Of a stretch of DNA of 64,000 bases, positions 1-64,000 are shown in pieces (the stretch's first letter is position 1; the number at the start of each line of letters is the position of its first letter). Source of the DNA: Thecamonas trahens ATCC 50062 (Eukaryota; Protista; Apusomonadida); the NCBI RefSeq assembly GCF_000142905.1, contig NW_013657655.1:248001-312000 (forward strand), read 5' to 3'. The notes beneath the pieces were generated by a model. That model was not told where the DNA came from. It saw nothing but the letters and a program-made list of their open reading frames with translations, and did no database searches. Made by a program: the position numbers and the translations under genes.

Positions 1-1370
1 CCGCAACGGAGCCGCCCACCAGCGAGACCGACCGGCCGATCGAGAGCTGCGCCATGAGCATGGCCCAGCCCGAGCCGACACGCTCCGGCCCGCCCATCAT
101 CATGTCCAGCGGGATGAAGACCTCCTCGCCCTGGACAGTCCCGTTCATAAACGCAAGGCCCATCGGGTCGTGCCGCGGACCCATCTCGAGACCCGGGTGC
201 GACCGCGGGAGGAGCGCCACAGAAATGCCCTCCTTGGCCCCGTTGATGCCAGTGAGCAGGCCGTCCGGGTCGGTGACGTCGATGGCGAGGCCGACAAGCG
301 AGGCCACCGGCGCGAGCGTGATGTACCGCTTCGAAAATGATGCCACAATGCCGAGCTTGCCGTCGCGCTCCACCACAACGCCGCGGTCGCGCATCGTTGC
401 CGCGTCCGAGCCCGACGTCGGGCCAGTGAGGCCAAAGCACGGGATGTCGACACCCTTGGCCAGGCGCGGCAGGTAGAAGTCCTTCTGCTCCTGAGTGCCA
501 AAGTGCTGCAGCAGCTCGGCCGGGCCGAGCGAGTTGGGCACCATGACCGAGACCGCTCCGGCCGCCGATCGCGTCGCAATGCGCTCGATGATGAGCGCGT
601 GCGCGTGCTGCGAAAAGCCGAGCCCGCCAAACTCGGGCGAGATGCAGAGGCCCATGAAGCCCTTCGACCGAATGTAGTTCCACACCTCCACAGGCAGGTC
701 CTTGTCTTCGTTGACCTGGTAGTCGTCGATCATCTTGCACAGCGTGTTGACCTCGTTGTCCATAAACGACTGTTCCGCAGCCGTCAGCTTGACCTCACGG
801 TACGTCGTATCCACGTCAAACGCCTTGGTATCGCCAGCATACACCGCCTGGTCAAACCCGACCGTGCCGGCCTCCAGCGCATCACGCTCCGTCTCGGAGA
901 TCTTCGGCGTCACCTTCTTGGCCACCTTGTACGCGTAGTTGAAGATGGTCCGGGCGCCTGTGCGGGGGATCGTGGCAAGGTGACGAGGGGTGAGGCGGTG
1001 GAGGGGGCACGGGGGAAGGAGGGGGGGGGGGACCACAGCAGGGAGAGGGAGGGGGGGGGAAGCGAGAGAGAGAGAGACCAGAGCGGGAGGGAGGGAGGGG
1101 AAGGGCGTCGCTATCCGAAGCGTGCTGTTGGGACAAGGGCAAGAAGGCGCAGCGCAGCGGGTGCGGCGGCTGACGCGTCGGCGGGTAGGCAGGTCGTCAG
1201 CCGGGCCGAGCTGAGGATGACGGGGACGGGCATGGTAGCGAGGGGAGGGATGGAACTGGGGCAGACATACCGAGGCCGGTAGGGGCAGTGGCAAGGAGGG
1301 TGCGCGAGGTGGCAGCCGTGGCCACGGCGCGCGCCATGGCCGTAGAGGCAGCGTAGCGGATGGAGAACAT
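1..1370 (-). CDS. FadE-type acyl-CoA dehydrogenase with mitochondrial-like presequence (3' end beyond window start)
   Basis: Exon 1 1370-1271 (MFSIRYAASTAMARAVATAATSR...), GTATGT...CAG intron 1270-958. Exon 2 reads KKVTPKISETERDALEAGTVGFD...FGLTGPTSGSDAATMRD...SFSKRYITLAPVASLVGLA...GWAMLMAQLSIGRSVSL, matching bacterial FadE motifs. Confidence 0.88.
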
Positions 1371-1780
1371 GTCGAGCAGTGTGCTCACTTTGCCACTCAA
1401 ACGTCGGTGTGTGGCTAAAATTGCCAAATGGTGGTGCCTCGCAGGAGGGGGGGGGGGGGGGGAGTGGAAGAGGTGAAAGTGCAGGGTGGTGCTGCCGTGG
1501 ACGGGGGGAGCCCAGATCGATGGCTCACAGTTGCGATCATGAGCACCATGCGAGACCAAATGTCGAAGATGCGGCGGCAGCGAGTGTACTGCACCCGTGC
1601 ATCAGCATCGCTACCGTCATCGTCATCGTCATCATCGTCATCTCAATCGCAGCCCGCCATCAATGTGTTTGTAACTGTGTTTCGTCCGCGCCGTTGGCTG
1701 TCTGTGGCGGGCATGCCGAGCGATCAACGAATCTCATCTCAAAAGTCAAACTTTCGCACTCTGCCACACAGCTCGCCATC

Positions 1781-2401
1781 ATGCAAACGACGGCAAGCGA
1801 CAGGACGGGGCACATCGAGGCTGCGGGTGACTATAAGACGGTGGGGCGGGACAGAGGCGCGTGGACCCGCAAGGTGATGGGCCCGGCGTCGCCGCTGCGA
1901 GAGCTCAACGGGCGGCCGCCGGCGGCCGCGTCACGGAAGCGCAAGCGGCCGGCCAACGGTTGCGGCGAGAGTGAGGCTGCGGAGAACCGGGTGCGTGCGC
2001 GGGCCAAGACCGAGCCGCCGCGAGAGTATCGCTGCACCTACGCCCAGTGCTCGTTTGCGTACACGGGAGACATTTCACTGTTGTACAAACACGTCGTCTC
2101 GTGCCATGCCGAAGGGCCGGGCCTCTACACCGGCAACCTCGCCGGGGTGAGCAGCACGACGAGCGTGCTCGACAAGTTGCGCGGCGCGGGCAAGTCGCGG
2201 GGTGGTGCAAGCGGAGGCCTGCCGTCGCCCGTCGACCGCATCAAGGCCGAGGCCCAGCGCGGGCTCTCGCCGGCGCGCGACACCCGTGCGTGCGCCCGGC
2301 GGTCGTGGATGACCCGGACGCGGGCGGCCGGCCGCGGCAAGTCCAAGCTCCGCAGAAGCGAGTGTGAGGGCAACCGGTTCATTACCAACGACCAGCTGTA
2401 A
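1781..2401 (+). CDS. Small basic protein with one C2H2-type zinc finger
   Basis: YRCTYAQCSFAYTGDISLLYKHVVSCH; NLS-like SRKRKRP. Start uncertain (ATG 1781 or 1877). Confidence 0.55.
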   Translation: MQTTASDRTGHIEAAGDYKTVGRDRGAWTRKVMGPASPLRELNGRPPAAASRKRKRPANGCGESEAAENRVRARAKTEPPREYRCTYAQCSFAYTGDISLLYKHVVSCHAEGPGLYTGNLAGVSSTTSVLDKLRGAGKSRGGASGGLPSPVDRIKAEAQRGLSPARDTRACARRSWMTRTRAAGRGKSKLRRSECEGNRFITNDQL

Positions 2402-2407
2402 CCTGGG

Positions 2408-3607
2408 TCATGCCGCGTTCTGCACAAGGAGCGGCGGGTAGGCACGCGAGTGCACGGCCTTGCGGCGTGCGCTCTTCGGCCTCACCCACCGCCAGTACGC
2501 CAGCGCGAGCATGGCGGCAATGTTGACAACGACAAAGCCGAGGCCGACGCCAAAGACGACCCAGAACCCGCGGGTCACTTCTTCACAGTACGACGTCTCG
2601 CCGTTGAACGCTGCAGCGTCACCAAAACACACCCTCACGTCGGCCGAGACATGGTCCCGCTTGGCAAGATGCGGCAGGTGCTCGAGGCAGTGCTGCTCGT
2701 CGAGCGCGCCCATCGAGGTGAGGGCAAAGAGCGAGCAGTCGGTAAACTTCTGAGAGCATCGAGTGCAGAGCCACGGGCCCTGAAAGGTGGTAAAGCCCGA
2801 GCCGGTCATGGTCGGATACGCGGCCGGGAGGACGGCAAAGACAAAGACAAAGGCGACAAAGGCGATCCACACGCTCAGAGGCCCCACCCAGCGCAGGCGC
2901 GACCGCGAACACCACGACCCGCCGGCGCCGGCGCCGCCACCACTTCCGCGCCCGCTCTGGAGCTCCAGCGGGCGCGCCCCCAGTAGCGAGCTCGCGCCGG
3001 TCGTCGACTTGAACGCATACAGGTCGAGCGCGCCCGGCAGGTTGACGTGCAGGTAGTGGCCGTCGTGGACGACGTAGCAGCCAAAGACAAATGCTGGGTT
3101 GGCCGACGACGAGAGGTAGACGTGCCACGGCGCGCCGTAGAACTGGTGCAGCGCATCGCGAAAGTTGTGCGCTGCATCTGACGAGACCGAGGTGGCCATC
3201 TCGAGGGCGAGCGACACAATGTGGGTGGTCTCGGTCTCCGGCAGCGTCGTCTTGCGGATGTCGAGGCCGGCCACGCCGGCGATGCGGTCGAGCGGAAGTC
3301 GCGGCGGCGTCCGGCTCGCCGGGCGCTCCATGGTCACGGGTGGGGCCTGGTACAGCTGGTAGTTGACGCCGTCGAGGTTGAAGAACAGCATGGTGCCCTT
3401 GGTGTACTGGAACCGCGAGGTCATCTTCCGCCGCGTTGCCGTTGCCAGCCATGTCCCGCCACGGCTGGCCTTGAGCGCCGTCACGATCGCCCTGCACCGA
3501 TGGGTAAAGTTGCGTGGGTGCTCTGCCGCCGCCACCCGCACCACTTCGGTCGCCGCTGTCACCTCGTCGGCCGCCATGTCCGTCTGGTGGACCCGCAGTG
3601 CAGCCAT
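2408..3607 (-). CDS. Tandem dynein light chain LC8-like domains plus two transmembrane helices
   Basis: Two LC8-like units (LRVHQTDMAADEV...GGTWLA...MLFFNLDGVNYQLYQ; LDIRKTTLPETET...FYGAPWHV...LDLYAFKS), then hydrophobic helices VWIAFVAFVFVFAVL and FWVVFGVGLGFVVVNIAAMLALAYW around a Cys-rich loop. Confidence 0.7.
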   Translation of the reverse strand: MAALRVHQTDMAADEVTAATEVVRVAAAEHPRNFTHRCRAIVTALKASRGGTWLATATRRKMTSRFQYTKGTMLFFNLDGVNYQLYQAPPVTMERPASRTPPRLPLDRIAGVAGLDIRKTTLPETETTHIVSLALEMATSVSSDAAHNFRDALHQFYGAPWHVYLSSSANPAFVFGCYVVHDGHYLHVNLPGALDLYAFKSTTGASSLLGARPLELQSGRGSGGGAGAGGSWCSRSRLRWVGPLSVWIAFVAFVFVFAVLPAAYPTMTGSGFTTFQGPWLCTRCSQKFTDCSLFALTSMGALDEQHCLEHLPHLAKRDHVSADVRVCFGDAAAFNGETSYCEEVTRGFWVVFGVGLGFVVVNIAAMLALAYWRWVRPKSARRKAVHSRAYPPLLVQNAA

Positions 3608-3881
3608 AGCGGGTGTATGTGTGTGGGGGGGAATGGTGTGGTGTGGTGTGTGGTGTGTGTGTTTGTGTGTGTGTGGTGGTGGAGTGTAAAGTGGTGGTGT
3701 GTGTGTCTGTGTGTGTCTGTGTGTATGTGTGTGTGTGTGTGTGGCAGGGAGAGGCGGTGGGGGTGGCATGCGCCAGCAGCTTATTAGCTTGCATGCACCA
3801 CCTGCCGCTCGGTTGCTGCCATGGCATCCACCCTGCCACCGCTACCCCACGATCTGTCCCTCAAGCTGCTGTTTGGGGAAA

Positions 3882-4478
3882 TTAGCTTTCGCTGGGAGCT
3901 TGTGCGGTTGTACATCCATCGGCCCATGTGCGGAGCTGGGCCTCGTACACCTCATCAGGCTGGACAGAGGGACGGCAAGCGCGGACACGGGCAAGCGCAT
4001 CGTCGTAGCCGAGCCCGAGTGCGCGCATTACGTAGCTGACGACGATGGCTCCAGATCGGTTGACGCCACGGAGGCAGTGGACAAGGACGCGGCCGCCGCT
4101 GGCCCGGGCGCCGTCGATGAACCCATGCGCATCATCAAGCACTGCTGTAATGTCCTCGTCTGCTGCGTGGGTGAGCCCGATGACCCGCAACGCGTCCGCT
4201 CCGCCCGCCTCCACCAGATAACTCTCCACCTCATCAGGGTGGCACACGTCCTTGTCCATGCACAGAACGTGCGTGATACCAGCCTTGCGCAGTGCCATCA
4301 CGTCGCTTGCCGCCCGGAACCCGCCAAGATGCACCTGTCCATGCCGCGAATCGTCCACCACCCCGTATCCCGCCGCGACACCCTCGCTCCCTTTGTCACC
4401 GTCCGACGCGCCGCCGCACGCCTCGGCTGAGCCTACCACCACCAGGTCAAATGCTATCTGCCCGGGGATGGTGAACAT
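3882..4478 (-). CDS. Dual-specificity protein phosphatase
   Basis: CX5R motif VLVHCLRGVNRSGAIVVSYVM; LRKAGITHVL; RACRPSVQPD. Confidence 0.9.
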   Translation of the reverse strand: MFTIPGQIAFDLVVVGSAEACGGASDGDKGSEGVAAGYGVVDDSRHGQVHLGGFRAASDVMALRKAGITHVLCMDKDVCHPDEVESYLVEAGGADALRVIGLTHAADEDITAVLDDAHGFIDGARASGGRVLVHCLRGVNRSGAIVVSYVMRALGLGYDDALARVRACRPSVQPDEVYEAQLRTWADGCTTAQAPSES

Positions 4479-4913
4479 GGCCAATGTCGCGACGTGTGGG
4501 TCGGGCTCGGGCTCGATGCGGTGGCCGGCCGTGAAGCCTGGCGGCCACGGGGAGCAGACACCGATTTGGGGGGAAGGGGGAGTTCAGCTTGACCCGGCGT
4601 CATCCCGGCGTCAGTCACTCATACACCACAGACAGGCACCCACCCACGAACACCACCTCAGCCCTAACTAGCAACCTATCCATTGTCTCGACCATGTGTG
4701 CGGCATGCGCCCGCATGCTTCACTGCGTCTGAGAGCTGTGTGCCTGGCGTATGCCGTGACAAACCACACACGTCATCGCGGCGTCATCTCCCGTCATCAC
4801 TGCGTGGCGCCAATTCGAGTCGCACTGATCTGATCCCCAGACGGTACGCTCTTGCCGCCCGCAGCATCACCCCTCTTCAAGACAAGACAGGACAGCCAAA
4901 CAACAGTAGAACC

Positions 4914-5465
4914 ATGCTTCGCAATCTGGGACAGAGCATCGTGCGGGCCGCCGGCGCAGGGCGGAATTGGACGTCGTCGGCGGTGTCGGCCAAGGTCGCC
5001 CAGCTGCCCGTCCTGCGGGCGACGGGCGGAACCGAGGTCAAGGCCGAGGAGGCACTGGCGGGCAAGACGGTGGTCGTCGGCGTCGTCGGAGCCTTTACCG
5101 GCGTCTGCACCTCGGAGCACGTGCCGGCCTACGCTCGCGCTGCTGAGGCGTTGAAGGCCAAGGGCGTCGACGGCGTTCGCGTGGTCTCGGTCAATGACCA
5201 CCTCGTCATGGACGCCTGGGCAGAGTCGATGGGTCTCGCTGGTGAGGCCGGCAAGGCTGCAGGCATCGAGTTCCTCTCCGACCCGGACGCCTCGTTCACC
5301 TCGGCGCTCGATCTCTCTATCGACCTCTCGGGCGCCGGCCTCGGCACCCGCTCGCAGCGCTACGCCATGATCGTCGAGAACGGCCAGGTCAAGGACGTGT
5401 TCGTGGAGACCGTCCCGTCCGAGGTCTCTGTCTCGGGCGTCGACCACGTTCTCTCCAAGCTGTAA
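4914..5465 (+). CDS. Type II peroxiredoxin (Prx5/PrxIIF-like), probably mitochondrial
   Basis: GAFTGVCTSEHVPAY, VSVNDHLVMDAW, GLGTRSQRYAMIVENG; Arg/Ser-rich presequence MLRNLGQSIVRAAGAGR. Confidence 0.92.
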   Translation: MLRNLGQSIVRAAGAGRNWTSSAVSAKVAQLPVLRATGGTEVKAEEALAGKTVVVGVVGAFTGVCTSEHVPAYARAAEALKAKGVDGVRVVSVNDHLVMDAWAESMGLAGEAGKAAGIEFLSDPDASFTSALDLSIDLSGAGLGTRSQRYAMIVENGQVKDVFVETVPSEVSVSGVDHVLSKL

Positions 5466-5533
5466 ACTCCCACTTGAGCCACACAATGCTGGCCTCTTTG
5501 CCTCCCCATTTATCGATCTCGCACGCGCCGCCG

Positions 5534-6081
5534 CTACAGATGCTCGTCGGCGAGCGCCCGGACCTTGGCGGCAAACGACGGCGAGGTGATCGGCGAGTTG
5601 AGCTTGTAGAATGGGTTAAGCGCCATCTTCATGTACAAATCGTAGACGCGGGTAAAGAAGGTTCGGATGCCGTCGTCGTTGCGCGCATCATGGAGGATGA
5701 GGAACCGGATGTTGCCGGCCGTGACAAAGGCCGAGACCTCCCACTCCTCAAACTTGTCGACCTTGCGAAGGAACATGTTCTGCGTCCGCCACATCTCCTC
5801 ATCCACAACGTCCAGCGCCGAAAACAGCACAAAGTGCGTCAGTACGTCCTTCTGATCCGCCTACACCTCGTCCACCTTGCCTCGGTCAGTCGCGCATGAT
5901 CGTCGCCCCCCCCCCCTCCCTCCACTCCCCCCTCTTCTTATTCCCCATCCTCTCGACATACCTTGTCCATACCCGACGAGAGGCCGACCGAAGCCAGCGA
6001 TGCGGCCTTGCCGTTGTTAATCACCTGGTTCTCAAACAGCAGCGTGTCGTCCGAGCCCACCATGACGAAGAACGAGTTCAT
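5534..6081 (-). CDS. TRAPPC2: TRAPP complex subunit 2 (sedlin/Trs20)
   Basis: Exons 6081-5962 and 5860-5534; GTATGT..CTGAC..TAG intron. HFVLFSALDVVDEEMW..MFLRKVDKF..VSAFVTAGNIRFLILH..LNPFY. Confidence 0.93.
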
Positions 6082-6419
6082 GGCTCGCCTTGCTCAAGGA
6101 GTCAGCCACAGCCACAGCCACAGACACAGACAAAGTCACAGACACAGACACGGACACGGAGACAGACACAGATACGCGCACGCACACACGCCCCGCCTGG
6201 CTCTCTCTCTCTTTCTCTCTTTCTCTCTTTCTCTCTTCGGCGCAACTCGAAAGAGAGTCGAGTGCGTCGTCGTCGTCGCCGTGGCTGGCCCTGGCCTTGC
6301 CTCCGCCTCCGGCAGCACGGTATCCGGCCACGGTACTGCCTTGCCCGTCCATGGCCACTGTGAGTCATCTGATAAGGCTGCTGGGAAAAGAGTGTTTGTT
6401 GCACGAGAGGCGGCCTGGT

Positions 6420-7721
6420 TCACATCGCGGCGGTCTCGCGGGCATAGACCCGGACAAGGTGCAGCGGACCGATGGTCATGGTCTTCCACGTGTCGTGGGC
6501 GGTCCAAGGTGCGCGATGCGGCGCCCATACGAGGCGGGTGGCGGCGAGGAGGAGGCCATGGAACGGGAGGAGAAGCCAGAAGAAGAACGGCCACAAAGCA
6601 TAGAGCGTCCACGCGGCGAGATGCCCGACCCGGGTCTTGCCGGCGAGCCGGAACGAGAGCAAATGGACAACAAAGACCATGGCGAGCGAAAAGTACGCCA
6701 CCGAGGCGGAGCGGGCGCCGGCGACGACGCCGGCAGCAGTCGGCGGAGCCATCAGCGTGCCAGACGACGGGCCAGGCGCGCGACGCGGCGCCCTGCCGCT
6801 ACCGGCACGGGTCGCTGCAACCCGCTCGACCATCCAGCTCTGGATGATGGAGAGAACCTGGCCAAACTGGTCGTCGTTGTGCAGCTCGTGCTTGCCCTTG
6901 GCCAGGATGTGGGCAGCAGCTGCGCCGTCGGGGACAAGCGAGGCAAACTCGACCGAGGCCGTCGGGTCGGTGATGACGTCGTCTTCGCCGTGGAGGACAA
7001 TCATCGGATAGGCAAAGTCCGGCGCGGCGTCCATGGCGGCGTCGGCGGCCGAGAGCATCTCGTGGGCAAAGCGGACGGTCATGAACGGCAGGGTGAGGCG
7101 GTCGTTGACCACCTTGTCAACCTCGGCCGACCGCGAGGTGAGCGAGCACGGATCAATGTTTGAGCCGACGAGGAACTCGCCAAAGAGCGGCTTGGCAAGG
7201 CCGAGTAGGACCTTCTTCCACGCCGGCAGCGGGATCTTCGAATGCAGCCGAAGCATGGGCGAGGTGGCGATGAGGCCGGCCAGCGGGAGGCGCGGATACG
7301 TCTGCAGGTAGCGGATGCACAGCAGACCACCCATCGAGTGCCCGTAGAGGAAGCACGGCAGACCCTCGTACGCCCGCTCGTGGATGACCCGCAGATCCTC
7401 CACCAGCCAGTCAAACTGCCCGTCGGCGCGCGGGCCACCAGACATGCCATGCCCGCGCAAGTCGAGCGCATGCACCACCGCCCCGCCCGCCACAAGCGCC
7501 TTGGCCACATGCGCAAACCGGCCTGAGTGTTCGCCAAAGCCGTGGACGAGGACCACCGTCGCCACACGGGCCGCAGAAGGCGCCGGTGAGAACCGCCGGT
7601 ACAGCAGCAGCAGCCCGTCGTGGCTCTCCACGTACTCCTCCACATCCACCTCCAGCCGGTTGATCGTCGCATACGACGTCGTGTACGACGGCATGGTCCG
7701 TCCTTGTGCTCCTGATGCCAT
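6420..7721 (-). CDS. Alpha/beta-hydrolase, monoacylglycerol lipase/lysophospholipase family, with hydrophobic C-terminal extension
   Basis: VHGFGEHSGRF, DLRGHGMSGG, nucleophile GHSMGG, LHGEDDVI, GKHELHND. Confidence 0.9.
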   Translation of the reverse strand: MASGAQGRTMPSYTTSYATINRLEVDVEEYVESHDGLLLLYRRFSPAPSAARVATVVLVHGFGEHSGRFAHVAKALVAGGAVVHALDLRGHGMSGGPRADGQFDWLVEDLRVIHERAYEGLPCFLYGHSMGGLLCIRYLQTYPRLPLAGLIATSPMLRLHSKIPLPAWKKVLLGLAKPLFGEFLVGSNIDPCSLTSRSAEVDKVVNDRLTLPFMTVRFAHEMLSAADAAMDAAPDFAYPMIVLHGEDDVITDPTASVEFASLVPDGAAAAHILAKGKHELHNDDQFGQVLSIIQSWMVERVAATRAGSGRAPRRAPGPSSGTLMAPPTAAGVVAGARSASVAYFSLAMVFVVHLLSFRLAGKTRVGHLAAWTLYALWPFFFWLLLPFHGLLLAATRLVWAPHRAPWTAHDTWKTMTIGPLHLVRVYARETAAM

Positions 7722-7762
7722 ACCTGTGTCTGTATGTGAATCTGTGTGTGTGTGTGTGTGTC

Positions 7763-7808
7763 CTGACGACCTGACGACCTGACGACCTGACGACCTGACG
7801 ATCTGACG
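7763..7808 (+). repeat. 8-nt tandem repeat (CTGACGAC), about 5 copies, upstream of the hydrolase start
   Basis: ctgacgacctgacgacctgacgacctgacgacctgacgatctgacg read directly. Confidence 0.85.
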
Positions 7809-8196
7809 AACTGATGACTCGGCGAACGAGTGGCTGCGACGAGTGTTACGACTGGTTCGAGGCGCTACCACTCGCAGCCGCTGGCACCCTACTTGGTCAA
7901 GAGCTCCGATGGCATCGACTCAGTCGGCTCGTGAGAAGCGGGAAGTCATTCACCACCCTTTTGATGACGATGCGCGAATACGACGACGGCCAGCGCGCTC
8001 TGGGCGCCCAACTACTACCTTGATCTCGCGTCAACGCGGAGCCTTGGGCTACAGCTCGTGTACACGCAGGTCACCGTGCCAATCACCACATTGTGCTGGC
8101 ACAGAGGGTCAGACCGTATAGCCAGTGGAGCGACGGCTCGGTTGGCAGCCGAGAATGTTGCATCATGGGAGCTGTACATCGATAGCTGGTCCATAA

Positions 8197-9756
8197 TTAT
8201 GCCTGCCCGCCACTGCGGATGCTCGCCAGCGCAGCAAAGACATCGGCCCGGGTGGTGAGCTTGGCTCGGCTCTGCCCGCTCGCACTGCCGGCAGCAATCT
8301 CCATCGCATCGAGCGCCTTCCAGTCAGCGTACGTCGTGACCCATTCGTCGACAAGAGCAGGATCGAGACCGGCGAGCGCAGCAAGGTCCGGGGCCGGTCG
8401 TGCTACCCCCGCCTCCTTGGCTGCGAGATCGCTCACGACTGCGTCGGCAGTCTCGACCGCGTCGTTGAGCGTGGCGACAATGACGCCGCGCGGCCCGCGC
8501 TTGACCCATCCAGCGGCGTAGAGGCTGTCCTCACCGACAACTCGCCCGGCGACATTTGGCACGACGCCGCGGACTTCGTCAAACGGCGCGCCCGGAAGCG
8601 GGACCGACCGATACCCAATCGAAGTAACGACGAGCGACGCGGGAATGACCGCGCTTGCCCCGGCCACCGCCCGCGACGCGTTCGGATCGTTCGGATCACG
8701 TTCCATGAGCTGGACCTTGACGCCGGCGACGCCGCTCCCGGTCTCATCGGCCACAAACCCAATAGGCTGGGTGTAGAACGCCATGGTGAACGCCTTGGCG
8801 CTCGCCGCTGCCACAGGTTCGTTCAGCCCGGACCCGTGCCCGTGCTCAAAGGCGGAGGCCAGGAGCTTGAACACCCGCGTTCGCACCCGATCGCCGGCCA
8901 GCGCCTTGGCCACGCTCACGTGCTTGGGTGACCACTCGTCGGCGTGCGCTACACCGCGTGCATGGACGCTCAGTCCCGACAACTTAGTCATCTCCCGGAG
9001 CTCCTTGGTGGTGCATGCCGCGTGCTGCGGCCCGCGTCGCCCTATCGCGGTCACCTTGCCGAGGCTCTGATACGCCGCCGCCAGCACATCGCCGACCGAC
9101 CGTGGCATGTCGGTTGCCCTTAGTGCCTCGGGCGGCGATACCAGCATTCGCGCCACGTCCAGCGCCACGTTGCCGTGTCCGATCACCGCCACGCTGGCGT
9201 CGTCTACGTTGGCCACCCGCGCCCGCACCAGGCCCTCCATGTCGGCCGCGCCCAGCGCTCCGTTGTACCACTCGACAAACGCCCGCGCAGGCACAATACC
9301 CTCCAGATCCGCGCCGTCCACGCCGTCCAAGCTCTTCTCGGCCTCGGCGCCGTAGGCCAGGACGACGGCATCGTACGCCTCGCGCAGATCGCCCAGCGCT
9401 ACCCGCGGCTGCGGCACGCCATCAGCCTCGCCCAGGCCGGACTTGCCCACACCCACATTCCCCATAAACCGGAACCGGTCGGAGAACCGGTCGGCCATGG
9501 CGTCAAAGGTGGTCGTCACCAGCTTGACCTCGGGATGGTCTGGTGCCACTCCGTTGCGGACGAGGCCAAACGGGAGCGGTGACGCGTCGAGCACGTCCAC
9601 ACTCACACCGGGCGCACCCTCCAACACATACTTGGCCGTGTACAGACCCGACGGCCCGGCTCCAACCACACATACCCGCGCGCCTCCTGCTACGCTCCCC
9701 TGCGACCGCACCCCTGCCATGCCCACGCTCTGCATCCACCGCAGGCCCCGCATCAT
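8197..9756 (-). CDS. FDXR: Mitochondrial NADPH:adrenodoxin (ferredoxin) oxidoreductase
   Basis: VCVVGAGPSG, PFGLVRNGVAPDHPEVK, VIGHGNVALDVARML, GRRGP, LYAAGWVKRGPRGVI. Confidence 0.95.
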   Translation of the reverse strand: MMRGLRWMQSVGMAGVRSQGSVAGGARVCVVGAGPSGLYTAKYVLEGAPGVSVDVLDASPLPFGLVRNGVAPDHPEVKLVTTTFDAMADRFSDRFRFMGNVGVGKSGLGEADGVPQPRVALGDLREAYDAVVLAYGAEAEKSLDGVDGADLEGIVPARAFVEWYNGALGAADMEGLVRARVANVDDASVAVIGHGNVALDVARMLVSPPEALRATDMPRSVGDVLAAAYQSLGKVTAIGRRGPQHAACTTKELREMTKLSGLSVHARGVAHADEWSPKHVSVAKALAGDRVRTRVFKLLASAFEHGHGSGLNEPVAAASAKAFTMAFYTQPIGFVADETGSGVAGVKVQLMERDPNDPNASRAVAGASAVIPASLVVTSIGYRSVPLPGAPFDEVRGVVPNVAGRVVGEDSLYAAGWVKRGPRGVIVATLNDAVETADAVVSDLAAKEAGVARPAPDLAALAGLDPALVDEWVTTYADWKALDAMEIAAGSASGQSRAKLTTRADVFAALASIRSGGQA

Positions 9757-9965
9757 CGTTCCACTGCTGGACAAAGTTGAGTCGGGTCGAGTCGACTGGT
9801 GCCAACTTCCCCCATCGCTTTTCCATTTTGCCTGTTGCAGGGCAACACGAACGGCTCGACCCTATTGCCTGGCAACCAGGCCACAAAACAACACGCGATC
9901 TTGCGGCATCCCGACATGGATATCACTCCCCATCACACTGCAAGACCCTCACTGGACTACATTAC

Positions 9966-11363
9966 ATGGCGGCTGTTTGCCCGGACACCTCGGCGCTCCA
10001 AGCATCAGAGTTTCGGCTCCGCCGCAGGCTGGGAGCCCTCGCCGAGGCCTCAGGCGATCACACCTCCCTCATCACGCTGCTGCTGCCGGGAAAGACGCAG
10101 GTGGCGCAGGTGGCGAGCATGCTCAAGGGCGAGGCGGCCAAGGCGGTCAACATCAAGTCGCGCGTCAACCGCCACTCGGTCCTCGCCGCCCTCACCGCCG
10201 CTCAATCGCAGCTCGCCCGCTACGCCTCGCGCGGCCTGCCCGACCATGGCCTGGCGCTGTTTGTCGGCCGCGACCGCGGTGGCAAGATGCTGAGCGAGGT
10301 CATTGTCCCCCACCACCCCATCCGCCGCAAGCGCTACCACTGCGGCCCGCGGTTCGAGGTCGGCGACCTTGTCCGCGACCTCGAGGCCCATGACGCCATC
10401 GGGTTCATCATCGTCGACGGCAAGTCGACCCTCTTTGCCCGCGTCGCCGGCTCGACCGCCACCGAGCTTCTTCACTTTCGCATCCAGCTGCCGCGAAAGC
10501 ATGGTCGCGGCGGCCAGTCTGCGCCGCGCTTTGCCCGCCTCCGCGAAGAGGCCCGCCACAACTACGTCCGCAAGATCGCCGAGGAGGCAGCCCGCCTCTT
10601 CCTCGGCGCCGATCACGCACCGAACATTGCCGGCCTCGTCCTCGCCGGCTCGGCCGACCTCAAGTCGGTTGTCTCGTCGTCAGCCCTCCTCGACCCGCGC
10701 CTTGCTGCCATCGTCATCGGCACTCTCGACGTCGCATACGGAGGACGCAACGGCCTGCGCCAGGCCATCGCGGACGCTGCGCCGCTTCTCGGCTCGGCCC
10801 GCATCGCCGCCCAGCGCGCAATCCTCGGCTCGCTCCTTGAGGCTATCGCGCTAGACACCAACACCTACGCCCTCGGCCCGCAGGACGTTCTCGCTGCCCT
10901 CGACATGGGCGCCGTCGACCAGCTCGTGGTCTGGGACAAGCTCTCCGCCGTCCGGCGCGAGTACGCGCCCGCATCTGACGCCACCGGCGACCTACCCACC
11001 GCCGCTCACATAGTCCTCGTCGCCGACCCGGTCTCGCGTCGCATCCCCCCGCCGCCGCCCGGCTACGACCTCGTCGCCGAGTCGCCTCTCGTCGACTGGC
11101 TCGCTCAGCACTACCTTGACTTTGGCGCCACCATCCACTTTGTCTCGGACGCCACCAGCGAAGGATCTCAGCTGGCGCGTGGCCTCGGCGGCGTGGCGGC
11201 AGTCCTCCGATACTCGGTCGACTGGGCCGCCATCGACGGCTTTGCCGACGACGACGCCAGCGACGACGACTTGTGGGACGACGACAACGACAGCAACAGC
11301 AACAGCGGCAGCGATACCGACTCTGCCAACGCCGACCTCGATCCGTTTGCCACCTTCATGTAA
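9966..11363 (+). CDS. Divergent eukaryotic peptide chain release factor 1 (eRF1) homologue, intronless
   Basis: NIKSRVNR, YHCGPRF, LPRKHGRGGQSAPRFARLR, HNYVRKIAE, LAGSADLK, DVAYGGRNG, TSEGSQLARGLGGVAAVLRY, acidic tail. Confidence 0.93.
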   Translation: MAAVCPDTSALQASEFRLRRRLGALAEASGDHTSLITLLLPGKTQVAQVASMLKGEAAKAVNIKSRVNRHSVLAALTAAQSQLARYASRGLPDHGLALFVGRDRGGKMLSEVIVPHHPIRRKRYHCGPRFEVGDLVRDLEAHDAIGFIIVDGKSTLFARVAGSTATELLHFRIQLPRKHGRGGQSAPRFARLREEARHNYVRKIAEEAARLFLGADHAPNIAGLVLAGSADLKSVVSSSALLDPRLAAIVIGTLDVAYGGRNGLRQAIADAAPLLGSARIAAQRAILGSLLEAIALDTNTYALGPQDVLAALDMGAVDQLVVWDKLSAVRREYAPASDATGDLPTAAHIVLVADPVSRRIPPPPPGYDLVAESPLVDWLAQHYLDFGATIHFVSDATSEGSQLARGLGGVAAVLRYSVDWAAIDGFADDDASDDDLWDDDNDSNSNSGSDTDSANADLDPFATFM

Positions 11364-11375
11364 AGGGTGCGCGAC

Positions 11376-11757
11376 TCAAGCCGAGAAGAACCTGTCCCCA
11401 CCATCCCGATCCCGGCCAGGAGCGAGCGTCCATCGTGTGTGGCCGTGTGAGTGTGTGTGGCAGGAGTGCGGGGCTGTCCCCTCCCCCTCTCTCTCTCTCT
11501 CCCCTCCTCCCCCTCACATACACCAGCATGAGAAAGATGACTAGCACGTTCCACACCGCCACCAGACCACGGAGGGTGCGCAGGGCGGCAAGGACGTTGC
11601 CCAGCTTGGCCACAACCGAGCTGCTGTCGTCGGCCACCTCACCAAAGTCGGCGGCGGCAGACGGCGCCCGCTTGAGCTTGTACTTGAGCACAGCACCGGC
11701 ATTGACCACCAGCGTCACCGCAAGCACCAGGTCCGACAGCCGGAACAGTCCCATCAT
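11376..11757 (-). CDS. SMIM7: Small integral membrane protein 7-like
   Basis: Exons 11757-11522 and 11391-11376 (GTATGT..CAG). DLVLAVTLVVNAGAVLKYKLK..FGE..LRTLRGLVAVWNVLVIFLMLVFFSA resembles SMIM7 (TLLMNAGAVLNFKLK..IALWNIFMMFCMIVLF). Confidence 0.8.
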
Positions 11758-12604
11758 CCTGCCTGTCTGCTCCTCTCCCGGGTATTGGCGATAGTCAGGT
11801 GTCCGGGCCGGCCAAGGCGATAGAGGCGCCAACCCCCCCCTCCCTTCCCCCTCCCCCTCCCCCTCCCCTCCGTCCCTCCCTCCGTCCCTCCGTCCCTCCG
11901 TCCCTCTCCTCGCCCCTCGCTGACTCGTCCTTCTACTACCCTCCCCCCCCCCTCCCGATCTACCACTGCACACCCTCTCTCTCCCCTCTGCCGCCCTCCA
12001 TTACACCCGATTCCCCCTTCGCACTNNNNNNNNNNNNNNNNNNNNNNNNNNNNNNNNNNNNNNNNNNNNNNNNNNNNNNNNNNNNNNNNNNNNNNNNNNN
12101 NNNNNNNNNNNNNNNNNNNNNNNNNNNNNNNNNNNNNNNNNNNNNNNNNNNNNNNNNNNNNNNNNNNNNNNNNNNNNNNNNNNNNNNNNNNNNNNNNNNN
12201 NNNNNNNNNNNNNNNNNNNNNNNNNNNNNNNNNNNNNNNNNNNNNNNNNNNNNNNNNNNNNNNNNNNNNNNNNNNNNNNNNNNNNNNNNNNNNNNNNNNN
12301 NNNNNNNNNNNNNNNNNNNNNNNNNNNNNNNNNNNNNNNNNNNNNNNNNNNNNNNNNNNNNNNNNNNNNNNNNNNNNNNNNNNNNNNNNNNNNNNNNNNN
12401 NNNNNNNNNNNNNNNNNNNNNNNNNNNNNNNNNNNCTCTCTCCCCGCGCCGTCTGCCATCCACCTCACTGCCCCCCCCCTCCCTCACGGCCACACCACAC
12501 TCGACGCACCTCACGGGCGACAACGAGTGCGATAACCGGACGCTGTGTCTCCTGGCTCTCCTTGCAACGGCTCGTCCTCTCTCTTGTTGCTGTTGGTCTG
12601 CTGG

Positions 12605-13579
12605 ATGTTGCGGCTATCCACTCACTTCGCCCCGCTCCGCGCGGCGCTCAACCCCGCTACTTGCGCTGCGCCGTCGGCGGTTGGCGGCGCTGCCATGCTG
12701 CGGTTTGCGTCAACGAGCGTACATCCGTCGGCGATTGTGTCAGAAGACGCGGTGCTCGCCGATGATGTCGTCGTCGGCCCGTATGCTGTCATCGAGGGCG
12801 CTACGGTGCTGGGGCGTGGCACGTCGGTGGGCGCGCACGCCCTGGTGGCCGAGCACACCACGCTCGGCGCTGGCGTTGCGGTCTTCCCGCACGCAGCAGT
12901 CGGCTGCATCCCACAAGACCGCAAGTTTAACGGCGAAGTGACTGCCACCGTCATTGACGACGACGCAGTCATCCGTGAGCATGCCACCATCCATCGCGGG
13001 ACGGCAGCGTCGGGGACGACGTTTGTTGGCGCAGGCGCGCTGGTCATGACCTCAGTCCACGTCGCGCACGACTGCCACGTCGGCGCCGGAGCCATCCTGG
13101 CCTCGTCAGCGCAGCTTGCCGGCCATGTTGTTGTTGGCGAGCGCGCCATCGTTGGCGGCCTCGCCGCACTCCACCAGTTTGTTCACATCGGCGCCGGCGC
13201 CATGGTTGGCGGCCTGGCGGCCGTCCGCGGACACGTCCTCCCACACACGCTCGTCAAGGGCAACGACGCTCGGGCGGTCGGGCTCAATCTCACCGGTCTC
13301 CGTCGCGCCGGCTGGACCAACCCCGCCATCCGCGCCCTCCTCGCGGCGTACGCGTACTTGGTGGATGACAGCTCGATGCTGCGGACTGGGACGCCGCCAG
13401 TCGAGCTCGCGACCGACGCCACCTTTGCCGGCCGCGCCGCGACACTAGCGGCCGCCGCCGAGTCGGAGCTTGCACAGACACCCGAGGCTGCGGCAGCCGC
13501 GGCAGCCCTGGGAGCTTTCGTCACCCGCATGGATCCGGGCGCGGCCGCCAAGTGCGGCTTTGTGGTCCACGCCCGCTGA
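12605..13579 (+). CDS. lpxA: UDP-N-acetylglucosamine O-acyltransferase (LpxA) with mitochondrial-like presequence
   Basis: Hexapeptide LbH repeats; PQDRKFNGE, IREHATIHRGT, VHVAHDC, LAGHV, HQFVHIG, GLNLTGLRRAG; N-terminus MLRLSTHFAPLRAAL. Confidence 0.92.
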   Translation: MLRLSTHFAPLRAALNPATCAAPSAVGGAAMLRFASTSVHPSAIVSEDAVLADDVVVGPYAVIEGATVLGRGTSVGAHALVAEHTTLGAGVAVFPHAAVGCIPQDRKFNGEVTATVIDDDAVIREHATIHRGTAASGTTFVGAGALVMTSVHVAHDCHVGAGAILASSAQLAGHVVVGERAIVGGLAALHQFVHIGAGAMVGGLAAVRGHVLPHTLVKGNDARAVGLNLTGLRRAGWTNPAIRALLAAYAYLVDDSSMLRTGTPPVELATDATFAGRAATLAAAAESELAQTPEAAAAAAALGAFVTRMDPGAAAKCGFVVHAR

Positions 13580-13591
13580 TGGGCAGCCACG

Positions 13592-14836
13592 TTAGGCGTC
13601 AAAAAGCGCCCCGCCCTGGACAGCGGCACGCGCGCGCAGCGTCTCCAGCTCGGCCTCCTTCTCGGCACGCATAGCGTCGATGAGTGGCTCCTGGTAGACC
13701 TCGTCGACGGCCGCGTCGACATGTTCCTGCTCCACCTCGGGATCGGTCCGCCCAAACACCTCGGCGTGGACCTTGAGCCAGGCGTCCAGGAGCGCAACAC
13801 CGGTGGTCGGCACCGCCCCGCCGCCGGACATGGTGCCACCGCCCGACCGGGCCAGCCGCGGCGGCGACCCGATATCTTCAAACGAGTCGCTCCCGGCAGG
13901 CACGTAAACCGCCTTGGTGTGGTCAGTGACCGGCTCGCCGGCGAGCGGCATGCCGAACCCGTAGTGGTTGAGGACGTTCTTGAGCCGCTTGATCGACGAC
14001 CGCGACGAGAGCGCAGAGTACACCAGCGTAGCACCGTAAACATGGGCCAGAACACGGAGCGTCCCGGCTGCCACACGCTGCGCCTGAAGTTCGGACGAAG
14101 ACACACCGTCGTAGTTGGCCGCCACCAGCACAATTGGGATGGCGCCGGCCCGGAGCGCGAGCGCATCCGGATGGTTGTCACCGTATCGCGCCCACACCCT
14201 GCCGCCTCGGGCAGAGCCAGCCCGGGCCGCCCGCTTGTTGATTGCGTGGCCCGCCACAAGCTCAAGCCAGGCATGGGCGGTCGCGGCCAGCTCGGCCGGG
14301 CGGAGGAGGTCGACGACGACAACGACACAGCCCGAGGCGGCGCGGGCCGGCGGCAGCGCCACCTCCAGCAGCGAGCCGAGACCCATCCGCCCACCGCCCA
14401 TCTCCCAGATGTGCGCCACGGCAGCATCAAGTGAGGCGCCGACCACCCGCCGCCCAAAGGTGTACTCGAGCGCCTGGGTCGGCTTGGTCTCGCGCCGGCG
14501 CCGTCCGCTCCCGTCGCCCTCACCGGCCGGAGCAAACGAGCCGGCGTCGCGGTCGCCGAGCATGACCTGGATACGGGCGGTCTTCCCTGCGCCGGCGGGA
14601 CCCACAAAGACTAGCGTGGCCTCGCGAGTGCCACGCGGGGGCTCGCTCTCGCCCGCTGCGCCGTCACCACTCGCGCCCAGGCTGCTCCCTGCGGCTGCGG
14701 CTGCGACGGCTGCGGCAGCGCCAGGCGGGAGGGCGGTGAACAGGGTGGCCCGCTCAAGGGCCTCTGCCGACGGCTCGGGCTGGGCCAGCTCGTGGGCCGT
14801 GCGGAGCACCGCCGACCACACGTCCTCCTTCTCCAT
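13592..14836 (-). CDS. DYNC2LI1: Cytoplasmic dynein-2 (IFT) light intermediate chain
   Basis: P-loop VGPAGAGKT, KPTQALEYTFGRR, AHIWEMGGG, VVVDLLRP, TDHTKAVYVPAGSDSFEDIGSP, EPLIDAMRAEKEAEL. Confidence 0.92.
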   Translation of the reverse strand: MEKEDVWSAVLRTAHELAQPEPSAEALERATLFTALPPGAAAAVAAAAAGSSLGASGDGAAGESEPPRGTREATLVFVGPAGAGKTARIQVMLGDRDAGSFAPAGEGDGSGRRRRETKPTQALEYTFGRRVVGASLDAAVAHIWEMGGGRMGLGSLLEVALPPARAASGCVVVVVDLLRPAELAATAHAWLELVAGHAINKRAARAGSARGGRVWARYGDNHPDALALRAGAIPIVLVAANYDGVSSSELQAQRVAAGTLRVLAHVYGATLVYSALSSRSSIKRLKNVLNHYGFGMPLAGEPVTDHTKAVYVPAGSDSFEDIGSPPRLARSGGGTMSGGGAVPTTGVALLDAWLKVHAEVFGRTDPEVEQEHVDAAVDEVYQEPLIDAMRAEKEAELETLRARAAVQGGALFDA

Positions 14837-14946
14837 GGATGTGTGTTGGGGGAGTTCTACGGCGGGAGTGGAGTGGGAGCGGGTGGCCAGGCGGGGTGGC
14901 GCGGGGCAGTGTGGCGCCTTGGCGCTTTTACCGAGCCGGGGCCCAA

Positions 14947-16056
14947 CTAGTGGACGTATTCGTCGACGCGACGGAGCTTGTAGAGGTACTGCGATGCGGC
15001 ACGAGTAACGCCTGGAGGCGGCGGTGGGAGCGCGGACGATGGCGATGTGTTCGGCGGGGTGGGCGAGGACTGCGGCGAGGACTTGGGTGTGAGGCCCGAC
15101 GGGCGAAGGCCGGGAGGCGCAGCGGCAGGTGATGCCGGCAGCGGTTGGCGGGAGCCGGTGGCTGGCGGTGTTCCGACAACGAGCGGTGCCGAGAACGACT
15201 TCAGTGTCGCAGTCTCGGACGAGTCGATGGGCTTGGAGGAGAAGAGGAGCTGGCCGAGCGAGAGCGGCTTGGCCCGCTTGGCCGGCCCCGACGCCGGCTC
15301 GGTCCCGGTGGCGGCGGTGGATGCGGCGTCTTGCTCCGGCTCGCGGGTTCGCTTGCGGCTCTGTTGCGTGCTGACCGGCGGAGGGGCCGAGTGCGAGGCT
15401 GTTGCCTGCAGGAGCGCGGACGAAGGAGCAACAGGATGCGGCTGCGGTGCGGCGGGCGCGACTGCAGACGCCTCGGCAGGCATGTTGAGGGCGATTTGCG
15501 AGATGGGCGACTTTTGCGGAGTCGACAACGCCCACGGAGCGTTGGTCAGCGTGGCGGGCGCGGCGGGGGCGAGAGCGGCAAAGCGGCGCTCGAGGCGCGA
15601 GGCGCGATCGAGGGCGACGGGCGGGCGCGGAGCCGGCGGAGCGCGCGGCTGCGGGACGGCGAGACCATCATCAAGCGAGCGCTCGCGAGGCGGGAGCCAC
15701 GAGCCGGAATCGATGGGGATGCCACCGCCAGTGGCGGGCTTGAAGGCGATCGAGGAGCGCGAGGCGAGCATGGCAGAGCGCTTGGCCTTGGCGGCGGCGA
15801 GGAGGGCGGAGGCGTCGATGGGCACATCGCGCATGACGGGCGGGATCCACTGATCGAGGACGCCCGAAACGTTTCCATCGAGCCCATGGAGGGCAAGGAG
15901 GCGGGTGGGCATGGCCGGGTTGTGAAAGGCTGCGCTGGCGAGGAGGGCAGCGCGTGGCAAGGTGCCGGTCGACTCGGCCACGGCGCGCAGGGTGGCCAAC
16001 CGCTCATGAGCCGCCCGGGTCACCGCCACCACGTGCGGAGGCAGGGTGTAGTCCAT
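14947..16056 (-). CDS. Hypothetical protein with possible HCNGP/SAP30BP-like N-terminal region
   Basis: LLASAAFHNPAMPTRLLALHGLDGNVS weakly resembles the HCNGP core (..FRNPSIYEKLI..ID..GTN); the rest is Ala/Pro-rich. Start uncertain. Confidence 0.45.
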   Translation of the reverse strand: MDYTLPPHVVAVTRAAHERLATLRAVAESTGTLPRAALLASAAFHNPAMPTRLLALHGLDGNVSGVLDQWIPPVMRDVPIDASALLAAAKAKRSAMLASRSSIAFKPATGGGIPIDSGSWLPPRERSLDDGLAVPQPRAPPAPRPPVALDRASRLERRFAALAPAAPATLTNAPWALSTPQKSPISQIALNMPAEASAVAPAAPQPHPVAPSSALLQATASHSAPPPVSTQQSRKRTREPEQDAASTAATGTEPASGPAKRAKPLSLGQLLFSSKPIDSSETATLKSFSAPLVVGTPPATGSRQPLPASPAAAPPGLRPSGLTPKSSPQSSPTPPNTSPSSALPPPPPGVTRAASQYLYKLRRVDEYVH

Positions 16057-16225
16057 ATGTGGAGAGGCGAAGAGGTGTGTGGGATGTAAGGTGTGGGTGT
16101 GGCGTGGCGTGGGGTGGAGTGGAGGTGGGAGGGGGAGGTGGGTGTGACGCGTGCGCGCAGGCGAGGCGACGAGTGAGCGAGAACGAAAGGCAAGACCAAT
16201 TTGCTCACCCGTGGTCATTGGCCTA

Positions 16226-16404
16226 GCCATATTGGCGGCGGTGGCAGTGGCAGTGGCAGTGGCAGTGGCAGTGGCAGTGGCAGTGGCAGTGGCAGTGGCA
16301 GTGGCAGTGGCAGTGGCAGTGGCAGTGGCAGTGGCAGTGGCCATATTGGCGGCGGTGGCAGTGGCAGTGGCAGTGGCAGTGGCAGTGGCAGTGGCAGTGG
16401 CAGT
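16226..16404 (+). repeat. (GTGGCA)n hexanucleotide microsatellite in two blocks, each preceded by GCCATATTGGCGGCG
   Basis: Read directly; lies between the divergent starts at 16056 (-) and 16458 (+). Confidence 0.95.
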
Positions 16405-16457
16405 CGCTCGCTCTCTCCTACTCTCCTACTCGCTCGCACTCCTGTCTCCCCTTCCCC

Positions 16458-17699
16458 ATGCCCCCTCCCGCCTTGGCTCTGGCCCTGGCCCTTACCCTGG
16501 CTCTGGCAGCACCTGCTGTTGCAGGCCCTCCTCGCCTTGGCGCCGCCCTTGATGACGGCCCGTTCAAGTGCTCGGCAGCGCCGTCGCAGTTGCCGTCGGC
16601 CTCGGCGCTGTGCCACCCGGTCGATCCGAGCAAGGTTCTCATTGACTCTGTGGTGGTCATCAATCTCAAGCGCCGCAGTGATCGACTCTCCGCTGTCTCG
16701 GCTGCACTCTCTGCCGCAGGACTCCGCGCTCTGCGCTTCCCGGCCGTCGACGGCAAGGTCCTCTCCTCGTTCGAGGTTGCCATGTACAACGCCAAGGCCA
16801 TCCGCGATCTCACCCCGGGCCTGGTTGGCAACCTCATGTCGCACTCGCGTGTCTGGGCCCGCACCGCCTCGGCTGGCCTTGCCTCCATGCTTGTTCTTGA
16901 GGACGACGCCACCTTTTCGGCCGATCTTGTGGAGGCGCTGCCGGCCCGCATGGCCGAGCTCAATGCCCTCGACCCGGCATGGGACATCGCGTACACCGGT
17001 CGCCTCACTGTCGGTGAGACCCGCATGCTCCTCACCGACGAAAATGTCATCTCACACTACGACAACCGCGACGACGTTCGCCTCTCCGACCATATCATTT
17101 CGCCTGGCCCGTCAGAGGGCATGTGGGGCTATCTTATCTCGGCCCGCGGCGCCCGCAAGCTGCTCGATCTCTACGCCAAATCGCCCATCCTCTACGACGT
17201 CGACCTCCTTCTCCACACACCGGCTATCCGCAACGAGCTTGCCATGTACGCCTTTGTTCCTGTCCTCACCTCGTTTGACGAGGCCGATGCCTACTCGGAC
17301 GACTCCGGCACCAACACCGCCACAAACCTCCTCAAGCGCGCCAACAAGCTCATCGGTGCAGGTCTCTTCGCAGAAGCCATCTCGCGCTACGAGCGCGCCC
17401 TCGAAATCGGCCTCTCTGGCGCCGAGCATGCCTGGGCCCACACAAACATGGCGTACATCAAGGACCTGCACTTTGCAGACGTCGCCGCCGCCGCCGCGCA
17501 CTTTGAGGCCGCCGCCACAACCCCGGGTGTCTCGCCGCCCGCCATGGCCGATACTCTCGCCAACTACTGCTTTTTCCACTACCGCCACAACAACTACGCC
17601 GAGGCACTCACAAAGTGCGACGCTGCCCTCCAGCTGGACCCCTCGCACGAAAAGGCCAAAGCCAATCGCGCTTCCGTCGTCGCAGCCCTCGACGGCTAG
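16458..17699 (+). CDS. Secreted/lumenal glycosyltransferase family 25 protein with C-terminal TPR repeats
   Basis: Signal peptide MPPPALALALALTLALAAPAVA; VINLKRRSDR, FPAVDG, SHSRVW, LVLEDDA, GYLISARGARKLL; TPR-like FAEAISRYERALEI and YAEALTKCDAALQLDPSHEKA. Confidence 0.85.
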   Translation: MPPPALALALALTLALAAPAVAGPPRLGAALDDGPFKCSAAPSQLPSASALCHPVDPSKVLIDSVVVINLKRRSDRLSAVSAALSAAGLRALRFPAVDGKVLSSFEVAMYNAKAIRDLTPGLVGNLMSHSRVWARTASAGLASMLVLEDDATFSADLVEALPARMAELNALDPAWDIAYTGRLTVGETRMLLTDENVISHYDNRDDVRLSDHIISPGPSEGMWGYLISARGARKLLDLYAKSPILYDVDLLLHTPAIRNELAMYAFVPVLTSFDEADAYSDDSGTNTATNLLKRANKLIGAGLFAEAISRYERALEIGLSGAEHAWAHTNMAYIKDLHFADVAAAAAHFEAAATTPGVSPPAMADTLANYCFFHYRHNNYAEALTKCDAALQLDPSHEKAKANRASVVAALDG

Positions 17700-17742
17700 T
17701 CAACGGGCGTTTCCTGCACGCCAACACGGTGTGCATCAACCT

Positions 17743-19994
17743 TTACTGCTCGCCGCTCTCCAGCTTACACATCAGCGCTGCATTGATTGCCTTGGCCGAC
17801 TCGTACTTGGCGGTCAGCGCAGCTTGCGCAGCCTCGGCCGCCGCCTGCTGCGCCGCAAGCAGGTCGGCCGCCCGCTCCACCGCCTCGTGTAGCGAAGCGT
17901 TCTCGGTCTGTAGCGACGAGACCCGCGAAGTCGCCTGCGATGTAAACGACTGCAAGAGCTTGATCTCGGCTTCGGCCTTGGCCAGCTTCACCTGAAGTTT
18001 GGCCTCGACGTTTTTGTGGATCTTCAGCGCCGCAGAGAGCTCGGCCGCCCGCTCGCTGGCCTTTCGTTGGGCCGCGCCTGGCTTTCCCACTTGAGCAGCT
18101 CGTGTGACATTGACTCGAGCGACGCCTCGTAGCTCGCCTGGCGCTCCAGCAGCGGCAGCGCCGTGGCCAGCTTGGCCTTCAGCGAGAGCAGAGTCTCGTT
18201 CTTGCGCGCGATTTCGTCCTCGGCGCTGCGGAGGCTCTGCTTCGCCTGCTCCAGCTCGACGTCCTTGGCTGCGCCCATCGCTTCTAGGGTCGCAATCCGC
18301 GCCTGCGCGCTGTCGAGCTGCACCTTGAGCGCCGCTGCTGCCGCTGCATGCTGTTCCGCCGCCACAGCTCCTCGTGCACGCTCGGCATCCACATCCTTGT
18401 GCAATGCCTGGATCGCCCCGCGCTGGCTCTGCACCTTGCGGAAGAGCGCCATGTTTTGCGCCTCGCGCTCCGCAGAGTCCACAATGTCGCGCGAGAGCAG
18501 CCGGACTCGCTCCTTGTGCATCGCGCACCAGAACCGCTCCAGCAGCAGCGACGCCTCCACACGTAGAACGCGGAGCGCCGCGGGCCCCGGGTGCTGCCCG
18601 TCGCTGCTCTCCGCCAGTAGCTCTTCCACCTCGTGTAGCACTGTCAACACCTTGTTCTCGGTCTGCGGCTCCAAGAGAGCCATCAGCGGGTGCTGCGGCG
18701 CGCTCGATCCACCGCTTGAGGCCCCGCCCCCGCTCCCACCCTCGTCCTCGGCATACAAGTGATGCGAGTAGAGGTCGTTGACCAATGTTGCCAAGCCTGC
18801 CGCCGGCATTGGGCTCGCCACTGCCGCGCCCGGGCTGGCAAGGCCAAAGCAGGTGGTGATGATTGTCGCCGGCTTGTGCCACCGCTCCGCCCCAAGCTCG
18901 GGCGTGTGTGTCAGCGACGACGGGTTGAACGGCAGCCGCGACATGCACTGGTAAATGGTGGTCTTGGTGCACGCGCTCGAGCCTGGTGCGAGAAAGACCT
19001 CGCGCATTCGGGCAAAGAACCTCGTGGGGAACATGCCATACAGAAGGGCAAAGTAGATTTGAACAACTTGCCGGAGCGGGAGCGGGCCATCACCGTGCTC
19101 CGCCAGCACCACTTGGGCCGGTCGTGCCTCCAACTCGGGCGCGACCGCCTCGTCCAGCACCTCCAGACCGGCCTCGATGCGGGTCATCAGCGCGCACGGC
19201 ACCGAAAACAAGTCGTCGAGGTGCGGAACAAAGAGGGGTGGAAGGAGCGGGATTAGCATGAAGAGCGTGACCGACGCCGCCACCACAACATCGTCAGCCG
19301 CAGCAGGCGAGATGACCATGTCGCGGAGGAGGACTGTCAGAAGCTCGGGGGTGAAGAGCTCGTGCATCCGCGAGCCTTGGTCAAGCGCAATCGCATTGAG
19401 CAGCCGCAGCGTGGCCACCAGCCGCGGCGATGCACTGGCATCATCGGTCGCGGCCGCCTCCTGATCTCCCGCCGATGCCGCAGCCTCCAGATCGTCGTCC
19501 GACGTGAGCATGGTGACCAGGATGGCCGAGACCGCTGCAGGCGCCGCGTTGGCCACGCCGCGCAGCAGTGCGCCGACCGGGCCTTCACCGGGCACAACCG
19601 ATCCGAGCGCCGCCTCGGCCACGTGCGCCGAGAGGACCCGCAGCGTGAGGGCCGACGACGAGGCCAGCATCCGGAGCGCCGTCGCTTGGACGTTGTCCGC
19701 CAGCGCCGCGTCGGGCGCCGCAATGCGCTGCAGCACAAAGGTCGACCACTGCGAGACCCGTGCATGCGAGTTCGCCTCCAGCAATGTGGCGAGGACTTGC
19801 AGCAAGACCCGTGTCTGCTCGACAGACAGCGGCTGCAGGCCCGTCACCTTGGGGTACAGCCGCTCCAGCACAGACGCCTGCAGCGCCGTCGACGCCGCGG
19901 CGGCTTCCGACAACGCCGCAAGCGTCGCCGCCGAGTACCGTGCCTCGCGCACGGCCTCCACCACCCCAGCAAGCGCCTCGTTGAACTCGGCCAT
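17743..19994 (-). CDS. TSC1: Hamartin/TSC1 homologue (one apparent frameshift near 18075)
   Basis: YFALLYGMFPTRFFARMR matches hamartin LFHRLYGMYPCNFVSFLR. LLLERFWCAMHKERVRLL..EAQNMAL matches LLYERFKRQQHALRNRRLL..EEHNAAM. The coiled coil continues in the other frame to 17743. Confidence 0.82.
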
Positions 19995-20174
19995 GTTGGG
20001 TATTGGGTGCGTGCGACGGAGTCGAGGGTTGGCAGACCGGGGCGAGTGGTCGTCGCCCTCGACCTCGACACCGTGCCCCCACAACCGCACCAGCCCGACT
20101 GTCATTTAGCGTACCATGGGACAGCGCCCACCCCCTCAAGGCCGGATCTTGAGGGGGATCAGTCTCTACTAGGA

Positions 20175-21320
20175 CTACGAGGCCGAAGTCCGTGACGGCT
20201 TCGTGCCTGATGTCCGCGACGGTTTTGCTGCAGGCTTCTTCTTGCTCTTTCCCGCCGTGCGCTTGCGAGTGAGAAACTCTGTCTCCGAGTCATCGCTCGC
20301 GGCGCCGTTGTCGTTGCTCAAGATTGCTTCCATCTCCCTGACTTTGCGCGACGCCGATCTCGACGGCCGCAACAAGCGACGCTGCGCCGATGCTCCTGCC
20401 TCGGTGGCATCATCAGCAACACCACTGCTCCCGTCGTCGCCCTTGGCCGCCTTCTTGCTCACCGACTTTTTCTTGGCCGTCGACTTCTTCTTTGCCGTCG
20501 ACTTCTTCTTTGCCGTCGACTTCTTTGCCGTCGACTTCTTCTTGCTCACCGACTTCTTCTTGCTCACCGACTTCTTCTTGCTCACCGTCTTTTTGTTGGA
20601 TGAGGATGTCTTGGCCTTTGAGCGCGAGTCCCGGCCCGGGCGTTTGGATGGCCGGCCTCCGTCCCCCTGATCCAGATCCGAGTCGGCCTCGTCCTCCCGC
20701 TTCCGCTTGGAGCCTGGCGTTGGCGCTGCGTTCTCCTTGGACGCCACCGCCGGGTTGACAACAAGCCGCGGCCGGGCTGTGGTGGGCACCGCCGCCAGCG
20801 TTGCCCGGAACTTGAAGTCGGCACCTGGCATCGGCTGCCCCGAGGATCGCACCTTCCGCCAAGCCAGGCGCGGGAGAAGCTTTGCCCGCTTGTACTCGAC
20901 ATGGATGGCGATGACGCCGCCAACCAGCCCCGGCTCCACAGCCTGCCACGTGATGCCCAGGTTGGGCTCAGCAACGTCGCTACTCAGCCGCCGCAGCGTG
21001 AACCGCATGTACGCCACCATACCCGAGTGAACCTTGGCCCGCAGCGCCTTGTCGCCCTCAAGCAGCGCATATGTCTCATCACTGCACCCCGCAGCCCCAT
21101 GCATGTGAGTCAATCTCTCCACCTGTCCGTGCCTCTGCGTTCTGTGCGCCCGCGGTGCTGGCCCTGTTGCCCGCCCGCCACTCCGCGCGCCAAAACACGA
21201 CCCTTTTGGAACGTACTCGCGGACGGACAGAGCGCATTGCATGATGGACTCAGCGCCGCCTACAAAGGCAATGGCCCGCGTCCCGGGTTGCGGGAGCTGC
21301 GTTGACGCCAGTGTGTCCAT
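20175..21320 (-). CDS. Hypothetical protein with Lys-rich KKKS(T/V)(A/S) repeats
   Basis: Predicted in-frame intron about 21216-21082 (GTACGT..CTCAC..CAG). A globular-looking N-terminal part, NLS KRKR, then about 8 KKKSxx repeats. Confidence 0.6.
   Translation of the reverse strand: MDTLASTQLPQPGTRAIAFVGGAESIMQCALSVREYVPKGSCFGARSGGRATGPAPRAHRTQRHGQVERLTHMHGAAGCSDETYALLEGDKALRAKVHSGMVAYMRFTLRRLSSDVAEPNLGITWQAVEPGLVGGVIAIHVEYKRAKLLPRLAWRKVRSSGQPMPGADFKFRATLAAVPTTARPRLVVNPAVASKENAAPTPGSKRKREDEADSDLDQGDGGRPSKRPGRDSRSKAKTSSSNKKTVSKKKSVSKKKSVSKKKSTAKKSTAKKKSTAKKKSTAKKKSVSKKAAKGDDGSSGVADDATEAGASAQRRLLRPSRSASRKVREMEAILSNDNGAASDDSETEFLTRKRTAGKSKKKPAAKPSRTSGTKPSRTSAS
20450..20595 (+). repeat. Coding minisatellite with an ~18-nt unit (CGACTTCTTCTTGCTCAC / CGACTTCTTCTTTGCCGT)
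   Basis: Encodes the KKKSVS/KKKSTA repeats on the minus strand. Confidence 0.85.
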
Positions 21321-21366
21321 GCTTGTGCCCTCGCGGCTCAATGCCAGACGTGTGTTACTTCCCGCC

Positions 21367-22674
21367 TCACGACTCGGTGCTCCAGCTGTCACTGGCCACG
21401 CTGCCTCCTGCACCCGCGCGTCCGACGCCGCCGATGGGACCACCGGCGCCGTCATTGGTCCCCATATCGCTGCCGCGACCAGAGAGCACTCCACTCTCGT
21501 TCTCGTGTGCTGCATACGCCGGCGGCGGGCCTGACGTGTTGCCTCCGCCGCTGCCGCCGTTGTGATAGCCGATCTCATCACCGACTCGGCCGCCAGTTGC
21601 CAAACCGGAGTTGGTCGTGTCCGATGATGCAGAGTTGCTCGGCTTCTCCGGCCGTGGCGAGCGTGCCTGTACAACGGCAAGCTCCCACCCGGCGTGGTTG
21701 AGGAGCGAGATGTCGGGCTCGTGTGCGATAAGGAAGAGGTAGTCGGCAAGGAGCGCAAGGGTGTTGTCAGGCACCGCCGAGCGGCGGAGCTTGCGGTTGA
21801 ACGGCTTGATGACTAGGCCGTTGCCCGGATTCATGCACATGTTCCGCGCTAGATCGTCGATGTGCAGTGTGTTGCACGGTGTGTAAAAGTCTGGAAACTT
21901 CCCCCAGATAAAGTGAAGGTCCTTGACCTGGTGCACAACGATGTTGCCCTGTGCATCAGTCCGCGAGACATTGTACATGGACGAGACATCGAGGACAAAG
22001 ACAAACTTGAAGGCCTCGTGTGTGAGTAGACCCAGCGCGGTGAGGATCGTCTCCAATCGCCGCCACGACGACTGCGACCAGATGCAGAGGTCATAGCCGT
22101 AGGTGTAGGCCTTGGCCAGAAACGCGTCAACATGTGGCCTCTTTAGCCGGAGCACCTTGTGCGCAATCTTCTCGTCTGCTGACCGAAAGTCGTACAGCGT
22201 CTCGTCGAGATCGAGCACCAACAGCTTGGCACCCGGTCGCGGCGGCGTGATCACATTGATCTCTGCAGTGTTGCCGGTTGCAATGAGCTTGCTCCGGCCG
22301 TCAGCCTCGACCTCGGCCATGAACTCATCCTCGGTCGCGCCCGCCGACAATCGCGCCCGTTTCAACGCCTCTAATCTGTTCTGCTCTGCGATACGAAGCT
22401 TCTTGCGACGCGAAGGCTTGCGCACCCGCCCCTTGCCCTTGCCCTTGCCCTTGCCATTGCCCTTTTCTCTATGCTTGCGCTTGCACTTGGCCGCGCCATC
22501 GCCTGCGACACCGGCTTGGGCTCCGGCATCGTCACCATCGTCGCCACCGCCGACATCGCCGCGGGACGACGACTCCATGCCCGCTTGGGGCCGGCCCGAC
22601 CGCCGACGGCGGGTTCGCCGCGATCGCCGGACGCGGCTACCCGACATTGCACTTGACCGCCGCGCCGAGGCCAT
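21367..22674 (-). CDS. FCP1/SCP-family HAD phosphatase, UBLCP1-like but lacking the ubiquitin-like domain
   Basis: PPRPGAKLLVLDLDETLYD, KRPHVDAFL, IWSQSS, VKDLHFIWGKF, NTLHIDDLARNMCMNPGNGLVIKPF. Confidence 0.87.
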   Translation of the reverse strand: MASARRSSAMSGSRVRRSRRTRRRRSGRPQAGMESSSRGDVGGGDDGDDAGAQAGVAGDGAAKCKRKHREKGNGKGKGKGKGRVRKPSRRKKLRIAEQNRLEALKRARLSAGATEDEFMAEVEADGRSKLIATGNTAEINVITPPRPGAKLLVLDLDETLYDFRSADEKIAHKVLRLKRPHVDAFLAKAYTYGYDLCIWSQSSWRRLETILTALGLLTHEAFKFVFVLDVSSMYNVSRTDAQGNIVVHQVKDLHFIWGKFPDFYTPCNTLHIDDLARNMCMNPGNGLVIKPFNRKLRRSAVPDNTLALLADYLFLIAHEPDISLLNHAGWELAVVQARSPRPEKPSNSASSDTTNSGLATGGRVGDEIGYHNGGSGGGNTSGPPPAYAAHENESGVLSGRGSDMGTNDGAGGPIGGVGRAGAGGSVASDSWSTES

Positions 22675-23055
22675 GATCGCCAGGTTCTCCCGCGCCTCCT
22701 ATCCCACGATTGCCGTCCAACGCTCCCCGAGTGTGAGTCCCTCCGGTGTGGGCGTTCCGAGCGCGACGGCTGCAGCATCTCCTCGCCCGCCGATCAACCT
22801 ACCGCCACATGCCCCCCGCATGCATCCAGCACCATGGCCACAACATCGGCAAGATCAAGGGCGTGGAACTCGGAAAGAAGGGTGGCGAGAGCCAGGTCTC
22901 TATCGACCGTCGTCGTACTCGCTGCGACTGTGTCTGCCATGCTCAGCTAGCCGGGCAGCTCTCCGCGCCTCAGCCTCCACCCGCTTGAGTACTTTCGGCG
23001 GGAGAGTGTGGCTTGCTCGAGAGCGATGTGTCGCATGTCGGCAACAGCAGACGCG

Positions 23056-23110
23056 ACTTCGACCTCAACCTCAACCTCGACCTCGACCGCGACCTCGACC
23101 TCGACCACAT
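23056..23110 (+). repeat. (TCGACC/TCAACC)n hexamer repeat
   Basis: cgacttcgacctcaacctcaacctcgacctcgaccgcgacctcgacctcgacc. Confidence 0.75.
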
Positions 23111-23202
23111 CCGTATGGCTCGCACGAGCCAATCTCCCGCTGTCTCGACTCGGGCTTCCTGCGCAGGTTGAGGCGAACGCAGGAACACTGTTCGCTTGAC
23201 CA

Positions 23203-23280
23203 TTCGTTCGATCGTTCGTTCGTTCGTTTCGTTCGTTCGTTTGCATCGTTCGCTCGTTCGTTTGTTTGCAGCGGTTCGTT
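23203..23280 (+). repeat. Imperfect (TTCG)n microsatellite
   Basis: ttcgttcgatcgttcgttcgttcgtttcgttcgttcgttt... Confidence 0.8.
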
Positions 23281-23864
23281 GGATGGACGTACGGGGGCGG
23301 AGGCGGGAGAGGTACAGCGGGAGCCACCCCTCCACAACAAGCAGGTACGTGGACCGCCCCGAGTGTTGAGGATGAGGAGGGGATAAGAGAGGAAGGAAGA
23401 GTGTGTGAACGGCAGTCTTGTAGCCCGTGGCTGCTCCAGAAGTGCTCGTACAGGCGTATCGCCAGCCGTGTTGCCTGTCGCGGTGCGGGCCAAAACGGGT
23501 GTTCGCAACGGGTGGTCGACAGCGGTGCGTCCCCAGCTTGCCCTTTAGCCGCGTGGGGGTAGCTGGCTGCTACAATGGCGGGGTTGCCCGCAGACGATAG
23601 CGATGGAGAGATCCAGTGGTACTGGTCAAGCACAAAGTGCGTTGCTTGAACTATCCCTTGGTCATGCCATTCCTTGGTCTGCTCGCCGGGAATCAGTGTC
23701 TGCGAGCCCTATGTGTGGTCGGTGGTGCGGGTGCGGGAAGGGAGGGAAAAGCAAAGGGCCTCAGTAATTTTTGGCTGTTTTTCTGCCAGAGAGCGGCGGG
23801 GGGGGAGGGGAGGGGAGGGAGGAAAGAGACTGACTGTGGACGAGTATTGTGGGGGGAGACAGAG

Positions 23865-25541
23865 ATGGGAACTGCGCTTTCGAATCTATTTGTGGATCCC
23901 AAGGAGTTGCCGCAAGATGGCAACGGTATGGTGCAGCTTGTGTTTCTTATGGCGGTGTACGGCTACGTGCTCTTCACCTCGTCGAACATGATTTCTGACG
24001 GGTCCGAGCTGCTGCTTCTTGTGCCCTCGCTGGCAGGCATTGTAGGATCGGTGGTGCTACCGATTTTGGGTGCGGTGCCCGATGGGGCGATTGTGCTGTT
24101 TTCCGGGCTGGGGCCTGACGCGCAGAAGCAGCTCTCTGTGGGCGTGGGCGCACTTGCGGGCTCGACGATCATGCTCCTCACCATTCCATGGTTCCTCTCG
24201 ATTCTTGCGGGCCGGGTCTCGCTCGACCGCAACGGCAAGGGTGCGTACAAGGCGCCTGCAGGCGCCAAGCTTTCGCCGCCGGGCTCGATGAGCCTGACGC
24301 GGACTGGCGTCAACTGTGGGCCGTCGATTGCCATTGCAGGCAAGATCATGGTGATTACGTCGCTGGCATACATCATCATCCAGGGCCCTGCGTTTGGGCT
24401 CTCGTGCGGGCTGAAGAGTGACGACAACAAGTGCAAGTCCAAGGGCGAGCGGTGGTGGGCGTTTGCGGGCCTCATCTATGCCTTCCTCTCGTTTGTGGGC
24501 TACCTGTGGTACCAGGTCAAGACCTCGGACGACGAGCAGTCCAAGGACAAGGTGGATGCAACGCGGAAGAAGGCCATTCAGGCTTCGATGATCTCACTGT
24601 CGGGCGCGTTTGCGCAGGAGCTGGAGATGATGTCGCAGCCGAACTCTGCCGGCACGGCACTGCTGAGCGAGACGAACCGCGGCGACCGGCTGCGGTCGAC
24701 GCTCAAGACATTCTTCAACAAGTACGATCGCGACGGCAACGGCTCGATCGACTCGAGCGAGCTGATTCTGCTGCTCTCGGACCTAGGCGAGAAGCCGACG
24801 AACGACGAGGTTGCTGACATGATGACCGAGCTGGACACGGACAACGATGGGACCATCGACTTTGAGGAGTTTGCGGTGGGCTGCCTCAAGCTCATCCAGC
24901 GGCGGACGGATGGCGACCATGCGTCGGCTGCCGAGCGCGGGCAGATGCGGGTGACCGGAGCCATTAACGAGGTCCACGACGCCATTGGCGACTCGGACGA
25001 CGACGACTCGGAGGAAGAGGAGATGCCTGAGGACCTGCGGACGCTCTCGCCGGAGGAGCAGCAGCGCAAGATCAAGATGCGGTCGGCATGGCTCATGGGT
25101 CTCGGCACCGTCCTCGTCCTGCTCTTCTCCGACCCGATGGTCGACGTGCTGTCAGAGTTTGGCGCGCGGACCCACATTCCGCCGTTCTACATTTCGTTTG
25201 TGCTTGCCCCGCTGGCGTCGAACGCATCCGAGCTCATTGCCGCCTTTAACTATGCTGCCAAGAAGACCAAGAAGACCATCACCATCTCGCTCTCGACCCT
25301 CCTCGGTGCGGCGTGCATGAACAACTCGTTCTGCCTCGCCATCTTCCTCGCCATTGTCTGGGCCCGCTCGCTCAAGTGGATCTACTCGGCCGAGACCATC
25401 TCCATTGTCGGCGTCCAGCTCATCATGGCGTTCTTTGCATTCAAGAAGACCCACACCCTGCTCTCGGGCATTGTTGTCCTCACTCTCTACCCGCTCTCCA
25501 TCATTGCCGTCTGGGGCATCGAGCGCGCCGGCCTCAACTAA
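23865..25541 (+). CDS. EF-hand-containing Na+/Ca2+ exchanger-like protein (NCL/EF-CAX type)
   Basis: Alpha1 GSVVLPILGAVPDGAIVLFSG; two EF hands DRDGNGSIDSSE and DTDNDGTIDFEE; alpha2 SFVLAPLASNASE..GAACMNNSFCLAIF. A probable 5'UTR intron ends at 23862. Confidence 0.92.
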   Translation: MGTALSNLFVDPKELPQDGNGMVQLVFLMAVYGYVLFTSSNMISDGSELLLLVPSLAGIVGSVVLPILGAVPDGAIVLFSGLGPDAQKQLSVGVGALAGSTIMLLTIPWFLSILAGRVSLDRNGKGAYKAPAGAKLSPPGSMSLTRTGVNCGPSIAIAGKIMVITSLAYIIIQGPAFGLSCGLKSDDNKCKSKGERWWAFAGLIYAFLSFVGYLWYQVKTSDDEQSKDKVDATRKKAIQASMISLSGAFAQELEMMSQPNSAGTALLSETNRGDRLRSTLKTFFNKYDRDGNGSIDSSELILLLSDLGEKPTNDEVADMMTELDTDNDGTIDFEEFAVGCLKLIQRRTDGDHASAAERGQMRVTGAINEVHDAIGDSDDDDSEEEEMPEDLRTLSPEEQQRKIKMRSAWLMGLGTVLVLLFSDPMVDVLSEFGARTHIPPFYISFVLAPLASNASELIAAFNYAAKKTKKTITISLSTLLGAACMNNSFCLAIFLAIVWARSLKWIYSAETISIVGVQLIMAFFAFKKTHTLLSGIVVLTLYPLSIIAVWGIERAGLN

Positions 25542-25581
25542 AAGTCGTTGCGCCACCACCCACCAGCTAGTCTACTCTGCG

Positions 25582-27068
25582 CTACCCGTGCACGCTTGCT
25601 GCCTCCTCAATGGAGCGCAGAAAGGCGGCGTCGGTCATAGTCTCATACGTGTCGGCCTGCGCGATGGCCACGGCGCCATCAGCGTGGACGCACAGAATGA
25701 GAATCGGACAAAAGGTAGTGGTCGGGTCGACCGCAATGAGCGGCGCCGAGTACGAGGTCACTTCGTTCTGGGTCACCGGATCCATGATCCGGACGTAGCT
25801 CGAAAAGTGGAAAGGCTTGAGAATGGCGAGGACGTTGCGTGAGATGCTGTGCGCGTACATGGCGTCCGGCGACTCGCCGGTGGTGAGCGAGCCGTCGCCG
25901 TTGCCGGCGCCGGGCGTCACAGGCCGTGTCGACGCCAAGGAGCCATCACTTCTTGGCGATCGCCCACGTGCTGACAACATACCCTCGCTATTGATCGAGG
26001 TCGTGTCGGTGAGGACGCGGCCGCGATTGGTCTCCGGCTCTTCCGGAGCCGAGTCGGACGGCAAGTCGACCCCAGTAAAGTCGTGGTGGACGCGAAAGAC
26101 AAGGACAAGGCGACGGATTGAGGAGTCGAGCTTGCGGAGCGGAACAAGTGCGTACGCGTCGTCTTCGACCGACGATGGCACAGAGAGCGAGTCTGCCGAG
26201 CCGTGCTGCGGCCAGTCGGGCGGGAGAATGGCTGGTTTGTCGTCGTCGACGTCGCCGGCGTCTGAGGGGAGGACTGAGTTCGATGAGGCTGCACGCGAGA
26301 GTGTGGCCATCGAGCTCGACGGCGGACTCGTCTGAACCACAAGGGGTGTGGTGAGGTTGGCAACATCGAGGCGGACGACAGTTGTTGGATGGCTCAGGTC
26401 AGATGAATGCTCCTCGAGCGGGTAGGCGACAAGCTCGGGGACGAGCGAGGTAGCGTAGTCTGGCGAGGCGACAACAGTCCAGCCGATGCCGAGTACGATT
26501 GACTCGAGGGTGGGTGGGAGGCGGACAGTGGCGTGGCGTTCGGTGAGGAGCAGTGGTGTGCTCCACCCGTCGACGGCCACCGGATCACCGGATCACCGGA
26601 AGCAGCCTCGTCAGTGCCGGGCGACGAGGCATCCGAGGCGGAGCGTCCAGTGCACCCGTCCTCGGTACGCTTTCCAGCCTTTGCGCCATCAGCAGTCAGC
26701 TGTTTGCCGATGGGGGCGACGTTGGCGACGGCGTTCTCCAGCGCCACCTCATCGGGCCCGGTCACAACCTTGGCCAGCGAGCCGTGCTTGTAGATGAGGA
26801 AGGTCGATGTCGCTGAGCCGCGGAACTGGGCCAGGGAGCCGATGGTGTCTGCGCACGCCGTGGCCACAATGAGGGAGAACGGCGAGGCGAGAGCTGTCAG
26901 CCTCGAGAACGAGGGGCCCAGGCACTCGGTCGGCCCGCACCACTCGGCGTGGACGTCGACGAGGACGAGGTCGGCCGGTGTGGCAAGCAGCTCCTCCCAC
27001 TCGTCGTCGGTGCCCGCCTTGAGCACGCGCACCGTCCGCAATGGTGTGAGGGGTCCGGAACGGAGCAT
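25582..27068 (-). CDS. Thioredoxin-like (NME8/dynein-LC type) domain fused to a divergent TerD-like domain; frame break near 26585
   Basis: EWEELL..LVLVDVHAEWCGPTEC..LAQFRGSATSTFLIYKHG; then LESIVLGIGWTV..DDAYALVPLRKLDSSIRRLVLVFRVH..SYVRIMDPVTQNEVTSY. An 8-nt tandem duplication (CCGGATCA) sits at the break. Confidence 0.6.
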
Positions 27069-27269
27069 GTGATGGGGGTGGGCGGAGTTAAGCGGGGTGG
27101 GGTGGAGAGGGGTGGGGACGGGTGGAGGCTACTAGCCATCGGCTGTTCAATGGCTGTCTCATTGCATGCTGCGAATGGGTGGTTGGGACTGCAAGAGGAA
27201 TGGTGTACCGGATTGATGGTTCGACATGGCGGTGGTGGTGGTGGTGGTGGAGGGGAGGGGGGGGGATGG

Positions 27270-27320
27270 GTACAGTGGCGATCGAGGTACAGTGGCGATC
27301 GAGGTACAGTGGCGATCGAG
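27270..27320 (+). repeat. Perfect 17-nt tandem repeat x3 (GTACAGTGGCGATCGAG)
   Basis: Read directly; intergenic; no spacers. Confidence 0.9.
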
Positions 27321-27390
27321 TGAGGGCTCCGTGGTCCAATGGCAACACGAGCCGGAGAGTCGTGCTCAAAGGGAGAGGGTTGACAGCAGA

Positions 27391-28419
27391 TCAGCGACGA
27401 CGGCCGCCCTTGGCCCCGCTTCTGGCCCCGCTTCTGGCCCCGCTTCTGGCCCCGCTTCTGGCCCCACGCCCGCCGCCGCCGCCGGCAGCAGATCTCTTCC
27501 CACTGCCGCCACCGCCGCTGCTGCGACCACCCTTGCTCCGCCCGCCACCGCTGCGGCCACCCTTGCTCTGCCCGCCGCCAACGTTCGAGTTGGTCCGGTT
27601 GAGATGCTCGAGATTAGCCTTCCAGTCCTCACACGAGCCTGATTCTGAGCCCGAGTCTGCCTCGGGCGGAGGACGCTCGGTGGAATCGAGGATGGCCTTG
27701 GCCTTGGCGGTTTCGAGCTTCTTGAGGATGGCCTTGGACGGGCGGGTGGCAGTCCGCGCGTGGGCGTCGACGTAGGCGCGGGCCGCCAAGGTCTCGTCCT
27801 GTGTCTCTGGGTCGGTGTGGGTGATGTCCGGGTCTGCGCCAGCGTCCAGTAGCGCTTCGATGGCATCGTCCTGCTTGGCATGGGCGGCGAGGAAGAGCGG
27901 TGTCTGGCCAAAGGCGTCGTGAACATCAACACGAACGCGCTTGACACCCAGCATGACAGCCAGCGCGGCCATGTTGCCGTTCTCGGCCGCGCAGTGGAGC
28001 GGTGTGTGGCCGGCGGCGGTGCCGCGGTGCGGGAGAGCCCCGGCCTTGATCAGCACCTTGACCGCTTCGTCCGATCCGTACTCGGCGGCGCTATGCAGCG
28101 GTGTGTACTCGTCATCGTCGAGGAGAGCGTCGACCTCGCCACCGGCCTCACGCAGCGCGTCGCGCAGTGCATCAGCATCGTCGTCGATGGCGGCGTCGTG
28201 AGCAGCCTGGGCGGTCTCGCTCTCTTGCGCCTTGGCCACCATCGGCTCCGGGACGTGCTTGCTCGGCAGGCCCACCCACGGATCATCGTCTTCTACAATT
28301 GCCGAAGCCCGTGTCTGTCCGCCATTGGCATCCTTCCGCCCGCCACCCGGCCTGCGTTCAGGCGCCGAGCTCTCGCCGGCCTTGTCGTCGTCGACGGCCC
28401 GCGACGAGCCGCAGCCCAT
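27391..28419 (-). CDS. Ankyrin-repeat protein with N-terminal dual-acylation motif
   Basis: MGCGSS; TPLHSAAEYG, GHTPLHCAAENG, GQTPLFLAA; Gly/Arg tail with (GARS)n encoded by 12-nt repeats. Confidence 0.88.
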   Translation of the reverse strand: MGCGSSRAVDDDKAGESSAPERRPGGGRKDANGGQTRASAIVEDDDPWVGLPSKHVPEPMVAKAQESETAQAAHDAAIDDDADALRDALREAGGEVDALLDDDEYTPLHSAAEYGSDEAVKVLIKAGALPHRGTAAGHTPLHCAAENGNMAALAVMLGVKRVRVDVHDAFGQTPLFLAAHAKQDDAIEALLDAGADPDITHTDPETQDETLAARAYVDAHARTATRPSKAILKKLETAKAKAILDSTERPPPEADSGSESGSCEDWKANLEHLNRTNSNVGGGQSKGGRSGGGRSKGGRSSGGGGSGKRSAAGGGGGRGARSGARSGARSGARSGAKGGRRR

Positions 28420-29196
28420 ACCGAGTCAGGAGGGAGTGAGGGAAGGAGGGGGGGGGGAGGAGGAGGAGGGGAGAGGAAGGGGGAACGAGAGGGCTGGGGT
28501 GTGGGTCGTGGAGAGGGAGGAGTGCGGTGGGTGTGGGTGTGGATGAATCACTTTGGGGGGAGGGTTGGGGGAGGGGGAGGGGGGAGTGACGGCTGTTGGC
28601 CCACAGCCAATGAACAGCGAGTGAACCATTTGCCGGCAGCCAAGAAGCGCACCTGCGGCCTCCTAGCGGCCTCGTAGCGGTGTGTCAGCTGAAACAGCTG
28701 ATGGCGGTACTATGGAGAACACCAACAGGAATTTGAGGGANNNNNNNNNNNNNNNNNNNNNNNNNNNNNNNNNNNNNNNNNNNNNNNNNNNNNNNNNNNN
28801 NNNNNNNNNNNNNNNNNNNNNNNNNNNNNNNNNNNNNNNNCGTCCAGCCGTCCCAGAACAGCCAAACACGAAACCTGTCCCGATGCCGCCTTGTCCGAAA
28901 GGAGAGCCCATTGACCACAACGGCTTGCGACGGGGGTATCGCCTATCACCGCTCCAGCCGGCCCTACGGCCTGCACGTTGGCATTCTCGAGAAATTTCCC
29001 CACTCGATCGGTGGGGTAGGGGGGGGAGGGCTTTTATTCTTGTCGCATGATCATGGGAGGCATGGGTCTCGATCGTGTTTTGTGTCCACAGCCGCTGCTG
29101 TGGGGGGGAGAGAGCAGAGCCCTGCATTCAACGACCGAAACCATCGGCTCGTCCTCACTCACCCATAGAGCGACACACCGCACTACAGACCCAACC

Positions 29197-30411
29197 ATGG
29201 ACAAGGTCCGTCGCGCACTCGTCAACGTTGGCTCTTCCTCGGGCCGCGGAGGCATCGGTACTATTCTCAAGGTCCTTGGTGCGGGTGTGGCCATCGCAGG
29301 CCTCGCCTCCCAGTCTTTCTACACTGGTACGTCGGAGGCTGCCGTGGCGACGCGTCGCTTCGTTTAGCTGGCGGGGCGGGAAGGGGAGGGGGGGGGGGGG
29401 GGAGAGAGGGAGGGGACCCAGGGGGGGAGGGGGGGAGGGGGAGGGGGGAGAGACAGGAATGAGGGAGGTATGGGGAGTATGGGGAGGGGGGAGGGCAAGC
29501 AGGCGCCCGGGAAGCCCAGGGAGGGGGGGCAGGAACAGGCCGGCGGATGGGCTCGGCTGATGACGCGTGGCGGGCGGGAGAGGAGGGGCGAGTGGGAGGG
29601 GAGGAAGGAGGATAGGATGGAGACTCACGGAAGCTGGCTGCGGTGCGGGGATAGTGCACGGTGGACATCGGGCGGTTGTGTTCAACCGTCTGGTGGGAGT
29701 CAAGGACCAGGTGATGGAGCCCGGGATGCAGTTCAAGATCCCGTTCATCGAGTACCCGTACATTTACGACGTGCGGGCCAAGCCGTACACATACACCTCG
29801 CTGACGGGATCCAAGGATCTGCAGATGATCAACGTGACGCTGCGTGTGCTGGCCAAGCCGGACGCGCGGATGCTGACGCAGATCCACCGCAAGATCGGTC
29901 CGCAGTTTGACGAGACCGTCCTGCCGTCGATCGTCAACGAGGTGCTCAAGTCGGTTGTTGCCCAGTTCAACGCCTCGCAGCTTATCACCATGCGGTCGGA
30001 CGTGTCGATCATGATCGGCAAGTCGCTCCGCCGGCGCTCTGCCGACTTTTACATCCTCCTGGACGACGTCTCGGTCACGCACCTCAACTTTCCAACGAGT
30101 ACGCCCACGCCGTCGAGCAGAAGAAGGTCGCCGAGCAGGAGGCCGAGCGTGCCAAGATCCTTGTCGAGAAGGCATTGCAGGAGAAGGAGTCGTCCATCAT
30201 TCGCGCCAAGGGTGAGTCCGAGGCCGCCCTCCTCATCGGTGCCGCCATGTCCAACAACCCTGGCTATCTCGAGCTCATGCGCCTCGACAACGCCCGCGAG
30301 ATCGCCAACATCATTGCCCGCTCCGGCAACATGGTGTACCTCAACTCGGACAACCTCCTGCTCAACCTCGTGTCCAACAAGAAGATCGAGCTTGCTGCTG
30401 AGAACGCGTAG
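29197..30411 (+). CDS. PHB2: Prohibitin-2 (one apparent frameshift near 30090)
   Basis: Exon 29197-29326, intron GTACGT..TAG to 29654. VHGGHRAVVFNRLVGVK, TGSKDLQMINVTLRVL, VLPSIVNEVLKSVVAQFNASQLIT; after one added base HLNFSNEYAHAVEQKKVAEQEAERA..NNPGYLEL. Confidence 0.93.
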
Positions 30412-30459
30412 TCGTAAAAGCCACTCTTCAGCTTCACTGTCTTCTTCTCGAGAGCTTGT

Positions 30460-33400
30460 TCATTGGCGCGGCTCGGCGAGCAGGGAGAGGTCATAGCACG
30501 CGTCGTCGTCCTTGCACTCCATATTGACGAGGTAGTGCGCGATGGGGAGCGAGACCTCGAACGGGTACGAGTCGTGCTGGTACTGCAAGATGTCGCGGAT
30601 GACGTTGGCGGCCATGCGGCGCTTGACCATGTTGATGAGTCCGCCGTCGATCTGGTCGTCGTTGCCGTCCTCAATAAACGTCAGGTCGGTGAGGTGGACA
30701 CCGAGATAGGGAATGCACGGAGGCTTGCAGATCCGGATGTGGTTGCGGAGCATGGCGTACGCCCGGTGGTTTGAGGTCAACGACTTGAGCGAGTCAAACT
30801 CGGCAATGAGCTTCGAGTCGACTCGCGCCCAAGCCCGCTTGAGCCGGCGGACCGAGGCGTTGGAGAGCCCGGCGACGACTTCCATCACTCCATTGAGGTT
30901 GTTGAGCGCCTTGAGCTCCATGGCGAGCTTGATAAAGTAGGCGATGATCTTGGCCCGCGCCTTGGGCTTGAGCTTGGTGTTCTGCACTACTTCGGTCGTC
31001 ACCCACATCGTTGTTGTGTTGAAGTGGACAATGGTGCGGAAGATCGATGGCGCCGTCTTGGCCTTGTTTGGCCCGGACCAACGGTTGTTGAGGCACTCGG
31101 TGACCGGAATGGCCTGGTACATCTGCATTTCAAGGAGGCACATGTTCCGCGCGAGGTCCTTGATGTTGATCGAGAACGGGTTGGAGATGATCTGGCTCTT
31201 GGGCGGCGGCGGGAGCGACTCAAACGAGAGCTTCTTGGCTTTTCCTCTTGCGACGCCTTGAGCTTGCGGTCGAGGAGCGCGAGGAGCGACGCTGCCGGTC
31301 GCTTCATGCCTGTTGCCGTCATGATGTTCGACGCAAAGTCCTTGAGCATGGCGAGCAAGTCTTCGTTCTCCTCAAAGTCACGAAAGTACTTGTCGAGCCA
31401 TCCGCGGAGCACGTTGTACACCCGCAGCCGGATGGGGACCAGCTTGCGCTTCTTGAACTCGGCTTGCGCTGCTGCATCGAGCGACGCCGGCGCCGTGATG
31501 CAGTACCGCTCAATCATCTTTTCCATCAGCGCAATCGGGTTGGTAAACGACCGGTACGTGAGCATGAATGCCTGCACGTACTCCATGTCCGGGTATTTTT
31601 CAAACGTCAGCCGCTCGACAAGCCGGTACAGCGTCCCGCACTTGACCGACGGGTAAGACGACCCGCCGCCCGCAGCGCCCGACTGCGCTTCGGCCGGAAG
31701 CTCTTCCGGTGACATAAACTTGATGTCACGCTTGTCGGCAAAGTACGCCTCGGGTGAGTCGTCGGTGAGGAGCGAGAGCGAGAGCGATGCGTCCGACTCG
31801 CCGCCCTTACCTGCCCCGTCACCGGAGCTGGCGCCCGCAGCCTCGGCCTCGGCCGCTGCAGACGCCTTGGCCTTGGCCTTGGCTGCCGCCTTGGCCTCGG
31901 CTGCCTTCTGGATCCGCGCCGCCACATCCGACGCATCGCCCGGATCCTGCAGCAGGGAGTGCAGCTCCGAGAGCTTGGCCTCCGAGTACGTGCGGCCCTT
32001 GATTCGCCGCAGCGAGGCCCGCCCGGGCTTGAACGGCGACGCCGAGCTGCCCTCACCCGACGCAGACATGTCGAGCGACATGTGGCCCGAGCCCGAGTCC
32101 TCGCCGCCGCCCGACTCGGCGCCCTGCGGCAGCTCCATGCCAAACGCCCGCCGCATCTCGGCGAACCGGTCGACATCGTCGCCGTCAAGCGTCCCGTACA
32201 CCGATGCCTCGAGAATTTCCTTGGTCGCCGCGTTGAGCGAGACGTCCATGGCGTCGGGCACCAACGAGCTGTCGCCGCTCGCCTCGGCCGCCGCCCGCAG
32301 CTGCGCCAGCCGCTGCTGCAGCCGTGCGTTCTCGTCGAGCAGCTCCTGGATGCCAAAGTACAGCTCGTCGTTCTCCTCCTCCCACTCCTCGAGGAGCTTG
32401 AGCTTGGAGAGGAGCTCGTTGACCCGGAGTGAGAGCATGCCCTTCTCCTCAAGCACGTTGAGCAGCGTCCTCCGGTAGTCGGCGTTGGTAGCGGCAGACT
32501 TGGTCGCCGTCCGCGTCAACGTCTGGATCTTCATCTTGGCCCCGGTCACCTCTGCCACAAGCGCCTCGACGTCCGACGTCAGCGCCGCCGCCTCGCTCTC
32601 AAACGCTGCCTTGGCGGACTCCAGCTCGGCAATCGTCGTCCGCAGCTCGGCCATAGCCGCCTCGTTCGACGCCACCTGCGCTGCCAGTGCTGCGCCCTCG
32701 CGCGAGTTGCTCGAGTCGAGCGAAATGGCCTGTGCATCCTCCACCTTGGCCGCAAGCACCACGTTGACCTTGCGGATCTTGGCCATCTGCGCACGCAAAA
32801 ACTCATTCTGTGCCTTCCACTGCGCCGCGTGCTTTTGCGAGTCACGTTCGCGAGCAAGAATCTCCTTCCGCTTCTCGATTCTCGCCCCGAGCTTCTTCTT
32901 GGACTTGCGCGCCTCAGCCTTGGTCGCCAGATTCGCGTTGAGCGCCGCGGTCAGCTTGTCCATCTTGGCCTGGGCCTCGGCTCGCTGCGAGTCCACCAGT
33001 TGGATCTGCCGCTCGAGCTGTGCGTTCTGCGTCTGCCACAGCTGGGCGTTTTCCATCGTCGCCTTCAGTTCAGTCCACTGCTGCATGAGCGTTGTCTTGT
33101 CGTCCAGTAGCTGCGCGAGCTGCGTCCGCATCTCCTGCATTCGGCTCATCGAGTTCTCCGAGTTTTCCAACTCCTGGAGCCGAATGTTGAGCGCGTGCTT
33201 CTCGATCACCAGGTGCTGCAGCTTGATCCGCACCTTGCGCTGCACGTGCTCGGCCTCGGACTCGGCCTGCCGGATGTGCTCAATGAGCATTGCCGCCTCG
33301 GCCGCCTCCTCTGCTGTCCGCGGTGGGGCCTTGGGCCGTGGTGGCGGCACCGGCTTCACACTCCGCGCCATAGCCTCGCCGCCTGACGCCGAGCCCGAGC

Positions 33401-33650
33401 CCGATTCGCCGCCCTCGCCCTCGCCGCCTCTCGTCGCAGCCACCTGTTCGGCGAGCTTCTCATTTTCGGCCTGCAGCGCCTCGGCGCGCTCGGTCAGCCG
33501 CCGCCGCTCCGAAATCTGCGACGCAAGCTTGAACTTGACCTTTTCCCGGAACGTCTCCATGTCCGCCTCGGCCTGCTCTAGCTCAGCCTTGAGCTCGAGG
33601 TTGGCCTTTTGCGCATGGCTAAAGTTTTGGCTTTCGCTGCCTGACGCCAT
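30460..33650 (-). CDS. Ras guanine-nucleotide exchange factor (long coiled coil + REM + CDC25); frameshift near 31245
   Basis: REM VKCGTLYRLVERLT..YVQAFMLTYRSFT..IRLRVYNVLRGWLDKYFRDF; CDC25 LNNLNGVMEVVAGL..PPCIPYLGVHLTDLTFIEDGN..INMVKRR..SLLAEPR. Confidence 0.92.
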
Positions 33651-34215
33651 GAGCCCTTCTCGTGCCACCGTCGTCCAGAAAACCAGGGGTATGGGGGTGC
33701 GGGGAGAGAGAGAGAGGAAGGGAGTGGGGAATGGGGGGGGGGGGGGGAGGGGAGGGAGGGGAGGGGTGACGGAGGGTGGTGGGGGGGGGGGGAGGGGGAG
33801 GGGTAGAGAGCGGTGGGCACAAAAGGGGGGGGAGGGAGGGAAGGCTGCCTGGCCTGATCGCCTCGACCTGCCAGTCGGCCAGGTTGTGGCGGTTGGGGAG
33901 AAAGGGCGAAACATGACGGCGGGAAGGCCAAAAAAAATGACAATATGCGTCGTTCACGCAGCAATCACAAGACCACGCAGTGGTGCACGGAGGGCGGGAG
34001 GGGGCAGGGGGAAGTCAGGCGGTCAGAGGGATCGGTTTTACTCGATGTCTCGGCACTGCTCGCTTGCGTTGATGGTTCGGCGTGGCGAGCGATGGATGGC
34101 TTGCGTGAGGAAAGGCTGGCCAGTGGCTGGCGCTACAGTTGCAAAAGGTTGACGACAGCCGCCTGCTGGTGCAGCTCCACTTTCGTCACCGACATACGGC
34201 GGCAGTCCGGCTCCA

Positions 34216-36152
34216 CTACTCGGCAACAAAGGAAAACGGACGGACAATGTTGAGCATGTGGCGGACCGACTCGGTGAAGCGGTCCGAGGCAGCACGGCAG
34301 ACCATGATGGCCTCCTGCAAGCACACCTCCTTGACGCAGTTGTACACGTTGCGGTGGAGGGCGAGGCCGTCCTGCTTCTCCTCAGTAAAGTGCTCCGAGT
34401 CGTCGTTGGCCTTGAGGACGGCGGCGTCGTGGTGGCGATGGTCATAGAGGATGGTGAGGTACGGCTCGATGTCGCTGCCCGGGTCGAGGCGCGAGGCCGC
34501 CGGCGCCTCTGACGCTGCAGCCTGGTCGAGAGCCTGGCGGATCTTGAGGACAGCCTTCTTGGCAGAGCGGCCGGCGTTCCACTTGGAGTAGCCGAGCGAG
34601 AAAGAGGGCGCGAGGAGGCAGAGCTCGGCGTGGAGAGCGTCCTCGAGCGAGCGGTCCTTGACCCGAACACCAGTGAGGCGCGGGACTGAGGCATTGGTGG
34701 GAATCATGTTGATGCCAATGCGCGCGAGCTTAATCATGAACAGGTATGGCGAGAGCCGCGAGTTGCGCAGCTCCTTGAAGCAGTCGTCAAGCGGCTTTGT
34801 GAGCCGGCAGTAGCCCTCACCAATCTCGACGACAATCTGCATCTCGCCGCCCATGAGCGAGAGCATGGCCTTGTTGGGCTCGGCCGGCGCAAGGAGCCAG
34901 TGCTCAAACGGAAGGTCAATGTAGCGAGGCTGAAGGAGGGCGGTCGGTGCGGCGTGGATGGTTTCGAACGAGAGGACCCGTGTGACTGGGTCAAAGGTCG
35001 AAGCCTCGATGCCGTCGGTCCGCCAAATGCCGACCTGCGCGTCCCACCAGCCAAGCAGCGGCGACTTGGAGCGGACAAAGACAGCGTCGGGGACGATCCA
35101 TGTGATCTTGATGCGCTTCCACGACGGCGACGGCGCAACCGGTGCCGAAGCCGGGTCGGTCCCGGGCGGCACAATCGGATAGCCGAGCCGGCGAACTGTG
35201 TGGGCGAGCTCGGTGACCGGGCGCAGCGTCCAGCCCTTGAGCGTCTTGGGCGACGGCGGAACGTCGAGCAGGTCAAAATGTAGGATGCCGCCAAGCGTCA
35301 TGTATTCATCCGAGACCGAGGTCGGCGTTAGGTTGTCCCAGTTGGTGTGGACAAACCGCATGGCGACAGAGGCGAGGGCAAGGCCCTTTGAGATGGACGT
35401 GGTGATGCCGACGTCGCGGAACTCGCGCGACTTGACCCGCAGGTTCTTGGCGACGTTGACCCAGAGCGCGTAGCGGACGTCTGGGAGCGCCACCTCAACC
35501 TGGCACTCCAGCTTGTCGTCGGTAAATGCGTCGGCGTGCTGGATGAGGTGCGCGGTGAGGGCATCGATCTTGGTCGTCGCCACCGACCGGAGCTCGGCAA
35601 CCTTGGCCTCCAGCCGCGCCATGGCCGCGGTGTCGCTCCGCTCAAACGCGCGTGCGAGGACTCGCTCAATGTCAGCCACAACCACGTTGGACTCTTGCAC
35701 CTTGTTGAGCGCCTCGACGTGGTCTGCGACAGAGGCTTCGGCCCAAAGTCGGAGGTACGTGTTCATCTCGCGCTCAGACCGCGGGTCCGGCAGAGGCTCG
35801 CACTCGACGTGGCGCGCCCACGCCTCGGCAGCTTCGGCGTCCGAGTCCCACAGCTCAACCTCGACCGTCCGTTCACCGAGCCAGACCTGGATCTCTGCGT
35901 GCTCCTCCTCACGCTTCTCCTGCTCCTCCTCGAGCTTGAGCTTCATCAGCTCGCGCTCCTTGGCCTGCCGCGCCTCCTCTTCGATCCGCTCGCGCTCCAG
36001 CCGCGCATACTCTTCAATCAGGGCCAGCCGCTGCGCCTCAGCCTCGGCTTTGGCCAATGCTGCCCGCTGCTTCTTGGTCATCTTCTTCTTTTCCGCTTCT
36101 TAGTCTTCTTGCGCCCCACGCCGCCGCGCGACGTTGTGCCGTTGTCCGCCAT
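34216..36152 (-). CDS. DNAI7: Axonemal inner-arm dynein intermediate chain IC97/CASC1/CFAP94 (frameshift near 36090)
   Basis: Glu/Arg-rich N-terminal coil; WARHVECEPLPDPRSEREMNTYLRLW; LGGILHFDLLDVPP; WWDAQVGIWRTDGI; YIDLPFEHW; FSLGYSKWN. The ATG at 36152 joins after adding one A in AAAAG. Confidence 0.85.
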
Positions 36153-36603
36153 GGCAGTGTAGGGGGAAGGGGGGAGAAGGTGACAGAGGGGGAGGGAGAC
36201 AAGAGGGACAGAGAGGTTGGAGTATGGGGAGGTGAGGAGGACGCACTCGATATGGCACGTTGGGTGGTAGGCGCCGTCGTGGTCGTAGGTCCGTCGGGCT
36301 GTAGGGGGGGAGGGGGAGGGGGGGGGAGGGGCACGTCGGGCGCGAAGGACTGCGTTCGTTGACAGCAGTGCCGCAGCAGGGCGTTTGGGGGAAGGGGGGG
36401 GGGGGGGTGGGGGTGTGAGGGGAGTTGGTGAGAGAAAAAATATTCGGTCTCGGTGGAGAAATGGTGGGTAACGCAGAGAGGGCGGGGGAAGGGGGGGGGG
36501 CGAGAAACGGACAGTCTTCCCGGGGTAAGGCACGGTGGCTTGTTTGTAGAACAACAGAGGTAACTTGACTCAGGTCCTTGGCAGGGACGACCAAGCGCAG
36601 CAC

Positions 36604-39412
36604 ATGCCACCTCCCGTGGCATCCCGTGCATACGGGCCGGCTGAACGAACTCTGTATGTGGCTGTGGTGAGCGTTCTGTAGCCTGTCACCGTCCCCCCCT
36701 GTCCCCCTCCCGCCCTCCTTCCTTGCAAGTCAATAGCAACCCGGGATGACGTCCACCATTTCGTTTGGCCAATAGGCTCACGCGTGAGCGGGGGATATAT
36801 CCCTTCGCGTGTGGCTAGGGATGGGAGTGGGTGAATAAGCTTGGAGAACAGGGAAGGAGTGTGAGCAGGACATTTGCACTTACTCTTGTGTGGCTTGGTT
36901 GTGATGGCGGTGGCTGGTGACGGCCGAATGGCGTGGTGCTGGCCTCTCGCTGTGGACGTGCGGGGATCTCGGGGGGGGGGGTCTGTCTTGGCCATGCGTC
37001 CCTCAACAGATATGTTGGCTCGCTGGATTTGAGAGTGACTCGCGAGGAACTGGAGCAGGTTGCGCTGGACGCACTGGCCGAGGCCGAGGAGGCGCTTGCG
37101 AGTGAGTTTGGGGGAGGAGGCGGCAGCAGCAGCAGCAAGCGGGGGCTCTCGTCAGAGCCGAGCGGGCGCGCCGGGCGCAAGGGCGGGAGTCGGACGGGCT
37201 CCAGCGGGCGCGGGGGCCGAAAGAGTAGGGGCAGTCGGCGGTCGTCGTCGCAGTCGGGCGGACGTGCGAGCTCGTCGCTCGGCACGGTTGTCTCTGCCAA
37301 AATCATTCTGGATGCCGAGACGCACGGGTCTGCCGGGTATGGGTTTGTGGAGTTTGAGACGCGCGAAGGTGCACAGGCAGCAATGCCGATTCTCCAGGGC
37401 CGGCGAGTGCGTGCGCTGCGGATCCGAATTAATTGGGCGGTGCAAGGCTCGCGGCGGGTGGCGGACGAGGACGGGCTGCACTCGCTGTTTGTAGGCGACT
37501 TGTGCAAGTCTGTGGACGACGACATGCTGCACGATGCGTTTGCGCATTTTTCGAGCCTCACGTCGGCGCGGGTGATGTGGGACGTGCGAACCGGGACGTC
37601 GCGCGAGTTTGGGTTTGTCTCTTTCCGCGACGCCAGTGACGCCGAGCGTGCGCTCAAGACCATGGGTGGGACGATGCTGGGGCGGCGCCCGATCCGGGTC
37701 AACCGAGCCAACAAGAAGACGCACTCGAAGAACACTGCCGTGGGCACGGCAGCGGTGATGGTGGAGCGTGCGCCGAGCACAGGAACCGGGGTCAAGGTTC
37801 CGACCGGCTCACGCGACGGCACTCTCGTCATGTACACCGACGGCGACTTTGGGAGGCTCTCTGCGCTCGGGCGCGGCTCGTGCGAGCTCTTCCTCTCCAA
37901 GCTCAAGTCGAAGATGTCTGTGGGCGAGTTTGAGGCGGCGCTTGCCAAGCACGGAGTCATTGAGACTATTGTGTACAACCGCAAAAAGGGCACGTGCCGG
38001 GTCACATTTGAGTCGCACCACCAGGCTGTTTCTGCCATCATCGGCCTGCACGGGTGGGCGCCGGCCGGCTGCCCACCGCTGCAGGTGGCGTGGTCCAACT
38101 CAGGCCGGTCGCGGTCGCTGCAGCGGACGGCGTCGGCGCCGATGGGACCGGCCAGTGGCAGATTTGGCGAGCGTGGGCGGAGCGGCGACTCGGCCGACGC
38201 GTCCCGTTGTGCTGGATTGACTGACACGCGTCCGCCGTCGTACCTCGCGCCGTCGGCGTCGATGGCGTTTGACGCCTACTCGGGCCTCGGCTCGGGCCAT
38301 GGCTCGGGCGAGGTGAGAGACTTGTACGCGCCGAGGCGCGGGAGCTCGCGGCGAAGCCCGCTGAGCGGCGGAAGCAGTACCAGTCATCAGTCGTCGGCGT
38401 CGATCTCACCCGACGCGATGGCGTACGCGCCGCCGCCGGGCTTTGTGAGCGCGGGCGGGTCGGCGCCGAGCATGGCAGCGCCGGGCTTTGGCGGCTATGG
38501 TCCGCCGCCAGGCATGGGCGGCGCCGCCGGGGTGGCGCCGGGCAGCAACGGGTTTGTGTACCCGGGCTACCCGATGCCGTTCGCGGCACCTGGGCTCGGC
38601 GGCTTTGTCCCAGGCATGTCGGATGCGATAGCCGGGCGCGACCCGTGGGCCTCACCAATGTTTGCCAACTCGACGGGCCTGTCCGGCTCGGGCATAGCGA
38701 CCGGTCGCAACGGGAGGCCACTGTCGTACCCGCCGCGGGCCAATCAGTCGGAGCCGTCGAGCCCAACAGGCGTGGTTGCGCCCCCACTGGGCCGCTGCTG
38801 AGCGTGCCTGGTGACCGCGGCGAGCGCGGCGACCGGTCGCCGTCACCCTTCAACAACCAGCGGACCGGGACGACCGAGTCGCTCTCATCACGCTCGCCGT
38901 CGCCAACGCTCTACTCGCGCTCGCTCTCTGCCCAGTCGAGCACCTCGGGCCTCGCCGGTCTCGCGGCATCGCTCAACCTAGTCCCGCCGAGTCGGACCGG
39001 CGGTGCACCGCCGCCTGACGACGGCGAGGAAACGCCTGAGTCTGGCGAGGCGTCACCGACGCTCGGCCTTCGGCGGTCGTCGTCGCTCACCACCACGGGC
39101 GAGTCGCTCGCCTCGCTCAACCGGTCGCACTCGGAGACCGTCCCGCCGCGCTCGGTCTGGACCGACGACCGCATCTCTTTCCCTTCTATGGGCGGCGCCG
39201 CCGGCGCGCCCTCCTCTGTACCTGTCCTCCTCCTCCCGCATGCTTCGCTCTCACCGCACGTCTCGGACGACCAGTCCTGGCTCCCATCGTCGCCCTCGCT
39301 CCATAAGTCGCGGTCGATGACCGACGTGCGCTTGGCGCAATTGGCGTTTGAATCGGCACAGGAGCCCGCAATGGCTGCTCGCCCGCGCAATGGCGCTCCT
39401 CCACCGTCCTGA
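36604..39412 (+). CDS. Multi-RRM RNA-binding protein (TIA1/Pub1/UBP1-like) with long Ser/Pro-rich tail; frameshift near 38783
   Basis: Exon 36604-36653 plus intron GTATGT..CAG to 37009 rebuilds RNP2 RTLYVGSL. GYGFVEF, IRINWA, LFVGDL, ARVMWDVRTGTSREFGFVSF, LGRRPIRVN, and a third degenerate RRM. Confidence 0.85.
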
Positions 39413-39553
39413 GTGCACCAGCCCTCCGCTCCAGCAGTCCTAGGAGCACGGCTGTCATTAAAGTCGCGGGAGCGCAGGCGCAGTGTGAGGGGGGGCGGGC
39501 ATGGCTTTGGCTGTACTAGACTACCTGCTTGGCTGACAGGCTAACACGTTGGA

Positions 39554-40271
39554 TCAGCTGCGACGTGCAAAGCGCCGGCGCGGCTTGGGCTTGGATGAGT
39601 CAGAGCCAGCGCCGGCGGCAGCAACGGCGGCATCGGCAGCATGCTTGGCGGTGGGGGCCGAGGCCGAGGCCGAGGCCACACGCGGGCGGCCGGCGACCAG
39701 GCGGTCGGCAACACCAGCCACCTTCCAGTCGTGGGCAACCAGGACGAGGTTCTCCTTTTCTGCGGCAAAGATCTTGGGCATGTCCTGGGGCATACCCGGC
39801 TGGCCGCCGGCCTGGCCCATCTGCTGCTTGAGCAGCTTGGAATCGTCGGCGGCGTTGCCGTCGGACAGGATGATGTCGAGGATGCCGCGGAGGCCAAAGA
39901 GGTTGAGAAAGTACCACGAGAGTGAAGAGACGTACGCCACGTTGAGGTCCGAGAGCTGGATGCCCTGCTGGAGCATGGCCTTGAAGGGCGAGGTGAGTGG
40001 GAAGGGGACGCGAAGGATGACAAAGCCAGAGAAAAAGTAGTTGACGATGCCCATGGTGAGGATCTGCGGGACAATCATGGCCATCTGCGACGACATCATG
40101 TTCGACATGGCCGGGTTGTTGGCCATGGCATCGAGCGCGTTGACCTGCTCCCGCTCCTGGTTGTACATCCCGTGCTCGCCATCGATGAAGAACTGCCGCC
40201 GCCGCTCAAACGCCGCACGCGGCAGCCAGTGCCCATGCGCCTCCAGTAGCTTGCCACGGCGGACCAATTGC
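39554..40271 (-). CDS. EMC3: ER membrane protein complex subunit 3 (5' exon probably in the gap)
   Basis: IVPQILTMGIVNYFFSGFVILRVPFPLTSPFKAMLQQGI..VSSLSWYFLNLFGLRGI; CAG acceptor at 40272-40274. Confidence 0.93.
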
Positions 40272-40663
40272 CTGTGCGTGTGTGGAGATAAAGAGAGAGA
40301 GGAGGTTGGAGGGGGGTAGAGGACGTCCATNNNNNNNNNNNNNNNNNNNNNNNNNNNNNNNNNNNNNNNNNNNNNNNNNNNNNNNNNNNNNNNNNNNNNN
40401 NNNNNNNNNNNNNNNNNNNNNNNNNNNNNNNNNNNNNNNNNNNNNNNNNNNNNNNNNNNNNNNNNNNNNNNNNNNNNNNNNNNNNNNNNNNNNNNNNNNN
40501 NNNNNNNATTCATAGGCCACGACTCAAGCGGGAGACCGGGACGCACGGGGGGGGGGGGGGGGGGGCGGGGCGCGGTGGGAGCGGGGGGCGGGGGTAAGGC
40601 GGTACACGACTCGAGTCTCGCTGTGAGGCCGGGGTGTAGGACGGTGACGGAGAAAAGGACACG

Positions 40664-42142
40664 ATGGCTGGCTTCGATGTGCAAGGCGGGCCGTGGGCGG
40701 GCAGCGACAACGAGCCTCTGCTGGGAGGCGGCGGAAGTGGCGCCAGTGGGTCGTCGGGCCGGACGGCGAGCGGGCGGAGCCGGATGCGATCGATGAGCGG
40801 CCTGGGCGCAGCGACGGCCGTGGATCGGCTGTTTGTGCTGCGGCCCGAGTGCGGCTGCCTTCCAAGCTCGCTGCTCTGCTGCTTGCGGCCGGCGATTGTG
40901 ACCAACGCCGCCCTGCACCACGAGCCGGACGAGGCTGGGCGGCGCAGTGCTGTTGGTGAGGCGCCCGGCTACGGATCGGTGCAGGCGGTGGACGGCGCGG
41001 ACAAGGAGAGTGGATCGGGTGGGCCGACGCGTCCGTCACGTGTCCTCGCCCTCCTCGGGCTCACCATCCTGTGCGTCATGTCGGGCGTGGGCAACAACGT
41101 GACGTTTGTGCTCATGGCCGACGCCGTGCCGTCGCCATCGTTCCTCCTCTACGCCACTACTATTGTGTACACGCTGATGTACGGGGTGTGGTATGGGTTG
41201 CAGCGATGGTTTGGGGCGCGGAAGCGGATCCCGGTTCTGCCAGGCGCCGGCGACGAGCGCCACGCCGGGCGGATGTACTCGGGCCCGCGGCGCAAGATGC
41301 TCCTGCTCTACGGCGCATCCGTGGCCCTCATCACCGTCAACGGAGTGTTCTCGCAGTACTCGGACCCGCACGTCTCGGGCCTGCTCCAGTCGGTTGCCAA
41401 CCAGCTGACGCTGCCACTCACGGCTGCGCTGGCCGCCACCATCCTCAAGTCACCGCTGACCAAGGTCGAGTGGATCGGTGCCGGTATTGTGCTCATCGGC
41501 TCGCTGCTCCCCATCGTGCCGTCACTCATCTCGCCGTCGCCCACGGGCTCGGCCTCCAACTCGCCGTTTTGGATCGCCATGTTCCTTGTCTCGGACATTC
41601 CTTCTGCCTTTGTCAACATCGCCGAGGAGGCCATTCTCGACGACGAGGGCATGGCCGCCGATCCCATCCACTACCTCTTCTACACCAACCTGTTCACCAT
41701 TCCGCCGTACGTCGCTTGCATCTTTGTGGACCTCATTCCGGGCTTTGGCCCCGGCGGCTCGCTCACCGACGTCATGCACGCCCAGAAGGAGGCCTGGCAG
41801 TGCTTCTTCTCCTCGGTCGATCCACTGCCGCCCGGCTGCCGCCCGCACGCCTGGATCTACGTCATGGCGTTTTGCCTCGCGTACATCATCTACTTTTTCC
41901 TCCTCGCTGTCGTCACCAAGCACGAATCGGCCTCGTTCCAAGCCCTCGTCTCGGCCTGCGTCGTCCCGGCTTCGGCCATCGCCTTTTCGTTTCCCTGGCT
42001 CGTCGGCGCCAGCGTCGCCACTCCCCTCAACGACTACGTCCTCATAGGCATCGTCATCATCCCCATCGGCATCGCCGTCTACAAGCTGGATGACTTTGTC
42101 ACCGACCGCGTCGCCCCTGTCCCGCTCATTGCCCGTCACTGA
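40664..42142 (+). CDS. CRT-like (chloroquine-resistance-transporter-like) DMT-superfamily transporter
   Basis: About 10 TM helices; NQLTLPLT, IPSAFVNIAEE, Cys pair AWQCFF..PGC, VTKHESASFQAL..VPASAIAF; dileucine motif DNEPLL. Confidence 0.8.
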   Translation: MAGFDVQGGPWAGSDNEPLLGGGGSGASGSSGRTASGRSRMRSMSGLGAATAVDRLFVLRPECGCLPSSLLCCLRPAIVTNAALHHEPDEAGRRSAVGEAPGYGSVQAVDGADKESGSGGPTRPSRVLALLGLTILCVMSGVGNNVTFVLMADAVPSPSFLLYATTIVYTLMYGVWYGLQRWFGARKRIPVLPGAGDERHAGRMYSGPRRKMLLLYGASVALITVNGVFSQYSDPHVSGLLQSVANQLTLPLTAALAATILKSPLTKVEWIGAGIVLIGSLLPIVPSLISPSPTGSASNSPFWIAMFLVSDIPSAFVNIAEEAILDDEGMAADPIHYLFYTNLFTIPPYVACIFVDLIPGFGPGGSLTDVMHAQKEAWQCFFSSVDPLPPGCRPHAWIYVMAFCLAYIIYFFLLAVVTKHESASFQALVSACVVPASAIAFSFPWLVGASVATPLNDYVLIGIVIIPIGIAVYKLDDFVTDRVAPVPLIARH

Positions 42143-42484
42143 GCTGCGTCCCAAGCCGCGCTCTGCCACCTCTCGCCTGGCCCCACCCTGCTCTCTCTCG
42201 GTCGTCGCCTCGGTGCAGACTCTACGCAGACACCCGATGCCACCATTAGCCCCCCCCCCCCCTGATCCATGCCCTCATCCATCCGTAATCGTAAATCTCA
42301 GCTCCAAAGCACGCGCATGCACGCTGTGTCACCAATGCGCGTCATTGTCTCTATTTCGCCCGCCACTTCCACTTCCGCCACCTCCTCCACCACACGCCGT
42401 CCCCTCCCTCCCCCCTCCCTCCTGCCTACCCTAACCCTAAAGCACGAGCACACCTGTCTCCCAGCCCCCTTCCGGCCGGCACAC

Positions 42485-43404
42485 ATGGTCTCCAAGTTCA
42501 ACTTTGCCGCCCTGGCCACCCTGGTCACCGGCGGCTCGTTCTCCTTCCTCTCCTCCTCCGCCCCTTCGGCTTCGTCCGCCGCTCCGCCCTCGGCTGCCTC
42601 CGCCACCGCTCCGCCCGCTCCGCCCGTGCTGCCTGCTCCGCCCGCTCCACCTGGCTCGGCATCGGTTCCGGTCGCGCCGCCTGCATCCGGCCATGGCTCG
42701 ACACCGTCGTTCATGTCGTCGCTCTCGCGGCCAGTTCGCCCGCGTCCGCCGGGTGCCGCTACGCTCCGACGCGGGGCGGCGACGCTGGCGCGCGATGGCT
42801 CGCAGAACGCACCACAGACAGCCACAGGCTATGGAGCATGGCTGACTGCAGCAGGCAAGGCCGTGCTGGGAGTCACCGCTCTTGGAGGCGCAGGTGCGCT
42901 CGCTGTCTACGCCTACAACTGGCACAAAGCCCGCGTCCAGGCTGATGTGCGCAAGGTACGCCGCTGTCGTCGCTTCCTCTCTTCCCACCCCACCCTCCCC
43001 TCCCCCCCTGCATACCCTACTCACCATTGCTCTCTCCACCACCTACACAGCGATCTGAGCAGCTCCATCGCGAACGTGTGGCGGCGCTCGTGACCGGCTC
43101 GCCCGTCCCCGACGAGTACGTCGACCCAATCACCCTCGAGCTGATGAGCGACCCGGTCCTCACCGCCGACGGCCACACTTACGAGCGCGCCGCTATCGAG
43201 CGGTGGCTCGCCGACCACAACACCTCCCCCAAGACCGGCCTCCCACTTCCGTCCAAGGATCTCATCCCCAACTACGCACTCCGCAACGCTATCCAGCGGT
43301 TCGAGGCCGAAGTCCTCGCCGCCGCCGCAGACTACGAGATCGACAACCTCAAGCCGGTCGATCCGAAGGACACTCTCGGCCTTGCTGTCTCCTTCCACTC
43401 GTGA
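42485..43404 (+). CDS. U-box E3 ligase with Pro-rich region and transmembrane segment
   Basis: Exons 42485-42955 and 43051-43404 (GTACGC..CAG); VPDEYVDPITLELMSDPVLTADGHTYERAAIERWL..TSPKTG..LIPNYALRNAI. Confidence 0.85.
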
Positions 43405-43735
43405 ACCGAGTCGAGGATGCTCCCGTCCCTCCCCCCTCCTCCTCTCTGGCCCTTGCGTCATGTAGACCGACTCGGACTCGGCTGCCCAGTGTCCACACGA
43501 GGAGGGCAACAAAGACAACGAGGTGAAGTGCCTTGACCTTGAAGCATCCCTGCCCCATATCCACCGCCCAAACGTCTTGCTCATCCCCTCCCTCTACGCG
43601 CAGATCCAAGCATCAGGCACATTGTGGCGGACGGCATGACTTGCTGTCTCCCCGCCAAATGGCCAATCAGCCAGTCACCAGTCACCGCCGCCAGCACTGC
43701 CACCGCCTCTCTCGCACCCACCCAAACGCTCCATC

Positions 43736-44436
43736 ATGGCCTCTATGCCCGCCATTGTCGAGCAGATTGCGGCCTCGCCTGCTGTCCGCTCGCTTGTCCA
43801 CCGCTTCTCCGAGTCCTTCCGTGTGGCCTCTGGCTACCGCAAGTTCGGTACGTCCGTCCTCTTTGTCGTCTCCTCCCGCCATGCCCATGCCCCCCCCCCC
43901 CATGCCGCCTTTCTCTCGCTGCCCTTCCCAAAATTTCCCCTCGGGCCGACCACCCTGCCCCCTCCCCACCCCTTCCGTTTCACCCAGCACGCACCCGCTC
44001 CCGCTACCCACTCCCGACACACCCGCACACTGAGACTCACTTCAAGTTCCACACCGTTTACCTGCACTCCACTTGCCCACGCCCCTCCCCAACCCCGCCT
44101 CGCCGTCTACCCATTCGCCTTGCGACCGGATCGGATCGCTCACCCGCTCGCCGCTCGCCGCTGCCCAAATCGCTGCCGTCTGCTGCCACAGGCCTCCGCC
44201 ATGAGGACATCATCATGGAGTGCGATGTCGTGCAGGAGGCGATCAACCGCCTTCCTGAGGAAGAGCTCCAGGAGCGCAACTTCCGCTTCTCGCGCGCAAT
44301 CAACATCTCGGCCAAGAAGGCTACCCTCCCGGCTGCTGAGCGCACCTCGCCCGCTGACGACGTCGAGTACCTCACCCCGTACATCCGCAAGGTGCAGCAG
44401 GAGCAGGACGACCTCATCGAGTGGGACAAGTACTGA
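43736..44436 (+). CDS. QCR7: Cytochrome bc1 complex subunit 7 (14 kDa)
   Basis: Exons 43736-43847 and 44192-44436; ASGYRKFG|LRHEDII..VQEAINRLP..RNFRFSRA..YLTPYI. Confidence 0.93.
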
Positions 44437-44510
44437 TTCTTGCTCCGCCCCACCCGTCCCCCAATACACACACAACACACACACACCACTTATCAAAATG
44501 CTCGTCTTAA

Positions 44511-47500
44511 TCACTTGCGCCGCATGATTAGAACTGCAAGCAAGGCGCCCGTTGCAACAAGCCCGACGCCCGCCACTGCAGGCAGCGCGTAGCTCGTCCA
44601 CAATGCGTCGCTCTCGCCGGCCGCAGTCGTTGATGGCACAGCGTCTGCCGTCCCGCTTGAACCCGTGCCCAGAGCCACCTTGGCTGGCGCACTGGCAGCG
44701 GCATCGTCCCCAGCCGGCTCGACCGTGACTGAGACCGATGCGTTGGCGTCGGGCAAGATCTCACTCGGCTGGGCCACGCTCTCGCTCGCGCTGCCGTCGC
44801 CATCACCGTCAAGGAATCCAGCAAACCGCTCGCGGAAGCGCGAACGATTCTTCTTGAGCGAGCCGCCGAGCAGGCCCGAGGCCCGGTCGAAGGGGTAGTC
44901 GACGACAACGACCGAAGCTGGCACGTGCTCGTCGCCGAGACCCGCCGCGAGCGCAGCGTCACGGAACCCGCGCCGGAGGACGCCGGCGGTTGCCGGGTCG
45001 GCCGCCGCCGCCGCCTCGCTGGGCGTCACAAAGGCCACCAGCTTGCCCGAGTCGGAGAACTCGATAAAGACGTCGTCCACGCCATCGACGTTGGTGTACA
45101 GCGTCTCGAGCCCGTTGAGCGCCACCAGAGCTGGGCCCGACTTGCGGAGCGCAGAGACTCGCTCGACAATGGTGTAGGTGCCGCGGATGCTGTCGTACTG
45201 TGCCACGTCGCCAGTGGCGTACCAGCCCGAGCCAAACTCGCCGACGCCGTAGTAGCCCAAGTTGAGGTTCGGCGTCCGCACCAGGAGCTCGCCCACCGAG
45301 CCGACAGGCGCGTCTGGGAAGAGCTCCGGCAACGGATCCAGCTTGACCTCCACGCCCTTGGACGTGAGCACGTACCCGTTCGACGTGATTCCGCCGGTCT
45401 CGGTCGTCCCGTACGAGTCGACAAACGAGATGGCCGGGAAGACCGACTTGACCCACTCGACCAGGTGCGGCGCCGTCGGCGCGCCGCCCGTGGCCAAAAA
45501 CGCAATCCGCGGGCCAAAGAGTGACTGGATGTGGAGGTCGGCAGCGTCGCGTGAACCGGCTGCGCTGCCGATTGCCACCCACACCGCATGCAGGCCGGCC
45601 CAGATCCGCGGCGGACACGCCATTGCCGACGGCTTGAGCGCGGCGACAAGCTCGAACAGCGCCTCGACGTTGTTCGTCGTCCGCCCGCTTGGCACAAGCA
45701 TCTTGTCCTTCTTGGCTGTCTCGTGCTCGCGCCAGTTCGAAGCACCATAGTGCGCAAAGCCGACTCGCCCGCCCTTGGCCACAAACTCCCACATCTTCAT
45801 CCGGTCCGACGAGTGCGAGAGTGGGATGTAAGAGACAGTGATGAGCGGCCACGACGACGACGGCTCGGAGAGGTCGTTGACAAACGACTGTGGAGTGACC
45901 ATGACACCCTTGGGCGCTCCTGACGAGCCTGAGGTGTAGAGCAGCGTAAAAATGTGCTCGTGACCGGACGCCACGCCACGGCAGAGCCGCGGCTCCGGCA
46001 GAACATCCTTGAAGCCATCGACGCCACGTCCCTCGCCGCGCGCCAGAGCCTCCACCGTGGGCGTCAGCAGCGTCGCCAGCCGCTGGACTGCCACCTTGGG
46101 CCCAAACGCCGGGAGCTCCTCGTCGCCGTCGGCGTCCAGCACGATGACGTGCTGCACACTACCCAGCGCACTTGCTTCCAACGCCTCGAGCGACCAGCCT
46201 GCGAGCTCAGTCACTGCCGACGAAGCCACCACCTGCTTGGCACACCCAACCACGACCGGGCTTGCGTTGGCGAGCACTGCACTCGCCTCGCTGCACGTGT
46301 ACGTCGTGTGGATGCCGAACGAGCCGGCACCCGACAGTGCGCACGCCATGTCCAGCAGCGCAACCTCAAACGCGTTCGGCCCAGAGATGCCCACAAACTG
46401 ACCGAGCACCCCCATTCCGCCCAGCACCTCGGCGAGCCCGGCCGCGAGTTCGTACATCACCTTGTACGTCAGCCACAGGTAGCTGTCGTGCTCGACAAGA
46501 AGTCCCGCGTCGCGCAGTTGGCGGGTGAGCGGTGCAAGCGCCGGCGCCGACTGTAGCTTGCTCGGATCCGGCACGCCGAGTGCCAGCCGGGTGCTGAACA
46601 CCTCGGCCGCTGCCGTTAGCACGTCGGCCGGCGTCACGCCGTCAAGCGAGGCCGGGAACACCTTGTGCCGCAGGTGAGCTGGGTGCGCCGCATCAAAGGC
46701 AAAGGCGGCACCAGAGTCGGGATACACGTGCGCGAGAAACTCGCTGCGAACGCTGGCCTCGACGCCCGGGGCATCAAGTCCGTCGGCGAGCGCAGGCAGG
46801 AGCTTCCAGCAGTACGCGCAGTAGTTGGCCTCCGAGTCGAGCGAAACCGCTCGGAACGTGCCCCAGTCGTTGATCGTCTCCTCCACCAGCAGGCCGCACC
46901 CCGTGCACCACACCGAGGCCGAGCCAAAGACCATGGCCGGTGCACGGCTCGGGCGCGGCGCCGAGCCGGGTGAGCCGCCGCCGTCGGCGCCCGCACCGTC
47001 GTCCGGCGGAAAAATCCAGCCGGGGAACGAGGTGAGCCAGAACGGGACCTCAAAGCCGTAGCACTTGCCGGCTTCAACCAACGCAGCGCACGCCGCGCGG
47101 AACTCGCGCCACCGCTCTTCTTTCTCTGGCACCGACAGCTGCTTCGCCACCTTGACTTTGAACGTCGCCACACAGATGGCAAGCTTGCGCGCGACCAGTG
47201 CACCGTTGACTCGCGCAAGGCCAGCCGACGCCGACGCCGCTGGGCTCGCGTCGTCAAACGCGACGCTCGCCTGGATCGCCAGTTTGCGGAGCGTCGGCAC
47301 CAAGCTCTCGGACGCGTACGGCGCAAACGAGGCTAGCGCTCGCGCCACATCTGCCCGCGTCGCCCGCTCCGTCGACTTGAGCGCTGCCGACGCGGCCTCG
47401 AGCTTGGCCACCGCGGCAGCGTTCCACTTGGGCGTGCGGTCGGCAATAACGCTTGCGGCGTTGCGGAGGACGGCAAGCGCGGCGTTCATGGCATCAAGCC

Positions 47501-50500
47501 CGTGCGGGTCCTCGCACTGCGACTGTGAGTCGACAAACTAAAGTCGTACATCCACGCCTGATGCCGGTCAGACGCGTGCGACGGCGGGAGGATCGCACCG
47601 ATGACCGGTGGCTCGCCCGACGACTGCGATGCCAGCGCATCGGCCATGGCCAATACCAGCGTGCCACCGCTGCTGCCGCTCCCGCCAGTCGCACCCGGAG
47701 GGAGGACACAGACGTCGCCGGTGCAGACTGGCGCAGCAGCCGGCGCAGGGCTTGCTACCACCGCGCCGCCGCCACTCGCCCGCCACTGCGCCCGCTCCTG
47801 ACGTGCCTGCAGCCGCGTGTCCTCGGAGAGCGTCTCGAGCGTGGCGTAGATGCGGTCAAGCGCCTCCTTGTGGCGCGCACCGACCGCGCCGCGACGAACC
47901 TTGCCCAGCGCCGAGAGCATGCCGTTGGCGACACTCCACGGCTCGGTATCGAGAACAACATCGGCGGGAATGTGCTCCAACGGGAGGTTGGCGGCGCTGC
48001 CGGCTGCCTCCAGCTCGGCGAGAATGGTCTTGCGAGCGAGGTCCGGGGCAAGCGCCGCCACCGCGGCAGTGGGGACGACGACGGCCACAAGGCGGTCGGC
48101 GTTGCGGTCGGCGCAGAGCGCCAGACGCGCAACGCCAGGCGTCGCAGCATACGTCGACGCCTCCAGCGAGGCAGCCGGGACCCAGACAGATCGGCCCGAG
48201 ACGTAGAGCTCGACAACGTTGGAACGGCGGTCGATGATGCGGAGCCGCGGCTGCGGCTCGCCGGGTGTGTACGCCAGCTCGCCAATGTCGCCGGTCCAGA
48301 ACCAGCCGTCACCAAAGCGGCCGCGGTGGCGTCGGCGTTCTTAAAGTATCCGCTGGTCATGACCGATGGGTCCTTGGCACGGACCAGGATCTCGCCACGC
48401 GGGAACGGCAGGTCGCTGGCGAGGTAGCCCATCTCCGGCACGTCAACGAGGCGGACGTCGACGTCTGGCGAGAGAGCACCGTTGACAGAGATTCCCGGAA
48501 ACTCAGTGGTTCCGTACGCATCGTGGACCCGCTCCTCATTGCCCGGAACCAGCACGTGGGCCATAAGGGCCTTGACCTTGTCCGAGGTGTGGGCGCCGCC
48601 CGTGACGACAAAAATGAGCTCACCGCCAAGCGCAGCCCGGAGCGCGGCGTGGGCCCGGATCTCGTGGGCCTTGCCCCACCGAGTCTTGGCTACTGCCGCA
48701 TCGACAAGTTCATGGACGGCGGCCGACGAAGCGACGTCTTCAAGCGCGGCGGACGGCGCGGCGGCGGCAAGCGCAGCGGCAAAGTGCGGGTCAGGCACGA
48801 CTCGTGCCGCAAGGTCGGCCCGGTACGAGTCGTACACCCGGTTCCAAAAGTGCGAGAGGCCGAGCATGAAGCGTGGGCGGACGGCGCGCATGTCCTCCAG
48901 CAAGTCGTCAAAGTCTGGGCGCGCAAAGGCGATGCTCCCCCAGCCATGCATACCTGCCAGCACACACCGCGGTCGGCGCCGTGTGCCAGCGGCATGTACG
49001 AGACCGCCACCTTGTCGGTGCACTGGCCGATGCCGCCGTGCAGCGCATCGTTCTTCCACCGGGCTGCAGATACCGGGATTCCCTTGGGCGCGCCGGACGT
49101 GCCCGACGAGTACATGATGGTGGTCAGCTCGTCTGGTGCCTGGGTGGTGGAGCCTGACGCAGCCTCGATCGGCACAGACGTCGAGAGGCCGGTGTGCGAG
49201 CAGCAGACGTGGCCGGGCGCCGAGTGGAGGCCGCGGCCAGCAAGGAGGTCGTAGTCAAAGATCTGCAGTGAAGCCGGGACGGTGACTCCGCCAAACAGCG
49301 GTTCGCCGGTCGCGGCGGCCTCGGCGTTGGCGGTGGCGTAGCCCATGACAATCAGGTACTTGAACTTGGGAAGCGCCGCGCGTGGCTCGGAGCCCGAGTC
49401 GAGGATGCGGCGCCGCTGACGAGCTGCCGCCGCAGGATCGGCTCCGCCCAGGCCGGGCGTTCCACCGACGCCGCCGCCCATCATCGAGTTGATGCCCGAC
49501 GCCGCCATCATCTGGTTGAGGCCAAACAGCGAGCCAGCGGCAGCCGACGACGACGCCGCGCCCGACGACGCCGCCGAGCGGGCAGCTGCGGCAGCAATAA
49601 ACTTGCCAGCCTGGTCGTACGAGCACACAACAGCCTCCATTTCGGTCTCGGCCATAATGGCCTGGATCTCGTCTTGCGGCCACGAGGTGTGGAGGCCGAC
49701 CGAGACGAAAGCGTCAAAGACACAGGCAAAGTCTACAACGAGCCACTGCGGGCGGTTTTCTGCGCAGAGACCGACCTTTGCCCCCCGCGGGAGGCCAAGA
49801 AACGAGCTCATTGCACAGGCCAGCTGTGTTGCCTCTGCGCCCACCTCCTTGTACGTGGTGTACACGTACTCGCGGGTGCCCGACTGGGGTGCGAGTGAGT
49901 GAGTGTGGAAGGAAAGAAACCATTGCGACACGGGGGAAGAGGAAGGGGAAGGGAAGGGGGAAGGGGAGGGGCAAGGGGGGAGGGGGGAGGGGGGGGGAGG
50001 AAGAGAGAGGGAGGGGAGGGGAGGGAGGAGGAGATGCCACGTACTCCTTGACCGAGTAGAACGGGTCCTGTCCGGACATGGCAGCTGTGGTGTTGCAGCC
50101 GACAGAGGGGGGGCAACTGGGGGAGGGTGAGAGGGTGTAGAAGGTGGGGGGTGTAGGAGGTGGGGGGTGTAAGAGGTGCGGGAGGGGAGGGAGGGAGGGG
50201 GGGGGTGGAGTGTTTGCCTTGTCGCCTGACGACAGAGCCTGCCGTGTGGGGTGGGGTGCCTCGATAGTCTCTGGCCTGTGCAGGTCGTCGCCGTCGGCGT
50301 CAGCTCGATCGATCGGTTCGTTCGCACCGCACCTTGTATACCCGATCTAGGTTGGGGGGAAGGGCGAGGGGGAGGGGGGGGGAGAGGGCGGCTGTGGACG
50401 TGGTGGTCGCACAGGCGGCAGGTGCTGGTGGTGGAAGGCAAGAGGGGCGGGTGTTGGGGAGGGCGAGGGAGGGGGCTGCTTACCTCGTTGGTGCGTCCGG

Positions 50501-50591
50501 TTCCAAGAAAGGGTGCATCGTCATAGAGGGTAAACGCCCGCTGGAGTGCGTGGGCCACAGATGGGGCCTTTGCCACAAACGCGTCGGTCAT
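44511..50591 (-). CDS. Large tandem acyl-adenylating enzyme (two ACSL/CAR-like AMP-binding modules, Zn-finger-like linker, C-terminal TM); three apparent frameshifts
   Basis: Exon 50591-50484, intron to 49883. Module 1: IMYSSGTSGAPKG, YGTTEF, LVDVPEMGY..PRGEILVR, GWFWTGDIG, GMLSALGKVRR. Module 2: LLYTSGSSGAPKG, YGTTETGG, WYATGDV, GLLGGSLKKNR. Breaks near 48937, 48315 and 47540. It could be two genes split at 47489. Confidence 0.75.
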
Positions 50592-51125
50592 GGTAGGGGC
50601 CACAGCGGGTGGGCACGGGAGAAAGAGAGGTTGGCGAAGGTTTGGGTGTTTGGGTGGAGCGGATTAATGGTATGGGGGCTGAAGCGGTGGATCGATGCCA
50701 ACGACAGCTCTGAAACAGATGCTGATGGTGGAGGTGGAGCTGGTAGCTGCCTCATCGTACTCTTCCATACCTTCACTACACCCCCCATTGTTTCTCCACT
50801 ACACCCTCTACTGTTTCCCTCCTCGTCTGTGCCATTATCTTGCCCCGATGAGCTGCCATGCCCAAGTCAACCACCGCAGGTGTCTGGGAGTCACGCGGCA
50901 ATGAAGGATCGGAGAGAGAGACGGCAGTGACCGCGGTGGCAGGGAGGCAGACGATGACGGCGCCACGTGACCTTGCCCACAAGGCCTTCGCACACACCTC
51001 ACTAGTCCTCTCCCCCCACCCACCCACCCACCCACTCCCTCCCCTCCCTTACACACACTCCCCCCCCTCCCCCCCTCCCCCCTCCCCCCTCCCCCTCCCC
51101 CTTCCCCCCCCCCTCTCCCGCTGCT

Positions 51126-52751
51126 ATGGAGTCGCAGCACCTGCTGGCCAAGCCGGCGCCGGTTGTGTCCGAAGCCAAGGCTAAGCAGGCCAAGAAGACC
51201 AAGGCATCGCTCAACATCATCCTCTTCACGGGTACGTTGTCGGGTTGTCGGAAGAAGTGTGATAGAGCATGGGGAGTTGCCCATAGCCGCGCTGGGCTGC
51301 CTGCCGTCTCTGTCCCCCCCCCCCCCCCCCCCCCCTTCCCATCTCCTCGTCACTCACGCCCTTCAACAGTGTTCATCGGCTCGGCCATGTACACCATCGT
51401 GCTGCCGTCGATGCCGGCGTACATCACACAAGTTCATGCGCAGGCTTATGTGCTCGGATGGCTGGTCTCGGCCTTTTCGGCAGGCCAGTTCTTCCTCTCT
51501 CCGGCCCTCGGCATGTGGTTCAACGCGCGCAACGCGCTCGAGCCGCTGCTCTTTTCTGGCGCCCTGCTCGTTCTGGGCAACGTGCTGTACTCGATCGCGT
51601 GGTCCAAGTGGTGGCTGGTTGTCTCGCGGGTCATTATCGGCATGGGCGCGGCAAACGTGTCGGTCTGCCGTGCCTACGCGGCGGCGGTGACACCTGTCGA
51701 TAAGCGGACGGGCGTGCTCTCGCTCATTGCAGCTGCGCAGGGCGTGGGCTTTGTGGTCGGCCCGGCCATGGGCGCGGCCCTGGCATCGGTCAACTACAAG
51801 ATCAAGGTCGGCGGCTCGCTCTATCCCGACGGCGAGTACCGGATCAACAACGCGACTGCGCCCGGGTGGCTCTCGGTCGTGCTCTGCCTCATCAACCTTC
51901 TTGTCCTCGCTCTGTTTTTCACCGACATGTCGCGGGTGCCGCTGCCGATGGCCAAGCGTGGCGGCGAGGTGTACGACACCATCGACGACGACGACACCGA
52001 CGTGCCGGCCAAGATCCCCAACCGGCCGACGACGCCGACGACGCCGGTGCCGGATCCGCTCCCGCTGCACCTCATTCCGGCCCGCAAGTCGTGCGCCGGC
52101 GTGGACAAGACCCTCGATCTGGTGGCTATCTGCTTGGCCATGGCCATTTTCTTCTGCATCATCTCGTGCTTTGGCTGCTTTGAGACCACGCTCTCCAAGC
52201 TGCTCAAGGCCAACTACAGTTGGGGAACGGCCAAAGCCGGCATCCTCTTCATGTCGTGTGGTGTCATTTCCATCTTTGCATTTCTCACGATCAAGCCGCT
52301 GGGCAACGTCATCGGCGACCGCCTGGTCCTTGTTGTGGGCCTCGGCATCATGATCGGCACCGGCCTGTTGTGCATCGCGTACAACGGCGGACACGTTCCG
52401 CTCGTCCAGTTCCTTGTCGCCAACTGCATCTTCTCCATCGGCTATCCATACTCGTCGGCCATTATCTACGCACTCTTCTCCAAGATCCTTGGCGGCACCG
52501 ATCAGGGCACCATGATGGGCCTGCTGACCTCATGCGGCTCGGCGGCCCGGACGCTCGGCCCGCTCGCCGCCGGGTATGGCTACTACTACGGCGGTACCAA
52601 CACCGTCTATATTGTCATCGGCGGCTTGGCTGCGCTCGCTCTCGTCCTCACCCTGGCTGGCTGGTCCAAGCTCGTCACCTACGACGTCCTCCTCGACCGC
52701 AAGCTTGCCAAGTACCGCTCGTCGCGGCGGCTTGTCATCCAGTCTGCGTAG
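51126..52751 (+). CDS. MFS transporter, MFSD8/CLN7-like
   Basis: In-frame intron 51232-51369; IGMGAANVSVCRAYAA, GFVVGPAMG, TAPGW, ALFSKILGGTDQGTMMGLLTSCGSAARTLGP; N-terminal dileucine ESQHLL. Confidence 0.88.
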   Translation: MESQHLLAKPAPVVSEAKAKQAKKTKASLNIILFTGTLSGCRKKCDRAWGVAHSRAGLPAVSVPPPPPPPFPSPRHSRPSTVFIGSAMYTIVLPSMPAYITQVHAQAYVLGWLVSAFSAGQFFLSPALGMWFNARNALEPLLFSGALLVLGNVLYSIAWSKWWLVVSRVIIGMGAANVSVCRAYAAAVTPVDKRTGVLSLIAAAQGVGFVVGPAMGAALASVNYKIKVGGSLYPDGEYRINNATAPGWLSVVLCLINLLVLALFFTDMSRVPLPMAKRGGEVYDTIDDDDTDVPAKIPNRPTTPTTPVPDPLPLHLIPARKSCAGVDKTLDLVAICLAMAIFFCIISCFGCFETTLSKLLKANYSWGTAKAGILFMSCGVISIFAFLTIKPLGNVIGDRLVLVVGLGIMIGTGLLCIAYNGGHVPLVQFLVANCIFSIGYPYSSAIIYALFSKILGGTDQGTMMGLLTSCGSAARTLGPLAAGYGYYYGGTNTVYIVIGGLAALALVLTLAGWSKLVTYDVLLDRKLAKYRSSRRLVIQSA

Positions 52752-53838
52752 CTGTACTCGGCGCTGCGGCCGAGGTAAAGTACGCATGTGCTAAGGCGAT
52801 CATGCCGATGGTGGCCATGTCCAGCCCGTGGGCATCTGGCTGCGCGAGCGCCTCGCTTACCTCCACTAGCCGCCGGCCGCCGGCCTCGACCGCCTCAGCC
52901 TCGCTAGACCTCAACTTGTAGCCAAACACATGCGCCTGGCCGCTCGTAGCCGCAGCCGACGCGAGAGCGCCGGATCCGACCCTCACCAGACGGGAGGGAT
53001 CGAGCTTGATGCCCAAGCTCGTACCAACTCCCGGATCACCGGTGAGTGTTGCGATTGGACCGGTGATGAGCGCAACCCGCGGCGCGTGCTCGTCGGTCAA
53101 GAGCACAAGAGCGTCAATGTCCGGACGGAGGACGACGGTCTGGGTGACCACGGCATCGTCAGCAGCAACAAAGACGGAGGCCGAGATCCCGAAAAACTCG
53201 GGCGCGCTCGAGCCAATGGGTGCCACCCACTCGATGCGCAAGTCGCGAAGCTCGTTGCCAGCGCTGCCGAGGGCTTTGTGCCACGCGCGAAAGGCAGGCG
53301 AGCGCCAGAGAAGGAGCGGGGCCGAGGCGTCGCCGCCGACGCGCCGGGCGCCGCGCCCAATGGCGGCGACGGCGGCAGCGAGAAGATCAGACAGGTTGTC
53401 AAAGGCTGGTGCGCCGTACTTGCGGGCGTAGTACAGCTGGTAGCCGGTCTTTGGCGCATCGGGCGGAGCGCCGAGCATGGCGCGGCCCGACATCTTGAGG
53501 CCACCCCACTCGTCGTTGGTGGTGAGGCCCGGGAGAGTCACCAGATCGCGCGGGATCCAAAAGACCACAACGTCGGCGCGGGCGATGCCGGACTCCTCCC
53601 ACTCGACCTGGTCGGCGTAGCCTTCAAAGATGTTGACGTTCGAAGCCGCCATCTCGGGGCTCTCTTCGGGCACGTAGACATCGCCTTGGAAGCCGAGCTC
53701 TTCGAGTCGAGCCACGGCTTCGACACGCCACGATGTGAGATGCGGCGTCTTGTCCAGCCGTACCGTTGGCCCTGCGAGGAAGATGGCGCCCGGCTCTGTG
53801 GTTTCCGGATACGGCTCTTGGGCGTAAATGATTCGCAT
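52735..53838 (-). CDS. Nucleoside 2-deoxyribosyltransferase-like domain fused to a degenerate NUDIX-associated region
   Basis: AIFLAGPT..SWR..VYVPE..QVEWE..ADVVVFWIPRDL..LPGLTTNDEWG; then GARRVGG..PLLLWRSPAFRAW..AGNEL..RPDI. Intronless. Confidence 0.78.
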   Translation of the reverse strand: MRIIYAQEPYPETTEPGAIFLAGPTVRLDKTPHLTSWRVEAVARLEELGFQGDVYVPEESPEMAASNVNIFEGYADQVEWEESGIARADVVVFWIPRDLVTLPGLTTNDEWGGLKMSGRAMLGAPPDAPKTGYQLYYARKYGAPAFDNLSDLLAAAVAAIGRGARRVGGDASAPLLLWRSPAFRAWHKALGSAGNELRDLRIEWVAPIGSSAPEFFGISASVFVAADDAVVTQTVVLRPDIDALVLLTDEHAPRVALITGPIATLTGDPGVGTSLGIKLDPSRLVRVGSGALASAAATSGQAHVFGYKLRSSEAEAVEAGGRRLVEVSEALAQPDAHGLDMATIGMIALAHAYFTSAAAPSTATQTG

Positions 53839-54186
53839 GTGGCCTGCGATGGAGTGATGTGTGTGTGTGTGCACAAGAGGGAGGGCGACGTCGAGGGGCG
53901 AGGGTGACGTCGAGTGTGACATCGAGAGCGAGTGTGACGTCACCATCATCAACCCATCATGGCGCACATGAGGGAGTCTAGCCGCAACACAAAAAGAACC
54001 ACGGGGGCCTCTTCCTCCTCTCCCTTCCTCACTCTCCCTCTCACTCTTTGCCCTTCATTGTCTCCATGCAAACAAGATGGCGATTCGAGGCCCAGGCGCA
54101 CGACGGCAGAATGGGGGGGGGGGGGCAAGGGAAGTGGACATTGACTACTGCATCAATCGCGTTTCATAAGGGGAATCACACACGAT

Positions 54187-55649
54187 CTAGAAGCCGTAGC
54201 CGGGGTAAGCCGAGCCGTAGGTCTGCTGCTGCGGGTAGCCGCCGAACTGCTGCGGGTAGCCGCCAAACTGCTGCTGCTGCTGCTTGATCTCACGGCGGGC
54301 GAGAACCTCAAAGTGCGGGGCAGACGGGATCGACTGGAGGAAGGCGATCTCGGCACGGAGGCGGGCGTTCTCGGCCTCAAGGAGGTTGTCGCGCTTGTGG
54401 ACAAGGATCTCGCGGGTCGGGCCGGGGATCTCGACGTTGACCGGCTTGGGGACGGCAACCTTGCGCTTGACGGTGACCTCACGAATGTGCGGCTGCGGGA
54501 CCGGGACGCGCTGCTTCACGACACGGACGGGGCCGGGGACCTGAACCTGCTTGGGGACCGGGCGACGGATGACCGGGCCAGGAACCTGGACCTTGACGTC
54601 CTTGTAGGTCACAGGGCCGGGGATCTCGACCTTGACCTCCTTCTCGACAACGGCACCGGGCACGTAGTCGTGGACGACGCGCTCGACAACCGGGCCGGGA
54701 ACCTCGACGCGCTCGATGCGCTCGCGGACAGGGCCGGGGACCTCGACCTTCTCGTCGCGGTACGTCACGGGGCCAGGGATGACCTCCTTGATGGTGCGGA
54801 CCGGGCCGGCCACGTACTCGGGCACAACCTTGACAAAGGTCGGGCCGGGCACAACCTGGGTGCGGACCGACGGCGGGCCGCGGCGCACGATGGTGGCCTC
54901 GGCGCGCGGGACGCGGACGACGACGTTCTCAAAGGCCTCAGCCTCCTGGACCTGGACGGTGGCAGGGCCGGACGGCGCGACGTACGAGCCGACAACCGGG
55001 CCGGTCGCGTTGCCGTGAGCGGAGCCGTAGCCGGAGACAAAGCCGGGCTGGCCGAGGGTGGTGTTGTTGGCCGGAGCAGCGGCGGGGTGGTCAGACCTGC
55101 AATTCCCACACAACTCCAATGTGAGTATCATGCCATGGGCAGTAGCTTGCATAGCCAGACTAGCATGGCGGGGTGGCGGAGAGTCCCGCTGCGGCGTAAA
55201 AAACAACGAAACGAACGCAGCGCTTCCATCCCCAAAAAAACGAGCTCCCGCGCGGAACGGGCTCACCCACACCCACACACGTGCCCACACTGCCCCTTGA
55301 AAGGCATAAGACTCCCTTACGCCTACGGTCTCAGAAGCAGTGTCTGCCAGCAAGTGCAAAAGCTGAGGGGTGGAGCGGGGGAACAACGACACCAGCGCGT
55401 GGGCGCCGAAAAACGAGCCGTTGGCCGCCCACCCAGTTTTTCAGCCCATCCCCCCACCTCCCGCACAGTGCGCAAGGGCACCCTACCACCGCCTACACAC
55501 CTCCAGCAACAGCGAGCAGGCAGGTGTATATGCCCCAGCAGTGCAGCAAGTGTATACAGTGCTGGAGAGTTGGGGTTGGCTCTCATCGAGGCGCTTGCAG
55601 GCAGCGGGGGGTGGCGACCAGAAGCCCACGCTGACCGAACAACGTACAT
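54187..55649 (-). CDS. Val/Pro-rich VPGP-repeat protein (articulin/alveolin/epiplasmin-like); start codon split by an intron
   Basis: AT(55649-55648)|GTACGT..CTCAC..CAG|G(55096) gives MSDHPAAAP. About 12 repeats of ~13 aa centred on (V/I)PGP, a short coiled coil, and a QQFGGYP tail. Strong C/G-ending codon bias. Confidence 0.8.
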
Positions 55650-55852
55650 TATGAAGGTAGAGAGAGAGAGGGGTGGTAGTGGCGACCCGTTTCAAACGAT
55701 TGGAAGAACAGGCGATGAAGTGCGCGGTTCCCGGCGGGAGGACAACCACTGGCAACGAACTGGCAAAGAACTGGCGACGAGCTGGCAGACGAGGATAGTG
55801 TTGTTGTTTGATGAGAGGTGAAAGGATGGAGAAGGGTCGGCTTCAGAGACAA

Positions 55853-57721
55853 TCAGGCCGTAGGGTTGGGCGAGGTCGAGGACAAAGCCGGGTTGGCAGT
55901 CATGTTGGTCTCGTGTGTGGGTAGGGGCGAGGTGGCAGCGGCAGCGGCGGCAGCGAGTGCGTCATCGTCGACAAACGGCGGCGGCGGCGAGCGCGGGCGA
56001 GTCGGCTCGAGGGCCGATGGGTGTGCAAGCGCTGGCGGCGGCGGCGGCGGCGCGTCCCGGACAGCAAAGACGGTAACGTTGATGCGGGCGGCGGTAACGG
56101 CCTTCATCTTGGGCACAGTGTGGAGGTAGCGGGCGTTGACTGACTCGTCAAAGATGAGGACGTCGCCGTGGGCCAGATCATAGGTGATGCGGCGGGCGGT
56201 GGCGGCAGCGCCGGTAACGCCCTTGGGCTTGAAGTGGAACTTGCGAGTGGCGCCAAGCGAGATGGAGAGCACATCAGCGCCGTACTCGTCAGCGTGGTAC
56301 GGGGTATGGTCCTCGCCGTTGCGGTAGAGGTTGCAGAACGCGCCCTTGATGGCCGAGACGCCAAACGCGGATGAGATGGAGCAGAGAAGCATGTCAAGGG
56401 CCGGGACAACGCCTTCCTGGTAGTGCCAGACAAGGCGCGGGAGGACCGAGCCGCGCCAGCGCTTGGCGCCCCAAGGAACCGTGGTGGCCATGGCGTCAAA
56501 AAGGGCATCAGCTTGGTCGGCCGGAACGGCGCCGGGCGCGTAGAGGATGCCTGCCGATGGCGAGAGCTCGTGCTTGAGGCGGGCAAGGATGTCGGCGTCA
56601 GCGCCCGCCGATGTTGTCTTAGCGCGCTTGGTGAGCTCGGCCGGACGGACGATGGGTCCGACGGCGACGTCAGGGTGGACAAGCTTTTCCTCCGGCTCGC
56701 GCGGGCGCTTGCGCGAGACCTTCTTGGGCGGCGGCATGACGGGCATGGGCGTGCCGACGGCCTGCCAGAAGGCCGTGAGTGGCTTGGGCGGCGGCGGGGA
56801 CGGCTGGGCCGGCTTGAGCGCCGGCAACTCGGACTTGAGCGCCGAGGTGAGGGCGGACACGATCTTGATCTTGAGCGCGTTGGCGGCGGGGGTGGCGAGT
56901 GAGCCGTCGCCGAGGTAGTACATGGCGCCAGCGAGCTGGGTGGCGTACTGGTTGGCGTTGAGCTTGGTGGCAAACTGGTCGGCGACGACAAGGAAGCGGG
57001 CGCCTGCGAGTGCTCGCGGGGCGGCGGTGAGGCCGTAGTTGACGGCCACCTCCCACTCGTCGGGCCCAACCTTGGTCTCGATCCACGACGTGTCACAGGT
57101 ACCGAGCTTGAGGGCGGCGACGCCATCGAGCAACTCGGAGGCCTGGTACGAGGGGAGGGCGGCGGCCTTGGCGGCAGACGTCACGGCCTCGCGCGGCGGC
57201 GCGTCGCCGAGCAGCGACTCGAGGCACTCGATGCGCTTGCGCGGCACAGGCGTGTTGCCCGAGTACTCGGCCGAGAACTTGCGCCAGTGCGGCCGCTTGT
57301 GGGCGAGCTTGAACTTGGGTCCACGGAGCGTGGCCGACGTGACCTTGCCATCGTCGCTCGCATCGCCAAACGCAAGCTCGGTGACGAGAAACCAGTGGTA
57401 AATGGTGTTGACTGCGGCGCCGGAGCCGATCGGCGCGGCGTTGAGCCGCGACTTGACCGCCTCGTACGCCAGCTGCGACTGCATCGGCGTGAGAACGCCG
57501 AGGCTCGAGTCGCCAGCAGGCGCCTTCATCTCGCTCACCTCGAGCGCAGCATCGGAGTAGTTCCACCGGTGTGTCGACCCGACCCGCATGCCCGAGTACA
57601 GCTTGCCGTTGTGGACCTTGCGCTGGTTGTAAGACTTGGCCGGCGACGTGCTGGCCGAAGATGCCGAGGAGGCCGCCGACGACGACGACGACCGAGGCGC
57701 AGAGGTAGCAATCGAAGACAT
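55853..57721 (-). CDS. AlkB-family (ALKBH2/3-like) 2OG-Fe(II) dioxygenase with a large N-terminal unknown domain
   Basis: FCNLYRNGEDHTPYHADE..SISLGATRKF..LAHGDVLIF..YLHTVPK..RINVT; NLS RKRPR; N-terminal KSYNQRKVHNGKLYSGMRVGSTHRWNY. Confidence 0.85.
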   Translation of the reverse strand: MSSIATSAPRSSSSSAASSASSASTSPAKSYNQRKVHNGKLYSGMRVGSTHRWNYSDAALEVSEMKAPAGDSSLGVLTPMQSQLAYEAVKSRLNAAPIGSGAAVNTIYHWFLVTELAFGDASDDGKVTSATLRGPKFKLAHKRPHWRKFSAEYSGNTPVPRKRIECLESLLGDAPPREAVTSAAKAAALPSYQASELLDGVAALKLGTCDTSWIETKVGPDEWEVAVNYGLTAAPRALAGARFLVVADQFATKLNANQYATQLAGAMYYLGDGSLATPAANALKIKIVSALTSALKSELPALKPAQPSPPPPKPLTAFWQAVGTPMPVMPPPKKVSRKRPREPEEKLVHPDVAVGPIVRPAELTKRAKTTSAGADADILARLKHELSPSAGILYAPGAVPADQADALFDAMATTVPWGAKRWRGSVLPRLVWHYQEGVVPALDMLLCSISSAFGVSAIKGAFCNLYRNGEDHTPYHADEYGADVLSISLGATRKFHFKPKGVTGAAATARRITYDLAHGDVLIFDESVNARYLHTVPKMKAVTAARINVTVFAVRDAPPPPPPALAHPSALEPTRPRSPPPPFVDDDALAAAAAAATSPLPTHETNMTANPALSSTSPNPTA

Positions 57722-58056
57722 GATGAACAGCGGAAGTATCAGATCAAGAAAGAGAGGCACGGTGTACCGGAAAGTCATCACTCTGCCATCGCAGCTTTAC
57801 CGTCCGGTTTTGTGGCGGCGGCAAGCCAAGCCGGGCGCTCAAGTTCCGCAGGCGAACTTCCTGTCGACGAACTTGCCGCCGGCGAACTTGCCGTCGCCCG
57901 ACCGGGGCCAGGCCAGGGTTGGGGCCAGAGTAGGGAGCAGGACCAAGCACAAGAGGGTAACGGGACGGGGCAAGGGCGGGCTGGCTTGGGCGAGCCGGGC
58001 TGGCTTGGGCGGGCTAGGAGCTCGAGCATGGGCGGGCTCGGAGCTCGAGCATGGGC

Positions 58057-58356
58057 TCACTGGTCGTCGACGAGGTCAGGGAACTTTGCCACGAGGTAGG
58101 AGCAGGAGACGACGAGGTCAGGAGCAGCATTGACAGCGTGGCCAATGGCAGCCTTTGCCAGCACGCCTGCGTAGCCCTTACCCCTGTGCTCGGCCTCCGT
58201 GACAGTGTGGGCAAGGTCCCACGTCCCGTCGTCCCGGGTCTCGTAGGCGATGTAGGCGACGGCGACGTCGTCGACGAACAGCTGGTACCGCCCCTCGGCA
58301 TGCTCCACCCGCCCATACTCGCCCGAGTCAACGACCTCTGCTGCACTGGCTGCCAT
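58057..58356 (-). CDS. Small GNAT protein (YjdJ/NATD1, Acetyltransf_CG type)
   Basis: GRYQL..AYIAY..WDLAHTVTEAEHRGKGYAGVLAKAAI..VVSCSYL. Confidence 0.85.
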   Translation of the reverse strand: MAASAAEVVDSGEYGRVEHAEGRYQLFVDDVAVAYIAYETRDDGTWDLAHTVTEAEHRGKGYAGVLAKAAIGHAVNAAPDLVVSCSYLVAKFPDLVDDQ

Positions 58357-58928
58357 TCCGTCTGCGGTGGTGAGCTGGCGAAGGGTGACTAGACCAGGCC
58401 TGACTGTCCTCCCCATACGCCCCACCACCACCGTTCCCGCCAGCCGAAACATCGAATCGCCGCAGTCGGGAGTGCCGGTCGTTGTTCCGACTACGCCCAA
58501 TGGTCGCTGGTCGTCTGGCGAAACTTCGCCTGCCTGCCAGCCCAGCCCAGCCACACCTTCCATTGGCGTCCGGCAGGGGAGGGGAGGGGTAGAGGGGGGG
58601 GGGGGGGGGGAGAGAAGGGAGGAAATGAGGATGTTTAGGTTTGGTTTGGGAGGAATCGGGGTGAGGGAGGGTTGGCGAGGAGGGCGAGGAGAAGGGGGGA
58701 GGGGATGGAAGGTTTACTTGCGGCTGAATGGAAGGTTGCCTTGGCTGGCGGGGGAAACTTACCTGGTCAGTTGGGCAGGGCGGGCGGCGGCGGCGGCAAT
58801 GTCATTCGAATCGATGGCCGAGGCAGTGGAGCAGGACGGGCGGCAGCCGGCAGCCCCGCACCTCACCTCGGCTCACCTCAGATACAGTCTAGTTCGGTGC
58901 TGCTGCAGTGGTTGGTCTTGCTCTCGGC

Positions 58929-61473
58929 ATGGACGTGCTCGACGTGGGCGTGGACGACCTGGTGGCCCGGGCGGTAGAGGAGGAGGAGGCGCTGCTGGCG
59001 GCCGAGGCAGCGGCGCAGGCGGCTCCGCATCCAGAGCCGGTGCCAGGAGCATACGGATACATTCCAGAGTCGGTAGCAGTGGCGACAGTGGTGGGAGCGG
59101 CGAGTGGCGGAGTAGGGCGGACAGGCGAGGCCGTGCTGGATGCGGTGCTGAATCTGGACGACGGCGCGCAGGTCAAGGCGGCGGACATCGGCATCACCGC
59201 TGAGACAGAGTCGGACGATGGCAGTGGTGGGGGTGTTGAGAGCGAGAGCAGGGGCGGGAATGGGAGCAGAGGTGAAGTGGCGGGGCTGGTGAAGATGCAG
59301 TCGATGTCGCTGACGGCAACGGCACTGGTCAAGGCCGCGGAACGCGCGCATGGCCTGCGGGTGGACGACGTGTCGTCGGCGGGCGAGATCCTGGCGGCAG
59401 TGCAGGAGCTGGTCGCTCAGTATCCGCCGCGGTATGCGTCGGCACTGTCGAATGTCAAGGTGGGGGCGTTTGGCATCAAGCGGAGCGAGCCGCTCGCCGA
59501 CGCGCTCCGCAAGGCCGCACGCATCATCGACGATCCGCAGCCCATCACCTCTGTCGAGGCCGTGTACCTCGTGCTGCTTCTGACGACCAACATGCAGGGT
59601 GTGCTTCGAGTTCCCATGGTGGTCGTCTCACGACGAAAGGGCGAGCGATACGTATCGTCGTATCTCATGCTGCGGCACGGCGGTGCGTACGGCCTCACCG
59701 GGCAGTCTGTAGTGCCCGAGGGCTCGGACTCGCTGTTCAATCTGGCATTTGCGCACGGCGACGTGCCAGGGCTTCTCACTGCGCTGCTCGCCATCTACAA
59801 CCACCTCGACCATGAAGTGGCCGCCATCCACCTCGGGCTGCCGGTCCCGCACGACCGCGGGCGCCGCGCGCCGGTGCAGTGGAAGTACCTCTCGCTCCTG
59901 CTCGTCCGCGAGGGCGTCGAGGTTGCGATGTCGCGGGCCCACATGTACGATGCTTTTCTCCGCAACATGGAGTCGTCGCTGCAACTGATGTGGCGCAAGT
60001 CGATGGAGGAGATGGAGCGAGTCGATCTCATCAACCGCGGGTCGTACATGCTCAATGCTGCGCGGCGCAAGCCACTTCGCAAGCGGCTTGCCCGCAAGTG
60101 TGAGGGCTACCGGGTCATCAAGGTCGTCAAGGGCCTTGTCCATGGCGAGTGGTGCTCCAAGAGCGTGCGTCCGAGCTCGACGCCGAGCTCGACGACGCCG
60201 CGAGTGTGACTCGGTCCGCCGACGAGGTCCATGCCATTGTCAAGCGGCTGACGTCGAACCACAACAGGATCCGGCTCAATGAGCACCGTCGCTGTGAGTG
60301 TCTTGACTGCGTCCAGTACAAGCCGCCGGCCCGCGAGCGGTTCACCATTGAGTCGGCAACCTCGCCGAGTGCGACTGGAGGCAAGCCAGTGGCGTTCGGG
60401 CGCGACCGCGGCGCCACGCTTCGGCTTGTCACCTACAACCTGCTCTCGGCATACAACTCGCACCCGGACGACTTTGACTACTGCTCCGACGAGGTTTTCG
60501 ACTGGCGCTACCGTGCGCCACGGTTGCTGGTTGAGATCCTCGGCTACGACCCGGATATTCTCTGCTTGCAGGCCCTCGACGAGGCTGCGTTTCTAGACCA
60601 GTTTGAGCCGCGGTTGGCCGAGGTTGGCTACGACGGGCTCTTCCGCGCCTCGGGCACCGGGGACGGTGTCGCCATCTTCTACCGTGCTGACGTGTACTCG
60701 GCGGTCTCGGCCCACGCGATCGCACTCGACACGCTTGCCGCCGACAAGCTCGTCGGACTCGACCGCACCGACCCAGCCGCCAAGATCTACGGCAAGGTCG
60801 CCGGCATGCACCACCACAACGTGGCACTCACGGTTCTCCTCCGCGAGAAGAAGCTCGACATGGCCAACCAGACCGACCGCATCATCGCCGTCTCTAACGT
60901 CCATCTCTGCCCGCTGTATATGGATCCTGAAGGCGCCGACGCAGCGCGAGTGGTGCAGACGACCCAGACCACTCTCTTTCTCGAGGAGCTCGACCGCATT
61001 CTCAAGCACGCCTCGACCGGGACCAAGCTCTGGGACTGGCCGCAGATTGTGGTGGGCGACTTTAGCTCGTACGCGCTCGACGGGCCGGCCTCGCTGCTCA
61101 AGGCCCAGTTCCCGCTCGCACACCCGTTCCCGGTCGCAGACTTGCCAGGCATCATTTCGCACGCCCAGGACCTTGCCGAGACTTACGGTCCGTTTGCCAA
61201 CGCATACGTCGACGCGCTCGATCTGACCATGGCCGACTCGCGCGGCGGCATCGATCTCGACATGCCGTTCTACACCACATGGGGCCCGACGGCAAGCACA
61301 TCTTTGACCACGTCTTCTTCTCCGAGCACCACTTTGGGCTCCGCTCGCTCCTTGGTCTCCCGCTTGATCCTGTGTTCCATGCTCCGCTACCCAACGCTGC
61401 CCAGTGCTCCGACCACATTGCGCTTGTCGTCGACCTTGGCACCATCTCGCATCGGCTCATCTCCCACCAATGA
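58929..61473 (+). CDS. Vasohibin-like pseudo-peptidase fused to a CCR4/Angel/nocturnin-type EEP domain (frameshifts near 60148 and 61283)
   Basis: FGIKRSEPL..PITSVEAVYL..GAYGLTGQS..IHLGLPVPHD..VQWKY (vasohibin); LVTYNLL..FDWRYR..DPDILCLQ..DGVAIFYR..NVHL..VVGDFSS..IFDHVFF..PNAAQCSDHIAL (EEP). Confidence 0.78.
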
Positions 61474-61484
61474 GCCCGAGCGCG

Positions 61485-63392
61485 CTAGCTCTGCCACGGC
61501 CGCAGCACCGCGAAAAGGCCGTGCGCTCGGCGCTTTGCAGAAAACGGCGCCTGGATCGCTGACTGTGGGAGTCGGCTCACTCCGCCTCCTGTCGGCGCTG
61601 GCGTCATGGTTGCGGCCATTGCCAGGGTGTCAGAGCTCGGCGTCGGCTGCGAGGGCGACGACCGGCTGCGGTCAGCCGATGGAAGTAGCGCTGAACGAAG
61701 TTGCGCACCGCTGCAGTCGCGCGGGAAAGGAACAACCGGGGCCTGGGTGATGAAGCCCTCGAGTGCCGCCGCCAGTCGGGCCTGGCGGGTGGCGGCGGCG
61801 GCGTCGCCGGTCGCAGCGTCGGCGATGGTTGCCGAGCCGCTCAACGGCGGATCCAGGCGTGCCTCCCAGGGTTGAAAGCCGCGGAGCTCAATGTCCTCCT
61901 CCAGCACGTTTCCGGGCGCGCTGGGTAAGCCTCGCTCGCTATCGCGGAGCGCCGCAAGGGCCTCAGCGGCCCGGGCGACAGCGGTGTGGAGCGCGGCAGC
62001 GATAGTCTCGTCCGACGCGCCGAGAGCGTGGACGCGGCTGGCGGCGGCGTGGAGCCAACCGGCAACAATGCATGCACCGGTCACGGCCGCTGCACACTGA
62101 TGGGTAAATATGGCGTCGAGAAAGTCGGTGAGAAGGTGGAGCACGAGGACAATGGCAAACGGCGGCGCAGTGCCAGCGCGCCAGGCGTGGGCGGTGTAAA
62201 CACAAACGACCGCAAGGTGTAGCGCAGTGCAGCGAGCGGCCGCATCGTTGTCGCCGAGCCCAAGCCCGCCGCGCTGGTGCAGCGATGGTGCCAAATCCGG
62301 GACGTCGGTAGGGGACGGGGAAGCAAGGATGGCAGCGTGGACGCAGACAAAACGGAGCGCGGCAGTCGACGATCGCCAGGTCGGCGGCGGGAGGCCCGAG
62401 CGAGGTCCAGCGGCGGCAGCCGGCCGTGCGGCCGCCGCCGCCGCGCCGCGCTTGATCGAGTGCTCCAGCAGTAGGGCAATGTTGTCGGTGACCGAGGGAA
62501 ACGGGAGCGGCGCCGCAAGCGCGCGGACATAGCGGTAGAGTGCAGTGAGCGGGTCGCGGGCGTAGGTGGCGAGGACGGCGAGCTGGTTGTGGGCGGCGCC
62601 AAGGCCAGGAGCGGCGGCCAGCGCAGCGTGGTACGCGGCACTGGCACCGTCCCACACACGCATGCTACGCGGGCGGACCAGCTGGCGGTAGCGGGAAACG
62701 TCGCCGGCGTGGAGGTGGCAGCGAGCGACTGCTGCTGCTGCTGCTGCTGTGGTGGCGGCGGCGGAACCGGCAGACGCCGCGGATGCTGCAGGCGACAGGC
62801 GCCGCCTGTCGAGGCGAAACTTGCGGGTGAGCCTGTGGGCGAGTGCGGCGTAAAAGGCACCGGCCTCGTCAAGCAACTCATCGAGGGCGGCACGAGTGAC
62901 AGCGCATGCCGGACGCGCCTTGACTGCACCCCGCAACCGCTCGATGCCCGAGTAGTAGACGGCGGTCCAGATCCGCTGCTCGGCCGCCGGCGGCGCCGCC
63001 AGGCTTGCCTCGCCGGCAGTGAGGAGGAGGACATTGGCATAGCGGTTGCGGATCTCGATCCGGAGCGAACGCTCCGCCGCCACCTCTCCACCATCGCGGA
63101 ACCGTGCGAGCGCTGCCTCCTTCTTCCGGGTCTCGGCGAGGTAGCCGGCCACGTCGGCGATCGGCTTGCACGGGATGCGGACTCGTGTCGGGACTGTCGC
63201 CGCAGGCGCCGTCTTGCCAGGCGCCGCCCGTACCGGCCGGGCCGGAGACGCCGATCGTCGCCGCTTCCGACTCGGGCTCGCCGTGTCCAGCACTGCCGTA
63301 GCAGTCGAGGCTGATGTGGACGTGCCGCGCGCGGCTGATGATGACGGTCCGGCCGTCGCCCGTCGTGCGCGCGAGCGGCGGCGGCGAGGCAT
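61485..63392 (-). CDS. Est1/SMG5-6-7 family TPR (14-3-3-like) protein, no PIN domain (SMG7/Ebs1-like)
   Basis: RIWTAVYYSGIE, EAGAFYAAL, RCHLHAGDVSRYR, PGLGAAHNQLAVLA, YRYVRALAAPLPFP, LEEDIELRGF. Confidence 0.85.
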   Translation of the reverse strand: MPRRRRSRARRATAGPSSSAARGTSTSASTATAVLDTASPSRKRRRSASPARPVRAAPGKTAPAATVPTRVRIPCKPIADVAGYLAETRKKEAALARFRDGGEVAAERSLRIEIRNRYANVLLLTAGEASLAAPPAAEQRIWTAVYYSGIERLRGAVKARPACAVTRAALDELLDEAGAFYAALAHRLTRKFRLDRRRLSPAASAASAGSAAATTAAAAAAVARCHLHAGDVSRYRQLVRPRSMRVWDGASAAYHAALAAAPGLGAAHNQLAVLATYARDPLTALYRYVRALAAPLPFPSVTDNIALLLEHSIKRGAAAAAARPAAAAGPRSGLPPPTWRSSTAALRFVCVHAAILASPSPTDVPDLAPSLHQRGGLGLGDNDAAARCTALHLAVVCVYTAHAWRAGTAPPFAIVLVLHLLTDFLDAIFTHQCAAAVTGACIVAGWLHAAASRVHALGASDETIAAALHTAVARAAEALAALRDSERGLPSAPGNVLEEDIELRGFQPWEARLDPPLSGSATIADAATGDAAAATRQARLAAALEGFITQAPVVPFPRDCSGAQLRSALLPSADRSRSSPSQPTPSSDTLAMAATMTPAPTGGGVSRLPQSAIQAPFSAKRRAHGLFAVLRPWQS

Positions 63393-63685
63393 GCAAGAGA
63401 CGAGTGTGTCGTCGAAATCGGGGGGGACGAGAGAGAGGAGGGGCTGTGGGGGGAGAGAAGTAAGACGCGTGGGGAGGGGAGGGAGAAGGGGGTGTGGATG
63501 GGACAGCAGTGACTTTGCGCGTGCGTGGTGTGAGCGAGGGTGTGTGTGTGGGTGCGGAAAATGTGTGATCAACCAATCTGAATGGCGTGACATAGTCACC
63601 ACGGGGGGACGTTTCCTGTTTGGTTGGTGGTCGATGAGATGCCAGAAGGCGATGATGGTCACGAGAGTGTGCGTGTGTGTGACCT

Positions 63686-64000
63686 TTAAAAGAGAGCCTC
63701 CTCCGGATCAAGGGCCTCAAGGCCGACCAGCTGCCAAACGGACGGGTCCGAGGCGTCGCGCTGGACAGACCAGATGTACTGGACGTTCTGGATCGAGTCG
63801 GGGTCACCCTCGATGACGTTGCCTGCAGCGTCGCGGACGACCTGAACCTGCTGGACGGTGAAGGAGTAGAAGAGGGTCGGCTCCTTCTCGATGGGCTTGA
63901 TGGCGATCATCTCGAGCGGCGAGATGTGAAGGATGTGGGTGTCGTAGCGGCGCGACGCCGAGGCCGGCGGGAGCGTGCCCTCGAGGACGGTGAAGAACTT
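63686..64000 (-). CDS. TIM44: Mitochondrial import translocase TIM44, C-terminal part (5' end beyond window)
   Basis: DTHILHI..PTLFYSFTVQQVQVVRDAAGNVIEGDPDSIQNVQYIW..WQL. Confidence 0.85.
   Translation of the reverse strand, partial: KFFTVLEGTLPPASASRRYDTHILHISPLEMIAIKPIEKEPTLFYSFTVQQVQVVRDAAGNVIEGDPDSIQNVQYIWSVQRDASDPSVWQLVGLEALDPEEALF

What the first reader, a model, noticed from the sequence alone, without database searches (positions are those of the whole stretch)
58929..61473. Dead vasohibin (tubulin carboxypeptidase) domain fused to a degenerate CCR4/Angel-type nuclease
Seen: 59400-59900 aligns end to end with vasohibin (PIKCLEAV->PITSVEAV, FRHIVL->YVSSYL, GRYGALGMS->GAYGLTGQS, GQSVSHD..IEWKH->GLPVPHD..VQWKY). 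The catalytic Cys is Ser (TCT at 59550, one base from TGT) and the catalytic His is Ser. The following EEP frame opens after a TGA at 60101, overlaps the first ORF, and has no ATG before the middle of the domain, so it cannot be a separate gene; one added base fuses them. The EEP keeps TYN, GDF, D-x-x-F and SDH, but the Mg-binding Glu (LQE->LQA) and GDFN Asn (->S) are changed. Known: vasohibins bind the alpha-tubulin tail and microtubule lattice; CCR4-family EEPs act on RNA ends or NADP(H). Inference: a double pseudoenzyme or retuned enzyme linking microtubules to RNA or nucleotide handling (axonemal/cortical RNA anchoring, or tubulin-coupled mRNA turnover). I know of no described protein with this architecture.
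Basis: partly seen in the sequence, partly recalled or inferred. Interest (0 to 1): 0.82.

Follow-up and report, generated by a model that had tools for sequence, protein, structure and literature searches.

The report
Dead vasohibin fused to CCR4-like domain
One gene of the flagellate Thecamonas trahens joins a vasohibin-like protease domain to a CCR4-like nuclease domain, and both lack key catalytic residues; the fusion is real and conserved in two related organisms, its frame breaks look like one-base sequence gaps, and its function is unknown.

Summary
Window 58929-61473 (+) is one gene of about 848 codons, public locus AMSG_06048 of Thecamonas trahens, annotated only as a hypothetical protein. 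It reads in three frames because one base is missing at about 60159-60164 and at 61286-61287.

Two uninterrupted orthologues share the architecture: P0127 (843 aa, two metagenome assemblies, 58% identical) and P0002 (778 aa, 37% identical). Both run collinearly across each break. The public 809-aa model bridges the breaks with "introns" of 26 and 89 nt that delete 39 codons conserved in P0127, part of the EEP core among them.

The N-terminal domain is a genuine vasohibin by profile. The orthologue model matches VASH1/2 structures. It has Ser/Ala/Ser at Cys169, Ser/Ser/His at His204, and has lost K168, R222 and R223. The C-terminal domain is a CCR4-family EEP with the Mg-binding Glu changed to Ala/Asp/Asp and the GDFN Asn changed to Ser/Gly/Gly.

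"Double pseudoenzyme" is therefore supported. The proposed microtubule-RNA link is not, because the active-site tubulin-tail-binding residues are gone. Among 126 vasohibin-family representatives, only this clade carries an EEP domain. I found no paper describing it. It is a lineage-restricted new domain architecture of unknown function and moderate interest.

The parts
58929..61473 (+). Whole gene (about 848 codons plus stop), read in frames 0, 2 and 1 of the assembly. It is public locus AMSG_06048 of Thecamonas trahens.
   Evidence: GC3 tracks frame 0, then frame 2. The intact orthologue P0127 maps as three abutting pieces: query 4-407, 405-784 and 780-842. The X-joined pieces align at 57.8% identity over 823 positions to P0127.
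58947..59024 (+). Conserved N-terminal helix (GVDDLV..EEE..), followed by a low-complexity, probably disordered stretch up to about 59300.
   Evidence: It is conserved between T. trahens and P0127. In the P0127 model it is helix 9-32 at pLDDT 73-80, followed by residues 34-119 at pLDDT below 50.
59466..59909 (+). Vasohibin-like domain (Pfam-matched core). Ser replaces Cys169 (59550-59552), Thr replaces K168 (59547-59549), Ser replaces His204 (59655-59657), Ser221 is kept (59706-59708), and Val-Val replaces R222/R223 (59709-59714).
   Evidence: Pfam PF14822 E 4.4e-15. PDB phmmer alignments. Custom family HMM, 84.8 bits. The orthologue model matches VASH1/2 at Foldseek E about 3e-14, rmsd 2.7 A over 197 columns.
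59910..60430 (+). Helical linker conserved in all three orthologues, with a Cys cluster (codons at 60099, 60153, 60293, 60299, 60308: C...C...CxCxxC).
   Evidence: Three-way alignment, where 'RxCEG', 'IVxRLTS' and 'NExRxCECxxC' are shared. AF2 confidence is low here, pLDDT 33-54.
60159..60164 (+). Frame break 1 (frame 0 to frame 2): one base is missing in '..TCC AAG AG CGT..'.
   Evidence: P0127 reads VHGEWCSKKLASELDAE. The window reads VHGEWCSK in frame 0 and RASELDAE in frame 2. The P0127 DNA has an A5 run here.
60138..60163 (+). The 26-nt 'intron' of the public gene model. It is spurious and deletes VHGEWCSK(x), which is conserved in P0127.
   Evidence: Exon mapping of P0001 onto the window, and the three-way alignment.
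60431..61416 (+). CCR4-family EEP domain. Asn195 is kept (TYN), Ala replaces the Mg-binding Glu240 (60572-60574), NVH is kept, D410 is kept (61058-61060), Ser replaces Asn412 (61064-61066), D489 is kept (FDHV), and SDH is kept (61408-61416).
   Evidence: PDB phmmer: PDE12 2e-13 and CNOT6L 4e-12 for the window piece, CNOT6L 3.6e-19 for P0127 over the whole domain. Pfam PF03372 scores 27.6 bits on P0001 and 38.2 on P0127. Foldseek gives CNOT6L E 4e-16. Motif table against the genome's own CCR4 paralogues.
61286..61287 (+). Frame break 2 (frame 2 to frame 1): an incomplete Pro codon in 'TGG GGC CC GAC', at a C run.
   Evidence: The window reads PFYTTWG(P) in frame 2 and (GP)DGKHIFDHVFFS in frame 1. 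P0127 reads PFYSAWGPDGKHLFDHIFFS and P0002 reads RFYSTMGPAG.
61208..61296 (+). The 89-nt 'intron' of the public gene model. It is spurious and deletes 30 codons, including the conserved FYTTWGPDGK segment of the EEP core.
   Evidence: Exon mapping and alignment. The segment aligns to CNOT6L 'YTNYTFDFKG'.

Best explanation
Window 58929-61473 is a single protein-coding gene of the apusomonad flagellate Thecamonas trahens (AMSG_06048). It encodes a protein of about 848 residues.

Domain order:
- a conserved N-terminal helix followed by a disordered stretch;
- a vasohibin-fold domain;
- a conserved helical, Cys-containing linker;
- a CCR4-family EEP (endonuclease/exonuclease/phosphatase) domain.

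Shown:
- The two frame changes are each a one-base gap. They are not introns and not gene boundaries.
- The fusion is conserved as an uninterrupted ORF in two other organisms.
- The vasohibin domain lacks the Cys nucleophile in all three orthologues. It lacks the His in two of them, and the active-site basic residues K168, R222 and R223 in all three.
- The EEP domain lacks the universal GDFN Asn in all three orthologues and has the Mg-binding Glu changed to Ala, Asp and Asp.

Inferred:
- The gaps are most likely homopolymer undercalls in the assembly, so the gene is intact in the organism.
- The protein has not worked as a canonical detyrosinase or deadenylase/phosphatase since the common ancestor of the three orthologues.
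- It most likely acts as a non-catalytic binding or scaffold protein. The EEP domain is its most conserved part (66% identity, against 47% for the N-terminal half), so it probably keeps a ligand- or partner-binding surface. The vasohibin-like domain would serve as a protein-interaction module rather than as a reader of the tubulin C-terminal tail.
For: One gene:
- P0127 (843 aa) is a single ORF in two independent metagenome assemblies. P0002 (778 aa) is a single ORF on a 3.2-kb contig.
- Both carry Pfam Vasohibin and Exo_endo_phos.
- Both are collinear with the window across both breaks. P0127 maps to the genome as three abutting pieces.
- A tail-to-tail EST1-like neighbour is conserved.

Gaps rather than introns:
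- Residues inside both annotated introns are conserved in P0127 and align to the CNOT6L core.
- Another gene in this window has RasGEF_N and RasGEF in two overlapping frames at an A4 run, a shift in the same direction.
- Notes from other windows report many breaks of the same type (unverified).

Selection:
- The three-frame reading (X at each break) has no stop before its TGA.
- The two P0127 alleles differ only at 5 synonymous sites plus the stop codon.

Domain identity.

Residue states:
-.
- Residue roles come from PMC6937246 and PMC6746945.
- About 122 of 126 vasohibin representatives keep Cys.
Against: - No reads or transcripts were available, so a real double frameshift (a young pseudogene) in this strain cannot be excluded.
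- P0002 keeps His204 beside a Ser at the nucleophile position, and two orthologues have Asp for the Mg-binding Glu. Residual or altered catalysis is therefore possible in some lineages.
- D410, D489 and H529 are kept in all three, and N195 and the NxH His in two of three. That is more retention than expected for a purely structural relic.
- The non-catalytic binding role is an inference from residue loss plus conservation. No partner or ligand is identified.
- The AF2 model has low confidence in the linker and gives no domain-domain information.
Confidence: 0.8

Rival explanations
1. The gene is a real pseudogene in T. trahens. The two one-base deletions exist in the organism and no full-length protein is made, while the orthologues remain functional.
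For: There are two frame breaks within 2.5 kb. No read or transcript data were available to exclude this.
Against: - The three-frame reading has no stop before its TGA, keeps high GC3, and is 58% identical to P0127 along its whole length.
- Both breaks are 'one base missing', one of them at a C run.
- A break of the same type splits a RasGEF gene in this window.
- Notes from other windows report many such breaks genome-wide.
Confidence: 0.1
2. The public 809-aa model is right: two very short introns (26 and 89 nt) are spliced out.
For: Both intervals begin with GT and end with AG, and each has a length of 2 mod 3, which restores the frame.
Against: - The removed codons are in frame, have coding-like GC3, and are conserved in the intron-less orthologue P0127: VHGEWCSK and VDAL...PFYTTWGPDGK.
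- The second interval contains the segment that aligns to CNOT6L YTNYT...G, just before the DYIF motif.
- From my own knowledge, 26 nt is shorter than typical spliceosomal introns.
Confidence: 0.03
3. These are two separate genes: a stand-alone dead vasohibin ending at 60209 and a separate EEP gene.
For: Frame 0 has a stop at 60207-60209, and the tail 'SSTPSSTTPRV' looks like a plausible low-complexity end.
Against: - Frame 2 has no ATG before mid-domain, and the two frames overlap.
- Both orthologues read straight through: RxCEG...IVxRLTS...NExRxCEC.
Confidence: 0.02
4. It is a retuned, still active enzyme. Either the EEP domain works with an altered metal site on a new phosphoester substrate, or the vasohibin domain works as a Ser-His hydrolase.
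For: - EEP D410, D489 and H529 are kept in all three orthologues, and N195 and the NxH His in two.
- Glu is replaced by Asp in two orthologues.
- P0002 has Ser plus His at the vasohibin dyad.
- The EEP is the most conserved part, at 66% identity.
Against: - No candidate nucleophile is conserved in the vasohibin domain: Ser/Ala/Ser at Cys169 and Ser/Ser/His at His204.
- T. trahens has Ala at the Mg-binding Glu.
- The GDFN Asn is lost in all three. From my own knowledge, this residue is a hallmark across the EEP superfamily.
Confidence: 0.15
5. One reading: a tether that binds the alpha-tubulin tail or microtubule lattice through the dead vasohibin domain and binds RNA or nucleotides through the dead EEP domain.
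For: - The vasohibin fold is retained.
- Two of the three L34-region basic residues are kept in T. trahens ('GIKRSE').
- T. trahens alpha-tubulin ends in -EEY.
- The EEP pocket is partly intact.
Against: - K168, R222 and R223, which are required for VASH1 activity on the tail (PMC6937246), are T/V/V, S/V/V and N/V/G in the three orthologues.
- The L34 basic residues are not conserved in P0127 or P0002.
- No SVBP was detected, although that search is uninformative.
- No RNA-binding module is present.
Confidence: 0.08

Closest known systems
VASH1/VASH2 (tubulinyl-Tyr carboxypeptidases, Pfam PF14822; transglutaminase-like Cys proteases acting with SVBP)
   Same: The profile match is well over the Pfam threshold. 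The predicted fold superposes on VASH1/2 at rmsd about 2.7 A over about 197 columns. Ser221, the GxxGxS motif, the GLPVPHD motif and the following Trp are kept.
   Different: Cys169 is Ser (Ala in P0127) and His204 is Ser (kept only in P0002). K168, R222 and R223 are non-basic. The Pfam match covers only profile positions 84-227 of 245. The domain is fused to an EEP domain. No SVBP was detected.
CCR4-family EEP enzymes: CNOT6L/CCR4, PDE12, Nocturnin, ANGEL2
   Same: The best sequence and structure matches are CNOT6L, yeast Ccr4 and PDE12. The motifs YN, NxH, GD, D(Y/H)(I/V)F and SDH are present. The YTTW...KH segment resembles nocturnin-type members.
   Different: The Mg-binding Glu (CNOT6L E240) is Ala, and Asn412 of GDFN is Ser. 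There is no LRR, so it cannot dock on CAF1 as CCR4 does. The genome has a separate genuine CCR4 orthologue on contig C28, at E 3.7e-73 to yeast Ccr4. The subfamily could not be resolved.
Cys-less vasohibin-like proteins without an EEP domain: the T. trahens paralogue on C16 (L002, 662-aa open frame) and P0072 (625 aa)
   Same: They group with the three fusion proteins in a five-member clade with 0.98 support. All lack the catalytic Cys.
   Different: They have no EEP domain. The C16 paralogue has Pro at the Cys position and Val at the His position. The grouping may be partly a long-branch effect.

Membership tests
Vasohibin (PF14822), as a fold or family member | Profile match above the curated threshold | tested here: met
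   56.1 bits against a cut-off of 24, E 4.4e-15. A custom family HMM gives 84.8 bits.
Vasohibin (PF14822), as a fold or family member | Transglutaminase-like vasohibin fold | tested here: met
   Tested on the intact orthologue P0127, not on the T. trahens sequence itself. Domain pLDDT is 85-96. Foldseek to VASH1/2 gives E about 3e-14, TM (target) about 0.69 and rmsd 2.7 A.
Vasohibin, as an active tubulin detyrosinase | Catalytic Cys169 | tested here: not met
   Ser (TCT at 59550-59552), Ala in P0127 and Ser in P0002. About 122 of 126 family representatives have Cys.
Vasohibin, as an active tubulin detyrosinase | Catalytic His204 | tested here: not met
   Ser (59655-59657) and Ser in P0127. His is kept only in P0002.
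Vasohibin, as an active tubulin detyrosinase | Active-site basic residues K168 and R222/R223, needed for alpha-tubulin tail processing (PMC6937246) | tested here: not met
   Thr, Val and Val in T. trahens, and non-basic in all three orthologues.
Vasohibin, as an active tubulin detyrosinase | SVBP partner | tested here: inconclusive
   Pfam CCDC23 gives no hit in the genome. However, the family is 63 positions long and the control rang nowhere.
Vasohibin, as an active tubulin detyrosinase | Detyrosinating activity on alpha-tubulin | not testable with these tools
   This needs biochemistry.
CCR4-family EEP (PF03372 clade: CNOT6L, PDE12, Nocturnin, ANGEL) | Profile or sequence match and EEP fold | tested here: met
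   The broken window frame alone scores 23.9 bits against a cut-off of 24.5. P0001 scores 27.6 and P0127 38.2 bits. CNOT6L matches at 3.6e-19 over the whole domain. Foldseek gives CNOT6L E 4e-16.
CCR4-family EEP, as an active phosphodiesterase or phosphatase | Mg-binding Glu (CNOT6L E240 / PDE12 E351) | tested here: not met
   Ala (GCC at 60572-60574), and Asp in P0127 and P0002. The residue's role is taken from PMC6746945.
CCR4-family EEP, as an active phosphodiesterase or phosphatase | GDFN Asp and Asn (CNOT6L D410, N412) | tested here: not met
   Asp is kept, but Asn is Ser (AGC at 61064-61066) and Gly in both orthologues.
CCR4-family EEP, as an active phosphodiesterase or phosphatase | C-terminal Asp and the SDH His (CNOT6L D489, H529) | tested here: met
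   FDHV and CSDH are present. They lie in the third frame, after break 2.
CCR4 proper (CCR4-NOT subunit) | N-terminal LRR that docks on CAF1, and orthology to Ccr4/CNOT6 | tested here: not met
   There is no LRR Pfam hit. The genuine orthologue is elsewhere, at G000:C28:137046-138065, with E 3.7e-73 to yeast Ccr4.

The most novel reading that the evidence does not exclude
Apusomonads have turned both of their vasohibin genes into non-catalytic 'readers'. This one is welded to a non-catalytic CCR4-type pocket, so the protein would couple recognition of a protein C-terminus (possibly the -EEY tail of tyrosinated alpha-tubulin, which T. trahens has) to binding of an RNA 3' end or a nucleotide. 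That would make it a microtubule-to-mRNA adaptor built entirely from dead enzymes, in an organism where I detected no active detyrosinase (no Cys-bearing vasohibin, no MATCAP hit).
Probability: 0.07. Interest if true: 0.75.

Novelty: new variant of a known kind. Interest (0 to 1): 0.42.

Why it matters
- It is a clean, conserved case of two unrelated enzyme folds that both lost canonical catalytic residues and were kept as one protein for a long time. The orthologues have diverged to 37-58% identity. It is therefore a candidate double pseudoenzyme for people who study the tubulin code or the CCR4 family.
- It corrects a public gene model. AMSG_06048 lacks 39 conserved residues, part of the EEP core among them, because two one-base assembly gaps were bridged with false introns.
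- It raises a small open question. T. trahens alpha-tubulin ends in -EEY, yet both of its vasohibin homologues lack the catalytic Cys and no MATCAP was found.
- The function is unknown and the family is tiny: three sequences, apparently from one lineage. The wider impact is therefore limited unless a binding activity is found.

Tried and rejected
- **Word searches.** ORF1 found nothing, not even the locus's own product, because that product is longer than the length window. P0002 found only itself. P0001 found P0127.
- **Exact-sequence look-up.** ORF1 is not on record.
- **A real intron at break 1.** I considered 60100-60149 (GTGAGG...AG, 50 nt). I rejected it because P0127 reads collinearly through VIKVVKGIVHGEWCSK.
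- **JGI metagenome scan.** The three-sequence alignment gave 47 pattern matches, none confirmed.
- **ESM Atlas.** Only generic CCR4-type EEP look-alikes appeared, with nothing on the vasohibin side. The first attempt failed.
- **Literature.** Searches for vasohibin with Thecamonas, for vasohibin with pseudoenzyme, and for the accession numbers found nothing relevant. The 2016 vasohibin family paper does not mention Thecamonas, fusions or inactive members.
- **Other long vasohibin representatives.** I scanned 17 of at least 529 aa by Pfam; none has an EEP domain, and a few carry FYVE or a glycosyltransferase domain.
- **Other regions of the Cys-less relatives.** Comparing the C16 paralogue and P0072 with P0127 showed no similarity outside the vasohibin domain.
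- **SVBP and MATCAP family searches in the genome.** Both gave no hits, and both are weak negatives.
- **Handling of the broken frames.** No joined T. trahens sequence was sent to any search or fold tool. The three frames were searched apart. In my own scripts they were joined only with X at each break, for alignment. The intact orthologue P0127 was folded instead.
Full report
**What is in the sequence**

The window is about 65% G+C. Between 58900 and 61500 on the + strand, third-position G+C marks frame 0 as coding up to about 60170 and frame 2 from about 60150 to 61280.

- Frame 0 (58908/58929-60209) carries Pfam Vasohibin at E 4.4e-15, 56 bits against a cut-off of 24, on nt 59466-59909.
- Frame 2 opens after TGA at 60101-60103. 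It carries an EEP domain that just misses the Pfam cut-off because it is truncated (23.9 against 24.5 bits). It still matches PDE12 (2e-13), CNOT6L (4e-12), yeast Ccr4, Nocturnin and ANGEL2 in the PDB.
- The last 60 residues of that domain, including the SDH motif, lie in frame 1 (61279-61473) and align to the C-terminus of Nocturnin.
- Frame 2 has no ATG before the middle of the EEP domain.

**Organism and public record**

A full HMMER search with ORF1 against 1.84 billion representatives returned 126 family members. The top hit, P0001 (809 aa, 99% identical over residues 1-407), is AMSG_06048 / XP_013757553.1 / UniProt A0A0L0DBP9. It is annotated "hypothetical protein" of Thecamonas trahens ATCC 50062. 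The window is therefore T. trahens, an apusomonad flagellate, as other agents' notes had suggested.

Mapping P0001 onto the window gives exons 58929-60137, 60164-61207 and 61297-61470. The annotators had joined the three frames with "introns" of 26 nt (60138-60163) and 89 nt (61208-61296).

**The fusion is real and the frame breaks are one-base gaps**

Two further proteins have the same architecture.

- P0002 (778 aa) is a single ORF on a 3.2-kb contig assembled from SRR30952584.
- P0127 (843 aa) is an uninterrupted ORF in two independent ENA metagenome assemblies (loci L015 and L016) with both Pfam domains.

The three window frames, joined with X at each break, align at 57.8% identity over 823 positions to P0127 and at 36.7% to P0002.

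The alignment runs straight through both breaks.

- At break 1 the window reads ...VIKVVKGLVHGEWCSK in frame 0 and RASELDAELDD... in frame 2. P0127 reads ...VIKVVKGIVHGEWCSKKLASELDAETE....
- At break 2 the window reads ...PFYTTWG(P) in frame 2 and (GP)DGKHIFDHVFFSE... in frame 1. P0127 reads ...PFYSAWGPDGKHLFDHIFFSS... and P0002 reads RFYSTMGPAG....

Searching the genome with P0127 gives three abutting pieces covering query residues 4-407, 405-784 and 780-842. Each break is therefore an incomplete codon: "AAG AG CGT" at 60159-60164 and "GGC CC GAC" at 61283-61290. One base is missing at each site, the second at a C run.

The annotated introns delete VHGEWCSK(x) and VDAL...PFYTTWGPDGK. Both stretches are conserved in P0127, and the second aligns to the YTNYT...G segment of CNOT6L. 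I take both introns to be artefacts of bridging the gaps.

Synteny supports orthology. An EST1-like gene lies tail-to-tail 11-12 nt downstream both here and in L015 (36% identity, E 2e-42).

**Assembly error or real lesion?**

I could not see reads, so this stays an inference. Several points favour error.

- The three-frame reading has no stop before its TGA, and similarity to P0127 holds along its whole length.
- Both breaks run in the same "one base missing" direction.
- In this same window a RasGEF_N domain and its RasGEF catalytic domain sit in two overlapping frames, joined at an A4 run, and shifted in the same direction.
- By eye, most other candidate frame switches in the window go the same way.
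- First-stage notes from other windows report 7-17 such breaks per window (these are leads, not evidence).

I put about 0.1 on a real pseudogene in this strain.

**Vasohibin-like domain**

PDB alignments, a 126-member family alignment and a custom HMM built from the canonical members all agree on the residue states.

| VASH1 residue | T. trahens | P0127 | P0002 |
|---|---|---|---|
| K168 | Thr | Ser | Asn |
| Cys169 | Ser (TCT 59550-59552) | Ala | Ser |
| His204 | Ser (59655-59657) | Ser | His |
| Ser221 | Ser | Ser | Ser |
| R222/R223 | Val-Val | Val-Val | Val-Gly |

The best PDB hit is, fittingly, the VASH1 C169S mutant chain. About 122 of the 126 representatives keep Cys.

PMC6937246 reports that K168, H204, S221, R222 and the L34 basic residues are important for detyrosination. 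Apart from S221, which is retained, and two L34 basic residues kept only in T. trahens, these active-site residues are not conserved across the three orthologues.

An AlphaFold2 model of the intact orthologue P0127 has pLDDT 85-96 over this domain. It superposes on VASH1/2 structures at Foldseek E about 3e-14 and rmsd 2.7 A over about 197 columns. The fold is retained and the chemistry is not.

**EEP domain**

With P0127 the best PDB match is the CNOT6L nuclease domain over its whole length (E 3.6e-19). Foldseek agrees (E 4e-16).

The closest paralogue in the genome is the genuine CCR4 orthologue on contig C28 (E 2e-17 to the fusion; E 3.7e-73 to yeast Ccr4).

I aligned the fusion proteins with that paralogue and two other CCR4-family paralogues of the same genome. 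Residue roles follow CNOT6L E240/D410/N412/H529 and PDE12 E351/D496/N498/H599 as given in PMC6746945.

| Motif (CNOT6L residue) | T. trahens | P0127 | P0002 |
|---|---|---|---|
| YN (N195) | Asn | Asn | Ser |
| LQE (E240) | Ala | Asp | Asp |
| NxH | His | His | Gln |
| GDFN Asp (D410) | Asp | Asp | Asp |
| GDFN Asn (N412) | Ser | Gly | Gly |
| DY (D489) | Asp | Asp | Asp |
| SDH (H529) | SDH | SEH | SDH |

The YTTW motif is shared with the nocturnin-like paralogue, so it is not a loss.

The Asn of GDFN is missing in all three orthologues, and the Mg-binding Glu is never Glu. From my own knowledge, that Asn is a hallmark of the EEP superfamily. Canonical catalysis was probably lost before the three lineages split.

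Even so, this is the best conserved part of the protein, at 66% identity between T. trahens and P0127 against 47% for the N-terminal half. The two P0127 alleles differ only at synonymous sites and in the stop codon. The domain is under constraint for something other than canonical catalysis.

**Other features**

- A conserved N-terminal helix (helix 9-32 in the model, pLDDT 73-80) precedes a disordered stretch.
- The linker is helical and conserved. It contains five Cys shared by all three orthologues (RxCEG, xxC, CxCxxC). The model is not confident there, so a zinc site remains only an idea.

**Distribution**

- Of the 126 vasohibin representatives, only P0001 and P0002 (plus P0127, which sits inside P0001's 50% cluster) have an EEP domain. 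The 17 other long members I scanned have none.
- A JGI metagenome scan with the three-sequence alignment found no further orthologue.
- In a FastTree of the domain, the three fusions group together (support 0.66). With two unfused Cys-less proteins they form a clade at support 0.98. Those two are the T. trahens paralogue on C16 (Cys replaced by Pro, His by Val) and P0072. This could be partly long-branch attraction.
- The organisms behind P0127 and P0002 are unknown. From 58% identity, conserved synteny and 62% G+C, I infer that P0127 comes from a relative of Thecamonas.

**How it most likely works**

*Shown.* It is one conserved gene with two recognisable folds, and canonical catalytic residues are missing from both.

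*Inferred.* It is a non-catalytic binding or scaffold protein. The partly intact EEP pocket (D410, D489 and H529 retained) is the most plausible ligand site. The vasohibin-like domain is more likely a protein-interaction module than a tubulin-tail reader, because the basic residues that handle the acidic tail are gone.

I give about 0.8 to the structural and pseudoenzyme statement as a whole. Any specific binding function has much lower odds.

*Rivals.*
- A retuned active enzyme: 0.15.
- A real pseudogene in this strain: 0.1.
- The annotated introns are real: 0.03.
- Two separate genes: 0.02.

**Novelty and verdict**

The domain families are well known. The protein is already deposited, but it is uncharacterised and mis-modelled. 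I found no paper on the fusion or on Cys-less vasohibins.

I class it as a new variant (domain architecture) of known kinds, restricted so far to three sequences. Interest is moderate at 0.42. It is a tidy double-pseudoenzyme candidate and an annotation correction, but no function is in hand.

Noticed in passing
G000:C1:223561-223950 (L023, minus strand) and G000:C38:233962-234327 (L025): T. trahens alpha-tubulin ends ...DLDYVEEY, a canonical tyrosinated tail, and beta-tubulin ends ...GDYEPEY. Yet both vasohibin homologues in the genome lack the catalytic Cys, and Pfam MATCAP (PF08014) gives no hit. If a detyrosination cycle exists here, its enzyme is not identified.
   Followed up: partly
G000:C16:478351-478782 (L002: 673-2661, 662-aa open frame): A second vasohibin-like gene without an EEP domain. 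Pro sits at the Cys169 position, Val at His204, Ser221 is kept, and R222 is Ala.
   Followed up: partly
window 30463-33953, minus strand, junction near 31230: One RasGEF gene is split between two overlapping frames: RasGEF_N in 31002-33953 and RasGEF in 30463-31371. The junction is at an A4 run, the same 'one base missing' type as the two breaks in the finding.
   Followed up: partly
window 44514-50663, minus strand; also 9124-11360 (+), 25585-27128 (-) and 36921-39409 (+): These are further pairs of overlapping or abutting high-GC3 open frames on one strand, mostly shifted in the same direction. The 44514-47537 frame holds an AMP-binding domain and the 9528-11360 frame holds eRF1 domains 1-3. 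They are candidate additional one-base gaps or introns. I did not resolve them.
   Followed up: no
window 61471-61487, and L015 2660-2673: This gene and the convergent EST1-like gene (61485-63662, minus strand) end only 11-12 nt apart, both in T. trahens and in the metagenomic relative. Their 3' ends must overlap or be extremely short.
   Followed up: no
window 60099-60310 (Cys codons at 60099, 60153, 60293, 60299, 60308): A Cys cluster (C...C...CxCxxC) in the linker is conserved in all three orthologues and may be a zinc site. The public gene model deletes the second Cys. AF2 confidence is low there.
   Followed up: partly
P0072 (625 aa, unknown source): Another Cys-less vasohibin-like protein (Ser at Cys169, Tyr at His204) from an unidentified organism. 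It groups with the apusomonad sequences in the domain tree.
   Followed up: partly
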